This document shows, piece by piece, positions 1-64,000 of a DNA stretch of 64,000 nt. A program made the position numbers and the translations under genes. The DNA lies in contig CM114271.1 of assembly GCA_050084515.1 (NCBI GenBank), positions 15,190,001 to 15,254,000 of the forward strand. Reading direction: 5' to 3'. The notes beneath the pieces were generated by a model. It did no database searches. It was not told where the DNA came from and saw only the letters and a program-made list of their open reading frames with translations. The DNA is from Blasia pusilla (lineage: Eukaryota). Every line of letters begins with the position of its first letter. Positions within the stretch are counted from its first letter, which is position 1.

Positions 1-191
1 ATTGGAGACAGGCTTTCTTTGTAACCAGAGGGTTGGGATCCAATCATGAAGAGATGAAACATATTCTCCAAGTGCGGCAATCCAGGATTTCTAACTGCAG
101 AAAACATTACGTGAAGTCACATTGATGGGCACAATGACGCACAAGGCAGAAAGACACAGATGCAAACAAAATGTTATGACAAATAGCATAC

Positions 192-294
192 CTCTGCAGC
201 AACAAGACTAGTGATATCTGATTCAGTCAGTGAACTGTTGGGATTTTGCACCACACATGCAACTGGAACTTGACCTGACTCCTCATCAGGCACT
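192..294 (-). CDS. 4CL-like: 4CL-like exon 5 (103 nt)
   Basis: [34 protein letters not shown] between TGCAG and GTATG. Confidence 0.9.
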
Positions 295-3200
295 CTGCAT
301 CCATCCACATCAGCAATCACTACTTAGTCTACGCCCATAAAATAATCTGTTCGAGTTTTCCTTGGCGAACAAGATTTCAAAGTACTATGACAGGAGATGG
401 CTACTTGGAAGAGTGGAGAGAAGAAGAAGAATTGATTTGTAGTCCACCAAAGCCTAACTGGCGTATGGCACCCCTTCCACATATGTGATATTCACATCTA
501 GATTTCAAACATTTCTGTTCGAAGTTCCCATAGAGGAGATTAGGTTTCAGAGTGAAGGCCTGGAACTTATTATTGACCATTGAGCAGGGAGCATAATGAA
601 GGCACACACACATGAAAGGCACACAAGGCTTGCTATCTCTCAAACATGGACCATCCATGCCCTAGGTAGGAGACAAAACTGCTTTGAGGTTGAGACTGCC
701 CCGCACTGTCCAGGGGAGAGAAAAGGGGACCTCGTTGAGAGGACCTTATGACTGTTCAGCTAACCTCTTGGTCATCTACCACTTGATGACCAAGAGGTTA
801 GCTGAGAGATAATCCGCTTGTATGTCGGAAGGAGTGACTAGACTCGATTTGAATCTCAAATGGAAAAACTACGCAAAGATCACTGAAAGACTTGGAGGGG
901 CAGAGTTGATTGCTGATGAGGGCTTCATTACTCACTCACTAGTCCTGATTGTGGGATCTAGAATCACCATTACTTTTCCATTTATTGGATGAGCAACACA
1001 ACCTGTACATGCAAGTATCTAGCTGGCGGCCTAACATAGATAGAGTGCTTACGGGACCACCACAGCGTCCAAGATCCCAGGATGCTGAAGAAGCACTTTC
1101 TCAAGCTCTGCTGGTGCAACCTGCAGAATGGACATTTGCACACGAGCTCTTTATAGGGTTCCAAGTTGCTCAATAGATAACTGGCAGATGTGTGAGGTAA
1201 GTATGGATAGCATTTTGAGATCCTGTCACTGGCACTCCAGGTCTCCACTTTTTTGTCAGGAGAATACTGTAGCAGTCTTTCATTCCTTTTCTGGGCCTCA
1301 AGAAATTTTATTTGGTGTAAGAAAATTTGTTTTGACGTCCTGAAATTCTCGCACAATTTGCTCGGGGGTAGTTGATCTGGGCCCCCGTGAACAATAACCA
1401 TCTCATTCAACCATCCGCTCAATCTCAGGCTACGACTTGTACTGGGTGAGTACAGTCTCTCTATCTCAGTGCAACAAAAACCTTGGGAATCAAGTCACTG
1501 GAAATGAAGGAGGACCTAGTGGTTATCGTACCAAGTATAAATCAAGGACATACTAACCTGGTAGGCCTTATACTTGATGAGTTCCTTTATCCGATCAACG
1601 ATGAACAAAGCCCCTTCCTCGTCAAAGTAAGCCAAGTCCCCCGTGTGTAGCCAGCCCTCAGTATCAATGGTAGCAGCTGTGGCCTCCGGATCATTGAAGT
1701 AGCCTGCATCCACCATGGATAACGAGCTTTAATGCAGAGGCGAGAGTAACGCACACTAACTACATTACATGCTCCAGTCGTGCAGAATGTGAGGCTCATT
1801 GTATTGCAGCGAGGGATCCGACATTGCTGAGATGAAAAATTGACGGATCACTCGTGGAAGTCATTCGGCACAGTAGGCCCAAATTCGGAATTTCAATGAA
1901 GAGCGAGAAGCTGTGGAGGTTGTGCTGTTGCTTACCTTTCATTATCTGGGGTCCCCGTAGCCATAGCTCTCCCTCTTCGTGAGGAGGAAGAAAAATACCG
2001 GTGCTAAGATCTACAATTTTGGCCTGTACGTTGGGGATCAAATATCCCATAGATCCTTGTGGTGCATCCTCGACCCCATGCGGACCGTCTGATACAGACA
2101 CTATGCTTACCGTTTCCGTCATGCCATAACCCTGTGGTTGTCATCAATAGAAATGCCGAGCTTGATCAGTATAGGATCCTAAAGTTAGTTATCACATGCA
2201 ATCACCAGCTGAAGAAGCCGGCTAACAAAATGGGGATCACCAACTTCTCGAGTATAGATGGGGGTTCCGTGCATGAAATCGAGAAGCCTTGACCCCAAGC
2301 GAAAGAGCGGAAGGTACAAGTGAACAAAGGGCTCACAAGAAACTCTACAGCAAGAGAGATTCCAAGTTGGGGTAGTGGACATGGTGGTCTAACCTGTGAG
2401 AATCTGATGTTGGGGAACCGTGTGTGATAGGTGTCGACTACACTCTTCGGTAATGAAGCCCCACCACAGGCGATGAGGACTAGAGAGCTGAGGTCGAACT
2501 TCTGGACAACAGGTTGCTTCGCCAGAGCAACAATTATGGGCAGAACAGCTGGGAAACTCTTAATCTTATATTTTTCGATCGCCTGGAGCATACGAACGAA
2601 GTCGAATCTCTCCATGATGACATTGGTGGATCCCCAGCGCAGGTTTGCACCTGAGACCTGACACAACCCATAAATGTGGAACATGGGAATGGGGATCAGA
2701 CCAGTCAATTCTTCGAAGGGAATTTTATCGTTGGAAGCATCTCGTGCGTTCTCCTCGAATACGCAGACCGCTGCTTGGAGAGCTATGAAATTCCTGTGTG
2801 TGAGAGTGACTCTTTTGCTGAGGCCTGATGTCGAAGGGGAGAAGATCAATGCTGCAGTGTCACTCTGAAAAACCTGTACTTCTGGAAATTTGCTCGAGTC
2901 TGTTGCGAGTACCACAGAGAAAGGGGTAAATGAAATGCCAGCCAGCTCCTCTTTTTGCCCCTTGACATCCCCAAGCAGAACCAGACCCAGGCTGCAATCT
3001 CTCACTTTCTCCACCAGCTTCACATCAGTGATGGCGTACTGTGCACCTGATACCTTGATCTGAGTTGCAATTTCGTGCTTGGAACTCACTGGGTTCATGG
3101 TTGTGGCAATGGCGCCCAAGGAAGTGGTCGCCAGAAATATGACCGGGTAATAGATGGTATTGTTCAACAAGATCGCCAGCACGTCACCCTTCTTCACACC

Positions 3201-3434
3201 GAGCTCAGCCAAGCCGGAAGCAACTCTCTTCACCTTTTCATGAAGCTCACCGTAAGTAATGAACTCGTCTGTGTCGGCATCGATCAAAATCTTCCTGCCC
3301 GAGAACTCCGGCTTTTCATGGATTGAAGAGAAGAGATATGTCACCAGATTCATATCTGCCTGCTCTGGGAGCTCACTAGTTGGCCAGGGACTCCGATATG
3401 TGCCACTATCCTCGTCGAAAATCGCATGTCCCAT
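192..3434 (-). CDS. 4CL-like: 4-coumarate:CoA ligase-like / acyl-activating (ANL superfamily) enzyme, spliced. Exons 3434-2394, 2131-1936, 1703-1558, 1120-1053, 294-192; last exon lies beyond the left edge
   Basis: Motifs [78 protein letters not shown]. All junctions are GT-AG and phase-compatible; exon sizes 1041/196/146/68/103 nt. Confidence 0.93.
756..805. repeat. Perfect 21-bp inverted repeat with 8-nt loop in 4CL-like intron 4
   Basis: tcagctaacctcttggtcatc-taccactt-gatgaccaagaggttagctga. Confidence 0.9.
1053..1120 (-). CDS. 4CL-like: 4CL-like exon 4 (68 nt)
   Basis: [23 protein letters not shown] between TGCAG and GTAAG; this frame is not in the ORF track. Confidence 0.9.
1558..1703 (-). 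CDS. 4CL-like: 4CL-like exon 3
   Basis: [24 protein letters not shown]...KYKAYQ between AG and GT. Confidence 0.92.
1936..2131 (-). CDS. 4CL-like: 4CL-like exon 2
   Basis: CAG acceptor, GYGMTE...[17 protein letters not shown] donor. Confidence 0.92.
2394..3434 (-). CDS. 4CL-like: 4CL-like exon 1 (347 codons, ATG at 3434)
   Basis: [18 protein letters not shown]...IRFSQ followed by donor GTTAG. Confidence 0.92.
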
Positions 3435-3611
3435 CTTCAATCCCAGACGGAGATGGGAACCACTGCACAACACCGAGCGATTGAGAGGATAGTCAGCACT
3501 TCCTTTCTCCTTCCCTCTCCAACTTCTGACTACCTCTCTCTCCCTCTCTCAACTAAACTCTTGCGCCTTGTATGACGATGGGGATGAAACCTCTAGTCAC
3601 TACTTGGTCAC

Positions 3612-4176
3612 CTGCACAAAATTCACAACACACAGAGCAAGAGCATATGCTGATATTGCTAAGCTGGTAATACAGAATTGTTCAATACATTCAGTAGCCT
3701 AGATTCATTGGCCAAAGCTGCTGCACTGGTATGTTATGGTCATTGGGGATCCCCATCAGGTAAAGTAGATGGTGTGGTGAAGAGCTTCTTGGTTGACACT
3801 TAAAAGCTCCGCACTTTGGCCAGCACTCACACTAAATGAGAGTGTCTCCCTCCTCTCATATGGTACCTTCTTCACTTCTTCCTCTCTCAACACCCATCCT
3901 AGTCTCAGCACCGTTCAACCTGGGGTCTATGGTCGCAAGGCTACGACAGGCACTACTTAATGAGTACAGTCTCTCTCTCTGGTCTATGGTCGCAAGACTA
4001 CGAGACTCTACTGTACAGTCTCTCACATATACGAATCATTGTGGACAATAGATCACTTCATTCGTAATCTTGACAACTCTCTAGCTCGCGAGACATGACA
4101 GTTGTGTATGCTCGAACGAGTGATTTGAAATCCTAGGCGATGAATTTTTTTTCTCCATGTTCACGACTCCCTTACC
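3612..4176 (-). other. Putative 5'-UTR intron of the 4CL-like gene
   Basis: Minus-strand GG|GTAAG at 4176 and TTTTGTGCAG|G at 3612 upstream of the ATG; no transcript evidence. Confidence 0.4.
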
Positions 4177-5721
4177 CAAATCTCCCTTCAGTCAGGCTCA
4201 GGATTTCTCGTTTGATATTCTGTTTGACGAGTGTGGGTAAAGTGCCATCCTCCAGTAGCAACTCCTTCCCCCACAAGTACTCACTGCGCTCTCGAGCTCA
4301 GATCGGTCTCCCTATCCATTCTGGCAACCCTCTCAATCTACCCTCCATCCCCTGCTCGCGCTGCGTCCTGCAGGGACTCGGGCTGTGTGTATGGCTGGGG
4401 CAAAGACCTACCTCTGGGTAGTAAACTTGGCCCGTCGTGGAGCAGAGGGACTCCACACACATTCACTGGGCCGCTTCTGCCCCACTGCGAAACACAAATT
4501 CGAGGTACTCATTCTGTCCGGGACGCAGGATCTCCTCATCGTTGTGTGCTCGGACAAGAGACCACCACCGAGCTCAACTCTCAAGACCACCTCCTCTCAG
4601 CCCAGGCCATACAGATCCCCGAATTGCATGGAGACTGTCGACCAGGAGACAGGCGGCTCGGTTTTACCGACTGACAGCATTCATGTGAACGACGACTCTT
4701 GGTGCTGTCTCGTCTGGTGTACCTCACGGCCGCTCGTCTCGGGCTTTCGCCGTGTTGGTTCTGGAGATTGGAGCGGGAAGGTCGGGAAGAGAATGGATGG
4801 AGGAAAGGGAAAGGGAAACGAGTTCTAATGGTGCTGTGCAGCGTCTCTCTGGTGCTTCCAAGCGTTGTCGCTACAGACGAGTGATCTCGCAGTCCATGAG
4901 TCAGTGCGCTGATAGTTCCGAAAGCGGAAGACTACTTCTTCTTCTTCATATCCGTCTCCATTTCGGCTCGGCTCCCGAGTCTCTCCTCGCAGCGTTCATA
5001 ATTTCATTTCATCATGAAGAAGCTCTCGACTCATTGGCTCGCTGTCGTAATGGCAGAAATGCGCAAATGTGCCGTTTCTCCCGCGTCTTCTGAGGATGAT
5101 CATGGGCAGCAGGTCCGGCTTCGGTGAGCACTGCGTCCGCACCTCTCAGGTGTTGCAATTCGGGTTTGGTTGTCTGATCCTTACCCTTCCCTCCGCCTCG
5201 TTGCTCTACTGCAAGAACCCACAACTACTAAACTCACTCTCACGATCCCAATAACACAGCCTCGCGAGCTCGCGAACCGATTCATGTGATCAGTCGAAAA
5301 ACGGACACAGAGAACCAACCAAACGAATGCACTTTCCTGCCCTTCGATCCCAGAGCGCCTACACTACTCTCGCAGGCGAATGCCAAGCTCAAACGGGTCA
5401 GAAAAAGGAATCCCCGCTGTGGCTGAGACCCTGCGCTCTTCTCTTGCCAATGGCACGACATCCCCCCACGAAATCGGTTTCCTGAGAGCGCGCCGCTCTT
5501 GCCATTTCCAGAAATCGGACAGACATACTCCATCCCGAGACGGCTATTGGACCTCGATATACAAAGCTTTCTGCAACACACCATGCTCAAACGAGGGCTG
5601 AGAGAGGACGTGATTTTTTCTGTCCCCTGGGACCTGAAGGGCCCTGGGACTTCGATTTTCTTAGAGAGAGATGAAGCGTTTTGTTCTCCATGGGAAACTC
5701 AAAGAGCCCTGGCATTTGTTT

Positions 5722-5762
<41 letters not shown>
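5722..5762. repeat. (GT)n(GA)n compound microsatellite
   Basis: Direct reading. Confidence 0.95.
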
Positions 5763-7461
5763 CCTGAATTAGACTGGATGCTGCACAACGCTATGATTCA
5801 CGAGCACAGAGCAGACATGCCAGTTTCGATCCCGAACACTCGCGAATTCGCTGGCAGCACACCAATGCACCCGCATTCCAATCCAATCCAATTCTTCCCA
5901 CTCCTCACAGGCGGCACCACAGCAATCACACTACCTCCTCCTCCCCGCCACTCCCTCCTCCTCCTCCTCCAACTGCCACCACCAGCGCCAGCACCAGCAA
6001 CAACAGCAGCAGCTGAGCACGAGAAGATCTGCCCGTGGACGACTTCAGCTGAGCTACCGCCGAAGAAGAAGCTCATGGAAGCTCGCCAGTTTTGAACTCC
6101 TCGATTCCACTATAAAGAGAAAACGACTCCGGAAAGAAATGCGTGCAGCCGCTTCAATGCGTAGAAGCTCATGGAAGGTCGGTCGTTCGGTCGGTCGGTG
6201 GGTCCGTCCGTCCGTCCGTGACAGTGTGACTCCGTCTCGTTCATCCAAGTCAACAAAGAAACAAAGGGGACGCCTTTGGGGGTGCTCTGTACCTCCAAAA
6301 AACGACGCCGACGAAAAAATAATAATAATGGCCCGAACCTTCTATTTTCCCCGTCGCACCACCACTGCTGCGTGCTCGTCGCCCGTCGCCACCTTAGTCG
6401 ACCGGGAACTCCCAGTCCCCCAAATCTGCCGGTGCACCTTCGCCGCGCGTGCCGTTGGTTCGGACACTCCTCGCCGGTCCGGGAAACAAGGATCTTTCAA
6501 TGATGTCGCCAGCGGACTCCTCCCGCTCATAATAAAGAAAGACCGACAACACACAAAAGCCATGGAATTTCTAGAATTCTCTTGCCTTCGTTATGGCGGG
6601 CCCCGCTTGCGTCCACTTACCTTATCAAAGGTCCCACACATGCCCATAACCCATTCAAAACGTCCTCTTGGAGTCGTAGTTTCCTCGTGTACGCTTTGAA
6701 ATACTAATAAAAGAGAAGGCATCAATAACATTATATGTGCAAATTTATTATATGTAAAATCGACTTAGTCTAATGTTATTTTTTCCCCTCGTAGTCCAAC
6801 TTCTTATTATTACAAGCGTGTTGCTTTGGTTTTCATTTCATTTGGTTGAACTTGGACCTCATGGCTATTCATCCTCGGGTTAGCAGTGGGTTATAATTCA
6901 AGAAGGGGCCGTGCAAAACGATTTGCACTAAACGCCCTCGGAACGTGAGACTTCCCTCTCTATAGTGAGCACATCCTCCACTCCACCGGAGTCTCCTGCG
7001 TCTAGTAAATGGTATCAATAAACTATTTATTCTCTTATCCAAACAGATTTTATGGTTAAGGGATCTTGACCTTGGGTTAACTAACATGAGGATGAATAGG
7101 CATGAGGAACTTGGAAGGTGCGAATGAAAGAATGGAGGATTTTTGAGTGTTTTGTTAGTAATTATTCCTAAATAAATAAATCTTAGACTTAACTCAAGTT
7201 TGAATTTTGGATCTTTTTATTTCCACTTATGTTGGTGTTTTCTAAAGTATTTGTGTTTTGGTTTTTCCTCTAGTGAATATGTCAATAAATTCCTAAACAT
7301 AGCTTCATATATTGCATTTTTTTACTACAATTTCCGGTTACATTTGGTTCAATGGATTTCCTTGGCTTTTTTCGTTCTTTTATTACTTTATAGGTCTAAC
7401 ATTATGACCTCATCCCTTCATATCAATCATCAATATATATCTTCCATTTTCTCTTCACATC

Positions 7462-8167
7462 TGTCGTGCGCATACACATCGCTACACAACATACATCGTT
7501 GTCATCGAACACACACACAAACACGCACGATCCCATGCTAACTCATGGTATCCAAACAACAAAACAAGAAGTACCAAAATATCTCCAATAAAATAAGATC
7601 CCATCTCTCTCACTATACCATAGTTCTCACATGTCTCTCTCAATGTCAAACCAAACCCACTCTCCTAATGAGAGGCTTGGGTTACACTCACAAGGCAAGG
7701 GACCATAACTCCGCCACCTCGTGCCAAGAGGTTCAACAAAGAGAGAATGAGCTCTCAAGCTCTTTCTCCTTGAAGTATACCCCTCCCCTCCCCCAAGCTC
7801 TCTCAATGGCAACCTATGCTCCCAAGTCACCTCCTTGGCTCTTGACATGATACAAGAGGTCAAGGGTCACTTAACAAAAATAGAAAGTTGACCATATACT
7901 CAGAATGGTACTTGCCTAAAATAGTAAGTTTCTCGATATGGCTCCAAATGAGCCGAAATGAAGGGGAAACATGCTCTCTCAGATTTATCGGGGCCTCAGC
8001 AGGTCATCCCTTGACCTCCTCAGCCTATATCCGTGACAATTGTTGTGCATATACTCATCGCTACACAACATACATGGTTGTCACTAAATATGCACACAAA
8101 CACGCACTATCTCATGCTAACTCATGGCATCCAAACAACAAGACAAGAAGTACCAAAATATCTCCAA
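7462..8167 (-). repeat. 3' terminal repeat block of copy 1: B2 7462-7588, A2 7589-8038, B1 8041-8167; PPT-like tract 8168-8178
   Basis: tgtcgtgcgcatacacatcgctacacaac... recurs at 8041; junction gtgaca-at-tgttgt; minus-strand aggggggcaa precedes B1. Confidence 0.85.
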
Positions 8168-11100
8168 TTGCCCCCCTAGCTGGTGTTTAGGTCCCTCTAA
8201 TTCCAGATAGACATATATCCCTACCTACCATGACATATATCTCTTGGAGGGTAAGAGCAAGAAGGACGGGTGCTCATTTGGCCCCATCGTTAGTCGCCTT
8301 CTTGTCATCCATATCACAGACACATGTCAGAATATAGAACTACCTACGCTATGTACATCTGGGACACACCCATCGTTCCTGAGGAACCCTAGTGCGAGGT
8401 GGCATCAAACATGTTATATGTCATCCTCTCGAACATCCATCACAGACTAGCATAGTGGTTGCACCACGGGTGGAACCACACAACATTCACCGCAAGTCGG
8501 CAGGAACTACTGCTAAGATCGGATCAAGTATAGCGTCAATATTTGGAATATGACATAGCGCACAATTACGCACATGGTCCTTCCAAACTATACCATCGCG
8601 TTCCTCCAATAAGAGAACATCGGATGGCAAAACCTCAAGCACTCTTAAGGTAATGTGCCCTGCAGTCACATTCAAGGTCGTGGATGCCGTCCGCTGCAAG
8701 TAGACATAGCCTCCCTGATGAAACCTCCCGATAGTAGGTCGATAATCACCTTCCCAAAGAGTCGCATATCTCAATGTACCCCGATGTTGCGCAATCACCA
8801 AGTTCTCAAATGCCATGGGCATCACTCTCCGAAACAACTCATCCCTCTACTGAATCTGTATCCCATCGCCAACCATGGAAATTGGAGGTCCCAATCTCCA
8901 AGGTGACCTCTCTGCAAGCCATACTTGCGTAGTCTCTAACCCGTCACACTCTTGTGCAAACGTCTCGCTCCACGTGGTCTGCATATGCTCAGTGGCTAAG
9001 CGTCGAAGCTCCACAGTCGAGCCCCAAAGTGGCACCTCTCTTCCACGGATTGATGCGGCTACCATGACACTCCTCTCCATAGAAATTTCACGAATGGGAG
9101 TATCCTCTGCATTGACATGTTTCTCAATCAAATCACTAGGCCAAGTGATGGCACTCCTTTATGCTACTAAGGTTGGCATCTCTCCTGGCCGTCGTTCGAT
9201 CATTGCACCTGTGAATTGAACGGGTAATGAGCTAAGGCGCCCATTACCTAACTCCCATCCTGGTTTGTAGGACGCTGACTCCTCCTAGTAATCCAGGGAA
9301 AACCCCATCGGATATAACACTGCTCCACCAACCAAGACGTCGTAGGACTCTATATCAGTCACTATCGCCTTGGCTCGCACCACAGACTCATTTGTAGGAT
9401 GTCCCGGGCGAATCCTCACCACGACCTCTTATCGGGTGATATACTATGTGGTACTTGCTCTACCCAAGGAAGTCTCTATCTGGAATGGACAACGCTCCAT
9501 GTTGGCTCTCGTTAAGCCTAATCCTCTTAATGACGTTTTTCCCAACATTAGGGGTTGCACTCCTGAATCTAACAAGAAGCGTTGCGGACTAAAAGCTCTA
9601 CCTCCTGGACTCACCAATAGGAAGACCTCTCCCCGGTTATCCAGCAACACAACACCAAGAGAAGCCATGGCATGCTCTATCGTGGGTCTAGCCAGCATCT
9701 CCGCCATCCTAGCAACTGCAGCCTGCCATGAATCCGACGTGGACGGCCCAAGCATCCGCTCCAAGGGCAAGTCCATCACCTCTGAATGTGATCCAATAAC
9801 TCCAACTCCACGCTCATATAGCATAGCGGCCATCCAAAATACCTCGACGGGTGTACCTCCCAACGTCATAACATCGAAAGCAGTAAACACCAGAGCACGG
9901 TACACCATTGTGGCCGCCCCCAACATCGTACTCGACACATGCTCCTCTTGAGCATCAACAATAGGAGTCATCACACTCGCTTCTTCCATCGCCCTCCGTG
10001 CATGTACACCAATCTCATTACCAACTCTCCGGGAACTTTGATCATGACCAATCGATGGGGTACTCATCGTCTCAGACAACATGAAAGACTAAGGAAGCCT
10101 GGTTTGTTTCCTGGATTCCCCTCGTTGTGGATCCAACTCTGCTCCAAGCGTCACAACTGCAACGGCCTCCATCTGGGCAACCTCGCACATCCAACTAGGA
10201 TCCTCCATATCTATAGTTGCTCCATATGAAGTCGATGCCATGGATTCGACATCGGGTAACCTCAATGCCATAGCGGCAATTTTCTCTTGTAGTTGTTGTA
10301 TCTGAGCAGCCATCCCAGCCTCACACCTGGCATCTCCCTCGATATGTGTAGGTGATGGGACTCTACCTCCTCCACGGGCAGCTCCACCACCCTGTCGGGC
10401 AACTCCAGCTCCTCGTCCCCCAATGTGACCACCTGGTGCACGATCTGTAGGCCCATCCGGACCGGCTACTTGCTCTGATGCCCTCTCTGGCCCTCGGTCA
10501 GGACCTAACTCAAGGTGTAAACTGAAACACCTGGCGCGTGTGTGACCATACCTCTGAAAATAGTCACAATGATAACCTCCTGGTGCAGCACCATCTCCTC
10601 CTCCATGTTGAGGCACACGTCCATGATCCTGATGATGGGCTCCACCACATGACCAACAAATAATCATAGGCGGTTTCTGTTGAGTTGCATATGAAGGCGC
10701 AGGTCTCTGTGGCATGGCCTCTCAATATCCTCCCTCAACTCATGGTGCCACAATCGACCTATCTCGGAGTCAACGTTGTTGCATTGGTGGTGCAGACAAT
10801 CCTGACTGCTCTCCCCCAAAACCTATGGTGGCTACGCTCTCCTCCGCCATGTTGCGCTCAATGTTCTTGGCTGTCCTAAAAAAATCTCTCAATGTAGGGG
10901 AGGTATTCATAAGAAGCACCCCCTCCCGTACCCGTGTCCGTAGGGTCCGGTCCAACATCGCATACCATGACTGGATAGCCTGAGCTTCTGTCACCCCTTG
11001 AGTGACGTTGATCACCCGGCGCAAGCGAGTGTAAATCTCATGCAAACTGTCACCCGAGCACCTTTGGAAGTTGTGGATGCTTCGCAACTTCTCCGTCTAT

Positions 11101-11206
11101 ACCCCCTGGTAGCTCGCCCTCAACTCAGCGAAGAACTCAACCACGGGGTTGAACTTGGGACGAACCCGACTAGACGTTGCAACTGCTCCAATGCGAGTGA
11201 CCTCTC
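7462..11206 (-). mobile_element. Ty3/gypsy DNMT-family copy 1, internally deleted: gag, protease, [DNMT-RT-RH-INT core deleted], integrase C-terminus, PHD, 3' repeats
   Basis: Gag knuckle remnants (CWSCGGAHH, CDYFQRYGHTRARC), FLLDSGVQP protease, integrase tail AQHRGTLRYA, PHD at 8372-8490; colinear with the copy at 37854-44861. Confidence 0.88.
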
Positions 11207-13950
11207 TGTCACATCTTTAAGGATAGATCGATGAGATGTAGTATAGCGCCTTCGTGAGTAGTGTAGGACATGCTCATTAGGTGGAGGATGACTTGTTGAG
11301 GCCTCGAGAAACTTGAGAGAGCAGGTTTCCCCTTCGTTTCAGCTCATTTGGAGCCATATTGAGGAACTTACTATTTTAGGTAAGTACTATTTTGAGTATA
11401 TGATCAATTTTCTATTTTTGATAAGTGGCCTTTGACCTCCTACATCAGGTCAAGAGCCAAGGAGGTGACTTGGGAGGATAGGTTACCATGGAGAGAGCTT
11501 GGGAGAGGGAAGGGATATACCTCAAAGAGAGAGAGCTTGAGAGCTCATTCTCTCTTTGTTGAACCTCTTGGCATGAGGCGGCGGAGTTATGGTCCCTTGC
11601 CTTGTGAGTGTAAGCCAAGCCTCTCATTAGGAGAGTGGGTTTGGTTTGACATGAGAGAGAGTGCACACCTTTGAGAGCTATGGTGTAAGATGGTGTAGAA
11701 AGAGATTGGATCTTACTTTACAAAGAAAGAATGAGAAACTAAGATAGCTTCATGGGAGAGCTCGCTTGTCACTCGCTCTTTTTGCAAGTTGGGGACCATG
11801 TTCCCCGTTCAACGGCTCATGGGAGTGCTCACTGGAGCAAGGGATGCTTTGATTGTTCTTTGCATTTGCCGATTTTTTGTGTGGAAGAGTGGCGCGTGGA
11901 AGCTCAACCCAATTTCTGAAAGGGATTGATTATGGGGGCGGGTTGCCCCATGCCGGTGTTCTTGGGAGCACCACGTAGCTTTCTGATTTTTATTTTTACA
12001 GGTTTTACATTTTTGTTGGGAGAAATCAGCGCAGAAGCGCAGCCAAATTTTGTGTAGGAGAAAGAGACATTGGGCTTTACAATAGTCCCAGTCAATTTTT
12101 ATTGGAATGTCCAATTCCATCTATTTTTTAATGTTGTTGTAGATCGTGAAGCTATGCACGTTGTGCAATAAACGGTGCATAATTTGGAGTTGCGAGTAAA
12201 AATTTATGGTCAATCTTTCAAAACTGCCATTGCTAGGCAATTTGTAGGGTTAAATTATTCAAACCCTAAACCAACCGCCACGCCGCCGCCGGCCGTCGTC
12301 GTCATAGTCACCATCACTAGTCAACAGTCAACCATTACCGTCAATGGTCTATCATCACCATCAACGGTGAATCGTCATCGCAAATGGTCCACCCTCCACT
12401 GGCCACCATCGGCCGTTGCCATTGCCCAGCGTTGCTCAGAGCCGCATTTGGCCATTGTCCACCCTTTGGTTGCCATTGCCGCCATTACAAAATGGAGGGT
12501 CTTCCACGACCACTGTTGATTCTCTGACTTGCGCCGCCACCACGTGCTTTAGTTTATCCGCCACCGTCATTGCAGTTTCGTCATCAACCAATGATGGTAG
12601 ATGACCTCCGGTTATGGTGTTTGAGTTTTGATTTCATGCTGCTATGTTGTGATTGGTAGCCTCTCAACGACAATCGAGTACTGTGTCGTGCCACACGTAG
12701 CCGCAACACGCCGTGCCGCTCGTGGCCGCACCGCACCGTCTCGATTGCGGAGCCGCACCATCATTGTGGAGCAAAGGTGGGTTTATTGTTGATTGAGGAG
12801 GGTATACCGCCGAGTGCCGCATCCCACCATCGAGGGCCGTGCCATTGTAGCCGTTTTGTACCGCCTGCAATGCCTGCAACGCCACACCGTTCTGTTGGAA
12901 CCGCAGTGTCCATCGAGGAGTCTTGATCAACGTCAGTATGGGAGGAGTATGACTTGCTGATTGGAGGAGTTGTCTCCATGACCGAGTTGGGGTCAAGATT
13001 TGCAATTGCTGAGGAGAAACATCGACATGTGTTCAGGTTACCCATTCTAGTCCTTTACCCTACACGCGTGAGGGATTATGGGATTTGGGTAGTTTATTTG
13101 GGGATATTGGGTTGTGTGGATGCTGAGAGCATCATTTATGTATGTGATTTAGGGGACATAGACATGTGTGGGATGTCCGGAGTTGAGGGTAAGTTATCAA
13201 TGAGATGATAGTCTGGTCGATTTGCCGTACCACGCCGCTTGTTGCCGCCTGTTACACGTCTCGGGGAGGGAGAGTGTAGATCGATTGCCGCATGTTTGGG
13301 ATGAGTGATTGAGGGATTACTTGCAAGGTTGAGAGCGATCGTGTGAGAGGGGCACCAGGGCCATCGCGGCGTCCTTTCAGGATTTTGAGAGACGAGGTAG
13401 TGGACCTGAGAGTAGCTTTGGAGGGTTTACCGGGAGAGATGCGAGGTTTCGAGGGTCTCCACATGAGAGACCACCTCAATCTCCTTCTGTGTTGTCTTCA
13501 GACGAGGGAGAGCATGTAGAGGAGTGTGTTAGTGATCCACCGTACACATTGAGTGGTCCTACTAGTTGGGCGTACGAGATGGACGACCGGGGTAGAGGAC
13601 CGCGTAGGTTTTCAGGTGCTATAGGCATCATAGAGCTACACAACTTCATTGCGGAGTTTAGGAGTTGGTGTGACTCAAAGGGGGCTAGGAACTCTAGAGA
13701 GTTCAACCCATTTACAGCATGGAATGGTATGTTCCAGCATTTAGAGGGGGCACCCATAGACGATTACTATGAGTTCTCCCACAGATATGCCCAGGAGATT
13801 GAGGCATGGCGACTCTACTATGACCCACACTATGTGTCATGGACGCAGCCGTTCCCAGATAAGGAGGAGGAGTCAGGAGAGGCTACTTCCTCTTCCATTA
13901 GTGATGTTTTAGGAGGGGTCACTTGCACGGGAGCAGTTGCATCGTCAAGC
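11207..13950 (+). mobile_element. 5' portion of the same gypsy family in opposite orientation: repeat A (11207-11720), long leader, gag N-terminus
   Basis: 11207-11720 is the reverse complement of A2 and begins TGTCAC. ORF 13489 ends KEEESGEATSSSISDVLGGV, matching the gag at 55213 (KEEELGEVTSSATNDILGGV). Confidence 0.85.
13489..13950 (+). pseudogene. gag: Retrotransposon gag N-terminal region (truncated)
   Basis: RFSGAIGIIELHNFIAEFRSWC... and homology to the start of the 55213 copy, which continues into the knuckle-bearing gag. Confidence 0.7.
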
Positions 13951-14941
13951 CACGGGAAAAGTTGCCGTGTTTGAGGCAGATTAGAAGCTCCATGCGGAAA
14001 TCCATGAAGAACCTAAAGAGGCCCAAGAACTAATCGACGAAATGATTCAAAATTTTGATACTCAGCTCACCGAAGAGCTGGAGTATATTGATCAGCATTG
14101 GCAAGGATAGTACAAAGCTCACACAGCCACATTGCTAGAGGTGGAAGAGCCATCATGTTTGCAAATCCAACCGATTGTAGCGATAGAAGTATGTGTACAG
14201 AATGAGGTGTTGGGTTCTTTAAGGGTGGTGCTAGCGTGGAGAGAACGGATGAAGAATACTATACCCAACATTGTCAACAGACCATCGACCATTTATGGCC
14301 AACCACCTCCTGGGATTGAGGTTGTAGAATTAGCAGATGACAAGAGCCCTTAGGTAGGCCGAAGATATACAAGAGAGTAGAGTGTTCACCGAGACGTCTC
14401 ACATTTTAGTGAGGGGGTATGTAGTGCCTGCATTCTTGGAATTTTGGTAGAAAGGTTTTTTTGGTATAGAATTGTAGTAAAGTCCTCATCTATTGAAGAG
14501 TGAAGGCTCAAGACTGGAAATAAAGAGGTATACCCCAACTTATCTTCAAGAATTTGCACTAAATCAACTTTTGAACATTCTCTCTATAATATCCCATGAT
14601 ACTCATTGAACTTATCTGTATTCATGATTGGGTAAAGGAGCACGGAATGGCTTATTGAAAATCCTCTTATTCTTCCATTTCGGCTTCCTTATAGTGTATT
14701 CTCAACAACTTTGCGGTTACGCCTTGAACTTCTTCATCCTTCTCTATTAGATGTGTTGAATTATGTATACAGGAGACTGTCTATTCCATTGATGCAAAGG
14801 GTATGAATATTCCTCGATCTATACTTGATGGAGAACAAAAAAATATACATAATGTGATTAGAGAGGAGGCAACATTGGTGGCTTGAATTTTAGGGTATAT
14901 TGTTGAGCAAGGGCAAGTACGTGTTCCATCTTCTAACTACA
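13951..14941 (+). mobile_element. 3' end of an unrelated LTR retrotransposon: degraded ORF, PPT ~14409-14419, LTR 14420-14941
   Basis: gagggggta immediately followed by TGTAGT...ACTACA (6-bp inverted LTR ends, 522 bp). Confidence 0.7.
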
Positions 14942-16769
14942 TGTTCCACCTTCTACTAAGTACGCTATCTTTTGTCTAAGAGTTGATCTTGTTATGTCTT
15001 GAGGTTGCTTTTGTTTATTGGATGATAGGGTGGTTTTTGATCCAACACATTTTGACTTGGTGTGTGGAGGCTTTGCAATAGATTATTTGGTCACTTATTG
15101 TCTTTTGATACTTTCCTAAACATATGTCTTTGAAACTCCTTTAAGAAGTATCACCTTGCGCATCCTCGTTGTCCTTCTCTCTTTTTAGTTACTACTTATA
15201 TTCGACAATACATCTCAATAGCTTTATAACGTGCACAAGCTTTGATATTGATACATCAAGCCAAAGTGGCTGGGGGTCTCTCACTTTATCGCCCATTCAT
15301 GTTTGATCAACCATTAGTGCTTTTGTTAAATTTGTTTCAAGCTATTAATTGTGTAGCTCATAGATTTGGTTTTAATGTTGGCTTGATTTTAGCATTTCTT
15401 GACTTCTTTCCTTCTTGGGATGTTTTTACCTTTTTCCTTTTTTTTTTAGGCTTATTTTTAGTGGATTTTATTTTTTTCATCTTTCTTAAAAAAATCCATG
15501 TATTGTTTGTTACGTTTAAGTTTTTTTAGTGGATGCCTCGTTTTGTAGAATTCTTCTTACAATCTTTTTAATATTTTTTCCATATTTTGCATGTCTTATT
15601 TGAGTTCTTTAGTAGGTGCTTCATTTTGTGGAAATCTTCTTGCTTCTTCTATGTTTCCATGCATAAGTTCTTTATTGGATGGAAAGCTTTTCTCCAAACC
15701 ATACTTTTTTTCTTTGAAAAAAGTGGTATGTATTATCTCTTGATGGCTTGAGATGCCATGTTTGGGTTTGTGGTATACTTTTTTCTATATAAATTTCAAT
15801 TTACTCTATCTCCTTGAAAAAACATGAGGACAAAGAGAGCCCAATAGTCATCCAACTTAGGGATCAAACCTTATTTGTGATTGGGCACATACAACGGTAC
15901 CTAATAATATACAAGGAAGGAAGGGTTGCGAAGAGGATCCATGGCCCTTTCGTACTCTAGTTTTGAAAGACCACAATTGGAGCCATCCATAAGGCTCCAT
16001 TTTACCCTTCCCCAAACGTTTGAAGGCTCCAAAATCTCAAGAGCTTTTGCCAAACATTTTTCCTTGAGGCTATCAATAAACATATTTCCATTTTGGATCT
16101 CTTTCTCTAAACTTTGTAGTTTTTCATATTATCCGTTTCTAACTCACATATGCACAATGTAACTTAGATAAATGTGGTATGCTCAATCCTTTTATTGCTT
16201 ATCTTCATGTAATTTGAAGAGATTTTTCCATTTGAATATTTTCTTGCCATATACTTTCAAACCTCTAAAGTTCCTTTTAGAAAAGGAAATGTAACCATTT
16301 TAAGGTGGATTTACTTATTGCATATGGCCGGCCTTGTCATAGATTTTGATGAGGCCAAAAACCAGAAAAGTCATACATGATTGATAAGAAGTAAAAGGGT
16401 TTCAAGAACTTTGATAACATGGAAATCTTATTATACATGGTAACGTTGGGCCACAAAAAAAACCTCCTAATTTTTCATTTCACTCATCCACAATCATAAT
16501 GATGGAAAATATCAGAATTTTACATAGTGTTTGTAGGAATCATGAGTCATAAACATCTTGATTCTAATTTAAATAGATAATTACGTACAACATCCAATAA
16601 AAATTTATATGTGCTTAATTAATAACTAAAAATTACTGTAATTTCTTGTTAAAAAAATTGGCCAATAACCTCCAACCATTAGGGTTTGATAGGCGAGACA
16701 AATAATTGAATGGAGTATGATCATAATGACTTTGAAACTAGAAAATATAGATAATAATTTTCTTTAAGA

Positions 16770-18255
16770 GGGCATTTTCGAAAACATTAGTAACTTGGAA
16801 AGGGATGTTTGGAACTAGAGTTACTCAACATGACCCCTTATGCCATACTCCAAACCATGAGGAACCATTGGGCATGCAAGATTCTTGCTCATCTTGAATC
16901 ATCTTGAAAAATTGAGTTAGAATGCATGAATCATTGAAGCATGCATTAATTATTATCCTATAAATCTCCTACAAAAAATTGAAGTAGGTATTAATATGTA
17001 ATATTTGGATTGGTTAGATGGATATTTTCATAGAAAATGATAAAGAAAAGAAACTACATTGACTCTTTTGAATAGATTTTTTTCTACCTTGCCATTTTGC
17101 AAAAATTTGCCCAAGGGTTATGAAAAACAAATTCCTCAAACTAGTAGAGACTCTACATGAACATGAATAAAGATATGTATATAAAATTAAGGGAGGAAAC
17201 CTAATTCATTTTTAGCACAATCCATGATTGAAATGATCTTTCTAAATAAATAACAAAATCACGAGTAGTTACATAACAAGCAAGGAATAACTTTTACATG
17301 CACATTTATCAACTCCGTTATGCTTGTAATTGATCTTTACAAGATGGAATGTAATGAACTCAAACTCCATGTCCACATGCATTTTCATACGTGAAAACTT
17401 TATTCCTCCATATTTTTCAAAGAAATTCAAAGAGATCCAAGAAAATGGAAGTAATTTTGAATTATAAATTGAGGAAGAGGGGTTATTATATGAGGAAAGT
17501 ATCTTCTAAGAAAAAATATTATTTTTTCAAAGAGGAAATATGAGTTGTCACCTTACCTCTTATGGAAAGGAATAAGATGAGTCATTGTATTGAATGTACA
17601 TGTTCATACGCAACAACGTGTGTAAATTCATGAGATCGAAACTTCGGATTACTTTAATAGAAATTACCAAACCCTATGTATAAACAACATATTTAATGAT
17701 TTCATTTATAATTAAATTGAAATAAGATAGATTAATTAATAAAGGCATAAATACTATTATTAAAAAATTAATTAATAATGAGATGATAAGATGCCTTTTG
17801 TCTTTTTCTAGAGTTCAAATAATTTTTAGATATAATCATGATTAATTTATTTTTAAAAATGAATTTTTTTGTAAAATTGGAGAAAGATTAAATAAAATTT
17901 TTTACCATCCATCAATTATCAATAAGAAGCTAGTGCATTATACATGCATCTTTACATGTCTATAATAGTGAAAGATGGTTTCTTACAAGGGAATTCATTT
18001 TGTTTAAAATAAAACATGGAAATTTTAATTGAGTATGAAACACTTCAAAAGTCAACATGGTTGGGGTCAGAATCATGATAGAAATATATATTTTTAAAAT
18101 AAGGGGACAATAAAGATTAACTATGCATGTATTCCCAACATTACATCTAGACCCAAGCTAATGTACATAAAATAATTATCAACAAAACTAATTTTGGAAG
18201 GATCTTCAAGATTAATTTATTCTAATATTGGAAAGATGATTTTTCCAATGCATAC
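16770..18255 (+). repeat. AT-rich dispersed repeat, copy 1 (inverted relative to 45178-46580)
   Basis: Colinear reverse-complement match over ~1.4 kb, e.g. aaagggatgtttgga...catgcaagattcttgctc; ~100 bp extra near 17610-17705. Confidence 0.88.
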
Positions 18256-21200
18256 TAGGAGAATTCCTCCTTAATATTATACTTCTTTATCTTTTCTGAG
18301 ACAATAATTTTGTCTTATTCTTAGTAATCCTTTTTAGTCCATATGTTTACATGACTATTTATTAGCTTGTTATCATTTGTAATAAAGCCCTATAAGTTAT
18401 AAGGTTTGTAAAAGACTTATCACAATGTAACCTTGTAACAAAAAAGATACACCAAGACATGAACAACTTTGGTACGTGTACGAGGAGGGGAATAATGAAA
18501 AATTGAGATGAAATTCTTACCCACAAATCATTGGAAGAAAATTGATTTAAACTTACTTGGCTTCTCACTAAAGTGAAGAGTGGTACAAGCGATGCTTGTC
18601 AACCATCCATTCATCCCTATTTGTCCATTTTGTGCCCGACCAACTTTGTATTGGGCTCCTTTATCCCTTTTTTGAATCTGAACTTAACTTTTTTTAAACT
18701 GAGAATATGAAGATGTGACAAAGGGGAGAAGAAAAAAATGGACTTTATAGACTTTTTTTGAATATATGAAGAAAGTTCTATATTTAATTTTCTTATATAT
18801 CCCAAAATTTTTAATAATATATTTCTATACCTCATCCAATTCCCAATTTCACTCTCTAACCTGAGTTCACAATTTTACAGAGTGAAATTACAGTAATATC
18901 ACAATAATGCAAAAAAATAAAATTTAAATGGGTCTTCATAGTCTAAGTGATTGTAGCTATCATTTCTGGTTTCTAAGAATCTCATAATTTCCAAACTATG
19001 TTTAGCCATTCCCAACTCTATGAATGAACCATGGTATTTTTTTCACCTATTTCAAATGGGATTAGTGAGTTTGTATTTTAAAATATTGAAATTATGAGAA
19101 AAAAAAAGTGAAAAAATCACTGAAATATGCTACAACTATTGAAGATACAAAGTGGCCTAGTCATTCTGTGCGCTCACAAAAGAGTTCTGATGGAACCTGA
19201 AAATAGAGATAACTTGACATACGAGAATGCGCTATCGCTATGGCTTTCGATTATTTGACTAATCGAGAAACTAGGATTTTCTACCGAATATATTTATTTC
19301 TATTAATAGAAAACTTTATTCACTTCTAAACCGTGGACTCCCACCATGCATCAGCATGCCTTGCATTCTAATACAATATAGGGTTAGATAATCCTAGTAA
19401 AGTTATTCCACAAACCACTTACGTCATATTATTATGACTCCTTTGACGTCTAAGTCAGAACCATCAATCTAGGCTTTTCCTCATATAAGGGAGCCGATCA
19501 TATTGATGTTGCACAATGAGAAGTAGAGGTTGAGAATCCAACATAAACTTTGCTCTTTTTGCCCTCATAATTATTTTTATCTACTAATACACTCAACGTA
19601 CAGACTATCCATGTCTATACATCCTTCTTAACAATTGGAATGCAAATTTGTTACTTTTCTAGATCAACTGTTGGTTTTAGAAACTTATAGCAAAATAATC
19701 CAAATCATTGAATGCATGACTCTTTATCTACAATCAAGCTTATATTGATCATGTATGATGTGTCAATCACTTCTTATATGGGGCCTAGCTTTTTAAAGTT
19801 GGGGTGTTAGTCTTTATAATCCCTTTTGAAATTACCATAACAAAATTCAACATATGGTTTAAGATTATGAATCCACTATTGATAGTAGTTTATGAACTTG
19901 GCATAACTTAATGAGTAGATTGATTCCATGAAATGCCTTTCCTTATGGGGTCCCGGAAATACATGTTACAATATCTTATCAAAGATCTAGATGGGACACT
20001 TAAGAACAAATAGTCATAAAAAACATATGGTCATCTCAAGTAAGAGTAGCTCACGGGGATATATTCTAAGCCTTGTAATACAAAATTTTACTTCATCAAG
20101 TTGGAGTAACACTATACTTAATCCCTAAAATATGTCAAAAATCATGTATGATGGTTTGATTATTAATTTTGGTCAGTTGATCTTTAAGTAATCAATCATA
20201 AATTTTGTATCTTTAAGGAAAATTGGGATGGTTTCCCACCATGCCAAACCTAGTCCTCAATCTCATAATAATATTCACTCCAATCATACTTTTAAAAACT
20301 TAAAAATTGCAAATTGGGTAAAATTGGTTGGACGGATCTTGAGTAGATATTGGAAATTCTTGTCCAAGGAATAGCTTGTAGTTTGGCTCATATTCAACCA
20401 AGAGATTAATTAATTATTTTGGAAGTTCTACACTCTACACTATCTCGTCTTTATTAGAGGATATACAAGATATTTTCTTTAGAGTGTCTATGTCTAGTTT
20501 TTCTTATATCAGAGGGAAAGTGAAATACTCAATTGAGGAATTTTAAGATACCTTGAGCTTGCTGATTTGTCTAAAAATTGAACAAATTGTGATAATTTGA
20601 AAAACTATAAGCTCCATCTCCAATTTTAAATTCTCCAAGTAAAAATGAAGTCCAATCCTTTAAATTTTCACTTTTATCCACTCAAAGCCCCATAATAATA
20701 GACCTTATTGGTACACCTCAACACAAATGATTTGAAATCAACAAAAGTTATTTTGTTCTCTTTGATGGCCTTAGATAATATTGGATAAATTATACAAACT
20801 TCCCAAGAAATTCTTTCATAAGATCTAAGGACTAAATTAAATAATGATTTGTTGCAAACAGAACATGAAAATAGATCTTGAATTTTTGGATACAATGTAA
20901 AAAAGAGAATCATTGTTAATGACACAAGATCAAGGCCAGGTATTTGAGAATCCCTAGGATGATACTAACATGCAAAGTATCCAATGGTACCGGGAGAAAT
21001 CTTATTTGATGAATCTCCATTTAGTATTTACTATCCGCAATTGACTAGTTAGTAGACAACTATTACCCCTTTTCTTCATATAAAGAAAGAAATATATTAC
21101 TTTTGATAAGTAAAAATACAACTATCCATCACAATCATATTATTTCTTATTTATAATTTCCAAAAATGTTCATTTAAAAAAATCTAAGTTATTCAAAAGT

Positions 21201-21306
21201 TATATATATATTTTTAAATATAAAAAATCAAATGCCATGTCACGGAAGAAACTATCTTATGAAGACATGGTTCCAAGGATCATGGCATCACTCTATACAT
21301 GGAGAA

Positions 21307-21308
<2 letters not shown>

Positions 21309-21350
<42 letters not shown>
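21309..21350. repeat. (TC)n microsatellite
   Basis: Direct reading. Confidence 0.95.
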
Positions 21351-21352
<2 letters not shown>

Positions 21353-22121
21353 CATAATATGAAGACTTCCTAGAATTTTCATCCTCCATATGCTCTTATG
21401 CTTGGGTGAGTTCCCAATATAGTGTTGTAATTAATAATTTTTCCTAAGAACCTACTTGAAGTGAAATGAAAATATCCACTAGCAACCAAATTAAAACTAG
21501 AGGCGAAACCAAAGTTGACTAAACAGAGGTTTCTCTTAAAACCCAACAAGCCGGTGAAATTTAATTTTCTTTATTATTTCTCTTTAATTCAATTCCCTCT
21601 CTCAAAATGACATGTGTTGACACCATAGGAGCCCTTAGAGGATAGATATTGACACCTGATCAAGGTTTCCTCAAACCAAGGCTCGGATAGTTTCTTTTAG
21701 TCCGTTCATTTTTTACCAAATATATTTATGCCTATTCGGTTTTTAAAAATGTGATCCAGTCCTGTTCCATTAGGGATTCGTCGTGACCCATTTTCTTCCG
21801 ATGGGCAAAATGTTTGTCCAATGGATAATAGGTCTCCATGTTAGTTTTCCTTATGTTTATTCACAAAATTAACCTAAAATCTTAATAAAACCTTTACCAA
21901 CTCCTGTTCCAACCCCTCCTAATCCCTTCTACCCTCTAAAACTTTCCGATTACTTTTATTCTCAATCTTCAAAACTAATGGTAGATATTATGAGGGTTGG
22001 ATGATTTCCGATACTCTATTTTCCCGGCCGGTGATCCTTCCGTCAAAATAGCTTTTTGATCGATAAAATAGGTTTAGGAACTGACACCTTTGACCAAGAA
22101 TGCCGGTTCCGTCCGAGCTTG

Positions 22122-22190
22122 CCTCAAACCTCGTCCTCTTTCACCTACATAAATTCCTCAAACCTTGTCCTCTTTCACCTACATAAATTT
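22122..22190. repeat. ~34-bp tandem duplication
   Basis: cctcaaacctYgtcctctttcacctacataaatt x2. Confidence 0.85.
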
Positions 22191-23244
22191 CTTCCATTTT
22201 CTATCTTGGATTAAATAAGACCTAAAATTGATTGGAAATTCCACCCTCGTCTCCAATAAAAGACAAAAGTAAATAGAAGTCAATTATCATGATCATATAG
22301 AGGGACGTAAAAGTCTCATAAAGACCCGGATATGGTGGTTGTCCCCACGAGAGAGTATACATACATACAAGAAGAAAGCTCATCTCTACGTTTTCATTTT
22401 AAAACTAAAATAAAATTAAAAAAAGTAAACAAATACAGCGGACAAAATCCAAATTCTAGTCGGTAGTCAAAATGAATCTCTCCGAATAATAATAATATTT
22501 TTTTGGCAAATACGGCCATTTCTGTAGCTCGGAGTCGTGAGAAATATAGTCTTTAGAGAAAAAAGAAATATAAACGGGAAAAATCCACGGCCCGGGAATA
22601 TCGGCATATGACCGCCGTAAAGAAGGAAAAAGCGGACGGACGTTGAACTTCTGTCCCTCGCGAGACGGAGTCTTTCCATTTTCTCCGTTGACGAGGGACA
22701 CTGAAAGGACAACCGCTTTGAAACGCAACGAGAGCCCCGTCTGAACCGGTCATTGCCCTTTAACCCAGAATCTAGGGAATATTCAGCTCTTTCGACGAGT
22801 CTCCGGCCTCCACTTTTGGACACGTGGCGAGCTCCCAGATTCCATGCCGCAAACTTTAGACCCGGGTTACGGAAGTTAACCAGGGGCTGAAACTCGTACT
22901 ATTATTGTCTCCACAGGCAGCCGACATGAACCGAGCTCGGAGCGGAGATAGTTAGTACCCATAGTTAGCACCCATGGGAATAGTGAAAAGACCTGTGTGG
23001 GGCCCCCTTCCCTCTAGAGCATCGAAAAGGGTTCGCACTATATGAAAGTTGTGTAAATGGAAAATAGGAAAGGAGAAGGGGACAAGGAACCACTTAAAAA
23101 TAGCATGGAACAGGAGCCGGTATTTCATAGTCGGGAACGGTAAAACCAGGTTTCCCGCCGGTTTTCAGATACCCCATTCAAAATAAACCCCCCTTCCATG
23201 CCATAGACAAAATGGACATTTTTTATTTTCATTGGCTACGATCA

Positions 23245-23482
23245 CTAGTAATCGCGGATCATTGAGCGTGGAAGCTCACATAGAATTAGACAAGTATGCA
23301 CATGTGAAAGATTAGTTACACCTATTTAGATTTCGGTGCTTACATTACGATTGTCAGTAGAATTAGACAAGTATGCACATGTGAAAGATGAGTTATACCT
23401 ATTGAGATTCCCGTGCTTATATTACACATGTCAATGTTGGAGGAAGTGATCTTCAAACTCCATCCTCTTTTAATCATATAGA
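23245..23482 (-). mobile_element. Possible short non-autonomous Helitron containing a 77-bp tandem duplication
   Basis: Minus-strand A|TCTATATGATTAAAAGAGGATG 5' end, closely similar to the end at 31801; CTAG|T at 23245; hairpin weak; duplication at 23281/23358. Confidence 0.45.
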
Positions 23483-25062
23483 TGACAACTAGATTCATGA
23501 GGACCTGAATAAATACGAGAAGGATGATGTGTTGGATAATATGCCTCTACATGTCACAAAGAAGATAAATAAATAAATATATACATATATTCTTATGTGT
23601 GGGGTGATAGATTTTTTATTCATGTAGTTTATGTATTTTTATGAATCCCAAATGGATTCTAAATTCCTTTGTTGCCGTCATGTATCCCACCATGCCTCTA
23701 TAATCATGCCAAGTGTATTTTGTTAAAATTTGGACCATCCGGAGTTGTTACCTCACTTCTCTTGGAAATTTTACTACCCTCTTTCACTAGGGGGCCAAAA
23801 TAGTGTGAACTATTAAATGATTGATTGCGAGATTTAAATAAGTGTGCAGATTTCTTAGAATTATAGAAGGTTTCAACACGAGAGGAACAATACATATTTT
23901 TTCTTGGAAATATTTAGGTTGCTTTAATAGTAAAAATATCAAAAATCTTATTCTAGCGTAAATAGCATCACACATCGAGACCATTATAGATTTTTTTTTC
24001 CAAAGGCAAAATTAATTTTCTTAATTCCTAAATACCCATGCCATTTTACTCAAATTTTACAATTTCCAAAACAAGGCCCAAAATCAACCTTTCCTCTCAT
24101 CATTAATAATCTCTAGCACTAATTTTGGGCCTCATTTCTTCCTATTTAACAAAGTACTCTTGTGGGAGTTGAACCCATGTGATTTCCATCCAACAAAGCA
24201 AAAATATGAAGAGGTGATAAAATCCAAATCAAAAGACAAGTTTTTGAGGTCTACAAATGGAATTATGATCATGGAAAAAACATGCCAAGAAGGAAAAATT
24301 TTAGTTTGGGACAAGGAGATTTCAGTCAGAGCTCAATGGTAAAAGATTTCAGGTGAAGTTGTGAAGGTAACGAAACTTTGGAGGCATTTTTTAGGGCTTT
24401 CCTAATCGATTGAACATTCTAGATGGTGAGCGATTAGAGCGACCCCATAGGCTAGTTTTGACCATTTTTGGAGCTCATCGAGAGCTTTTCAATCATTCAA
24501 AATTATTTGCTTTTGATATTTGAGATCCTATGATATCCATTTTACTCTAAGAAAGTGCAATTAGTGAAGGAAAGTTGTGCAGTTTGCTCTCTACATGCCA
24601 ATTTTGACTCTTTCTTTGATATAATTGGTTAATTTTGGCAAATATTAGGTCAATTTCTGCTTCAATTGGAGGAGTGTACAACTTGAAATTATAATTAATG
24701 AATAATTTTGTTCTTAATGGAATATTCCTCAACAAAAATTACAAGTGAGAAGCTAGATAAGTAGAATTATAATATACAGAAAAATTTGCATGGGTAAAAA
24801 ATTATAGGAACTTATTACATGCGATGAGGCCAAGCCAAAAGGTGATTTAATAAACGTCAATATTCACATCTAAAATAAACACATAAAAGAAGTAATTCAC
24901 TATATCTCAATAATCATAAGTTCACTGATGACGAGTTGCACTTGGAACATAAATAAAGTTTGTGTCCGTAGACATGTCTATTTCCGCGGAGTTATGTCCA
25001 TCCCTAAGACGGTATGTTCGTGCCTTGGGTATCCGCGGCCCACATCTGAGCCCCCCGCCCCA

Positions 25063-25478
25063 TGTAGAAAACCGCTAAAGAAGCATAATTGGTGGGAAAC
25101 TGCTCTCACACTCACACACCACCATGAAGAACAAAATTTTACAATGAGAGAAATGAGTGGAGGCTGGTCCCCTTCTCAATGAAATAGGGTATGTACAAGC
25201 AACCCTAATCCTAATCTTAACCATAGTCTCGAGTTAGACTAGCTATGATTAACTAACCATAGTTAAGATAATCGCGCTTAAGTGACTAACCAAGATTAAA
25301 CTTCCCTACTTCATGTGAGTACCAAATATAGCAGTTCAAGTGTCTGATGAGCTTGACTATAACTCAGTCTTCAATACTCCCCCTCAAGCTCATATCGATA
25401 TCTCTAACGCCTAAATAATTTCTTAACATCTCAAACTTATCTCTAGAAAATGCCTTTGTTAAGATATCAACAATTACT
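25063..25478 (-). mobile_element. Ty1/copia 3' remnant: RNase H C-terminus, PPT and 311-bp LTR (25063-25373)
   Basis: VDILTKAFSRDKFEMLRNYLG...LRGS; GAGGGGGAGTAT followed by TGAAG...CTACA. Confidence 0.75.
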
Positions 25479-25479
25479 C

Positions 25480-28400
25480 GTAAAATAATGGGGCCTGCCG
25501 TCACATCCAACGTTGTTGGTGCATTCTGCTACAAATAGACATAGTCCCCCACATGGAACCTACGAATCGATGGTCAATAACCTCCACCCTAAATGGTTGC
25601 ATACCGCAATGTATCCCTGTGTTGAGCAATGGCAAGATTCTCAAAGGCTGTTGGCATAACTCTCCGAGGGAGCTCTCCCCGTTGAGAACACACTCTCATC
25701 TACATCTCTGGGTCATCAAGGTTCACCACCTCACTAGACTCTTGACGAATTGATGTTGGCAAGTCTGGATCTCGGCCGTATAACAAAAAAAGATGAGAAG
25801 GAAGCCAAGGATGCTTGGCGACTGAACCTATACCCCATGGCTAACCATGGCAACTGAATATCCTAGTCTCCAAGATGCCCCTTTTGTAGGTTATACTTGC
25901 GCAATGCCCTCTTCACCGTCTGAACCACACGCTCAGCCAAACCATCCGCCTCTGGATGATCTCGAGACGTGGTCCGATGATCAATCTACGTCTTGTCACG
26001 CAAGACCTGAAACTCTATACCCTTGTCGGTCAGCACCTTAGTTGGTGCACCAAAATGACTAAGCACTCTATCAAGAGACACATACGCCGTTCCCTCACTT
26101 GCCTTGTCAGGTAATGCCACCAACTCAATCCACTTGGAAAGTGCTCCACCATCACCAACACATATCGATGATGTCGTACAGTCAACGGTAACGGTCCCGC
26201 AAAGTCCACACTCCAACGGTAACCCAACCCCATAATAGGCAAGGGGAGTAACTATGGTGTAGGGGCATTGAATGATTCCCTCACCTGGTCACAAACCATA
26301 CAATGTGACACCAACTGTTGCACGTGAGTATGCATGATACGCCACCAATATTGGCCAAGGAGTAAGCTATACGTACGCTTTACCCCAAAATTTCCCAACT
26401 CCTCATGGGCATGTTGCACGATGCGCTCTCTCTGAGCCAAATGTGGCACCACTCGTACTCTACAATCCTCTCACACACAAAGAATATGTGTTCCCTCCAA
26501 TCAATACCTCCTAGCACGTTGAAGAACACGGTCTCGCTCCTTAGCACTCACTATGCCTAGCACCCTACTGGTCCGTAAGAACTCCAACACCAACGCATCA
26601 TCATGAATATCACGCTGATCGGTACCACCATCTCCAACCTTAGGATCTGAAGGTTGGCCATCTACCCTGTGACTAGAGTAAGGTGTCATGTGGTCCTCCA
26701 TACTAGAGTCCATCCCTAACCAACATAAAAAGGCAGATGCATGCCAACCTGGCACCATCTCCTCATCAACCTCGCCATGCCATCTAGCCCCAATTGCATC
26801 CTCTTGGCTTGTACATGGGTTCCTACTCAACCCATCAGCATCAAGGTTGGCAACTCCAGATCTATGTACCATCTGTAAGTCATACTCCTGTAAGATAAGA
26901 GCCCACCGTGCAAGCTTCCCTGTAAGCTTGTCAGACTCCATCAACCACTTGAGCGGCTGGTGATCAGTAACAAGGGTAAACTGTGTGCCAAACAAGTAAC
27001 ACCTAAAGTGTGCCACAGCCCACACTACTGCCAAGCACTCTCCCTCATATGAACTATAGCGCGAATCCGCTGCATTATTTGAACGACTTGCATAGGCCAC
27101 CACAAAATCCATGTGCTCATCATCATGTTGTGTCAACACCGCTCCAAGTCCCAACATACTCCAATAAGTGTGCAACTCAAATAGGCGCCCTCTGATAGGT
27201 CTCCTCAAGATAAGCGCGGCCATCAACTAGGCCTTGAGCTCCATAAAAGCTCTCACGTTATCATCTCCCCAGTGCCACTCCTAATCTAATTTCAGCAATT
27301 GGTTCAAAGGCTTTGCCATAACACTAAATCCCTTCACATACCTCCGATAGTAGTTCGCCAATCCCATTAATGCCTGAACTCTACTCATATCTACCGGATG
27401 AGGAATAAGTGCAATAGCCTCCACCTTTGCGTGCTGAACTCCCAAACCACCTGGATAGATCAGATGACCCAAGTACTCAACATCCTCATGGAAGAACTTA
27501 CACTTTTTTGGATGCAAACGTAGACCATGAGCTTTCAACTGCTCAAACACAATCTGCAAATGTATCTGATGGTCCTCCACCGTGTTACTCAACACCAAGA
27601 TATCATCAATGTAACACCAAACAAAATCCAACCCTGCTAGGATCCTTTCCATCACTCTCTGAAACTCGGAAGGTGCATTCTTCAACCCAAAGGGTAAGAA
27701 TTTCCACTGGTACAAACAATCCTTGCCATGAAAGTTGACACCCCAAAGTCTTGTCTTGGCCTTGTCACTCTCTCGAATCGGTAATTGATGGTATCCTGCC
27801 CGAAGATCCAAAGTACTAAAAATCTTTGCCTATCCCACCACATCAAAGATCTCCTTAGGTGTAGGCATGGCATACCTATCGGCCTTGGTTTGCCGATTGA
27901 TAAGACGATAATCTCCACACATCCGCCTATCCATGTAGTTGCCATGCACATCCTTTTTCGCAGGGATGACCGTGGCTGATGCATACTCTCCATGCAAAAA
28001 CTCCACTAATCTAGCCTTCAAAAGGTCCAAGGTCCTACTCTGAATCAGGTCCCTCTCCATATCACTATATCGGTAGGGACGACGGAAGATTGGCGTATCA
28101 TTAGCCAAATCAATCCGTATACCGGGTCCAACCAAAGCACCCAACTCCTTCATGCTAAAGGCAAAACAACTCCTATAAGCACGTAGGGAAGCGTGTCAGC
28201 GCCGTTTCTCACTCACCCCGTAAGCTTGGGCCCAAGTAATGGCTCCCAAGTCTCCTCCACTGGCACACTAGAGGGAGAGGACGATGCCATTGGCTGCTAT
28301 GCAATCCCCTCACAAGATTGTACACCCTTAGCTACACCATCATCTGAGCTCTACTCACTACCAAGGCTAACTCCCAACTCAACATGCTCAACTCAAAGAA

Positions 28401-28560
28401 CTAACTGTTCTTTGAGTACACTCCACACTATATCCTCCAACCTAAGGGCGGGCCCTATTGGAAAAGTCACCCTCAACGGAGTAACCCCCAACCCTATGTA
28501 TGAAATCGCATCCCTACCTAGACACTACGGCCCTACATAAGGTATAGCCTCTACTAGCAC
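25480..28560 (-). mobile_element. pol: Ty3/gypsy pol fragment (RT, RNase H, integrase), a relative of the DNMT family; both ends truncated
   Basis: RRMCGDYR, DLRAGYHQ, LPFGLKNAP, YIDD, AYASRSNN...EGECLAVVW, TDHQPL, HEELG, VDFAGPLP; stops and frameshifts. Confidence 0.92.
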
Positions 28561-28599
28561 ACTATACTCTACGACATAATCCGTATGGTCATGACATTA

Positions 28600-29620
28600 T
28601 AGAAAATAATTATATGATTTTGTTTACTCTTTAAGGCCTTATAAATCTTTTGATACCTCTATCATAAAGAAATATCCAACCTTTCAAGAGTTACTCCCAC
28701 TATTAATTAGTGAGGAGGTGCGCCTAGTCAACGGTAGTAGCTCATTGGAGAAGTTATTCCAGATATATACAAAGGCCATAAAGCTTCAATTGAAACAATG
28801 ATTAAAAAAAGTGAGGAAAGGATCGTAGAATATTAATAACTATAGTTTGAATATCAGACATATTATTGATGAGTTAAATAATATTGGAGTGATTGTAGAA
28901 GATGATGATATGATTTTTTTTCATTCTTTAAGGTCTTACAAGTCTTTTGATACCTCTATCTTTATGATAGAGAAATAAACAACCTTTCAAGAGTTAGTCC
29001 CAAAATTAATTAGTGAGGAGATGTGTCTAATCAACAATAGTAATTCATATAGTATGCAAGAGAATGTTCTATTTGCACGTAATGAATTAAAAAAAGGCAG
29101 AGATTGTGGTAGAAGCTTGTGTGGTTGCAATGAATATGAATCATAGCATTTTGAGGAAGAGACACTCAACATAACTTCATTTCGTCAACTTTGAACCATT
29201 ACCAAATAGGATAATAAAGTGGTGATGGTGGAAAATATTTGAGTCAAGGTCAACAACGGCGGGTCCTTGGTATTTTCAATTCTTGTGGGATGAAGGGTCA
29301 ACGTGCAAAGTTTTGCTTCAAGAAGAAGGCAAATAGAAGAATACGAATCTTACAACAACAACTGTATGTGGAGCAATAAATTCACATACAATATCTAGAA
29401 TATGAACACTCACAAATAGAGTATATCTTGGTTATGACTCATTTCATGGGAGCAATGGTCAAGAGAGAAAGACTCTACAAGAGATTGATACAATATTTTT
29501 GGTACGTCAAATCACATAACCTCACAAGCTAAATCGTTCAGTAGTATGGAGCTTGTGAAAGATCCCATAATATTGCTCATAGGAGATGATACCCAACATC
29601 ACATTACACATATCGATAAA
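28600..29620 (+). mobile_element. Highly degraded Ty1/copia gag-protease remnant
   Basis: KLQLKQ, IRHIIDELNNIGVIVEDDD, PTFQELLPLLISEE (duplicated ~28611/28911), knuckle remnant CGMKGQRAKFC, GTSNHIT. Confidence 0.6.
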
Positions 29621-31300
29621 GTTTCGATAACATCAGATGGCCTTTGTGGGAGTGGAGAGTTGTTTTCTTGTATTAGAGTGTATTATCTTATGTTTTAATT
29701 TGCACTAGATTTTTGCAAGATAAAAATAAAATTTAAGAAAATAGGTTAAAAATCCTTATTTCCTAAGTAGTGATATTGCCAGAGAACCGTAATGATAATG
29801 CATTTTCATATATCAATTTTTCTCCATGTCCAAGTTCTATCAAAGCTTTATTGGGAGAATACGAACAGACTAAGCCACTTTATACTTCAAGATTTATTAT
29901 AATTTTTAGTGATTTATTCATACTTTTTCTTATAATATCGTCTCAATGCAACGGATAAGTACGAATGACCATTTTCTAGTTTTTGATTCCTTTGTTTTTA
30001 TATTTATGTTTCAATTCATCTTCTCATAAACATTCCCATATACTAGCCTATATATATATCGTGTATGAAGGAACATATATTCCTAAGTGATCTTAATCCT
30101 TGATGATAGGATGAGTCACATCCATCCCATAGAGCTCTTAAACATATTTCTTCTTTTTGATTTTCCACCATATTCCATCGATTTCCATTAACTTTTTACC
30201 TTAAAAATTGGTGCTCCCGTCACATGGTTTCACGGAAATGTATATGCCCGTCCATGGGATAGACTTGCCCAACGAGTCCTCCGCCCAACTTTATTTAATA
30301 CCCAAGTGGCTTTTGCAAGCTTGGAATGCGGGAAAGGGTGTGTGCTTACTTAAAGGGAGGAGGAAAAGGATTGGCCCATGGAGGACACACTGGGGACGGT
30401 GAAGGGCGGGCCCGTAAACCTCCCTTTGTGGGCCTATCACGGGCTTAGGGAAGGCCGATGCTGTGTACAAAATGGGCGATATGTGCTTATAGTAGGTGCG
30501 GACTACCCAAGTCTGGGTGTACATTTAGGGTTAGGTGTCGGTACCCATACTCGCATAGACATGTTTGTCGTGGGGACGGACAAAGACATGTCTATGGGCA
30601 CAAACTTTTTTCGTGTGTAACCTTGTTCCGTTATACTTTTTTGTAATAAAAATGGATAAACATTAAAGAATAAGCTAATTACACTCTATTGGTAGCTTAT
30701 GTATTCTAGAGAACAATTATTGATGCAAAGATCATGATAGGGAAGAACATTATTCATGAGATTTTTATTCTTTTTTCTTCAAATTGCCTCCAACTATTGT
30801 TACCATTTGATTCGAGAAGATTTGAAATTTTTTGTTATATTGGGTTTTGCTATGAATATAATGAGTCTTAAGGCCAAATGTTATCGTGTTGAGATCTTTT
30901 CTTCGAGGAAGGGCGGACCTTATAACTGTGGCAATCGTTGATGTAAGATGAATTCTCTAACAAGTTTTCCTATTCAATAGAGAATCACTACATACACTCT
31001 TCATTCTCTTACAATAAGAATAACAAATGGTTGTGCCAAGGTGATCACTTCTTGATAGCACCTAGCCTTGAAATTCCTAACTATGAAGTCTCTATAAACT
31101 ACTTTGTATTTGTACACAAGGAAAAACAAAAACTAGTATTGAATCCTAATCGAGGCCAGGAGGCATGTTTATATCTATAGGTTGCTAAATAAGGACATAC
31201 AAAGTACAATCTTATGTCCTTCTGTAGCTGAAAATAAGAAATATCACCCTAGTTGGTGATTGCATAACTTAGTTCATGAATGCCTCTCCAAAGTGGTAGA

Positions 31301-31801
31301 CTAGAACTTACCGCGGGCCATGTGCGGGCTTCATGCGGGCTATAAAATGGATCTAGGTTGGACGAGTGTGGGTTTATGTTATGGGCTCGACAAGCTCGGG
31401 TGTGAGTCAAGGAACCCGTTGGGCATACGGATTTTTGTGCAACCTTGATCTTAACACGGTATGGGTCAAGGAAAGGGAAATCAGTTACCACTTTTGCTCC
31501 ATCCCTATCCATGATTGACGAACATCATCTTTCCTCCTCTCTTCCCCTATAAAAATATAGGTGACATTTTGTCTACACATATTTCCTCTTATTTAGGGAA
31601 GAAAAACTTTCCAAAATGAGTCTACACTCATTAATCTCTAACTCATCAAGAATGGATTATCTGTTAAGTTAGTTAAGTTACCTGTTAAGACTTAACACAT
31701 ATTAAACACTACACGTGTCAGCATCAGAAGAGGAAAAAGTAGGCACGTATCAATACCGAAGGAAGGGGGCCTCAAACCCCATCCTCTTTTACTTATATAG
31801 A
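31301..31801 (-). mobile_element. Non-autonomous Helitron (~500 bp)
   Basis: Minus-strand A|TCTATATAAG 5' end, GC-rich imperfect hairpin (ccgc...gcgg) just inside CTAG|T, inserted between A and T. Confidence 0.6.
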
Positions 31802-34800
31802 TATATCCTATGTTTCATTTATGACTTTTTTTTCCTGAAGTTGTACTTGCACAAATGAGGCATCATTAAAAGATTTAAATATAAAAAAATATTTTCTGAA
31901 ACTAATCACTCAATACTTATATAAATTCTCTCTAATACTTATAAGAGTGAAATGTACTTGTCAAATATTTTTACTACACGATAACGTTGCATAATATAGG
32001 ACTATATCTTTTAGTGAGCGTATTTTTGCATGGTCAATTCTATATTTCCAAATTTAGAATACATACAAGGAGTTGCATTAGTATAATGATGGAAGTGATG
32101 GTTCTTAAGAGAAAGAATTTTTTCCACACAAAATTTTTTTAGGAAGAAAATTTTGCATAAAAAATTCAAATGCATGACCATGCAATCTACCAAATTTTAA
32201 GCCTAGTGCATCACATGAGAACCTTTGTAGTACTTTTCAACAAGTGTAGAGAGTCACCAAGGAGATACATATACTTTTTGTTTGTGATTGAAGGAGATTC
32301 CTCCAAAGTGTTAAGCCACTACATTTCATAATGTATGCCTTTGAATGGAAGTACACTTACCCTGGGGCACTTCATTGTATTGGGACTTGCTATTATAAAT
32401 GAGATCCACATGACATTTTCTATTTTCAGTTCATCGAGACCTAAAGTATTATACCCTAATAGAAACAATAGTTGTTGTTGGGTAGGATTCGGATGAGTTA
32501 TACAAAATTTAATTTTGAGATACTTTACATTTCTTGTTTTGGTTTCCTAACCAAGTTATTACAACCCCAACTATTCCTTTGTTTACTCTCGCATAGATAT
32601 TTCCTATGATTGTGGTAAATTTGGATCCATATCCGCCATCAGACGATCCTCCCAAAAATTATAGGGATTGTCAAAGTTTTGCATTTACTAATCCACACCC
32701 CCATCCTTTTCAAGGCCACTACCTTTTTTGAGGTCATTAGATTTAAAAGTGTTAACTATTCAATAGGAAAGGGGAAGAAAATTAAAAGAATAGGAGGCGG
32801 TTCGAGAGGAGGAACGCACTAACCTTTCCGTTCCTCCTTGCATTGAAGGGAAGATTCTCTCCATCCCTTTATGGAGGAACATAAGTAAAGAGTTCATTCA
32901 TTTCTATCCATATCCTCCAAGGAGGGATGGAAATAAACAATAGGGAAGCATGAAAGATGAACCTTAATAAAAAAAATTGCATGATGAAGGGAAAGGGAAG
33001 ATACCAAGGTCTATAATGAAAACCAAACCTCTCCGTTTCTTTAAAGAAATTAGAAATATAACTATTAATAAAATACGCTTCCCTCCGTAGACTTGTGAAA
33101 TACCAAATTGAAAAATTAATCCCTCTCTCCGCAAACGAATAGACATCCTCTCTCACACGCTGACAAGAATCCCGAACACGCGCATAAAAAATGACAAACC
33201 TCAATATATATGCATGACCAAAAACCCATCAAGAAAACATAGACTCGATGAAAACGAGAGGGACTCAAAGCATCCTTGAAAAAGAAGAAGGGGACATTAA
33301 ACACACATAAACATTTGTATCGCCTTAACTTAATCAAAGTAACTTTCTAACCGGAGACGCGTACGTTATCCGGCGACGTAAGGACGTGAGGAAAACAACT
33401 GCCGCACGCACTGATCTACATATCCGATAAAAGCCGAACTCTATCCAGCGAACTGCGCAGAATATATGATGGGGACTGAAAGCGACAAGGCAGACGTTGG
33501 GATAGATCTCCGTGAGGCGAGACATGTGTCACGACCTCAGAGATTCGCGTGGGAATGTATAGCCATACACGTGGACCTTACGAACGTGTGAAAGCGACCG
33601 GGAGAATAATAATAAACGCGAACGAGTAAAACTTTTACTTGCTTACTGTAAAAGGCATTAAAGGATAACTAAATTAAATTATTAAATGCGCCGCTGCGAT
33701 CGCATTTGGAAGGAAGTCAGTCAGTCAGTCAGTGATAGTCCTAAACCTGCTTTTCCGGGATTTAAAATTTATGATAGTATTTTTAAATAATATTAATTCT
33801 GGTCGAAATGCCAAGAAATGAGTAAACGGCGACGACTGCGTAATGCCAGGGAAAACTACTGGTTGTTTCCTCGGCGCCGGGAATATAACTCCGCGCAACA
33901 ACCCTTTCACACGTGGGGTGGGAAAACGCCAGATTAGTGGTACTTTGCCGTATGCTAAGCGGTCCATTTAGAAAGAAGGAACGCTTTCGTACATATTGCC
34001 ACAACCAACCCTAATCAATAGCTTCCAAAGGTTGGGAAAGTGGTGGGGTTTGCCCCTACTTTGGATAGGTAGTTTGGAAAGTGATTATTACAAGGGCAAC
34101 TAAGAATAACTCAATTTTAAGTGCATCACCATCTGGCTTTCCTTGTTGTCATTATTTATCATTGTGATGCAACTTGTAGAAGTTTTGGAGTTGATATGTG
34201 GAGTTGAAGTGGTTGGGGGTATATTCATCACTAGTGTTTTTGTCATATTTGTTTCAAGCTAATGATTGTATAATTTGTTGAGTTGGTTTTTGTGTTGGTT
34301 TGTTGTCAATTTTTTTACTCCTTCCTTCGTCTTATGTTATTTCTTTTCTTTGTGCTCTTTTGAGGGTCGTTTCTACAATAGAGTGAATTTTAGAAGGGAA
34401 AAAATTAAATGGCAAGAAAGTTGAGCGGTATAGATACGAAGGAAGTATCTTTGATAAAAGTATCAATATTTTATAAGAAGTACTCTAAAGATTTATAACT
34501 AGAAGCATGTAAAACTAAGGGAAGGAGGATGTATTGAACCAAAAGTCGATCCCATGGTGCCATCCTAATATTTGGCTAAAGTTGAGTTTTTAAAACAATT
34601 TCATCAAAAAAATCCCTTTTGTATCAAAAATAAAATTAAAGCTCCCCTTACCCTACCTACGTAAATCACTTTTCTCCATAAGACACTCTTTTGTATGATG
34701 AAGGAGAGCTTTTAAATTTAATTGCCATATTTCATATTAGACTCTTTCCATACACTTTCTCTTGAACTACGGTAAATCATCCTAAATTGTATGGATGCAA

Positions 34801-35055
34801 TAATCAAAAAGCATACCAACTTTAAAACACTTGATGAATGTGGACAAATAACTTGTTAGGTTTTCATGCATTTAAGTTAGGTTTCTTGACTATATGGTGC
34901 GTATGAGTCAACTCCTATTTATGCCTTTGGTACTGACCAAAACACTCGATGAGAAGACTTCTCAAGTTATGAGTACTAGTTGGCCAACCCAACCTTCTTT
35001 CTTTATCACCTCCATGCTCTTCCTCTCTCTCTTTTGAAGCCTTCTTCTTCTTTTA

Positions 35056-35082
35056 TAAATAAATAAATAAATAAATAAATAA
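35056..35082. repeat. (AAAT)n microsatellite
   Basis: Direct reading. Confidence 0.9.
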
Positions 35083-36047
35083 CTTTACAATCATCCACCC
35101 CTAATCCTTGCCCAAACTTGCATATTTCTAATTTCTTCTCATAACTATGCACAGTAATTCACTAATTTCTCATTGTAATATAGATTAGTGTTGGAAAAAC
35201 CTCAACCCCCCTTCTTATCATTTATGCACTCCTCCTCTTTATTTAAAACTCCACTTCTTTCCATCTCATACATGCCTTCTCCTTCTTTTTTTTTCATTCG
35301 AAAACACTATGTTCCCAATTTCCCACTTGCTTGTTTTAGAAAAAAATTCCAACCCTTCACTTTCTTTATTTTGAGAAATAAGAACTTCATTCCATCCCTT
35401 TCTTCCCATCTTGACACCTTATATATAAATCATTTCTTTATTATTTCAAATGTCTCTACCCGAATCTCTCCAATGTACTTTCGTTTAAAAATAAAATAAA
35501 ATATCCTGACTTTACCCTACTCTAATCCTCTATCTCCTCAGCTTTAAAGATGAATAGTTCTTATCATTTCTTACTAAACCCCACGCTAATAGATTACATA
35601 TAAAATGGTCATAAAATAAGAATGGTTATTGATTTTTATTCTAGTTATATTGGGATTTTCCCATTGAGATATAGATGCTTTATTTTTATTTTTTAAATTT
35701 TCAATTTGTAGCTACTAGCCTTTTGATAGGACACATTTCATATTGTGGCAGCAACATAATAAGGACTATCTTTCATTAATTATATAGATATAGATATCGT
35801 GTTTTAATTGTTGGAAGATCTACCCACCTTGACTGTGAAGTGACTATGTTACGATTTATACATAGATAAAAAGTGATGAAGGAATTAAAATAGTTTTATT
35901 CACCCACTATTTTATTGTAATCAACCATATTCTTGTGGTAAGCATTCCATTAAAGTCAACACAGTAAAAATGACTAATGACTAACCGTCACAAGTCATTC
36001 AATAACTATATGGTAAGAGGGGGGGTTCATATGCATTACAATATTTC

Positions 36048-37624
36048 ATAACTAGCCGGTGGCTGTGCTATGCACAAATGAAAGGCATCCAAACTCCAAA
36101 TGGTAGGACGTGTTTCAAAATTGATAGGGAGAAAACGACCCAAAAAGGCTATTGGCCCAAAAAGACTTTGGCATCAGGAAGCAGGAAGCGTGGCACCCCT
36201 ATAAGGGCACTCTCCAATAGTAATATAGATTTAGTAAAAAATTAAATTTCTCCACGACTAAAATTGCTATGATGGGGATTTTTTATAATGAAATATATGG
36301 ACAATCATGTTCAATCCTCCCACCCCAAAAAATCAAATAATTTGAAAAGTTTAGAAAAAATTTTACACATTTTCTCAAAATATTCCAAGCGAAGGTTTAT
36401 ATTGGAGTCTCTTTTAAGATTAATTGATATCAATGTCATTCTCCTCAAGAGGGGGACACAGGAAAATTCAATGAAAAATTGAGAAATTTTACTTATATGA
36501 TTACTTCCACCTTATCACATTAATTTTTTTAATATTCTTTAAAATTTAAAAATAGAATAATAATGAATACAGGGATAACTAGCCGGTGGCTGTGCTATGC
36601 ACAAATGAAAGGCATCCAAACTCCAAATGGTAGGACGTGTTTCAAAATTGATAGGGAGAAAACGACCAAAAGGCTATTGGCCCAAAAAGACTTTGGCATC
36701 GAAGCGAGAAGCGTGGCACCCCTATAAGGGCACTCTCCAATAGTAATATAGATTTAGTAAAAAATTAAATTTCTCCACGACTAAAATTGCTATGATGGGG
36801 ATTTTTTATAATGAAATATATGGACAATCATGTTCAATCCTCCCACCCCAAAAAATCAAATAATTTGAAAAGTTTAGAAAAAATTTTACACATTTTCTCA
36901 AAATATTCCAAGCGAAGGTTTATATTGGAGTCTCTTTTAAGATTAATTGATATCAATGTCATTCTCCTCAAGAGGGGGACACAGGAAAATTCAATGAAAA
37001 ATTGAGAAATTTTACTTATATGATTACTTCCACCTTATCACATTAATTTTTTTAATATTCTTTAAAATTTAAAAATAGAATAATAATGAATACAGGGATA
37101 ACTAGCCGGTGGCTGTGCTATGCACAAATGAAAGGCATCCAAACTCCAAATGGTAGGACGTGTTTCAAAATTGATAGGGAGAAAACGACCCAAAAAGGCT
37201 ATTGGCCCAAAAAGACTTTGGCATCAGGAAGCAGAAGCGTGGCACCCTATAAGGGCACTCTCAATAGTAATATAGATTTAGTAAAAAATTAAATTTCTCC
37301 ACGACTAAAATTGCTATGATGGGGATTTTTTATAATGAAATATATGGACAATCATGTTCAATCCTCCCACCCCAAAAAATCAAATAATTTGAAAAGTTTA
37401 GAAAAAATTTTACACATTTTCTCAAAATATTCCAAGCGAAGGTTTATATTGGAGTCTCTTTTAAGATTAATTGATATCAATGTCATTCTCCTCAAGAGGG
37501 GGACACAGGAAAATTCAATGAAAAATTGAGAAATTTTACTTATATGATTACTTCCACCTTATCACATTAATTTTTTTAATATTCTTTAAAATTTAAAAAT
37601 AGAATAATAATGAATACAGGGATA
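36048..37624. repeat. Three near-identical tandem copies of a ~525-bp unit
   Basis: Units start at ~36048, 36575 and 37098 and differ mainly by 1-nt indels; the same 64-aa ORF recurs in each. Confidence 0.97.
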
Positions 37625-37823
37625 CTTAGAACATTTCATGAAGAATGAGAAATTAAAAAAAAATACTAAATCTAATGTAGAACCTAAGCTAAAACTTTGT
37701 AGCTTAGTGTAAGATAGATTAAATTCAAGAGACTTGAGAGCCATGATTTATTTTGAAGCCTCTAACACGTGTCATCCAATCAACTCATAATAGGGAGGAG
37801 GCATCTTTTATTCATAGAAGAGA
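36052..37823 (-). mobile_element. Non-autonomous Helitron with its 3' ~525 bp triplicated
   Basis: A|TCTCTTCTATGAATAAAAG at 37823; hairpin TGTGC-tat-GCACA just inside CTAG|T at 36052, 36579 and 37102. Confidence 0.7.
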
Positions 37824-37853
37824 TAAATGATGCACAATTGATCTCATAGGATG

Positions 37854-38606
37854 TGTCGTGCCCATACACATCGCTACACAACATACATCGCTGTCATCGA
37901 ACACACACACATACGATCCCATGCTAACTCATGGCATCCATAAACAAGGGCGAGAAGTATCAAAATATCTCCAATAAAGTAAGATTCAATCTCTCTCTAC
38001 ACCATCTCACACCATAGCTCTCAAAGGTGTGCACTCTCTCTCATGTCAAACCAAACCCACTCTCCTAATGAGAGGCTTGGGTTACACTCACAACGCAAGG
38101 GACCATAGCTCCGCCGCCTTATGCCAAGAGGTTCAACAAAGAGAGAATGAGCTCTCAAGCTCTCTCTCTTGGAGGTATACCCCCTTCCCTCTCCCAAGCC
38201 CTCTCAACGGTAAACTATGCTCGCAGGTAATCTCCTTGGCTCTTGACGTGTTGTAGCGGGTCAAGGGTCACTTCCCAAAGTGGAAAGTCAACTATCCCAA
38301 ATATGGAAACTTACTCGAAATAGTAAGTTTTTCTATATGGCTCCAAATGAGCCGAAACGAAGGGGAAACTTGCTCTCTCAGGTTTTCCGGGGCCTAAACA
38401 GGTCATCCTCGACCTCCTGGGCCTGTCCTCCACTACTCGTGCAGACGATCCGCTAGATCCCACTGATCTATCCTAACAATCGTGACAACTGTCGTGCGCA
38501 TACATATCGCTACACAACATACATCGCTGTCATCGAACACACACACGATCCCATGCTAACTCATGGCATCCATACACAGAGGCGAGAATTACCAAAATAT
38601 CTCCAA
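37854..38606 (-). repeat. 3' terminal repeat block: B2 37854-37974, A2 37975-38487, B1 38490-38606; PPT-like tract 38607-38617
   Basis: Same B-A-B layout as 7462-8167; junction cgtgaca-ac-tgtcgtg. Confidence 0.88.
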
Positions 38607-38799
38607 TCGCCCCCCTAGCTGCTGGTTATGTTCCTCTAACTCTAGATAGCTATCTATCCCTACCTACCACGACATACATCTTTAGGACGCTAAGAGCAGA
38701 AAAGCCGGGTGCTCATGTGGCCCCATCGTTAGTCGCCTTCATGTCATCCATGTCACAGAAAAATTCAGAATCGAAAACCTACCTAGTATCTCCTTTATG

Positions 38800-38935
38800 T
38801 ACATTTGGGACACATCCATCATCCCCAAGGAACCCTAGTGAGAGGTGGCGTCAGACATGCCATATGCCAAGCTCTCGAACATCCATCACAGACTAGCATC
38901 GTGGCCGCATCACGAGCAGAACCACACAACATATA
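38800..38935 (-). pseudogene. PHD finger at the integrase C-terminus
   Basis: (Y)MLCGSARDAATMLVCDGCSRAWHMACLTPPLTRVPWG*WMCPKC; C4HC3 pattern with the first Cys replaced by Tyr. Confidence 0.9.
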
Positions 38936-40100
38936 ACGCAAGCTTGCAAGACCTACTCCTAAGCTCGGATCTACTGTACCATCAATGTTAGGAAGGTGAC
39001 ATGGCGCACAATTACGCACATGGTCCTTCCATACCATACCATCGCGTCCCTCGAGCAAGAGAACACTGGATGGCAAAACGTCATGCACTCTCAGGATAGT
39101 GCACCCTGCAGTCACATCCAACGTCGTCGGTGCCGTCTGCTGCAAGTAGACATAATCTCCCTTATGAAACCTCCGGATAGTTGGTTGATAACCACCACCC
39201 TGAATAGTTGCAAACCTCAACATATCCCTATGCTGCGCAATCACAAAGTTCTTGAACGCCATGGGCATCACTCTCCGAAATAACTGTGCCCTCTGAGAAC
39301 ATGCTTGCATCCATACATCTAGGTCATCAAGGTCCAGCACCTCACCAACATCTCGACGAATGGCCGCAGGTAAATCTGGCTCTTGACCATAAAGTAGCAA
39401 GTACGGTGAAAAAGATGCTAAGGATGCCTGTCTGCTGAATCTGTGTCCCATCGCCAACCAGGGAAACTGGAGGTCCCAATCTCCTAGGTGACCTCTCTAC
39501 AAGCCATACTTGCGTAAAACCCTCTTCACCGTCTGCACAACTCTCTCCGCTAATCCATCCGCCTCGGGATGATCTTGCGAAGTCGTGCGGTGGTCGATCA
39601 GCGCCTGATCACACAAGGCCTGGAACTTACCACGAAAATTGGTAATGTGGTCTGTCAACACCTCAGCCGGTGCGCCATAATGACTCAACACTCTGTCAAG
39701 GAAGGCATAAGCTACTCCCTCACTCGCTTTGTCAGGCAATGCAACCAACTCGATCCACTTCGAGAAGTGCTCGACCATCACCAACACATAACGACTGTGA
39801 CGCTCCGTCAAAGGCAAAGGTCCTGCAAAATCCAAAATCCATATATACCCTAAGCCCATGATCAGTAATGGATGCAATTGTGGAGTCGGAGCATTGAACG
39901 ATGCTCAAACCCGATCACACACCACGAACCTGGCAATAAAGTGCTGAGCGTCAGTCTACATGCCTCGCCACCAATACTGGAGCAAGATATACATCCGCTT
40001 CACCCCAAAGTGACCCAACTCCTCGTGGGCATGCTGCACTAGTCGTGCTCTCTACAAAGGATGAGGCACTACGCATACTCTACCATCCTCCCAAACCCTC
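38936..40100 (-). pseudogene. Retroviral-type DDE integrase
   Basis: HEELGH zinc-binding region, LDFAGPLP, VLTD...FRGKF, HPEADGLAERVVQTVKR, SPYLLLYG. Confidence 0.93.
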
Positions 40101-40390
40101 AAAACATGTGTCCCCTCCCAACGGAACCGTCTGGCCCAGTGTAGGATCCGATCCCGCTCTCTAGCACCCACGGTGCTCGCAACGCTGCCAGTACAAAGGT
40201 ACTACAAGACTACTCCATCATCATGAATATCTCGGCTACATATTGTCTCCTCACTGGCCTCGAGATCCAAGGACTCTCCACTAGACCTCGCCATCGAAGT
40301 CTCCACACTGTGGCTCTCCATAGAGCCTAAATAGGCTGACACGTGCCATCCTGGCACTGACTCCTTATCACTCTCTCCATGCCTTCGAGC

Positions 40391-41841
40391 TCAAGTCGCA
40401 TCTCGCTGACTCGGGCATGGGTTACAACTCAACCCATCTGCATCGTGGTTGAGCATCCCAAGTCTATGTACCATCTGAAAATCATACTCTTGCAACAACA
40501 GAGCCCATCTTGCAAGCTTCCGTGTAAGCTTGTTGGACTTCACCAACCACTTTAGTGGTTGATGATCATTGATGATGGTAAAGGGGCTGCCGAATAAGTA
40601 ACACCTGAAATGCGCGAGAGCCCACACTGCAACCAAGCACTCAACCTCATACGAGATGTACTTTGCCTCTGCAGCGTTGTTCGAGCGGCTAGCATAAGCC
40701 ACCACGAACTCTCTACCCTCATCATCATGTTGGGTGAGTACCGCTCCAAGCCCCAAAACGCAACAATCTGTGTGCAACTGGAAAGGACGCCCCTTGATTG
40801 GTCTCCTCAAGATAGGTGCGGACGTCTCTCTATCCTTGAGCAACAGAAATGCTCGCTCCTACTCACCCCCTAGTGCCACTCGTGATCCACCTTGGTCAGC
40901 AAGGTTAGTGGCAATTGAACTAAATCCCTTGACGTACCCCCGATAGAAGTTCGCCAATCTCATGAATGCGCGAACACGGCTCACATGTGTAGGACGTGGA
41001 ATGCGTGAGACAGCCTCTACCTTCGTCTGCTGAATACCAAGGACCCCTAGGTATATTGTATGACCCAAGTACTCAATCTGGTCGTACAAGAACTTGCACT
41101 TGCCTGGATGTAGCTTCAGCCCATATAATTGCAATCGTCGAAACACCTCCTCGAGATGTCACTCATGCTCCTCATCTGTGACGCTAAAGACTACGATGTC
41201 ATAAATATAACACCTAGACCGGCCAAGATCCTATCCATGACCCTCTGAAACTCAGCCGGGGTGTTCTTTAACCCAAATGGTAAGAACCGCCACAGGTACA
41301 AACAATCCTTCTCATGAGGATCGATGCCCCAAAATTGTGTCTTCTGCCTATCCTCCAATCAGATAGGCAGCTGATGGTATCCGGCTCGCAAATCCAATGA
41401 ACACAAGACGTTTGGATGACCAATCACATCCAAGATCTCCTGAGGGGTGGGCATGGCATACTTATTGGACTTTGTCTGCCAATTGATAGGTCGGTAATCC
41501 CCACACATCCGCCAATCCGTCCAGTTGCCATGCACATCCTTCTTGGAAGACATGACAGTGGCAGAAGCATACTCCCCATGCAACATCTCCACTAGTCCTG
41601 CTCCGACCAAGTCCTGGCTCCTACTCTGAATTAGAGCCCTCTCCATATCATTGTACCTGTAGGGTCGTCGGAAGATCGACGTATCATTCGACAACTCAAT
41701 GCGAATCCCCGGTCCCTTTTGCATACCAAAATCCTCCATGCTAAATGCAAAGCAGCTCCTATAACTCCTGAGGAATTGATGTATCCGGCGCCGCTCTCCT
41801 CTTGTCAACTTAGGACCCATATTTGGCTCCCAAGTCTCCAT
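40391..41841 (-). pseudogene. Reverse transcriptase and RNase H
   Basis: WRMCGDYR, LDLRAGYHQ, PFGLKN, degenerate YIYD, KCKF...EYLGH, LHTD, AYASRSNN, DHQPL, HDADGLS. Confidence 0.93.
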
Positions 41842-42169
41842 CGTGATTACGGTAGGACTCTCCGGTGCGGGTATCAGTGGTTGCTATGGTTCAACCCCGT
41901 CTCGAACAACAACACTCAACCGCTCTCTTGCAACCAACTGCAAACTCTGATCTCCTCCACGTGCAGTGCCCAGAACCACACTCGATGCTGTGGCTATCAT
42001 CTCTTGGCGTACCTGCAAAACATCCCAAGAAGTCCAAGGGTGTCTCTCCCAATCTCCCCTGGTGTGTAGATCTCCTCGGGTCTCGCCCCCAGCCATTGCC
42101 TCCACCGTCTCGGTAGGCATAGGGCTCACCAACGCGATGGTTGTGATCTGTCACAATCTCATACAGCGT

Positions 42170-43140
42170 TGCTCAGCCACTCCCAAGCTAAGGATCCATG
42201 TCAAGCAGTTCAGGTCCATCGCCTGACCCAAGACATGGCATCGTGATGCCTCTAACACTGACGATACTGCTGTCACTCATGTGGGAAATCCCATCGCTCG
42301 CTCGCTCTCTCTTGTCGGCGTTGGGCTCCACCAACCGCTGAACCTGGTCATCCAAACCAAGCCAGGACCGGCCTCCTTGTATGCATAGGAAGCGGAAAAA
42401 CTCACAAACGTGGGCAAGGCAGCCCGCGGCCTGCCTACCCTGTTGACCATAGTCAACGGTGGTCAATCATCGTGCCTCACTGCTTGTGATCGACGATGTG
42501 GATCCATAATGGAATCAACTAACAAATGGGAGGGGCGCTCCACTCTCGCATACGCCCTCCGTAACACCGCTTGGGGCACCAAGTTGGTCCATCATAGACG
42601 CGGGCGATGGGCTCTAGAACCTACACTCGCCGCATCCAAGAACACTGCTGGGCCAATCTAGGCACGCACTTGATGAGCACTTGTGACCACCCGTTACCTG
42701 GAGTCTCCTAAGATCGGCACATTCTCCAGAATGTAGGCTGGAGAACGAGACTGGTGCTCATGAAATTGCCGTAAGACCCTCAACATCTCCCAAAAAAACC
42801 TAGACCGAGTGTCAGCCAACCCACAGCCTCGTCCAACACTTGATTGGCCCTGACATGGCCAACCGGAAATGACCAAATCAATGGTCCCTACTTGCTCTAA
42901 GTCCTGCGCCCCCAACAACAAAATATCCCTCAGTAGGGAACTCTGGTGTCCCTATACCGCGGACGCAGAAAATAAGTCGGGAAATCGTAAGCGTAACTGC
43001 GCTACATGTCCTAGTGAGACGCGCCTCACAACATCATCACTCTCCACATACAGGTACTGCTGCACTCGCACTCCTGCATGCAAAACAATAGCTAACCCGG
43101 TGCTAATCCCTCCAAAGAGATCTAACACTCGAATATCCTC
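42170..43140 (-). pseudogene. DNMT3-like DNA (cytosine-5) methyltransferase domain within the polyprotein
   Basis: Motif I VLDLFGGISTG; II YVE; IV DLVISGWPCQ; VI ILENV; VIII LDAASVGSRAHRPRL*WTNL; IX RERA.MGFP; X VLGQAMDLNCLTWIL; all in canonical order. Confidence 0.92.
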
Positions 43141-43181
43141 CTCCGGGATATACCACACAATGGGTGTGGTATCCAAGGGTG

Positions 43182-44231
43182 TCATGTAGCACTCCTTGCT
43201 ACCTCGGGTTCCTCAGACCTGTCACCCTCCGATGCAAACGCGTCGCTCCACGCGGTCTTCACATGCTGATCTGCCAATCGTCGAAGCTCCTCAGTCGAGC
43301 CCCACAATGGCACCTCTCCTCCACGGAATGATGCGGCTACCATAACACTCCTCTTCATAGAAATTTCAGGTATGGGAGTATCCTCTGCATGGACATGTCC
43401 CTCAATCAAATCACTAGGCCAAGTGATGGCAATGCTAAATGCTGCTAAGGTCGCCATCTCTCTTGGCCGTCGCTTGATCACTGCACCTGTGAATCGAACG
43501 GGTAATGAGTTAAGGCGCCCATCACCTGACTGCCATTCTGGTTTGTAGGACACTGACTCCTCCCAATAATCCAGGGAAAATCCCATCGGGTATAATACTG
43601 CTCCACCAACCAAGACGTCGTAAGACTCTGCATCAGTCACTATCGCCTTGGCTCGCACCACGGACTCATCTGTAGGATGTCTCGAGCGAATCCTCACCAC
43701 GACCTCTTGTCGGGTGATATACTGTGTGGTACTCGCTCCACCCAAGGATGTATGTATCCGGAATGGACAACGATCCACATTAGCTCTCGTCAAGCCCAAT
43801 CCTCTGAATGAAATTTTCTCCAACATCAGGGGTTGCGCTCCTGAATCCAACAAGACACGATGCGGACTAAAAGCTCTACCTCCGGGACTCACAAATTGGA
43901 AGATCTCTCCTCGGTTATCCAACAACACAACACCAAGAGAAGCCATGGCACGCTCTATCGTGGGTCTAGCGGGCAACTCCGCCATCCTAGGAGCCGCAAC
44001 CTGCCATGAATCTGACGTGGATGGCCCGAGCATCCACTCCAAGGGCAGGTCCATCACCTCCTTTGCCATCACCTCTGAACGTGATGTAAGAACTCCAACT
44101 CCGCGCTCACATAGTGAAGGGGCGAGCCGAAAAGCCTCGGCGGGCGTACCCTCCCACGTCATAACATCGAAAGCAGAAAATAAAGGAGTGCGATACACAA
44201 CGGTGGGCACCCCCAACAACGTGTTCAACAC
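43182..44231 (-). CDS. Retrotransposon aspartic protease region plus linker (349-aa open stretch of a decayed polyprotein)
   Basis: VLLDSGAQPLML catalytic motif and YDVLVG second motif. Confidence 0.85.
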   Translation of the reverse strand: MLNTLLGVPTVVYRTPLFSAFDVMTWEGTPAEAFRLAPSLCERGVGVLTSRSEVMAKEVMDLPLEWMLGPSTSDSWQVAAPRMAELPARPTIERAMASLGVVLLDNRGEIFQFVSPGGRAFSPHRVLLDSGAQPLMLEKISFRGLGLTRANVDRCPFRIHTSLGGASTTQYITRQEVVVRIRSRHPTDESVVRAKAIVTDAESYDVLVGGAVLYPMGFSLDYWEESVSYKPEWQSGDGRLNSLPVRFTGAVIKRRPREMATLAAFSIAITWPSDLIEGHVHAEDTPIPEISMKRSVMVAASFRGGEVPLWGSTEELRRLADQHVKTAWSDAFASEGDRSEEPEVARSAT

Positions 44232-44239
44232 ATGCCCCT

Positions 44240-44825
44240 CCTAAGCATCAACAATAAGAGTCATCGCACTCGCTTCTCCCATCGCCCTCCGTGCCTGCAC
44301 ACCAACAGCATCACCAACTCTCAAGGAACTTTGATGAGGACCCATCGATTGGGTCCTCATCGCTTCAGACAACGTGAAAGACTGAGGAAGCCTAGTATGT
44401 TTTCTGGCTTCCCCTCGCTGTGGATCCAACTTTGCGGCTACTCCACGCGTCACAACTACGGTGGCCTCCATCTAGGCAACCCCGCACATCCAACCAGGAT
44501 CCTCCATATCTTTGGCTGCTCCATATGATGTCGATGCCACAACGGAAATTTGCTCATGTAGATACTGTAACTGAGCAGCCATCCTAGCCTCACGTCCGAC
44601 GTCTCCCTCGGCGCGTCTAGGTGGTGGTACTCTACCTCCTCCACGGGCAGCTCCACCACCCTGTCCGGGCAACTCCAACTTCTCGTCCCCCAACGGGACC
44701 ACATGATGCATGATCCCTAGGCCCACCCGGACCGGCTACTCGCTTTGGTGCCCTCTCTAGCCCTCGGTCCGGATGTAACTCAAGATGTTAACTAAAACAC
44801 CTCGCGCGTGTATGACCATACCTCC
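44240..44825 (-). pseudogene. gag: gag C-terminal remnant
   Basis: YGHTRARCFS knuckle end and G/R-rich tract, colinear with 10089-10560. Confidence 0.8.
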
Positions 44826-45177
44826 CACCGATCCCACCGATCTATCCTAATAGTCGTGACAATGGTGTTGGAGATGGAGCAACAACACGCTCAAGTAGAA
44901 GCCACACAGTTGGTGTTGGAGGTGAAATTTTGGAAACAAGTGGAGGAGCTTGCTAAGTTGTGACGCACCTTTGGAGTTGATAATGATCATCTACCTTCAA
45001 TATTATGTAGAGGAACAATGGTTCACCAATATGTATGTTTGCTATCACTTAGGAGAGGTTGTGCGTCATTTTGTGATGTCTACATAGAAAGAAGGAGATT
45101 TTTTTTAGGATTCAATTAATACCTAGAAGGAGTTGAGGTTAATGATTAGGGCCAAACTTGTGCCTAATAAGTAGGAA

Positions 45178-46580
45178 ATATGCATTGGGAAAAATCATCT
45201 TTCTTAAATTAGAATCAATGAATCTTGTAGATGCTTCAAGAAGTTAGTTTTGTTTGTAATTATTTTGTATACATTAGCTTGGGTCTAGTTGTAATGTTGG
45301 GAATGCATGCATAGTTAATTTTTTTGGTCTGCTTTTTAAAAAAAAACCATATATTTCTATCATGATTCTGACCCCAACCATGTTGAGTTTTGAAGCATTT
45401 CATCCTCAATTAAAATTTTCCATGTTTTATTTTAAATAAAATGAATTCCCTTGTGAGAAACCATCTTTCACTATTATAGCCATGTAAGGATGCATGTATA
45501 ATGCACTAGCATCTCATTGATAATTTGATACATGGTGAATTTTTTAATTTGATCTTTCTCCAAATTAAAAAAACTTTGCATTTAAAAAAAAGAAATCAAT
45601 GAGGATTATATCTAAAAGTTATTCAAACTTTAGAAAAGACAAGAGGCATCTTATCATTTTATTATGAATTTCATTTTTTGATAATAGTATTTATGCCTTA
45701 ATTAAGTAATATTTCTTCTTTCAATTTAATTTGCGCATGAACATGTACATTTAATATAATGACTCATGTTATTCCTTTCCATAAGAGGTACTGTGACAAC
45801 TCATATTTCCTCCTTGAAAAAATACTCTTTTTTCTTAGAAGAGACTTTCCTCATATACTGATCCCCGTTCCTCAAATTTATAATTTAAAATTACTTCCAT
45901 TTTCTCATGCCCTTTTGTTGGATCTCTTTGAATTTCTTTGAAAAAGAGGAGTAATTTGTTTTTACGTATGAAATGCAGGTGTACGTGGAGATTGTGTTTA
46001 TTACATTCAATCTTGTAAAAATCAACTACAAGCATAAAGGAGTTAATAGATGTGCATGTAAAAGTTATTTCCTTGCTTTTTACGTAGCTACTCATGATTT
46101 TGTTATCTATTTAGAAAGATAATGTCAATCATGGATTGTCTTAAAAATGAATAAGGTTTCCTCCCTTAATTTTATATACACATGTTTATGCATGTTCAAG
46201 CTGAGTCTCTATTAGTTTTGTGGAAATTTCTTATCAGATCCCTTCGGCAATTTTTGTTGTTGTTGAAAAATGGTTTGGTATTAAAATGAGTCAACGTTGT
46301 TTCCTTTCTTGATAATTTTCTATGAAAATTACCATCTAACCAATCCAAATCTCATTTATTATTACCTACTTCAATTGTAGGAGATTACATAGGGTAAGAA
46401 TTAATGTATACTTCAATGATTCATGCATGTCGACTCAATTCTTCAAGATGATTCAAGACGAGCAAGAATCTTGCATGCTCAATGATTCCTCATGGTTTGG
46501 ATTATGGCGTAAGGGGTCATGTAGAGTAACTTTAGCTCCAAACATCCCTTTCGGGATTACTAATGTTTTCGATCATGCCC
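45178..46580 (-). repeat. AT-rich dispersed repeat, copy 2 (inverted copy of 16770-18255)
   Basis: Reverse-complement colinearity with copy 1. Confidence 0.88.
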
Positions 46581-48619
46581 ATTGAAACTAGAAAAAATAG
46601 ATAAGATGAGTTGAGTGTGGTACCTAAACCCTCCAACTTGTTCTTGTCTATGTAGAATCTCAAGGCGAATAGCTCAAAAAATTAACTTAAGTGGAAGCCC
46701 GAGGAATCCATGAGGTGAGGCAAGTTAGCCTTAGTTCACCATGGAGGTGAACTAAGGGTACGAGATGGATTGAGAGGTTGGGATTGGGGTTTTGACACCA
46801 AGCCAAGTTCTTGACATCTAATTTTGGAATTGGACCTTGAATTGAGGTTTAGATATTGAGTTATGGTTTGAGACTTGTTTGAGGTCCATTAGGCACTTGA
46901 GCACCATTTCAAGTCCTTAGACTATTAATGAAGTTTATTGCAAGTCATGAATGACTTGCGTGTGTTGGGGAGTGAGGGGTTAGGTCGATATTTGATATTT
47001 TCTAGATCTGTTGAACTTGAGGGGTGACTTGAGACCAAGTCTCGCAAGGCGCAAAGTTCGTTCATCCAAACGGTGGCTAATGAGAGTGTGTTTGGGTGCA
47101 AATCAACAAGGAGAGTGTAACTTGTTGGACCCATAAGCTTATGTGACACACAAGACCTATGTTCAAGGGAGTAGGTGGATGATACTACCACTAGATAATC
47201 TAGATTTGGTGTAGTTTGTTAAGTTCATGCCCTTTCCATTGTATCTTATGCATTTTTATTTATGTCTATTTGTTTCCTACCTTTATTGTCTTTCATCCAA
47301 GTCATTATGATGTCAAATGTTTTTGTAAGTAACTCTCATATCAAAGGTCCATATTGATCTATTTCCATCAGATTCGATGCTTCCACTTGAGGTCTCCATT
47401 AACTCACTTGTTTCTTTCTTGACATTTGTTGAAGCTTGGTCTATTATTTTATTCTAAATTTCAACTTTACTTTCTAAAATACAATGCCTTCTTCACTTTG
47501 AGTTTGGGTGCCTTCACTTCTTGAAAATACTACTCTCTTATCGACGAAAGAATCCGGTAGACTCAAAAAACCTTAATTTCCTTACTCTTTTGTGGCTTGA
47601 TCCCATCCACTTGTCATTGATAAAATTATCTTTCCTTACTCCTAAGTCTTCTAAGTCCTTCAATTCTTAGTACTCAAAGACTTTGAGCTAAGTTACTTGA
47701 CATTACCTTCCTTCCAACTTTCTCAATTCTTTTCATGCCTCAAAATTAGCTTTGACTCAAGCTACCTACAATATACCTTACACTTGGGTTGCCAGCAACA
47801 TGCATGTGACCTAAACTGGGAGTTTATTTTTGTGCATGAAACTCCACTATGAGTTCAAGTATGCTCACATGATGGACTATCTTGAGTTTTCCAACACATC
47901 TAATACTTGAATGTGATTTCATTTGGACAAAAGAGTTATACTTAATCTAACTTATTACTTCTTATCACTATCTGCAAGCTTGAATGCAAAATTTTACCTT
48001 CTTTGATAACACAAATCAAGATCATGTACTCCTACAATATTGAACATGTTAGGTGTTTGTCTCGTGCAAGGAAAAATTCAAATCCATACCCCTACTTTTT
48101 AAACACTACAATAAACTTAAAGTGACATGCATTAGACTATGAAAGTTTTGTAAAGTATGAATACAATCTCATGTTAATATTATAAATAAATAATACTTCA
48201 AAAAAATTTGATGTGAAGAAAAATGAATTTACTCCTTGCACCAATCTTTGAAAATTTTGCACAAAATCAAGACAAGAGGGCAACTTAAGGGAAGGGTAGT
48301 GTTACAAGTGTATGAGTAGATAACTTAGGATAATCATTGCAAGCATACTCTCAATATCCTATGACGGTTGAGGAGAGGCCTCACATGTAAGAAAACATTC
48401 AAAATCGTATCTGGGAGTGCCCATGATGGGGGCGAGTGAGTTGTGCAAGCGCCCATTTGAGTGACAATGATATCCTCTCATAACAATCTAGTGTACGTTT
48501 CAAAAATTTGACACAAATAGAAGCAAGATTTGAATAAAAAGAGGTAATCTATCAAAATTAAAAAGAGGGGGGACTCAAAGAGTTATGAACACCAAGGCCA
48601 TACTTGACAGGGGAAAACA

Positions 48620-49420
48620 AAGAGGAGAAATCTTGTACAAGCTAAACTCATTGATAGTAGAAACAATATGGGCAACACCTAAAGGAACATGATTATCAAT
48701 AAAAGCTCTGGTAGTGGCGTGTCCCATAACTAGAGCCCTCCTTAGAATCCCCTTAGGTTGGGCATGTTGTAAAATGATAGAAATCCATTGTCTACAATGT
48801 AAGAGCACAATAGCTAAAGACAACCCATATCTTAAATGGAAAGAATGTGCTCAACCGATCTGCAGCCCTTTCCTTTGAGACGGGGGGAGAAGAAAGTAAT
48901 TAATACATACATACGTACGTGTAGAGGACAAGTGGATACTCTAGACGGCAAGGAAAAAAAACAATTAGAACATGTAGGGGCCGTAACTAGTGATGAAAAT
49001 GTTCAATTTCTCCTCTATAATCCCACAGGTCTCTATGGCTAGCTAGTGTGACAAATTGATGTCCTTCGTGAAGACAATTATGAAGTAGAGTCTTCTTGAG
49101 CGTCGCTATTGCAATCGCTCTTTGTAGCAATCTCCTTGGTGCACCACGTGTGCTAGAACAGAATCTCGCACACGATTTGTAATTACGAGTTCCGCCATCA
49201 CCTTCATCCCCCGGTCATATAAAGATAAACACAAATGAAGGAATCCTACGCAGAGTAGTGCTGCAATATGCACAAAATAATCACTTTCAAGAGCAACATA
49301 GAATATGATATCCCACATAACATCGTGAGTGGCAACCCTCCCACCTCCAACCGACCATGTGCCAAATACAAACCAAGGGAATGTAACCCTAAACCCACTC
49401 ACAATGTATCAAACCAACCA
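48620..49420 (-). mobile_element. 3' remnant of a restriction-like-endonuclease (CRE-type) non-LTR retrotransposon
   Basis: GGGRVATHDVMWDII...ALES...AELVITN and RQWISIILQHAQ..ILRRA resemble the RHD / D / QR-S---Q motifs of REL-type elements. Confidence 0.55.
48830..49046 (+). mobile_element. Possible small Helitron interrupting the CRE-like remnant
   Basis: A|TCTTAAATGG start, imperfect ccacag/ctatgg stem, CTAG|T end. Confidence 0.4.
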
Positions 49421-50346
49421 CATAACCATAACCACATCTTTTCCATGAAAATATTAAATGGAGCCAAAAAGAATAGAAGGGGGAAATTAAACAAAATAAT
49501 TTATTCCATCCATCCCTTTTTGGACGGAGCCCATCGTAATCCTTCCATGGTTTGTCTTACGGAACTAGAGTAGTCAAGTGGAGTAGTTAAGTTAACTGGG
49601 AGGGGAGAGGATAACAACATGAACCTGAGAAGAAGAACACACAGAGAGACAGACAGAGACAGAGATTCACGACAGTGTACTGTAGTAGCCAGCTATGGCG
49701 ACGCTCACATGCTTCCGGGGATCAGCTCAGCTCTCTTGGGCAGCGACGCTTGTTCAGGTTCGCTCTGTTGCAGAAAGCAGCAGCTGGATGGGTCTGTCCG
49801 GCGAGTGGCGTCTGCTGACCAGAACGCCTCTCGTGGGAGTCCTATGCGGTTCTGTTACTTGAGATCTTTATGCATGTGAATTGCTGCTGCCCACGAACGA
49901 AAGAATTGTGCCTGGCAGTGATCCAATTCGTCCCTACCTCACTCTGTCGATGTTGGGGGCTGCTGTTTCTAGAATTTCTCGTGGTGTTTATCTTCTTTCT
50001 GTGAAATTCTTCTCTGCTGTGTTCGGCAATGCGTTCTTCGGAAATGAGACGGGTCTCTTTGGTGTAGGATTGATCGGGTGGGTAAGATTTCTGTGATTCT
50101 GGAAGCTGTGGGGCTTGTACACAAATTCTTAGGGATCCAGTCAGGAATAGTGCAGACGTAATTCATATTCTCCTTGGGGCAAGATCTCTCTGGACCCTGC
50201 TCCTGAGGAATTTTGAAGTTACGATGCGATAGAAATGTGGGGTGGTGCAGTCGCAAAATACTACAGGTTTGGAGGAGTTCATGCTTTCCTGAGTTCCTTA
50301 GAAATAGGGGTCTGTTTTTTTAGATTCTGCATTTTTGATTGAATAA

Positions 50347-53300
50347 TTGGACTGTCGTCACTCCTCGGATGATGGAGACTGTCTCTATGCATTGTACACA
50401 ACCCACTTTGAGAAGGACCCCTGTGATTCTTCTGCCACTACCTTTACAGACCCTAAATTCTCGAGCGCAGTGCCAATTGAATGGTGCCCTGAACACATTG
50501 GCACGGAAATTTCCACGCTCTTTAATTTGCTCAGCTCAAAATTAAGAACGAAAAATCCAATAGGCACGCAAACTCTTCCACGATGAGTAGAAATCTCTCA
50601 TGGGGTTAGGGCCTTCGTTCTGGACGCGATCAGCGCCAGCAGAAACCGTTTCAGCTTTCGTGGCCGTGGTGGTGGAACGTGAGTTGAAGTGACAGTGGAT
50701 AAGGATAGAGAGAATGAACGAACCTGAACGCAATGTGTGGTTTTATGTGGGACAGACTTCACGTTGCCAGGAGTTCATGAGTATCTCCCAAGAATTAGCA
50801 ATACTTGAGCCAGGCACTCTACCAGTGCACAGGAAGCGTAACTGGCGAATTGCAGCAGAAAAGAACTTGCCACCCCGGCAAGGACGAGGCTACAACGCCA
50901 AGAAAGCAGCTGCGGCAGGAGTTAGGAAGCGTATGAGCAACCGGGAGCTGGATCTGGAAGGATGGGTACAAGTAAGCGCTAAGTCTGTTCTCTACCTGAA
51001 GTAGAACTCGACATTTTCACGGGATATGGGCGTGCGAGAGATGTCTAACGTTGCAGGTGCGTTACTGGGTCGATGATGCAGGTTGCACTTACAGATGACC
51101 TGATTGAGGGTAAGAACAAAGCCATCATCCATGACAACACGGGGTACACTTGGAACCTTTCTTACCTGTCTCTGGTGTTTCAAGGTTAGCGTCTTAGGGT
51201 TTAGGATGCCAGTGACTGCGCACTGTGTTCAGGTTGTCTTCGTGATTAGAGGGTTGAGATAGATCAAAGCATCTGGGAGGGTTCTCCTCCACACGTGTTT
51301 TATAATTGAAAGTTGCATCTGAGCATAACAAGGCTTTGTCTTTAAGCGTTTGGTTCGATGGAACTTCAGATATGTCCTTGTGAAGAGGAGCACGTTGGTA
51401 TACACTATCAAGGCGAACTGCTCATCATGTCAATTTCCTGTGATTGATGGCAAGGTGAGTTCTCGTTTGCACGATTCTTGTGCAGCTTTGACGTTTCTAT
51501 CTCAAAGTGCATTTGCCGGTTATCACAAACCTAGATACCTAGTCCACTGTTCCGCGTTTCCTCCTGTAAGTATTTGACAAAAGCATTGCAAAGGGTGGGA
51601 GAGAACGAGCAGCCTTGGTCCACTCCCTGCTTGATGTTGGAAACCCACTCACTGAAGTGCGATCCGTGGAAGCATCTCCATATTTCAATAACTCACTGGC
51701 CTAATGGTTGCAACTGTCTGCGTTGTAGCTCACAAGCTCTTGGATGGGCACTCCCACCTCTGCTAGGGATAACCAATCATTGTATGGGTTGCCCAAATCG
51801 TCCTGTTGGAGATAAACAAAATCCTCCACCACTTTCTCAAAGTTCTACTCTTCAGGAGATTTCGGATGTGGGGAAATGTGAGGAGGTTCTCCTCCAGCTT
51901 ACCAACATACATCTTCCTGTTTCTCTTGGCTAGGAAGTCCTCAATTCGCCATCTCTACGGTAGCCAACGAATAATCAGATATTTAATAACTGTGAAAGTG
52001 ACCATTCCCTGATGTGGCTAGAGTTCATTATCTACTGCTATGGAATCCATGATCGTGCTTTCATGAAGTTGAACCTGGTCCAGTTGGGATACTCCACCTT
52101 GTGCCTGTCATTCGGTACAATTAGTTGAATTTCCCTAAGTGTCCTAATCGACCAGCTGCACTGCTATTGACTGCAACATATCCAGACATCCCAATCTCAG
52201 CCTGTGGGTCTTTGCCTTGTCCCACCTGGCTTTTGAAATTCTCCCAGCAGGAATGTATTCCCCTTTATTTGAAATTGAAGGTAATTTGTGCACACTATGA
52301 AGGCTTTCTCTGTAACAGCAGCAATTCATGTTGCTTCTTCACTGTTTCCGGGCATGTAAACACATCCAATGTACATGTCTTTTGAATCACACTTAGCTTG
52401 GACTTTGACCCATATCCTCTGCTCATCCTCCTCCCCTGTGTTCATAGTCTGACACCTATTCATACAGTCTTGAATGAAGAATCCAATACCCTTCATACCT
52501 CTTTTGTTGTTATCGGCTTGTGTTTTGCACAGCTTCCCAAACCAGACATAGTGTGGGTCTGGGTTATCTCCATTGACTTGTTTTCCCAGGTCTCCTGGGC
52601 ATGACATATATGAGTGCTCTTTCAGCAACATGCCAGCGCACCTCCAGCTGGTTTATCGGAGAGGTAAGTGTACAGAAATTTCAAGTACCGAAACAGAGTC
52701 GAGCCACAAGGTGAGGTGAGTGATGGTCAGTGTGCGTGCCTTCTAAGTTGCTGTCCACTAGATGAACCCCTTCGTGTGCAGGAGCTTCATTGCTGATATC
52801 TTGAAGAGCACTAAATATGTTGGGTGTGTAGATCACATGCTTCTTTGTGGAGTTGTGCCTTGCCTTTCTCTGTAATCACCCACAACTATCATAGCACTCA
52901 AGCTTTAGGTTGGTCTGCAGTTCTGAGACACCTGAATTCCGTGGCAAGTGAAATATTGGGCTCCTCTTCCATTGATAGTCGCCTTGAGGACACATTCACC
53001 ACCTTTCATCATCTGAATGATCAAAAGAGTGATATGTTTTGGTTAGAAGATCCAGGTACTTGTAGGTGGTTGCTTGCTGATCAGCTTGGGGAACTCTACA
53101 CAGGGACTTCTCATGCAAGTGTGCACACCCTGCTATGAACTGAACTGTCCTCGTGATGTTGAGCAGGTGGAGGTTGTGGGAGAGGGCGATGATCTGACTA
53201 TTGAGTGCCCCCTTTGCCATACAAAATTCTCTTTAATTGATGGCGCTGTCAAGGACTACTGTCCCAAGGATGGGCCATTGCAGTGGATTGTGGGCACTCT

Positions 53301-53382
53301 GAAGTCTAAAGCTGATCCAGTTGCAGCCTCTGTACGATCTCTATCTTGTGCCTTGATTATGGTGTTTTCCCGCATGAGTTAA
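50347..53382 (+). pseudogene. Degraded spliced gene, possibly a RING-like zinc finger
   Basis: ...ELDLEGWVQ|gtaag (~50972) joins in frame at cag|ELHC*YLEEH*ICWVCR...THNYH (~52782); a later exon reads VEVVGEGDDLTIECPLCH; in-frame stops. Confidence 0.35.
51400..52631 (-). mobile_element. LINE remnant (APE endonuclease and RT fragments)
   Basis: YVWFG...KGIGFFI...RIWVKV...IGCVYMP (endonuclease); IKQGVDQGCSFSPTLCNAFV (RT) at ~51570-51650. Confidence 0.75.
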
Positions 53383-55051
53383 AACAACAGAAATGTGTTG
53401 AATTTGGAGCAGTGCAAATGGAATGAGGGGACTCGAGAAATGTCCGTGTTTTTCTTATTCTATTCCTTTTATATGACTCCACTCCTTGGAGACTGCATCG
53501 TTCGCCTTAAATGAGCCATGAAGAGCCTGTAAAGATTTTGGAGCAGGAGTTGCTCAGGAATTGATTTCTTGGTCTCGTGGGATTTTTTGCCAGGTGTATC
53601 CTACAAGAGTGTCGCTGTCAGGAAGGGTGTATGCGAAATTCGTTGGGCCTTGAAAGTGACCGCTAGTGATAGTACGTAGGAGCCATTGCTTCTGAGTCTA
53701 TTAGCATGACGGTTTCATAAATTGTTTCAGTGGGGCCATTCTTTTCCTACGGCTTTCGAGTTTAGTTGGGATTTCGTCAGCCATTGGAAGGTGTGGGCAA
53801 GAACCCATGCACGTCTTCACAAGAGAGAAGATATCGGTCTATATGCTGCCATTCAATTAACAATGTACTATATCAAAATTTCTTTGAGGGTCACTCTTCT
53901 CCTATATGAGTCCTTTATGGTTCCGAGTTGTGAAAATCTTTGTTCTGGTTTTGAGTGTAGTAGGGCGTGTCACTCGAAGACCTATAGAAAATCTGTGGGT
54001 CTCAAAAGTCCATAGGATGTCATTTTTTCTACAAAGCTAGGTATGGGATATCTTGCCCGATACTCGCTCACGAGGAATGCCCTGTTGTGTTTTGCATGGG
54101 ACAAAAAGTTTGTGTGCACAAGGGAAAAATTTCTCATGATTGGATATTTGAGAGCTATTGGGCTTCTCTCTCAAATCTCGTAGGAAATAGGGTATGGCTA
54201 TGTGGAGGAAGGCAAGGTGAGTAGGGGTTGGGAGTGGGGCGGAGTTTGGGCAAGGGGTTTAGGGACCTGCTTCTCGCATTATCAAACATATTCTATGATG
54301 CGGGGGATGGGTTAGAGTGGAGGGAAGATTTAATTTATGAGAAATGTTCACACGAATGGAAATCTATGGACAGTTTAAAAACCCACTCATTGAAATGAAA
54401 TACATCATGTTTGTAAAGACTCCATGGATCATATTCAAACCAATCTTATGGTCATTTAGCCATCCTTGAAAGCACGTGTTGTGCATCTATCCCTTTTATT
54501 GTTGGTCATGGAAGCTTGCGTTCAATAGGTTGTGCTCTCTTTATTAATTTGCATTTTAAATGCATCCACATCAGTTACGGAATGGGTCAATTAGTCTTGC
54601 GTCTCTCGAGTCTAGATCTTAGGTCATCTTTCAACCTCAACCAATCTAGATATGGGGCAGATACTAACCTAATCCTTCACTCTCCAATATAGGTAAGTCA
54701 TTCAAGACTTCTACTTCTTTGATAGTCTAAGGATCTAGCGGTCTCAATGGCCCAACGGAGTTACGGCTGAAGGTCCAAGGTTGGTGTCCATAAGTGATTC
54801 ACTTGGATTTGATTTGGTGTGAGAACCCAAATGTTAACCTCTTACTCCCTTGGGTGCCTTGAGTTCATCTTATGGTTCCCAAAATGGGATTAGGTTCTAA
54901 ATGTCCTTGGAGACCCTTCCCGTTGTGTATAGCCTTAGAGAATTCCATCCTCACTAGATTTGGGGAAGTCCTCTTAGATTGCGCAATGTCACTTTCAATC
55001 AAACTATCATTTTCACAATTTGGGTATGGTTTCTATGCTCTTGTTCATGCG

Positions 55052-55223
55052 TTAACTTTAATTTTTAGTTGATAAGAATTATCTTCTCATAAGTTTTTTC
55101 TAATGTCATCTTGTTCACCCCAAAGTAAAGAGGAGGATTAACTTTAATTTTTAGTTGATAAGAATTATCTTCTCATAAGCTTTTTCTAATGTCATCTTGT
55201 TCACCCCAAAGTAAAGAGGAGGA
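55052..55223. repeat. 86-bp tandem duplication spanning the truncation junction of the downstream retroelement
   Basis: ttaactttaattttta...aaagaggagga x2. Confidence 0.9.
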
Positions 55224-58200
55224 GCTAGGGGAGGTTACTTCTTCAGCTACTAATGATATTCTAGGAGGGGTGAGTCGGACTTGGGCAGATCGATGCATCG
55301 TCTTAGGTTCAACCATGTGGTTGAGTTCTTTGCAGAGTTGCAAAGGAACTACCAGGGGGTTCGGACTGAGAAGTTGCAGAGCATCCATGTCTTCCATAGC
55401 CGCACATGTAAGAGTTTGCGTGAGGCATTCATTCGCTTGCGTTGATTGATTAGCATCACTCAAGGTGTGATAGAGGCCCACGCTATCCAAGCATGGTACG
55501 CGATGTTGGAACGAGACATGCGGAAACGGGCGAGGGATGCGACACTTCTTATACGCACCTTACCTACGTTGAGAGATGTTTTTGAGATGGCGGAGTGTAT
55601 TGAGGGAAAAATGCTTGAGGAGAGTCATAAGTCACGCGCGAGAGCAGTCACGATTTTCCTGTACCACCATTGCAACAACGTGGATTTCGGAAGAGGACTG
55701 TGGTACCACGAGGTCAGAGAGAATACTAGGAGTCAGTGCCATAGAGACCAACGCCATAATATGGGGCCGGGAGGAATTTTTTGTTGGGCATGTGGTGAAG
55801 CCCATCACCAACGGGATTGCATTAGTCACAATAGTGGATGCGTACCTCAGCTTGGAGGAGGAGATGGGTTCGTACCAGGATTTTACCACTTTGATCATTG
55901 TCAACGGTTATGGTCATACATGCGCCATGTGTTTTAGCCTTTAACCTGAATTATGCCCGGACCGAAGGCCACAGAGGGCATCAAAGCGAGTTGTCGGTCT
56001 GGGTCGGCCTAGAGGCCATACGCTAGGTGGTCCCGTTGGGATACGAGGAGTTGGATTTGGCGGAAGGGGTGATGTATATGCTCGTGGAGGAGGTAGAGGT
56101 CCACCACCTAGACATGTCGAGAGAGACAAAGGGCGTGAGGCTAGGATGACTGCTCAGATAGAGCAAGTCCAACAACACATTTCCTCTATGGCATTGAGGT
56201 TATCCGATGCCGGATTAGTGGGATTGACGTTGTATGGAGCAGATTGAGGCAGTCGTTGTTGTTACACATGGAGCAGCTGCAAACTTGGATATGCAGAGGG
56301 GAGGCCAAGAAACACACCACACTTCCTCAGCCTTTCATGTTGTCTGCAGCAATGAGGACTCCATCGATGGATCTTCATCAAACTTCTCGGGGAGTTAATG
56401 TTATTGGTGTGCACGCACGGAGGACGATGGGAGAAGCTGGTGCAATGACTCATATTGCGGATGCTTCGGTGGAGTTTGTGTCGGGTACGTTGTTGGGGAT
56501 GGCCATTGTGATGTACCGCGCCCCATGGTGTTTTGCTTTCGATTGTTACAATGTTAGGAAGTAAGCCCGTTGAGGTTTTTTGGCTGGCCGCTACGCCATG
56601 TGAGCGTGGAGTTGGTGTTCCAACATCAAGGTCAGAGATGATTGCAAAGGAGGTGGTGGACTTGCCCTTGGAGACTATGCTTGGCCCGACCATATTGGAT
56701 TCATGGCAGGTTGCGACTGTTAGGATGGCGGAGATGCCTGCTAGACCCGGGATAGAGCGTGCCATGGTTTCTCCTAGTGTTGTGTTGCTAGATAATTGGG
56801 AAGAGGTCTTCCATTTGGTGAGTCTAGAAGGTAGAGTGTTTTTTCCGCAACATGTCTTATTGGATTCAAGAGCGCAACCCCTGATGTTGGGGAAGGCGAC
56901 ATTTAGAGGATTAGGCCTAACTAGGGCACATATGGAGTGTTGCCCATTGAGGATACAATCATCCTTGGGTGGAACAAGTACGACGTAGTTTATCACCCGA
57001 TATGAGGTTGTGGTGAGGAGTTGCCTTGGACATCCATCAAATGAGTTCATAGTGCGAGCCAAGGCGATAGTGACCGATGTCGAGTCATATGATGTATTGG
57101 TTGGAGGAGCAATACTATACCTGATGGGGTTTTCTTGGATAAGTGAGAGGAGTCAACATCCTACAGACTAGGATGGCGGTCAAGCGATGGGCGAATGAAT
57201 TCATTATATGTTCAATTCACAAGTGGAGTAATCGAGTGACCACCACGAGAGATGGTGACATGAGCAGCATTCAGCATCTCCATCACTTGGCCTAGTGATT
57301 TGATTGAGGGGCATGTCCATGCAAGGGACACACCCACGCTTGACACTTCTACAGAGAGGAGTGTTATGGTAGCCACATTATTCTGTGGAGGGGAGGTGCC
57401 GTTGTGGGGCTTGAGTGAGGAGCTTCGACGCTTGGCCGATGAGCACGTGCAGACGGATTGGAGCAAGAAGTTTGCACTAAAGCATGACGGGTTAGAGGAA
57501 CCCGAGGTAGCTAGGAGTGCTACTTTGACACCCTTGGACAACACATCCATTGTATGGCGGATCTTTGAGGAGGGTATTCAGCTATTGGATCTCTTTGGAG
57601 GGATCAACATAGGATTGGCTACTGTTTTGTAGGCAGGAGTACATGTGCAACAATATCTATTTGTGGAGCTCGATGAGGTTGCGTTTAGGGTTTAGGGTTT
57701 CACTTTGACATGTGGCGTAGTTACGCCTTCGTTTTCTCGAATTGGTGTATGCCTCCGTTGTACATGTGTACCAGAGTTCCCTACCGAGGGATATTTCGTT
57801 GATGGGGATGTGGGACTTAGAGTGGATGAGGACCATTGATTTGGTCATTGTTGGTTGGCCATGTTAGGGCCAGTCGAGTGCTGGATGAGGTAAAGGGCTA
57901 CCTGACACTTGATCTAGGTTGTTTTGGGATATGATCAGGATCTTGCGACATTTGCAAGAGCATCAGTCCCGTTCTCCAACTTTCATCTTGGAGAATGTAC
58001 CAATTTTGGGTGACTTGAGGGCACGGATGGTGACAAGTGCACATCAGATGCGTGCTTAAATTAGTCCAGCAATGTTTTTGGAGGCGGCGAGTGTAGGTTC
58101 ACGAGCACATCTCCCGCGTCTATGGCAGACCAACTTGATGCCACACGAGGTGTTACGAAGGGCGTATATGAGAGTGGAGCACCCCTCCCATTTGTTGATG

Positions 58201-59997
58201 GATTCTATTTTGGATCCGAGTCGTTGATTAGAGGTAGTGAGGCATGATGATTGACCGTTGTTGAGAGTGGTCAATAGGATTGGCAGTTCACGCGCAACCT
58301 TTCCCACCTATGTGAGTTTTCCCGCTTCCTTTTGATACAAGGAGGCTGAACCTGGCTTGGTTTGGGATGACCAAGCATAGCGGTTGGTGGAGCCCAACAC
58401 CGATGAGCAAGGGCGGACGATCAAATTTCCCACAAGAGTGAGGGCAGTACCGTCACTATCAAAGGCATCACAACGTCATGTCTTAGGTCAGGTGATGGAC
58501 TTGAATTTCCTGACATGGATCATCAACTAAGGAGTAGCTGAGCAACGTCGAATGAGGTTGCAACAGATCACAACTATTGTATTGGTGAGACCCATGCCTA
58601 CCAAGACGGTTGAGAAAGTAAATAGGGGCAAGACCCAAGGAGATGAACATACCAGGGGTGATTAGGAGAGACACCCTTGGACTTCTTGGGATGTTTTGCA
58701 ATAGGCCGAGAGATGGCAGACACAACATCGAGTGTGGTTCAGGGTACTATAAGTTGAGGAGATCTCTATAAGAGTTTGGAGTTGGATGCAAGAGAGCGAT
58801 CGAGTTTGGTTGTATGAGATGGGGTTGCGCAATAGCAACCACCAATTCCTGCACCTGACAATCCTATAATAATCACGATGAAGACTTGGGTGCGAGATAT
58901 AGATCCTAAGTTGACACGAGGAGAGTAGCGCTACATACATCAGTTCCTTAGGAGTTATAGGAGATGTTTTGTATTTTGCATGCATGATTTAGGTACGCTA
59001 AAGGATCCAAGGATCCGCATTGAGTTGTCTAGCAACACATCAATCTTCTGACGATCCTACATGTAAAATGATATGGAGTGGGCTCTGATTCAGAGTCGGA
59101 GCCAAGACTTGGTTGGAGTAGGACTAGTGGTGATGTCGCATAAAGAGTATGCATCTGCTACCGTCATGCTCACCAAGAAGGATGTGAATGGCAACTAGAG
59201 GGATAGGCGGATGTGTGGAAATTACCAACCGATCAATCCGAGACAAAGTTTGATAGGTATGCCATGCCCACTCGTGAGGAGATATTTAATGATATTGGGC
59301 ATGCAAAGGTCTTTAGTTCCTTAGATCTTTGAGCTGGATACCATCAGCTGCCTATCAGATTGGAGGATGGGTAGCAGACGAAATTTTGGGGCATCGATCC
59401 TCACGGGAAGGATTTTTTTTGTACTAGTGGCGATTCTTACCATTTGGGTTAAAGAACGCTCCAACAGAGTTTCAGAGGGTTATGGGTAGGATCTTGAAAG
59501 GGTTGGATTTTTCTAGGTGTTATATTGATGACATCGTAGGGTTATATAACACCACAGATGAGGAGCATGAGCGACATCTAGAGAGGGTGTTTCGATGATT
59601 GCAGTTACTTGGGCTGAAGTTGTATCTAGGCAAGTGCAAGATCTTCTACGATCAGATTGAGTACCTCGATCATGCAATATACCTAAGTGACCATGCAATA
59701 TATGTGCAACAGACAAAGGTAGAGGCTATTCACACATTTCCACGCTCTACAGATGTGAGTCCAGTTCGTGCATTCATAAGATTGGCGAACCTCTATCGAC
59801 GGTACGTTAAGGGTTTTGGTTCGATTGCGAAGCCACTAACATTGGTGATCAAGGTGGATCACGAGTGGCAGTAGGGGGATGAGCGAGAGAGAGCATTTCA
59901 TCTTCTTAAGGACAGGTTGACGTTGGCATCCATATTGAGGAGACCGATCAGGGGGCGTCCTTTCCAATTGCATACTGATTGGAGTATGTTGGGGTTT
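55213..59997 (+). mobile_element. DNMT-carrying gypsy copy on the plus strand (gag-PR-DNMT-RT-start of RNase H), both ends truncated, more decayed
   Basis: CWACGEAHHQRDC, VLLDSRAQP, LLDLFGG, GWPC, LENVP, RRMCG, PFGLKNAP, YIDD, LHTDWS. Confidence 0.92.
57576..58545 (+). pseudogene. DNMT3-like C5 methyltransferase domain, second copy
   Basis: IQLLDLFGGINIG, DLVIVGWPC, FILENVP, ASVGSRAHLPRLWQTNL, VLGQVMDLNFLTWI. Confidence 0.9.
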
Positions 59998-60597
59998 GAC
60001 ACGTGTATGAGCATGACACGCCGCTAGAGCCCATTAGCATGCACATGCTACAAAGCTAAGGAGACCAGTTGCCTACAATAAAGAATCACTATAGCTAATA
60101 ATCTCAGGAACTAAGGACGATCCATTTCTTGACTGTAGATGATGAGTAAGGAACGAGTCAAACCTCCCCCATAGCCTCATATATCTCTATGATAAGGGAA
60201 ACTAATCCATGTCCATCATGAAATCTACTTTATAGATGGGTTTTCTTGATAGCCTCCACCACTCCTTGAAACATTCTCCCTTTAACCACCACCGGGCTCC
60301 CACGCAAGAAAGTCAAATGTCGATTGTTGGTTTGGGGTTTTTACCATGTTTTCACATATGAGTACACATCATGTTTTCCCACGGCTTTTGAGCCTATCCG
60401 GAATGTTATGAGCCTCTCAAACAGAACTTTCAATGGCAGCACTGTTTTCAAATATCCTGTCATCCAGCTTGGGAACTCGGCAAGAATTTTCTCAGCAACG
60501 GAGGGAATTCTGAATCCCATACGTCTTTCGAATAGCTAGTTATTCCACCGCGTTGGAGCTTAGCCAGAATATTCTAATCTGGGGAGAGAATTTCGAA

Positions 60598-60778
60598 TGG
60601 CAGCATTCTTTTCTAACAGCATTCATGCCAGGGCTTTGGATCTTAGCGTGAATCCTCTCAGCAGTAGAGAGAATTTTAATGGCAGCATTCTTTTCCAACA
60701 GCATGTATGCCAGCGCTTTGGATCTTAGCGTGAATCTTCTCAGCAGTAGAGAGAATTTTAATGGTAGCATCCTTTTCC
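60598..60778. repeat. 82-bp tandem repeat (~2.2 copies)
   Basis: ggcagcattctttt...gctttggatcttagcgtgaatc...gagagaattttaat x2. Confidence 0.88.
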
Positions 60779-61089
60779 TACTTGTTTTCCATCACTGTTT
60801 TGAGCTGTCAGGGTCTTATGAGCAGTGAAAGGTGTGGACACCGCTCTTGAGAATAGTCAAGATCATGTCAGCAGTCGAAAGGATGGGATTTACAAGAGAG
60901 GACAGATACGATATTGATCTACATGGACCCGTCAGCCAACAATGTACTATACTGGATTTATTTGTGCCTCTCCCTTCCTCCGATCACGGGTTCTTGGACT
61001 TACGCCGTCAATGCGCTCGTCGCTTTGACCACTAGACAATATCGCTTCGTAGGGTCTGCAGATAGGTGGGATGAAGTATCAGTTTCAAG

Positions 61090-61590
61090 TTTCTTGACGC
61101 AAGAATTGTTTCTATTTTCTTGAAGCGATGATCGCATTAGAAGGGCGTCAATTGGTTCCACGCTTCTTGAAGCAACGATCGCATCAGAAAGCCGTGAATT
61201 GGTTGCATGATTCTTGAAGCGATAATCGTATCGGAAAGTCGTCTATTGGTTCCATTCATTTTATTCCATGTTTCTTGGAGCAGTAATCGCATTTGAAAGA
61301 CGTCAATTGGTTCCATGCTTCTTGAAACAATAATCGCATCGGAAAGCCATCTTTTGGTTCCATGTAATTTATTCTATGTTTCTTGACGCAACTATCGCAT
61401 CGGAAAGGCGAAAATTGGTTGAGTGTTTCTTGAAGCGTTGATCGCATTAGAAAGTCGTCGGTTAGTTTCATGTTTCTTGACGCAACAATCGTATTGGAAA
61501 GGCTTCAGTTGTTCAAACTTCCTGAAAAATTCGCTCGGGAAAGGCGTCAATTGGTTCCACATTTCTCGGAGCAACAATCGCTTTGGAAGG
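61090..61590. repeat. Degenerate ~47-bp minisatellite (~10 copies)
   Basis: Consensus approximately ttcttgaagcaataatcgcatcggaaaggcgtcaattggttccatgt. Confidence 0.88.
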
Positions 61591-61953
61591 TCAGCCGAGT
61601 ATGTGATCTCGCCGTTCTAGGGAGTGCTTGCTTGCAGTGCGGTGCGGAGAAAGTATCGGTTCTACTGAAGTAAGTAATCATATTGGAAAGGCGTCAATTG
61701 GGAGACAGGGCATTGACTGCACGCGTCTCTTCACCTGAAGAGAGAAATCCGGCGCAAGCACCAGGGTGTGGAGAATGAGAACCACTGGGCCATTAAGTTC
61801 CTTGTGATGAGGTGGCCCAGATCTCCAGAGAGGTACGGAATGAACGAGGCTGCTCTCCGAATCTCTGGGTGTGGCGCTTGCCCTTTGGAGGGTGTGCAGA
61901 CGACCTTTCTCACTGAGCGACTTGTTGCACATTTCCTCGATCTCTGCTCGACT

Positions 61954-62421
61954 ATGAACCCATTCTCCTGTTTTCGAGGTCAGCCATCACCTGCCCGGCC
62001 ACCGGGAAAGGCTCCTCGAGCAGGAATTGATCCCAGTAAAGGTGCAAAGCCAGTTCGTCTCCGACCTTTGAATGCTTCCCGACCCAATTCACCTCCAATC
62101 CAGAAAGCAAATGAATCTCTGCCTTCAAATCCGAGTTCTGGGACCGGCTTGACTGAGAAAGCAAGAGCACAGTTGCCCGCGAAAGACACAGCCGTGCCTG
62201 CCACACGACGAGAGGAATCGCCCAAGACAATAAGCGATCCACTATTTCCTCCGAGGCCAGTCGTTTCATCCACGCAAAAAGGGCCCCTCCGCGAGATGAC
62301 GAGACGGCCGAACGATGTGGGCAAGCAAGGGGATCCCGACGATCCATTTGCTTGCACTCACCTGACTCAACTCATGCCCATATCGCCCATCCCGTCCACG
62401 TACAGATCACAATCTGGGTAG
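61954..62421 (+). CDS. Putative first exon or ORF of an unknown Pro/Ser-rich protein, possibly a pseudogene
   Basis: MNPFSCFRGQPSPARPPGK..., ~155 open codons with disordered composition; downstream sequence has many stops. Confidence 0.35.
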   Translation: MNPFSCFRGQPSPARPPGKAPRAGIDPSKGAKPVRLRPLNASRPNSPPIQKANESLPSNPSSGTGLTEKARAQLPAKDTAVPATRREESPKTISDPLFPPRPVVSSTQKGPLREMTRRPNDVGKQGDPDDPFACTHLTQLMPISPIPSTYRSQSG

Positions 62422-64000
62422 GTGCCTTCTCCGCTCATTTAACTCCTCGTACTCAAATCAGATCAGCTGTTGAAATCTGGGAATCATTAGGAGCAAGGAT
62501 TGCTGATCGTGCATCGAACTCCTCGCAATCAAATCGGTTCTTGAAGTTTATTGGTTGAGGAATTCGAGAGGTCGCATCCGTTGGTTGTCTCCAAGAACCT
62601 TGAGGCATCTAGGACTGATGAAGCTTGATTGTTTTGAAGTCACAGAAAAGAGAATCAGTATCGATCAGTGATGGCACTGATGGGTAGACGACCAGTTCTG
62701 CCCTCTTCCTATCCACAAACTGCCACGAACCTCTTTGGGAAAGACTAGTAGTTGAGATGCCGCAGGAACTGGTCAACCATCAATGCGTTTGTTGTAATGG
62801 AGAGACAGCCCTTCTAAACGGTTTACGGCTTTTGAGGTGTTCGTTTGTGAGAAATCACATCACTATTGACACTCGGGCGGACTCGCAGGGGCATGGGCAA
62901 CAAATTGCAGGACTTGGGGAGTGTAGCCAAGCCAAATCACAGCAGGTGGGCAAATTCGTAAGCTTTAATAATGAAGAGAGAAGGAATCAATCAACTTCTT
63001 GTCTATGGGACTTGGATATACAAGACTTGCTGCACCAAAGCATGCCCGATCTAGCAAAAGAAGACAGGACAGCCCCAGGTGTTCCAACTCTAGCAACCAT
63101 ACACTGATGAGGGAATTCAGCAATCTCAACCAGATTCCTACCGAGCATGAAAGCACTCACCCTTAAGTCAGGGCTCTGGAAGAGTCCAGGAAATGCCGAG
63201 TAATGGTAGCTGCAACTGAAAGGTGCCGCTTTGCAGCGTGGAGTTTGTTTGACTTGCAATCTCAGCATAGTCTTCACTTTTCGTGAGTTGAAAGTTTCTC
63301 CTCTCCCTCCATATCTGAATGTGGCCAGTGCTTGGATTAGCTCAGTGGGTATGGGGCCGGAAAGATAAAAAGCTTGTTCAGTTGGTTTCGCAAAATTCAT
63401 GGAATTGCAGTACTGTCTCTTCCTTTCCCCTTCATTTCCTAGCAGTGGGTTCTTCCTTTTGCAAAGCTCCTCATGTATATATCAACTGTCAGAGATGTGG
63501 GTGTTTGTACAGCGAATCCAACATGTTCTTGCTAGTACTTTTAGGAAAATCATCGACTGACATGCTTAATTCTCTCAAGTCGCATATTCTTAAAAGCTTC
63601 GAAAGCTCTTGATCTTAGAAATTTAGAAAGATGGTCATCATAGAGAAAGTCCTCATTCAGCAGTTTCATCGCGTCTCCGGCACTGCCCTGGATGGGTGCG
63701 GGGGGAGGACGAGGTGCAGAAATTATCATATTAAAGGCGGAGGCTCCGTCATGTTGTGTTCAGAGCTAACCTTACATAGTATTGTTGGTGGGGAGGTTCC
63801 AGTATCAGCTAAACGCTATCTACTGACTGGGGGACCCGAAAACGTTTCTTACCAGTACAGCAGATTATGGCAGTGTACGTAGGCTATTTTCCGTACGAAC
63901 AACTCTGGTAACACCAACTTTACACTTTCATAGTGTTGTGTGAGTGCTAACCATCCATAGTGTTGTTCGTGGGGACCTTCAAGAATCGTCCAAGAAACAA

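Follow-up and report, generated by a model that had tools for sequence, protein, structure and literature searches.

On its minus strand, between positions 44862 and 37854, the window (the whole stretch of 64,000 nucleotides analysed here) very probably carries a dead, 5'-truncated copy of a Ty3/gypsy-type LTR retrotransposon (copy A) in a liverwort genome, and a DNMT3-like C5 cytosine methyltransferase (DNMT) is in all probability a regular, selected part of the coding plan of its family. This high confidence covers the identity of copy A and the DNMT as a selected family component; the mechanism proposed below falls outside it. The domains of copy A follow the order gag remnant, protease, DNMT3-like C5 methyltransferase, reverse transcriptase (RT), RNase H, integrase, and PHD finger, which agrees with the original prediction of a Ty3/gypsy element with its own DNMT3-like domain between protease and RT, as all the motifs listed there were recovered in order and in one frame. 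Copy A itself is unable to make any product.

Organization of copy A and of its relatives in the window

Copy A (37854..44862, minus strand, as are all its features) was delimited by the points at which homology to two other copies in the window, B and C, stops at both ends. The gag remnant and aspartic protease occupy 43185..44735 (LLDSGAQ at 43853-43833), where 44615-43239 corresponds to residues 378-843 of the Marchantia protein P0279, and 43973-43476 to the protease region of the relative P0297. Pfam recognises the protease in P0297 and gave no match for the gag/protease ORF of copy A. This ORF and that of the DNMT lie in different frames and overlap at 43212-43185. The rest of the 5' repeat A1 and the gag N-terminus (approximately residues 1-377 of P0279) are missing. 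A stop at 41361-41359 interrupts the RT (40862..41883), whose frame shifts near 41194-41158; its YxDD box reads YIYD, and RVT_1 stays below the Pfam threshold (24.8 bits, cut-off 29.6) because of the frameshift. It is followed by an RNase H of Ty3/gypsy type (40394..40858; PF17917 4.6e-34, PF17919 1.1e-26), an integrase with a zinc-finger remnant (HEELGH at 40027-40010) and a DDE core (39500..40051; rve 1.7e-11), and an integrase C-terminal region (38822..39496) with a terminal PHD finger (CDGCSRAWHMAC at 38890-38855; PF00628 2.1e-7), a region that also survives in copy C at 8846-8382 with 70% identity to copy A.

The repeats of the family are laid out as A-coding-B-A-B with TG..CA ends. In copy A, only 33 nt of A1 remain (44830..44862), equal to the start of A2 and beginning with TGTCACGA; 30 of these 33 bases match 38488-38456. 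The LTR-like A2 (37976..38488), which also begins with TGTCACGA, matches this remnant as well as the A1 of copy C (11207-11720, 84% identical), and it lies between B1 (38490..38607, 91% identical to B2) and B2 (37854..37975), the 3' terminus, which ends in ...GCACGACA at the same point where copy C terminates. No convincing target duplication was found around copy A (three matching bases, CAT). In the better preserved relative L035, A1 matches A2 at 92% and B1 matches B2 at 94%, the ends are TG..CA, and AAGG is duplicated as a 4-bp target site.

Three further family members were located in the window. Copy B (55308..60084, plus strand; DNMT at approximately 57497-58700, TAG at 58833) also bears a DNMT, lacks both of its ends, shows heavy decay, and is 78% identical to copy A across 4121 bases, its DNMT protein being 64.6% identical over 288 residues. 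Copy C (7459..13965, minus strand) consists of a body at 7459-11192, which has lost DNMT, RT, and integrase to an internal deletion, and an inverted 5' part (A1 at 11207-11720, with no B after it, and the gag N-terminus at 13594-13965), an inversion that we infer to be a local rearrangement. Fragment D (25475..28252, minus strand) is an RT-RNase H-integrase piece of a related member that ends just at the RT start and is 65% identical to the RT-RNase H region of the Marchantia protein P0282.

The DNMT domain, the conserved stop and their possible roles

The DNMT (42154..43212) was predicted to be a full-length, stop-interrupted C5 methyltransferase and turned out to be one, with motifs I-X linear in a single frame: DLFGGISTG at 43122-43096, GWPCQG at 42864-42847, ILENV at 42732-42718, GSRAHRPRL and then WTNL at 42621-42580, RAMGFPT at 42300-42280, and VLGQAMD at 42234-42214. 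Six internal stops start at 42954, 42696, 42660, 42594, 42465, and 42279; a seventh in-frame stop directly past the domain (42153-42151), where copy B has Q, opens the linker (41887..42153). With stops written as X, the reconstructed frame gave the expected PF00145 match (37.6 bits, cut-off 22, E 2.2e-9), and the identity of the domain is far above chance expectation. Among the 31 distinct sequences of solved structures matched at E <= 0.01, 29 were DNMT3A/B/C (5.5e-14 to 8e-9), the other two being a DRM-type plant enzyme (0.0019) and M.HaeIII (0.0095). The profile of 13 family members sharpened this ranking, with DNMT3A/B/C at 3.3e-22 to 4.7e-17, DRM-type enzymes at 6.3e-11 to 9.8e-8, M.HhaI at 3.7e-10, DNMT2 at 6.4e-6, and no chain named DNMT1 at <= 0.01. 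Judged by similarity rather than by a tree, the domain is thus closest to the DNMT3 type.

At the boundary between protease-DNMT and RT, an in-frame TAG followed by CAA CCA (41878..41886) forms a candidate read-through site, and copy B carries the same nine bases at 58833-58841. The pattern T(A/G)(A/G)-CAA-CCN stands at the equivalent place in 22 of the 24 closer metagenome loci, the other two having variants, and in three relatives (L001, L004, and L021) it provides the sole stop between a stop-free DNMT and RT. In the intact L021, protease and DNMT share one ORF, to which Gag is joined by a -1 frame change, and the next ORF encodes RT, RNase H, H2C2, rve, and PHD. Gene models of Marchantia and Calypogeia terminate approximately 16 codons upstream of the conserved stop; several Marchantia gene predictions bypass it by a predicted intron. 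Stop-codon read-through between gag and pol is known from gammaretroviruses, and plant viruses use a UAG-CAR-YYA read-through context. The family resembles both in that CAA follows an in-frame UAG and the next ORF continues without a change of frame, and differs in having protease and DNMT upstream of the stop; CAA CCC agrees only partly with the UAG-CAR-YYA rule. On this sequence pattern, read-through of UAG in live copies appears somewhat more likely than not.

The coding plan, assembled from copy A, copy B, and better preserved relatives, begins with Gag, followed by protease-DNMT, either as one ORF or through a -1 frame change as in L021; past the conserved in-frame UAG-CAA-CCN, the frame continues through RT, RNase H, integrase, and PHD finger. 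In live copies, the DNMT would be produced together with Gag and protease and, since RT and integrase would need UAG read-through, presumably in larger amounts than these two, before being released by the protease. It may act as a de novo cytosine methyltransferase; that it methylates DNA seems reasonably probable from its motifs and relatives, and the element's own new cDNA or insertion is suggested, more tentatively, as the foremost target. As a similarly tentative proposal, the PHD finger of the integrase might couple integration to the state of histone tails, like the chromodomain in chromoviruses.

It is unlikely, in our estimate, that the DNMT is selected for something other than methylating the element's own DNA, such as methylation of RNA, methylation of host or rival-element DNA in trans, or only the binding of DNA or chromatin, as a module of the Gag-protease product. 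The domain belongs to the reading unit of Gag and protease, ahead of the conserved stop, and does not adjoin RT, which speaks for such a role, as do two points in the portions of de Mendoza et al. (2018, PMC5890265) that deal with retrotransposon-borne DNMTs: the Gypsy-DNMT3 domain of Klebsormidium did not methylate DNA in yeast, and RNA methylation was raised for a LINE-borne DNMT. Against this, the same portions of PMC5890265 report that human DNMT3B failed in yeast as well, which is why the Klebsormidium result is called inconclusive there. Moreover, the DNMTs of the family retain the catalytic motifs PC, ENV, and RxR throughout, and the closest relatives among solved structures methylate DNA de novo (the above 3.3e-22, vs. 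6.4e-6 for the tRNA enzyme DNMT2).

Selection, spread and host

Purifying selection was shown to act on the family DNMT, with dN/dS as low as that of RT. Between copies A and B, dN/dS was 0.32 for the DNMT, 0.44 for the protease, 0.36 and 0.42 for RT, and 0.71 for the linker, while the stop-free DNMTs of relatives gave 0.15, 0.17, and 0.20, with dS near saturation. Two DNMT stops are common to copies A and B, at codons that are W and R in relatives, and the two copies could descend from an already dead one; given the low dN/dS, we argue that these stops are parallel hits, and TGG-to-TAG/TGA and CGA-to-TGA changes recur at these codons.

In a library of 1.84 billion proteins, 186 representatives were related to the DNMT at E <= 1e-30, many of them polyproteins of 1000-3400 residues, and 267 metagenome stretches encoded a relative. 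Of the 28 longer proteins at E <= 1e-10, Marchantia polymorpha accounted for 14, and Calypogeia fissa, Sphagnum fallax, and Closterium contributed one each; additional Closterium proteins have the order CCHC-protease-DNMT. In a DNMT tree built from a comparison set without Klebsormidium and without host DNMT3, DRM, MET1, and CMT sequences, both window copies grouped with Marchantia, Calypogeia, and Sphagnum in a clade of 13 rows (SH-aLRT 100). Ten Marchantia DNMT domains, taken from proteins that are gene predictions, were 83.8-98.0% identical (45 pairs, median 90%). Gypsy-DNMT3 elements are thus widespread in bryophytes (Marchantia, Calypogeia, and Sphagnum), so that the earlier statement that such domains are not normal in embryophyte LTR elements needs narrowing; vascular plants were absent from the named matches of the searches for relatives. 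A descent from streptophyte algae would fit the Closterium relatives, in which the gag-protease-DNMT order recurs.

The abundance of these relatives, together with dN/dS of 0.15-0.32, also makes it very improbable that one lineage of copies captured the DNMT once, as an exon of a host DNMT3, and carries it as a functionless passenger. Capture of host fragments by retrotransposons does occur, and both DNMT-bearing window copies are dead, with two coinciding stops; however, the protease-DNMT-RT order is also found in Marchantia, Closterium, and metagenome loci with DNMT and RT matches, the catalytic motifs are all kept, and the domain occurs in two diverged window copies and in many species.

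As held originally, the contig is of plant origin: a flanking 4CL-like gene has three liverwort proteins as its best matches (60-63% identity, next plants 40%), from which we take the host to be a liverwort. An origin from a contaminant (an alga or another organism living on the plant) or from misassembly of a host DNMT3 with a gypsy element, for which one could cite the plentiful relatives in metagenomes and green algae and the small fraction of the stretch's words present in air-metagenome runs, is the least credible explanation, as the same 64-kb window holds this gene and four separate family copies or fragments, two copies have protease, DNMT, and RT in collinear arrangement, the nearest DNMTs come from liverwort assemblies with 8-27 Mb contigs, and 91,206 contig pieces of the DNA run X1, which bears the same organism label as the best-matching runs, align with copy A at >= 95% likeness. 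Three RNA runs gave 246-306 reads each on copy A, mostly 95-99% alike, and these reads, being mostly 1-5% different from it, derive from other copies; in almost every case the first mate maps to the plus strand, in libraries whose strand convention is not recorded.

Comparison with known systems

In chromoviruses, a group of Ty3/gypsy elements, the integrase bears a chromodomain. Copy A shares with them a chromatin-reader domain at the integrase C-terminus, which is here a PHD finger rather than a chromodomain, the latter being absent from copy A in the Pfam scan. Green-algal gypsy-type metagenome proteins (P0128, P0130, and P0139) have the same DNMT family (35-40% identical), a gypsy backbone, and a C-terminal PHD; they differ in their order RT-RNase H-DNMT-integrase-PHD, sometimes with Tudor, in which the DNMT lies between RNase H and integrase, and in belonging to a distinct clade of the DNMT tree, shared with Haematococcus, Cymbomonas, and Scenedesmus. 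Host DNMT3 enzymes of animals and bryophytes (such as human DNMT3A and Physcomitrium DNMT3b; PMC6453930) agree with the family in the catalytic domain (profile 3.3e-22) and in linear motif order, while the family DNMT is intronless, present in many copies, and placed between a retroviral protease and RT. A Pfam scan of proteins and ORFs from 18 relatives gave no PWWP or ADD reader domain.

Retrotransposon-borne DNMTs of dinoflagellates and Klebsormidium had been described correctly in the original prediction, according to the sections of PMC5890265 on these elements, which take the two acquisitions, in Klebsormidium and Symbiodinium, as independent. SymbioDIRS-Dnmt3 of Symbiodinium, described there with a DNMT3-type domain that methylated CG de novo in yeast, is alike in carrying such a domain in a retrotransposon with A-coding-B-A-B repeats; as a DIRS element, it has a tyrosine recombinase, in contrast to the DDE integrase and TG..CA ends of copy A and the 4-bp duplication in L035. 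Similarity and a shared layout, rather than a tree, suggest kinship with KnitGypsy-Dnmt3 of Klebsormidium nitens, in the same sections a gypsy-type polyprotein with a DNMT3-type domain without rearrangement, A-coding-B-A-B repeats, and Ka/Ks below 0.2 for the DNMT, whose lack of de novo methylation in yeast is the result that the authors call inconclusive. Both have a DNMT3-type domain in a gypsy polyprotein, the same repeat layout, purifying selection (0.15-0.32 here), and a streptophyte host. The present host, a liverwort, is a land plant, and relatives of the element occur in Marchantia, Calypogeia, and Sphagnum. A kind of element described so far in algae only is found here to be common in liverworts and mosses.

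Domain layout and identity of the methyltransferase

Copy A, a decayed Gypsy-DNMT3 retrotransposon, runs on the minus strand from window position 44862 to 37854, and the order of its parts was established from stop-to-stop frames and Pfam. All parts lie on the same strand: a gag remnant in the 5' part (recognized from the stop-to-stop frames and relatives), an aspartic protease ORF (44240-43185, with LLDSGAQ at 43853-43833), the C5 methyltransferase frame (43212-42154, PF00145 and motifs), a linker seen by frame reading between methyltransferase and reverse transcriptase (RT), the RT itself (41883-40862, frame reading and Pfam), a gypsy-type RNase H (40858-40394, PF17917 at 4.6e-34), a DDE integrase (40051-39500, rve at 1.7e-11), and a C-terminal region (39496-38822) with a PHD finger at its end (PF00628 at 2.1e-7). 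No Pfam family was found in the protease ORF, which was called on its DSG motif and its alignment to relatives. The Ty3/gypsy order of protease, RT, RNase H, and integrase is present, with the gypsy-type RNase H and the DDE integrase, and RVT_1, H2C2, and rve all score over the cut-off in L021, a metagenome locus encoding a relative. A chromovirus-type chromodomain is absent from the integrase C-terminus, where copy A and L021 carry the PHD finger instead; the distant relative P0309, the sole such case noted, is listed with a Chromo domain as well as a PHD finger.

The original prediction of a DNMT3-like methyltransferase inside this element was confirmed by its motifs, its PF00145 score, and its matches to DNMT3A/B/C in structure and profile searches. 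All the motifs listed there, I, IV (PC), VI (ENV), VIII, IX, and X, are kept in a single frame and in linear order. The read-through frame, with stops read as X, scores 37.6 bits against PF00145 (cut-off 22), and the stop-free piece 42694-42951 scores 39.9 bits. Among the solved structures matched at E ≤ 0.01 by the copy A domain, 29 of 31 sequences are DNMT3A/B/C. In the structure search with a profile built from 13 family members, DNMT3A/B/C were matched at 3.3e-22 to 4.7e-17, DRM-type enzymes at 6.3e-11 to 9.8e-8, M.HhaI at 3.7e-10, and DNMT2 at 6.4e-6, while no chain named DNMT1 was found at ≤ 0.01; the single copy A sequence ranks the enzyme classes as the profile does. Judged by sequence, the domain appears nearer to the catalytic domains of DNMT3 than to DNMT1, DRM, DNMT2, or bacterial enzymes. 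Pfam found neither PWWP nor ADD reader domains in the proteins and ORFs of relatives that were scanned, and because these are missing the domain cannot be placed among host-type DNMT3 enzymes: the element contributes the catalytic DNMT domain only, its one PHD finger sitting on the integrase. Searching the protein atlas returned generic PF00145 clusters only, and the viral contig search gave four pattern matches and no relatives.

The window also contains a 448-residue AMP-binding ORF (2202-3548, minus strand; gene span 982-3548, AMP-binding at 1.5e-48), whose top three matches are 4-coumarate-CoA-ligase-like proteins from Marchantia polymorpha (63%), Riccia sorocarpa (60%), and Riccia fluitans (61%), with further matches at about 40% that are all from other plants. 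This pattern suggests a liverwort-specific paralogue. The closest DNMT relatives of copy A likewise come from liverwort assemblies; the window is therefore liverwort DNA, the assignment to a land-plant-type genome holds, and contamination is very unlikely.

Several features were observed around the element. Three tandem units of about 523 bp, 92-100% alike, occupy 36048-37624, the array ending about 230 bp past the 3' end of copy A, and an AT-rich repeat, probably of a different transposon family, lies inverted at 45179-46500 and 16850-18254 (83-86% alike), some 320 bp outside the 5' end of copy A. On the sense strand of copy A and of copy B, a second piece of the same family (window 38001-44000 and 56001-60000), G exceeds C with a GC skew of about 0.2, and CpA exceeds TpG (1.38 vs 1.14 in copy A, 1.48 vs 1.15 in copy B), which could reflect codon usage or a sense-strand G-to-A bias.

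Decay, further copies, and selection

Copy A has no open frame able to yield a methyltransferase. Six stops interrupt its DNMT and a seventh follows directly behind the domain, its protease and DNMT ORFs, a single ORF in relatives, are in different frames, and its RT carries a stop and a frameshift, with a YxDD box that reads YIYD. The part that would correspond to roughly residues 1-377 of the Marchantia relative P0279 is lacking, and the 5' terminal repeat is reduced to a short remnant. Stop-free DNMT domains are found in relatives at four metagenome loci (L001, L003, L004, and L021). Compared with close relatives from a DNA run with the same organism label, copy A has T for C at 20 places and A for G at 11, vs 4 and 4 for the reverse changes, the excess that deamination of methylated cytosines would leave. 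In copy A the observed/expected ratio of CpG is 0.73; copies A, B, and C range over 0.64-0.73, and fragment D has 0.56. CpG depletion was rejected as a special signal, all of these pieces falling within the spread of the remaining window (0.37-0.63 to 0.73).

The four pieces of the family make up about a third of the 64 kb. In copy B, on the plus strand at 55308-60084, protease, DNMT, RT, and RNase H follow one another as in copy A; the two share 78% DNA identity over 4121 bases, and their DNMT proteins are 64.6% identical. In copy C an internal deletion removed DNMT, RT, and integrase from the body (7459-11192, minus strand), and the 5' part, consisting of the first A repeat and the gag N-terminus (11207-13965, plus strand), is inverted relative to it; the inversion breakpoint lies 15 bp from the end of the body, at about residue 120-131 of P0279, and the matching of copy B also stops close by, near residue 135. 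Short tandem arrays follow just past the truncated end of copy B (60584-60778, period 82; 61117-61503, periods 47/108). Fragment D (25475-28252) consists of RT, RNase H, and integrase; as a candidate DNMT-less sister family it is uninformative, its sequence ending exactly at the RT start.

That the DNMT is under selection among copies and not a one-off was borne out by a dN/dS of 0.32 between copies A and B. The protease region gives 0.44, the two RT pieces 0.36 and 0.42, and the linker 0.71; both copies have decayed since, which makes every one of these ratios, that of the DNMT included, an upper bound for the live period. Among stop-free relatives the DNMT gives 0.15-0.20. In live members of the family the DNMT is very probably a selected, working part, and its capture without function is very unlikely. 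Two of the DNMT stops are common to copies A and B, a coincidence that could come from descent (segmental duplication) from an already dead copy; relatives have W and R at those codons, which become stops by the commonest transitions, and the shared stops are for this reason read as parallel hits, descent from a dead copy being less likely.

Abundance and transcripts were examined in sequencing runs. In one DNA run, 91,206 contig pieces match copy A at ≥ 95%, which marks the subfamily as a very abundant one in the organism sequenced. The best DNA runs contain 0.27-0.31 of the window's words; small word shares also occur in air metagenomes and other organisms, which were left out of account, and no RNA runs were listed by word content. 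Three RNA runs with the organism label of the best-matching DNA runs (6-12% samples) gave 246-306 reads per run on copy A. Most of these are 95-99% alike and about half continue into sequence unlike the window, for which reasons they were attributed to other copies. Depth is highest over the A2 and B2 repeats at the 3' end (up to 30) and 0-7 over the DNMT. First mates are nearly all on the plus strand, meaning sense (minus-strand) RNA if the libraries follow the common stranded design.

A conserved stop between methyltransferase and reverse transcriptase

DNMT, linker, and RT of copy A share one frame, which is broken by a TAG at 41886-41884, followed by CAA CCA, and the same nine bases are found in copy B at 58833-58841. 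A metagenome scan yielded 267 stretches encoding a relative, from which 80 loci were kept; at 56 of these the DNMT match reaches the C-terminal end of the domain and is followed by a downstream RT match, and 24 of the 56 form a closer set with DNMTs at least 48% identical to P0279. Within the closer set, 17 loci have T(A/G)(A/G) and then CAA in the DNMT frame, about 76 codons past the DNMT, five have the nine bases equally far from the DNMT but shifted out of frame by indels, and two have a mutated version (TAG TAG CCA and TAG TAA CCC). For L001, L004, and L021 the signal is the sole stop separating a stop-free DNMT from RT. The TAG-CAA signal was found at none of the other 32 loci (DNMT 37-42% identical), six of which have no stop whatever in the DNMT-RT interval scanned. 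The protein models of Marchantia and Calypogeia, like one model from a metagenome, break off about 16 aligned codons short of the window's TAG, and several Marchantia gene models bridge the stop region by a predicted intron.

The locus L021 (504-7804) looks intact. It has a Gag-like ORF of 701 residues, then a 728-residue ORF with protease and DNMT that lies one base back in frame and overlaps it by about 130 nt, and, after the TAG, a 1047-residue ORF with RVT_1, RNase H, H2C2, rve, and PHD, an arrangement whose expression may need two recoding events. The context UAG-CAA-YYA favours read-through in plants; CAA CCC fits it in part only. Production of RT and integrase probably depends on read-through of the conserved UAG, and the DNMT would then be made along with the protease, on the abundant side of this codon.

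Repeats, relatives, and comparison with known elements

At the 3' end of copy A, three repeats lie on the minus strand: B1 (38607-38490, 91% like B2), A2 (38488-37976, beginning TGTCACGA), and B2 (37975-37854, ending GCACGACA). A full-length 5' repeat was not found in copy A, whose 5' terminus is a 33-nt remnant of repeat A; the ends are TG..CA, and a target-site duplication was looked for on the flanks, where only three bases match. The apparent 5' ends of copies B and C gave no match to the repeat. Copy C has the B-A-B tail of copy A, and its inverted A1 (11207-11720, 84% vs A2 of copy A) has no B after it. The complete plan is seen in the metagenome locus L035 (1676-10805), which starts TGTCATGA, ends with the same B2 terminus, and has TG..CA ends and a 4-bp target duplication, AAGG on each flank. 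Here A1 (1676-2017) and A2 (10350-10691) are 92% alike, B1 (10238-10350) and B2 (10693-10805) 94%, and a purine run, AGGGGGGCGAG, stands before B1 and not before A2. Instead of two equal long terminal repeats, copy A (with A1 as a remnant), copy C, and L035 thus have the plan A-coding-B-A-B, and because of these repeats they do not belong to the canonical LTR elements. To our knowledge, no standard LTR replication scheme gives the combination seen in L035, in which a DDE integrase, TG..CA ends, and a target duplication occur together with A-coding-B-A-B.

The exhaustive search of the protein library returned 2722 representatives at E ≤ 0.001; 186 of them reach E ≤ 1e-30, with polyproteins of 1000-3400 residues common among the matches. 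The word-indexed search of longer proteins gave 28 matches at E ≤ 1e-10: half are from Marchantia polymorpha (47-64% identical), one each from Calypogeia fissa (64%), Sphagnum fallax (43%), and Closterium (37%), and the other 11 are without a name. Additional names came from cluster look-ups and a profile search: more Closterium strains, Scenedesmus, Haematococcus, Cymbomonas, and Tetraselmis. No vascular plant and no Klebsormidium occurs among the named matches, which, given the candidate selection, is weak evidence that the family is missing there. Nor did the word-indexed and exhaustive searches and the cluster look-ups name any host DNMT3 sequence.

Two architectures were distinguished. 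In the first, CCHC, protease, DNMT, RT, RNase H, and integrase are followed in some cases by a PHD finger; it is carried by the window copies, Marchantia P0282, Closterium P0132, P0297, and L021. In the second, assigned to P0128, P0130, P0139, P0137, P0249, P0310, and P0327 and shown by Pfam in the first three, the order is RT, RNase H, DNMT, integrase, and PHD, with a Tudor domain once; the DNMT clade of this architecture also includes proteins of Scenedesmus, Haematococcus, and Cymbomonas. Either the domain moved inside the element or it was passed between element lineages. A DNMT tree was built from 44 rows, all family members (quick search, SH-aLRT support only, midpoint root). In it copies A and B pair (support 95) within a 13-row clade (support 100) that also holds Calypogeia, Marchantia, Sphagnum, and three metagenome rows and whose sister is a group of nine metagenome rows; the architecture-2 clade is separate, and Closterium, Tetraselmis, and two metagenome rows are long-branched and uncertainly placed. 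Ten Marchantia DNMT domains, annotated as 'hypothetical proteins', are pairwise 83.8-98.0% identical (median 90%, 45 pairs); all five motifs are unchanged in P0279, P0280, P0282, P0283, and P0285, and the remaining five have a substitution or gap in one motif. Since the ten domains are so alike, with motifs largely kept, they point to a recent amplification in Marchantia.

The domain is likely to methylate DNA. Its main substrate may be cDNA of the element itself or a fresh insertion, a proposal made by de Mendoza et al. in 2018 and in the original prediction that we hold only tentatively, and the same degree of caution applies to a guiding role of the PHD finger in integration. The main rival, which we regard as unlikely, is that the DNMT is selected for a substrate or role other than methylation of the element's own DNA. 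In a wider and more doubtful scenario, bryophytes including Marchantia polymorpha would have young, possibly active elements that express a DNMT3-type enzyme together with Gag and protease, all encoded ahead of a read-through stop; the lineage would descend from streptophyte algae and have disappeared from vascular plants, and the enzyme would write part of the methylation on the elements or the host genome. If true, a tractable land plant would for the first time allow tests of transposon-encoded DNA methylation.

Retrotransposons that bear the enzyme normally employed for their silencing are a paradox, and the documented cases have so far been confined to dinoflagellates and a single charophyte alga. 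De Mendoza et al. describe them from Symbiodinium (LINE and DIRS types) and Klebsormidium nitens (Gypsy-DNMT3, with Ka/Ks < 0.2 and DIRS-like repeats), and report de novo CG methylation in yeast by SymbioDIRS domains and none by the Klebsormidium and LINE domains, a result that the authors call inconclusive (PMC5890265). In the portions available, a 2025 paper (PMC12344493) and, likewise, a 2026 preprint place such elements in 'streptophytes' only, by citing the 2018 work, and the text seen of two Marchantia papers and a Physcomitrium DNMT3 paper does not mention them. We found no published account of bryophyte Gypsy-DNMT3 elements or naming of the Marchantia gene models; supplements may list copies. 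New here are their abundance in a liverwort and the relatives in Marchantia polymorpha, a leafy liverwort, peat moss, and Closterium, so that the question now concerns land plants and can be taken to an organism with routine knock-outs, methylomes, and expression assays. Counts of bryophyte 'DNMT3 genes' can consequently be inflated by transposon copies. Two testable features are added, the UAG-CAA-CCN boundary that places the DNMT on the Gag-protease side and the integrase PHD finger. The kind of element was already known and copy A is dead; it is the extension to land plants and a model species, along with the stop signal and the integrase that bears a PHD finger, that would make the role of the enzyme directly testable.

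The closest known counterpart is KnitGypsy-Dnmt3. Both this element and the family of copy A have a DNMT3-type domain in a gypsy-type polyprotein. The plan A-coding-B-A-B of copy A, copy C, and L035 is that given in a figure legend of de Mendoza et al. for DIRS-type elements and KnitGypsy-Dnmt3, and the Ka/Ks < 0.2 given there compares with 0.15-0.20 among the stop-free relatives and 0.32 between copies A and B (PMC5890265). We therefore file the element as a land-plant Gypsy-DNMT3, likened to that of Klebsormidium by its domain, gypsy backbone, repeats, and selection, and not by Klebsormidium sequence.

What the first reader, a model, noticed from the sequence alone, without database searches (positions are those of the whole stretch)
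37854..38617. Split-direct-repeat termini (A ... PPT-B-A-B) with a CA-NN-TG junction on a DDE-integrase element
Seen in two copies (7462-8178 and 37854-38617): after a PPT-like AGGGGGGC tract come ~120-bp B, a 2-nt spacer, ~450-515-bp A starting TGTCACG, then B again ending CGACA. The one well-preserved 5' end (11207-11720) has A only, runs into unique leader sequence and shows no obvious tRNA PBS. Established: A1-ORFs-B1-A2-B2 is the layout of tyrosine-recombinase PAT/Ngaro/TOC1 elements, and CA..TG head-to-head resembles a 2-LTR circle junction. Inference: this family may use a non-standard priming or circular-intermediate route, and standard LTR finders would miss it.
Basis: partly seen in the sequence, partly recalled or inferred. 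Interest (0 to 1): 0.78.

Follow-up and report, generated by a model that had tools for sequence, protein, structure and literature searches.

The report
Retrotransposon integrating through its joined ends
A very abundant plant jumping gene with a retrovirus-type integrase appears to join the two ends of its DNA copy and then cut it open at an inner site before inserting, a route once proposed for retroviruses and later rejected.

Summary
The layout A…PPT-B-NN-A-B is real and family-wide: 863 exact A|B junctions in this 390-Mb, probably liverwort, genome. It is a Ty3/Gypsy-type element (DNMT-RT-RH-DDE integrase-PHD) with TG…CA ends and 4-bp target duplications; no tyrosine recombinase was found. 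Priming looks Tf1-like: the 15 nt after the 5' A are complementary to a motif inside A. Reverse transcription therefore predicts ordinary LTRs of the form B-NN-A, whose ends lack TG/CA; the integrase site (GACA-NN-TGTC) lies inside the LTR. The A2|B2 joint behaves like a 2-LTR-circle junction made anew each cycle: 23 junctions keep PBS-derived bases, 10 keep PPT bases, one keeps both. A distant metagenome family has unrelated A and B and a different self-primer, but the same att core and TSD length. Best reading (0.78): the cDNA ends are joined, then integrase opens the molecule at the internal att site. Unexplained: only the PBS-side att site is used (0 of 68 reciprocal products). The layout was noted once before (KnitGypsy-Dnmt3, figure legend, no mechanism); my searches found the mechanism nowhere in print.

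The parts
37854..37975 (-). B2: right end of the element, ends CACGACA; read as the first ~120 bp of the left cDNA LTR, carried to the right end by end-joining
   Evidence: origin inferred
37975..38487 (-). A2: rest of U3 plus R-U5 of the 3' LTR; starts TGTCACG, ends CTTACTTTA; A2|B2 = U5-end/U3-start joint
38137..38151 (-). copy in A2 of the self-primer motif
   Evidence: sequence
38481..38496 (-). internal att junction CACGACA-GT-TGTCACG with a 2-nt spacer at 38488-38489
   Evidence: same core in distant relatives
38490..38607 (-). B1: start of U3, directly after the PPT
38608..38616 (-). polypurine tract AGGGGGGCG (plus-strand primer, inferred)
   Evidence: remnants at A2|B2 joints
38819..39496 (-). 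end of pol with PHD finger
   Evidence: PF00628 E=2e-7
39335..40108 (-). DDE integrase with zinc-binding domain, broken by stops; D-D(34)-E spacing in intact relatives
   Evidence: PF00665 7e-11, PF17921 5e-10
40391..41847 (-). RT and RNase H, degenerate
42355..43104 (-). C5 cytosine methyltransferase domain in pol, upstream of RT, broken by stops
   Evidence: PF00145 1.6e-9; 58% to P0001
43470..44225 (-). probable aspartic protease region (LLDSGA motif seen by eye; no Pfam hit)
44829..44861 (-). 33-nt remnant of this copy's 5' A (TGTCACG...), no B upstream; CAT flanks both ends of the copy
7462..8177 (-). second 3' end: PPT-B1-AT-A2-B2 of an internally deleted copy
11207..11720 (+). A1 (5' end, no B), inverted against copy 7462-11206
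11544..11558 (+). self-primer motif, ~28 nt after a TATA-like motif at 11516-11519; predicted 5' end of the RNA
   Evidence: transcription start inferred, not mapped
11721..11735 (+). PBS directly after A1, complementary to 11544-11558 (14 of 15 here)
11736..13949 (+). leader and start of the first ORF

Best explanation
A self-primed Ty3/Gypsy-type retrotransposon that integrates a circularly permuted copy. (1) RNA starts inside A1 about 177 nt before its end (inferred; sense RNA is shown). (2) Its first 12-15 nt pair with the PBS right after A1 and prime the minus strand, as in Tf1 (complementarity shown, priming inferred). (3) Plus strand starts at the PPT. Ordinary strand transfers give linear DNA B-NN-A-PBS…PPT-B-NN-A, whose ends are not TG/CA (follows from established LTR reverse transcription). 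(4) The U5 end is joined to the U3 start in each cycle, making A|B (junction scars shown). The joining is done either by an RT end-to-end jump or by host end-joining into a 2-LTR circle; not resolved. I lean to the RT jump because it explains the one-sided cutting. (5) Integrase cuts after CA on both strands of the internal GACA-NN-TGTC of the PBS-side LTR, leaving 2-nt 5' overhangs like processed retroviral ends (inferred), and inserts with a 4-bp TSD (shown), giving A…PPT-B-NN-A-B.
For: TSD: 17 of 31 paired B-A-B elements exact at 4 bp, 23 of 31 at least 3/4. Self-primer: 15-nt perfect complement starting at the first base after A1; 0 of 20,000 resampled A sequences reach 14; at least 13/15 in 50 of 56 5' ends, no TGG in the first 8 nt in any. 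Joint scars: of the first 100 of 863 junctions, 69 are TTTA|TTGG, 23 TTTA|ATTGG, 8 other (counted by eye); 23 genome-wide carry fills starting with PBS bases, 10 carry PPT remnants, and C8:27570880 has 12 PBS bases plus the PPT. Three of 5 fetched filled junctions are true 3' ends. L039 carries 331 nt of leader between A2 and B2 with an exact TSD. B1 and B2 of one element share rare transversions, 4 against 0.6 expected, p=0.002, 73 loci, and B1 and B2 show no fixed divergence, so B2 is recopied from B1. Five full-length metagenome relatives have unrelated A and B, a different self-primer ~30 nt after a TATA box, the same att core, 4-bp TSDs (4 exact, 1 at 3/4) and variable joints. DDE integrase present; no tyrosine recombinase hit in 52 frames of L193.
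Against: A free symmetric 2-LTR circle should also be cut at the PPT-side att. That product (A-B-NN-A-PBS…) was not found: 0 of 68 PBS junctions have an att site 300-700 bp upstream, against 14 of 40 A|B junctions. B1 and B2 differ in length class at the GT repeat in 11 of 32 elements of one subfamily, and their within-element similarity is weak (p=0.018 and 0.047; not higher than between elements). The minimum-energy fold pairs the RNA 5' end elsewhere; primer:PBS pairing probability is 0.82 for a 15-nt start but 0.33 for a 12-nt start. Two of 5 fetched filled junctions are solo A-B units, so some fills may be deletions. No cDNA, circle or transcription start was observed.
Confidence: 0.78

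Rival explanations
1. Intermolecular version: the right end of one cDNA joins the left end of another (or a free plus strong-stop DNA), and integrase cuts at the PBS-side att of each, so B2 comes from a second molecule.
For: B1/B2 length classes differ in 11 of 32 elements; weak within-element B similarity; the same joint scars are expected.
Against: B1 and B2 share rare transversions within elements (p=0.002); B subtype matched in 70 of 73 by crude typing, and the 3 exceptions look like point mutations. A co-packaged sister genome could still give both results.
Confidence: 0.1
2. PAT/TOC1-like route: B1-A2-B2 is transcribed whole and B2 is copied from the RNA, so A2|B2 is an inherited sequence and not a new joint.
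For: Same layout as split-direct-repeat elements (PMC7192593 legend); where the RNA ends was not resolved.
Against: An inherited joint should not vary between two main forms in both subfamilies nor hold graded PBS and PPT remnants; B1 and B2 would diverge as separate lineages, and they do not.
Confidence: 0.07
3. Normal LTR element with LTR = A+B: 5' copies lost B by deletion and B1 is a subterminal duplication kept alike by gene conversion.
For: A+B alone begins TG and ends CA; solo A-B units with TSD exist.
Against: 0 of 30 leader-anchored 5' ends have B after A; 1587 exact A-PBS junctions; the PPT precedes B1, not A2; same layout in a distant family.
Confidence: 0.02

Closest known systems
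KnitGypsy-Dnmt3 (Klebsormidium nitens; PMC5890265, section 9 and Fig. 4c legend read)
   Same: Gypsy domains, DNMT in pol, repeats 'the same as that of a DIRS retrotransposon' (A-coding-B-A-B)
   Different: The passages read give no PBS, PPT, TSD, att site or mechanism; I could not obtain its sequence or see the figure. Here the element is high-copy in a probable liverwort.
PAT / Ngaro / TOC1 split-direct-repeat elements (PMC7192593 passages)
   Same: A1-ORFs-B1-A2-B2 layout; circular intermediate proposed
   Different: They use a tyrosine recombinase; this has a DDE integrase, Ty3-type RT, PPT, self-primer PBS, TG…CA ends and a 4-bp TSD.
Tf1/Sushi, Tj1 and plant Tcn1 (PMC4600332, PMC6317226 passages)
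   Same: PBS complementary to the 5' end of the element's own RNA
   Different: Those have two complete terminal LTRs and Tcn1 elements are chromoviruses; here PHD and DNMT, no chromodomain hit, and RTs on the other side of a 100/97 split from the chromodomain-bearing hits.
2-LTR-circle model of retroviral integration (Panganiban and Temin 1984, as told in PMC11054761) and foamy-virus IN cleavage of LTR-LTR junctions (PMC1180852, abstract)
   Same: Integrase opening a palindromic junction in a joined cDNA
   Different: Retroviruses were shown to integrate linear DNA, and their junction is the end joint with a 4-base spacer; here the cut site is a templated internal site with a 2-base spacer, 120-180 bp from the end joint.
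IS30/IS3/IS21/IS256 copy-out paste-in (PMC9333248 passages, PMC3299598 abstract start)
   Same: A DDE enzyme inserts from a junction of abutted right and left ends
   Different: DNA transposons whose junction the transposase makes; here it is copied from RNA. Their 2-3 bp spacer is recalled, not read.

Membership tests
Ty3/Gypsy LTR retrotransposons | pol order RT-RH-INT with Ty3-type RT | tested here: met
   best PDB match of relative P0007 is Ty3 Gag-Pol
Ty3/Gypsy LTR retrotransposons | DDE integrase | tested here: met
   PF00665 and PF17921; D-D(34)-E in 7 of 7 relatives
Ty3/Gypsy LTR retrotransposons | TG…CA termini and 4-6 bp TSD | tested here: met
   17 of 31 exact 4-bp, 23 of 31 at least 3/4
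Ty3/Gypsy LTR retrotransposons | PPT directly before the 3' LTR, PBS directly after the 5' LTR | tested here: met
   met if the LTR is read as B-NN-A
Ty3/Gypsy LTR retrotransposons | two complete direct LTRs forming the termini of the insert | tested here: not met
   5' end A only, 3' end B-NN-A-B
Ty3/Gypsy LTR retrotransposons | integrase acts on the ends of linear cDNA | not testable with these tools
   predicted cDNA ends lack TG/CA; junction scars argue against
PAT/Ngaro/TOC1 (tyrosine-recombinase elements) | split direct repeats A1…B1-A2-B2 | tested here: met
PAT/Ngaro/TOC1 (tyrosine-recombinase elements) | tyrosine recombinase | tested here: not met
   no such Pfam hit in 52 stop-free frames of 70 aa or more of L193 or 20 window ORFs; copies are degenerate
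PAT/Ngaro/TOC1 (tyrosine-recombinase elements) | no integrase-type TSD (recalled) | tested here: not met
   4-bp TSD
Tf1/Sushi/Tcn1 self-priming chromoviruses | PBS complementary to own RNA 5' end | tested here: met
   the start site itself is not mapped
Tf1/Sushi/Tcn1 self-priming chromoviruses | chromodomain after integrase | tested here: not met
   PHD found, no chromodomain hit
Tf1/Sushi/Tcn1 self-priming chromoviruses | RT in the Tf1/Tcn1 clade | tested here: inconclusive
   split from chromodomain-bearing hits 100/97, but no named Tf1 or Tcn1 row in the tree
KnitGypsy-Dnmt3 / streptophyte Gypsy-DNMT3 | DNMT domain in Gypsy pol | tested here: met
   PF00145 in window 42355-43104 and in L220; Dnmt3 subtype not tested
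KnitGypsy-Dnmt3 / streptophyte Gypsy-DNMT3 | A-coding-B-A-B repeats | tested here: met
KnitGypsy-Dnmt3 / streptophyte Gypsy-DNMT3 | RT monophyly with the Klebsormidium element | tested here: inconclusive
   two Klebsormidium RTs fall on the same side of the split, but are not verified as KnitGypsy-Dnmt3 and the backbone is weak

The most novel reading that the evidence does not exclude
A streptophyte-wide lineage of LTR retrotransposons whose retroviral-type DDE integrase no longer uses cDNA ends: each productive insertion needs the ends joined and an internal palindromic att site cut. It would be a natural, obligate form of the abandoned 2-LTR-circle model, and would suggest that the split direct repeats of PAT/Ngaro/TOC1 are also permuted LTRs of an ordinary two-LTR cDNA.
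Probability: 0.6. Interest if true: 0.92.

Novelty: new variant of a known kind. Interest (0 to 1): 0.82.

Why it matters
It challenges the rule that retroviral-type integrases insert the processed ends of linear cDNA, and leaves hundreds of fossil end-joints in one genome that record primer removal and joining. It gives a defined short substrate (GACA-NN-TGTC) to test internal cleavage. It offers a mechanistic link between LTR and split-direct-repeat retroelements. A family with over a thousand 5' ends here would probably fail LTR finders that demand TSD-flanked TG…CA LTR pairs (the REXdb criteria), so bryophyte and algal TE content may be misclassified (inference).

Tried and rejected
Literature: searches for 'split LTR', Gypsy+PHD+moss, Phygy/Selgy/self-priming, methyltransferase retrotransposons, 2-LTR circle precursor + retrotransposon, split direct repeat + Gypsy + integrase + liverwort, Tf1 self-primer, LTR-LTR junction and IS circles gave no paper on this mechanism. 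One search was swamped by an unrelated term and is uninformative. The library lacks most subscription papers and Repbase. The PMC5890265 supplements held as text had no 'KnitGypsy'; figures were not seen; bioRxiv supplements were not read. Chlamydomonas Gypsy-7a_cRei has a PHD but a two-LTR structure. PMC7466625 and PMC12885004 passages added nothing. Earlier scan findings: none. RNA: no RNA holder listed. Three same-species RNA-seq runs laid on L192:1-2600 show mostly sense coverage and reads crossing B1|A2, with depth falling near the end of A, but no start or poly(A) site. Linkage of B length class to A haplotypes: no column at p<0.05 of 66 tests, so whether B2 travels with A1 stayed open. 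21 of 51 5'-anchored copies had no 3' end in the fetched range. A host tRNA scan was not possible; only the absence of TGG was checked. Termini of the sister family at 25475-28255 were not examined (one search gave no loci). No structure or complex prediction was run.

Full report
OBSERVATION. On the minus strand, 38616-37854 reads PPT (AGGGGGGCG), B1 (118 bp, ends CACGACA), GT, A2 (513 bp, TGTCACG…CTTACTTTA), B2 (122 bp, ends CACGACA). 8177-7462 repeats this. 11207-11720 is A followed by leader. The genome is 390 Mb in 26 contigs. The nearest named RT relatives are from Calypogeia and Marchantia, so the host is probably a liverwort (inference).

FAMILY-WIDE. All 30 fetched loci of the 40 full-length hits have B-NN-A-B. 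An unbiased query with leader alone gave 30 loci, none with B between A and leader, and one rearranged copy with partial B upstream of A. Exact patterns match 863 A|B junctions, 1587 A-PBS junctions and 2369 B-NN-A junctions (reversed controls 0, 0, 4). Of 51 5' ends followed downstream, 19 ended B-A-B, 7 in B only, 4 in a cut B-A, and 21 had no 3' end in range. With 20 copies followed upstream, 31 paired B-A-B elements resulted: 17 have an exact 4-bp TSD and 23 match at 3 or more of 4. A1 and A2 of one element are closer than between elements in all five segments (p≤0.005).

PROTEINS. The copy at 37854-44861 encodes, in degenerate frames, a C5 methyltransferase, RT, RNase H, a zinc-finger/DDE integrase and a PHD finger. 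No tyrosine recombinase or chromodomain was hit in 52 frames of copy L193. An intact relative matches Ty3 Gag-Pol best in the PDB. In an 85-row RT tree the PHD/DNMT-bearing streptophyte sequences are split from the chromodomain-bearing ones by a 100/97 branch; the backbone is otherwise weak and no named lineage references were included.

PRIMING. The 15 nt right after A1 are the perfect complement of a motif 177 nt before the end of A, about 28 nt after a TATA-like motif. Resampled A sequences reached at most 13 nt in 20,000 trials. 50 of 56 5' ends match at 13/15 or better and none has TGG in the first 8 nt. This is the arrangement described for Tf1 and Tj1 (PMC4600332 passages). Against: the lowest-energy fold uses another helix, 1.2 kcal/mol better, and the start site is not mapped. 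RNA-seq shows sense transcripts only coarsely.

CONSEQUENCE. With minus-strand priming at the end of A and plus-strand priming at the PPT, established LTR reverse transcription gives LTRs of the form B-NN-A. Their ends (ATTGG…, …CTTTA) are not integrase ends. The TG/CA ends of the insert face each other inside the LTR as GACA-NN-TGTC. The genomic form is what results if the U5 end is joined to the U3 start and the molecule is opened at the att site of the PBS-side LTR. This predicts scars of both primers at A2|B2.

TEST OF THE JOINT. Of the first 100 listed junctions, 69 are TTTA|TTGG, 23 TTTA|ATTGG and 8 other (counted by eye). Genome-wide, 23 have fills that start with PBS bases, in a graded series, and 10 keep part of the PPT, some with filler. 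One has 12 PBS bases and the PPT together. Of 5 filled junctions fetched, 3 are true 3' ends and 2 are solo A-B units with TSD. L039 has 331 nt of leader between A2 and B2 and an exact TSD. B1 and B2 of one element share rare transversions (4 against 0.6, p=0.002; all rare variants 5 against 1.9, p=0.04; 73 of 77 loci, 4 misparsed ones dropped). B1/B1, B2/B2 and B1/B2 distances are equal (0.070, 0.067, 0.068). So B2 is recopied from B1 and the joint is made anew.

INDEPENDENT LINEAGE. Of 80 metagenome loci found with P0007, 45 long ones were self-compared. Five hold full elements with the same layout, A and B unlike ours, a G-run PPT before B, GACA-NN-TGTC, 4-bp TSDs (4 exact, 1 at 3/4), and a different self-primer ~30 nt after a TATA box (found automatically in 3, visible with mismatches in 2; pairing probability 0.98 and 0.86 in the two folded). 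Their joints vary too: L260's B2 begins ~135 nt upstream of the PPT, L223's B2 keeps only ~29 nt, and L239 has one extra base. Two further loci in a third RT group show PPT-B-NN-TGTCACG. Many loci of the second family end in B only. Several rows are the same locus in different assemblies; hosts are unknown.

WHAT DOES NOT FIT. A symmetric 2-LTR circle has two att sites, yet the reciprocal product was not seen: 0 of 68 PBS junctions in the first 15 Mb of C1 have an att site upstream, against 14 of 40 A|B junctions. An RT end-to-end jump that displaces B up to the PBS-side att, or earlier loading of integrase on that site, would explain this; both are inference. B1 and B2 differ in GT-repeat length class in 11 of 32 elements of one subfamily; slippage or a second molecule could cause it.

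KNOWN. De Mendoza et al. state in a figure legend that KnitGypsy-Dnmt3 has DIRS-like repeats with Gypsy domains (PMC5890265, section 9 read; passages; supplements). The layout is therefore not new, but no mechanism is given there. The circle-junction model was proposed in 1984 and overturned for retroviruses (PMC11054761 passages). Foamy-virus integrase can cut LTR-LTR junctions (PMC1180852 abstract). IS30-type elements insert from IR-IR junctions (PMC9333248 passages). My searches found no description of self-priming, junction scars or an internal att site for such elements; most subscription papers and Repbase are not covered.

VERDICT. Real and family-wide: a Ty3/Gypsy-type element by its proteins and TSD, not a PAT/Ngaro member, and not a canonical LTR element in its termini. 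Join-then-cut-inside is the best-supported mechanism (0.78); the priming, joining and cutting steps are inferred from sequence, not observed. New variant of a known kind; interest 0.82.

Noticed in passing
window 8939-13949: The 5' 2.7 kb (A1-leader-ORF start, + strand) is inverted against the rest of copy 7462-11206, one break exactly at the att end TGTCAC, with ~35 nt duplicated; possibly autointegration or a nested insertion.
   Followed up: partly
L069/L142, L075/L147, L077/L149, L036; metagenome L211, L215, L246, L262: Elements ending PPT-B without A2-B2 but with exact 4-bp TSD. Could be 1-LTR-circle integration, use of the PPT-side B end, later B1xB2 recombination, or assembly collapse in the metagenome contigs.
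   Followed up: partly
P0003, P0007, P0009, P0011, P0016, P0025, P0027: Integrase second-D-to-E spacing is 34 in 7 of 7; the usual 35 is recalled. May relate to the unusual substrate.
   Followed up: no
window 42355-43104; L220:8874-9830: C5 DNA methyltransferase domain inside pol, extending Gypsy-DNMT elements to a probable liverwort and a second host.
   Followed up: partly
B-NN-A spacers: Spacer is AC 27, GC 19, GT 11, AT 11 of 77, as expected if GC in GACAGCTGTC decays by cytosine deamination on either strand (inference).
   Followed up: partly
G000:C3:28026012: A|B joint holding PBS bases followed by their own reverse complement (fold-back).
   Followed up: no
L280 (G000:C1:7357600-7360500): 1036-bp tandem repeat whose unit holds the last 80 bp of A plus B.
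   Followed up: no
window 25475-28255 and 55216-59998: Diverged pol fragments of sister families (71-78% identity); 25475-26000 has many ~93% genomic matches.
   Followed up: no
L065: Partial B plus spacer upstream of a 5' A in a rearranged copy, the only such case of 30.
   Followed up: partly
window 36048-37624: Three ~527-bp tandem copies at 99% identity beside the element's 3' end.
   Followed up: no
window 2202-3548 (-): Host AMP-binding enzyme gene, PF00501.
   Followed up: no
window 16770-18254 and 45179-46580: Two copies of another repeat, not matched by this family's full-length copies.
   Followed up: no

Follow-up and report, generated by a model that had tools for sequence, protein, structure and literature searches.

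Does the cytosine-5 DNA methyltransferase (DNMT) sequence lying among retrotransposon domains in Blasia pusilla contig CM114271.1 form a heritable part of the retrotransposon, and if so, to which product does it belong? All copies of the element in the window, that is, the whole 64,000-nucleotide stretch analyzed, are broken, so none is functional. We consider it quite probable that they are the dead copies of one Ty3/Gypsy-type family with a DDE integrase (IN), the order protease (PR)-reverse transcriptase (RT)-RNase H (RH)-IN, and a permanently incorporated Dnmt3-like cytosine-5 DNMT, built and working as described below.

Copies in the window and anatomy of the element

An earlier note had described two oppositely oriented, decayed copies with the order gag-PR-DNMT-RT. 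In blastn, 55909-59998 (plus strand, copy B) aligned with 44820-40747 (minus strand, copy A) at 78.0% identity over 4121 columns; ~10 kb separates the two, and their orientations are opposite. Pfam and tblastn, the latter with the Marchantia gag-PR-DNMT protein P0003 and the DNMT-RT-RH-IN proteins P0052 and P0028 as queries, bore out the common order of gag, PR, DNMT, RT and RNase H, and beyond RNase H copy A runs on into integrase and a PHD finger.

Copy A (37854-44862, minus strand) retains part of gag, PR, DNMT, RT, RH, IN, PHD and the 3' repeats B-A-B. Its 5' end is a remnant of the A repeat, the first 33 nt (TGTCAC..., 44830-44862; 91% over 33 nt to 38488-38456), which abuts gag across an internal deletion from A-repeat position ~33 through gag residue ~340. 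The tblastn spans on the minus strand are gag-PR 44615-43239 (the C-terminal part of gag and the aspartic protease, with LLDSGA at 43836-43853), DNMT 43185-42019, RT-RH 41883-40385 (domains at 40385-41877, with a frameshift near 41209-41218), IN 40234-39500 (zinc-binding region and DDE core, Pfam rve) and PHD 38929-38834 (PF00628, E 2.1e-7) at the integrase C-terminus. A single-frame match of 663 residues (P0052 33-680) bridges DNMT to RT. The 3' end (37854-38616) comprises a PPT-like AGGGGGG (38610-38616), B1 (38490-38607), A2 (37975-38487) and B2 (37854-37975).

Copy B (55212 to ~60024, plus strand) is a fragment cut near gag residue 98 and again within RNase H. Its spans are gag 55308-56193, PR 56569-57132 (LLDSRA 56857-56874), linker plus DNMT 57120-58695 (DNMT 57530-58695) and RT with the start of RNase H 58881-60024 (YIDD 59521-59532). 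The open frame said to read from the post-protease linker into motif I is present; it extends from stop to stop over 57264-57632 and reads ...EPEVARSATLTPLDNTSIVWRIFEEGIQLLDLFGG, with DLFGG at 57588-57602. In copy A, where a frameshift had been placed at 43182-43185, a one-base gap relative to B, between ARSAT and TPLD at ~43186-43190 (minus strand), explains the frame change between the linker and DNMT motif I. The DNMT has seven in-frame stops in A and 12 in B, with frameshifts besides, and both copies are dead.

Copy C (7462-11200, minus strand), of the A/B family, has gag-PR fused to the integrase C-terminus and the 3' B-A-B repeats; a deletion (junction ~8848-8939) has removed its DNMT, RT, RH and IN core. 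An inverted 5' part belonging with it (11207-13965, plus strand) holds an A repeat (11207-11720), a leader of ~1.9 kb and the gag N-terminus (13594-13965). Copy D (25472-28400, minus strand), from a relative with 71% identity, keeps RT-RH-IN; its 5' truncation falls shortly before its own TAG CAG CCA (TAG 28297-28299, minus strand), and its DNMT is gone. The family has a 5' repeat A, a long leader, one long frame encoding Gag (with a zinc knuckle), aspartic protease and DNMT, and a conserved UAG in the context UAG-CAR-YYA. Past the stop, the same frame encodes RT, RNase H and an integrase that ends in a PHD finger; a purine tract comes next, and the B-A-B repeats close the element.

The methyltransferase module and its selection

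Against P0003, the DNMT of copy A aligns through 389 residues without a change of frame (60% identity, all gaps at most 8 residues), and that of copy B through 334 residues (51%) past the frameshift at 57692-57694. The module is thus intronless, in agreement with the earlier note. PF00145 matched a piece of copy A (42694-42951, E 4.6e-10). The DNMT pieces of copy B are too broken for an ORF-level Pfam match; its DLFGG, WPC*G (57856-57870) and ILENVP (57985-58002) are nonetheless in place. A profile from 13 relatives reached 45 PDB sequences at E<=0.01, of which the top 29 were DNMT3A/3C/3B (best 5.5e-10), followed by plant DRM (5e-5), HaeIII/HhaI (~1e-3) and DNMT2 (~8e-3). By this ranking the element's DNMT is Dnmt3-like.

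We compared A with B for dN/dS by the Nei-Gojobori method and for differences by codon position by chi2. DNMT differences were distributed 74/59/119 over 385 codons (p 3.6e-7) and RT differences 70/49/89 over 359 codons (p 7.8e-4), both with a third-position excess. dN/dS was 0.34 for DNMT (368 codons), close to 0.35 and 0.39 for RT and 0.42 for PR; the DNMT-RT linker gave 0.70 and no codon-position bias (12/12/12 of 60). The DNMT has therefore diverged at the rate of PR and RT with a coding signature. Its 0.34, taken over all the divergence between A and B, exceeds the <0.2 reported for Klebsormidium DNMT-element copies (PMC5890265), as expected if post-insertion decay supplies part of that divergence.

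The copies also end differently: A has a 5' repeat remnant, a full 3' end and an internal deletion, and B is cut in gag and RNase H. Across the coding frames examined, private stops number 10 in A and 26 in B. Shared flanks would have pointed to a segmental duplication; over 2 kb or more beyond each end, flank similarity was absent except for one 145-nt, 70%-identical patch (46914-47054 versus 54597-54733). The differing truncations, unrelated flanks and private stops indicate independent insertions. We conclude that A and B are separate insertions from lineages still selected for a working DNMT, each decaying alone afterwards. Since the module occupies the same place in two independently truncated copies, and gag-PR-DNMT(-RT-RH-IN) relatives occur in Marchantia, Calypogeia, Sphagnum and elsewhere, the view that it retrotransposed with the element as a heritable in-frame module, and was not a one-off insertion, is sustained.

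Two other readings bear on this conclusion. If A and B were the arms of an inverted segmental duplication of one old insertion, the second copy would say nothing about DNMT retrotransposition; the mere 10 kb between oppositely oriented copies and the patch, which lies upstream of both in matching relative orientation, would fit. However, the patch is less similar than the coding region (70% versus 78%) and lies at unequal distances from A and B, flank similarity is otherwise lacking over the 2 kb or more compared on each side, the copies are truncated differently, a dead duplicate should diverge neutrally and not with the third-position excess and low dN/dS of DNMT, RT and PR, and copies C and D together with hundreds of relatives elsewhere show that the family transposes. 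This reading is close to refuted, and we regard it as extremely improbable. It is also unlikely, if somewhat less so, that the DNMT was kept for binding DNA or chromatin without catalysis, that is, as a pseudo-enzyme. Pfam scores for the domain are indeed modest (E 1e-5 to 1e-11), but motifs I (DLFGG), IV (PCQ, in GWPCQG with the catalytic Cys) and VI (ENV, in ILENVP) and the RxR block show little or no variation among relatives, and DLFGG (43108-43122), WPCQG (42847-42861) and ILENVP (42715-42732) are still legible on the minus strand in copy A. Moreover, the Symbiodinium retrotransposon DNMTs that were tested are reported to methylate CG de novo (PMC5890265).

A stop codon ahead of RT and two architectures

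The earlier note had made the DNMT part of Pol, which does not hold. In all three window copies that cover the site (A, B and D), an in-frame TAG divides DNMT from RT, followed by CAA CCA in A (41878-41886, TAG 41884-41886, minus strand) and B (58833-58841, TAG 58833-58835, plus strand), at one alignment column, and by CAG CCA in D. A stop occupies the equivalent site in 51 of 51 metagenome relatives examined. Among 56 RT-start matches, 53 were usable (these 51 loci plus A and B), and all have TAG or, in 18 cases, TAA, then CAA CCN, 15 (50 of 53) or 16 (3 of 53) codons ahead of the RT start; the surrounding 79 codons hold a mean of 0.72 other stops. Since most of the 51 loci are closely related, only some five lineages count as independent, namely the window family, copy D, the main family of the metagenomes, locus L031 and the Marchantia/Calypogeia protein ends. 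Twelve bryophyte-type proteins, those of Marchantia and Calypogeia among them, terminate 27-38 residues past the HPWxxWD block. The stop is not universal, since P0089 (2188 aa) carries PR-DNMT-RT-RH-IN as one unbroken protein. None of 80 metagenome loci is fully intact, the least broken being L031 (438 + 766 open codons around the stop) and L006 (440 + 493). Given the conserved stop, the DNMT is the C-terminal module of the upstream frame and belongs to a Gag-PR-DNMT product; RT-RH-IN, downstream, probably needs readthrough. With the DNMT fused to Gag, its packaging in particles, also put forward in the earlier note, is plausible.

The family is broad: a cutoff of E<=1e-3 gave 5245 representatives, of which 1412 reached <=1e-10 and 392 reached <=1e-30. 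Among named relatives, proteins of Marchantia, Calypogeia and Sphagnum come closest, and gag-PR-DNMT(-RT-RH-IN) relatives occur there and in many other sources. A second large group has the order RT-RNaseH-DNMT-IN-PHD. Of 221 collected proteins with the DNMT, 72 place it downstream of PR, upstream of RT or both; in 87, RT/RH precedes it, IN follows it immediately, or both; the other 62 have only the DNMT. The repeat layout A-coding-B-A-B is found in the window and in four long loci (L042, L075, L080, L056).

The stop could instead be a plain terminator, with RT-RH-IN-PHD arising, for example, through termination-reinitiation, initiation at an internal site or translation of an RNA that is spliced or subgenomic. 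CAA CCC, found in 48 of the 53 usable matches, misses the final A of CAR-YYA; many relatives have a Met 3 or 15 codons past the stop (QPM..., ITM ETWEP); no RNA structure stands out 3' of it (z -1.9 and -0.8); and 59 collected proteins end after the DNMT. The Met, however, is not conserved between stop and RT: L031 has none, and its place differs between the window copies and the main family. RT is always in the DNMT frame, with 14-15 codons past the stop open, and the six bases after the stop are near-invariant across lineages (CAACCA, CAACCA, CAGCCA, CAACCA, CAACCC), whereas the six before it vary. LTR elements as a rule bring Pol into particles only when it is fused to Gag. We therefore favor readthrough and hold plain termination to be rather unlikely. 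More open, although still doubtful, is independent capture of Dnmt3 by the bryophyte-type PR-DNMT-stop-RT elements and the RT-RH-DNMT-IN-PHD elements, as opposed to a shared DNMT-bearing ancestor with a moved module. The DNMT position differs between the groups, and one branch (support 0.995) of a tree of 172 DNMT domains parts all 49 PR-DNMT-type from all 84 RT-RH-DNMT-type domains, although this tree, unrooted and without host DNMT3, cannot tell capture histories apart. Repeated Dnmt3 capture by retrotransposons is on record (PMC5890265). On the other side, both groups have the PHD finger behind integrase, similarity between copy A and P0053 is comparable along the element (RT 36-42%, IN 45%, DNMT 36%), and in searches the DNMTs of the two groups match each other far better than they match any host DNMT3.

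Proposed working and known systems

Under the readthrough reading, each translation of genomic RNA would yield Gag-PR-DNMT, and a minority of ribosomes would pass the UAG to make Gag-PR-DNMT-RT-RH-IN-PHD. Gag would carry both products into the particle, where the protease may free the DNMT. Its target might be the element's own new DNA copy or the landing site, a role already proposed for the elements of Klebsormidium and Symbiodinium, and the PHD finger may steer integration by reading histone tails.

Chromoviruses are Ty3/Gypsy elements with a chromodomain behind the integrase. The window family likewise carries a chromatin reader appended to the C-terminus of its integrase, but the reader is a PHD finger, not a chromodomain. 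Chromoviruses are mentioned in a preprint (10.64898/2026.05.21.726589). As in tobamoviruses, with the type I leaky-stop consensus UAG-CAR-YYA, and in the gammaretroviral gag-UAG-pol (PMC3542737), an in-frame UAG has the abundant product upstream and the polymerase downstream. The window copies match the type I consensus exactly; most relatives, in contrast, have CAA CCC, no pseudoknot-like structure was found past the stop, and the stop comes after PR and DNMT, not after Gag as in gammaretroviruses.

SymbioDIRS-Dnmt3 of Symbiodinium, as described in PMC5890265, shares a Dnmt3-type DNMT in a retrotransposon polyprotein, A-coding-B-A-B repeats and two domain orders coexisting within Pol; it has a tyrosine recombinase, in contrast to the DDE integrase of the window family, whose termini are TG...CA and which shows candidate 4-bp target duplications. 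A DNMT inside a retrotransposon polyprotein is rare but of a known kind, already reported from an alga as Gypsy-DNMT3 (KnitGypsy-Dnmt3) of Klebsormidium nitens (de Mendoza et al. 2018, PMC5890265). According to that report, it too has a Ty3/Gypsy-type domain set, an intronless Dnmt3-related DNMT that is not rearranged, lies within the coding region and is under purifying selection across copies, a streptophyte host, and the DIRS-like A-coding-B-A-B layout (Fig. 4c and 1e legends). Our literature search found no paper describing bryophyte DNMT-carrying elements. The window family is bryophyte-type, its nearest named kin being in Marchantia, Calypogeia and Sphagnum, while KnitGypsy-Dnmt3 is charophyte. 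By the authors' description, DNMT, RT and RNase H share one ORF in the Klebsormidium Gypsy elements (PMC5890265 peer-review file), whereas here the DNMT follows the protease and a stop intervenes. What is new is the DNMT between protease and RT, with a DNMT tree that splits cleanly by position, and the leaky-type stop context that parts the DNMT from an in-frame RT.

Two decayed copies with a Dnmt3-related methyltransferase

The window is of eukaryotic origin and contains GC-rich blocks set in AT-rich DNA. Self-comparison revealed four related blocks, designated copies A to D. Copy A (37854-44862, minus strand) and copy B (55212-~60024, plus strand) are decayed retrotransposons that carry a C5-DNA methyltransferase (DNMT) and share 78.0% identity over 4121 alignment columns (55909-59998 versus 44820-40747). 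In the open pieces of copy A, Pfam detected DNA_methylase (E = 4.6e-10), RVT_1, RT_RNaseH (4.6e-34), rve, and a PHD finger (2.1e-7), from 5' to 3' on the minus strand. The order of protease (PR), reverse transcriptase (RT), RNase H (RH), and integrase (IN), with a DDE integrase, is that of a Ty3/Gypsy (Metaviridae-type) Pol. The LLDSGA motif of the protease was found at 43836-43853. In copy B, RVT_1 and RNase H alone passed Pfam at the ORF level; the ORF pieces gave no DNMT match, being too short and broken, and tblastn with related proteins was used instead. The tblastn domain maps of copies A, B, and D agreed with the Pfam order of copy A.

Both copies were mapped by tblastn with P0003, a related gag-PR-DNMT protein. 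In copy A, gag-PR (44615-43239) and the DNMT (43185-42019) lie in different frames, and the DNMT shows 60% identity to P0003 over 389 residues with seven in-frame stops. In copy B, a single frame (57120-57692) begins at the end of the protease, crosses the linker, and enters motif I, and the remaining DNMT (57694-58695) follows after a frameshift with 51% identity over 334 residues and 12 stops. A 663-residue match of copy A to another relative, P0052, passes from DNMT into RT in one frame (43134-41209). An earlier note, made from the sequence alone, had described an ORF of copy B that enters motif I from the linker, a frameshift at this point in copy A, and a DNMT without visible introns. ORF search, tblastn, and alignment of the copies bore out all of its observations: the ORF is present at 57264-57632, the frame change in copy A is one base missing relative to copy B at ~43186-43190, and the DNMT is covered by single-frame matches with no gap larger than 8 residues.

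To classify the DNMT, a profile of 13 relatives was searched against PDB and matched 45 sequences at E ≤ 0.01. The best 29 of the 45 were DNMT3A, DNMT3C, and DNMT3B (best E = 5.5e-10), followed by plant DRM (5e-5), HaeIII/HhaI (~1e-3), and DNMT2 (~8e-3). The signatures of C5-DNMTs are present, namely FxGxG in motif I, PCQ with the catalytic Cys in motif IV, and ENV in motif VI, and motifs I, IV, VI, and RxR follow one another collinearly in the usual arrangement, without the DRM-like rearrangement. Copy A reads DLFGG, WPCQG, and ILENVP, and copy B reads DLFGG, WPC*G (the asterisk being a stop), and ILENVP; both copies are broken by stops. In the relatives, DLFGG, GWPCQG, ILENVP, and the RxR block are invariant or near-invariant. 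Judged from the profile matches and these kept motifs, the domain is a predicted methyltransferase related to Dnmt3. Marchantia polymorpha, Calypogeia fissa, Sphagnum, and other sources supplied the proteins closest to the DNMT piece. These proteins extend to 1000-1300 residues, and their source annotations call them 'CCHC-type domain' or 'DNA (cytosine-5-)-methyltransferase'. The nearest cluster in a protein atlas, which serves as a lead only, is eukaryotic with Streptophyta as the commonest phylum. Megablast of the DNMT against plasmid sequences gave no match, a result that carries no weight.

The ends of the two copies differ. In copy A, the first 33 nt of the 5' repeat are joined to gag residue ~340 and the 3' end is entire, whereas copy B is truncated on one side near gag residue 98 and on the other within RNase H. 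The 3' ends of copies A and C consist of the terminal repeats B (~122-128 nt), A (~420-513 nt), and B, which are distinct from the copies of the same letters. The sole 5' end in the window (11207-11720) is an A repeat alone. Four long metagenome loci (L042, L075, L080, L056) likewise have A at the 5' end and B-A-B at the 3' end, with no B after the 5' A in any of the four. Thus, the layout in the window and these loci is A-coding-B-A-B, and two identical direct LTRs are absent. The termini TGTC...GACA and the purine tract AGGGGGG directly 5' of the first B are common to the window and the four loci, and the internal B/A junction of the loci reads GACA-NN-TGTC, as if both termini were abutted. 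Exact 4-bp flanking duplications were found in two of the four loci (CATA in L080, AAGG in L056); copy A is flanked by CCAT and CATC, with no clear target duplication. By eye, no recognisable primer-binding site follows the 5' A repeat in the window or the long loci. This repeat layout coexists with the DDE integrase in one element.

Copy C (7462-11200, minus strand) matches both ends of copy A without the middle: gag-PR is fused to the integrase C-terminus, with DNMT, RT, RH, and the IN core deleted from ~7 codons before the DNMT. Its 5' 2.8 kb is inverted alongside (11207-13965, plus strand) and comprises the A repeat, a leader of ~1.9 kb, and the gag N-terminus, the break falling at gag residue ~120-131. 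Copy D (25472-~28400, minus strand) is a 71%-identical relative spanning RT to integrase, with one long frame match of 952 residues to P0052 over RT-RH-IN; a sensitive search found no DNMT remnant upstream of it. The window also contains a host-like AMP-binding enzyme gene (985-3548, minus strand), split between the neighbouring open stretches 2205-3548 and 1799-2140 (PF00501, E = 1.5e-48 and 3.2e-17). A 527-nt unit repeated three times in tandem with 99% identity (36048-37624) abuts the 3' end of copy A, and one member of an inverted pair of AT-rich dispersed repeats (45179-46580 and 16770-18254, 83-86% identical) adjoins its 5' end. Diverged tandem-like repeats of ~100 nt with ~70% identity occupy 61100-61600.

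Selection and decay of copies A and B

We aligned copies A and B globally, took codon positions from the frames of copy A, and calculated dN/dS according to Nei-Gojobori. The ratio was 0.34 for the DNMT (368 codons), a value between two dead copies that is inflated by the post-insertion decay included in it. It was 0.35 for the first part of RT (194 codons), 0.39 for RT/RNase H (154 codons), 0.42 for the protease (210 codons), 0.47 for the whole of gag-PR (440 codons), and 0.70 for the DNMT-RT linker (57 codons). Differences by codon position were 74/59/119 in 385 codons of the DNMT, a third-position excess (chi-square p = 3.6e-7), 70/49/89 in 359 codons of RT (p = 7.8e-4), and 12/12/12 in 60 codons of the linker. 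Nucleotide identity was alike for the DNMT (~78%), protease (79%), and RT (81%). Together, these values indicate that part of the divergence between copies A and B arose while the DNMT was still under selection as coding sequence, at least as strongly as RT.

After this selected phase, the two copies decayed separately. Across the coding frames examined, copy A has 10 private stops and copy B has 26; a simple C>T or G>A change accounts for 16 of the 26 in copy B. Transitions exceed transversions by 1.52:1, and the observed/expected ratio of CpG is 0.67-0.73. Outside the elements, the sole similarity between copies A and B is a patch of 145 nt at 70% identity (46914-47054 versus 54597-54733), which falls short of the coding similarity and lies at unequal distances from the two copies. 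The patch is upstream of both copies in the same relative orientation, and it has no match in the sole 5' leader present in the window.

The earlier note had taken the two copies for independent insertions of an element in which the DNMT is a replicated part of the polyprotein. Segmental duplication would also place two similar blocks near each other, and the 145-nt patch is the one stretch of common flank that could speak for it. It is nevertheless very unlikely, since the ends of the copies differ and the flanks share nearly nothing; the signature of selection also stands against it. A one-off insertion of a host gene is rejected, since both copies, truncated and decayed separately, have the DNMT at the same position. 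The reading of the DNMT as a part of the element that was replicated with it thus stands. The copies in the window are dead, and the interest lies in the family that they represent.

The stop codon between DNMT and RT

The proteins of Marchantia, Calypogeia, and related sources end 27-38 residues past HPWxxWD, the block that closes the DNMT. In copy A, there is a TAG at 41884-41886, after which the same frame continues into RT, and copy B has a TAG (58833-58835) in the identical alignment column. Both are directly followed by CAA CCA. Copy D reads TAG CAG CCA and has kept this TAG (28297-28299) despite being cut ~35 codons upstream.

We surveyed this stop in 80 metagenome loci encoding relatives, using the start of RT (ETWEP) as the anchor so that the result did not depend on the upstream frame. 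There were 56 matches to the RT start; three that did not begin from its first residues were dropped, leaving 53 sequences (51 loci and copies A and B). Because the loci are mostly close kin, these represent about five independent lineages. A stop precedes RT in 53 of 53 (TAG in 35, TAA in 18), and CAA CCN follows it in every case (CAACCC in 48, CAACCA in four, CAACCT in one). The spacing from stop to anchor is 15 codons in 50 sequences and 16 in three. On average, a sequence has 0.72 further stops within the 79 codons around this site. The hexamer ahead of the stop varies by lineage and the hexamer behind it is nearly constant. No conserved methionine was found between the stop and RT in the sequences compared.

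In plant viruses, leaky stops of type I have the signal UAG-CAR-YYA (PMC3542737). Copies A, B, and D match it fully with RT in frame downstream. The full signal occurs in four of the 53 sequences, copies A and B included (copy D is outside this set), and most relatives match five of the six bases. No convincing RNA structure was predicted for the 120 nt starting at the stop, with z scores of -1.9 for copy A and -0.8 for copy B. These sequence patterns suggest that the stop is probably a site of programmed readthrough. The main product would then be Gag-PR-DNMT, and a minor readthrough product would be Gag-PR-DNMT-RT-RH-IN-PHD. The earlier note had the DNMT packaged as part of Pol. Its interpretation holds in substance, but this point has to be amended: the conserved TAG/TAA puts the DNMT with Gag-PR, although the frame is common and the readthrough product would hold both. 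The public bryophyte gene models P0003, P0023, P0028, and P0045 either terminate at this stop or are spliced past it to RT, and they are annotated as ordinary host proteins, for example, DNA (cytosine-5-)-methyltransferase or CCHC-type domain.

Two architectures in the family and known elements

A profile search over 1.84 billion representatives detected 5245 related proteins with E ≤ 1e-3; 1412 remained at a threshold of 1e-10 and 392 at 1e-30. Six domains were located in each of 225 collected proteins, and the DNMT was present in 221. In 72 of the 221, the DNMT comes after the protease and/or before RT, as in the window copies; 59 of these are PR-DNMT proteins with the DNMT as their last domain, and another, P0089, is a single protein of 2188 residues with PR-DNMT-RT-RH-IN. 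In another 87, RT and/or RNase H precede the DNMT and/or integrase (with PHD) directly follows it, including 38 with the full RT-RH-DNMT-IN-PHD order. The remaining 62 have the DNMT alone. Pfam confirmed both domain orders on ten examples. An unrooted maximum-likelihood tree was built from 172 DNMT domains with 250 residues or more, without host DNMT3; in it, one branch with support 0.995 separated all 49 sequences of the first type from all 84 of the second.

Both architectures have a PHD finger following the integrase, and copy A resembles a protein of the second type to a comparable degree in RT (36-42%), IN (45%), and DNMT (36%). On these grounds, we lean towards one DNMT-bearing ancestor, in which the module would have been relocated. 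The PHD finger is located at 38834-38929 (minus strand) in copy A and was also found after the integrase in P0053, P0058, P0066, and P0069. In chromoviruses, a chromodomain occupies this place after the integrase.

To our knowledge, only a few lineages have retrotransposons encoding an enzyme that hosts use for silencing them. Our results may be read jointly, tentatively and at slightly less than an even chance, as a widespread and undescribed bryophyte branch of DNMT3-carrying Gypsy elements. In this branch, the DNMT would end the Gag-protease frame before a conserved leaky UAG and be made at Gag-like abundance, RT and integrase would be made by readthrough only, and the DNMT module would have moved within Pol. 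If so, the DNMT and the PHD finger of the integrase would form a self-contained chromatin toolkit, and the relation to the RT-RH-DNMT-IN-PHD branch would show that the module changed its place in the course of streptophyte evolution. The DNMT module can occupy two different positions in the polyprotein, and the stop suggests an expression logic in which the DNMT is made with Gag, and the polymerase and integrase via readthrough. Several bryophyte gene models named 'DNA (cytosine-5)-methyltransferase' or 'CCHC-type domain' are explained as these elements; otherwise, they would count as host DNMT genes. Marchantia is transformable and has methylome resources, so that it can be tested directly whether the DNMT methylates element cDNA, mimics gene-body methylation, or alters the host methylome.

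The kind of element is already known, since the Gypsy element KnitGypsy-Dnmt3 of Klebsormidium nitens was reported to encode intronless Dnmt3-related DNMTs within its Pol ORF (de Mendoza et al., 2018, PMC5890265), and a 2026 preprint lists 'streptophytes (Gypsy-DNMT3)' among known cases (10.64898/2026.05.21.726589). In the literature searched, to which subscription journals did not belong, we found no description of DNMT-encoding retrotransposons in Marchantia or other bryophytes. The repeats of KnitGypsy-Dnmt3, A-coding region-B-A-B, were described as those 'of a DIRS retrotransposon' (PMC5890265), and by the published figure legends the window family has the same layout. A DIRS element is nevertheless rejected for the window family: copy A and its relatives carry rve and Integrase_H2C2, that is, a DDE integrase, and Pfam found no phage-integrase (tyrosine recombinase) domain in them.

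Set beside KnitGypsy-Dnmt3 by its published description, the window family shares the intronless Dnmt3-related DNMT with motifs in the ordinary order. Selection on the DNMT has the same direction, with a decay-inflated dN/dS of 0.34 between copies A and B and a Ka/Ks below 0.2 among K. nitens copies (PMC5890265). The two differ in the reading frame. According to the authors' statement in the peer-review file of PMC5890265, the DNMT of their Gypsy elements shares its ORF with RT and RNase H, whereas in the window family a TAG or TAA lies between them in copies A, B, and D and in 51 of 51 usable loci. The range of streptophyte Gypsy-DNMT3 is thereby widened from a charophyte alga to bryophyte-type genomes, the model liverwort Marchantia included. 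What is new is a DNMT placed between protease and RT, with a stop before RT, in a new host group of a known kind of element.
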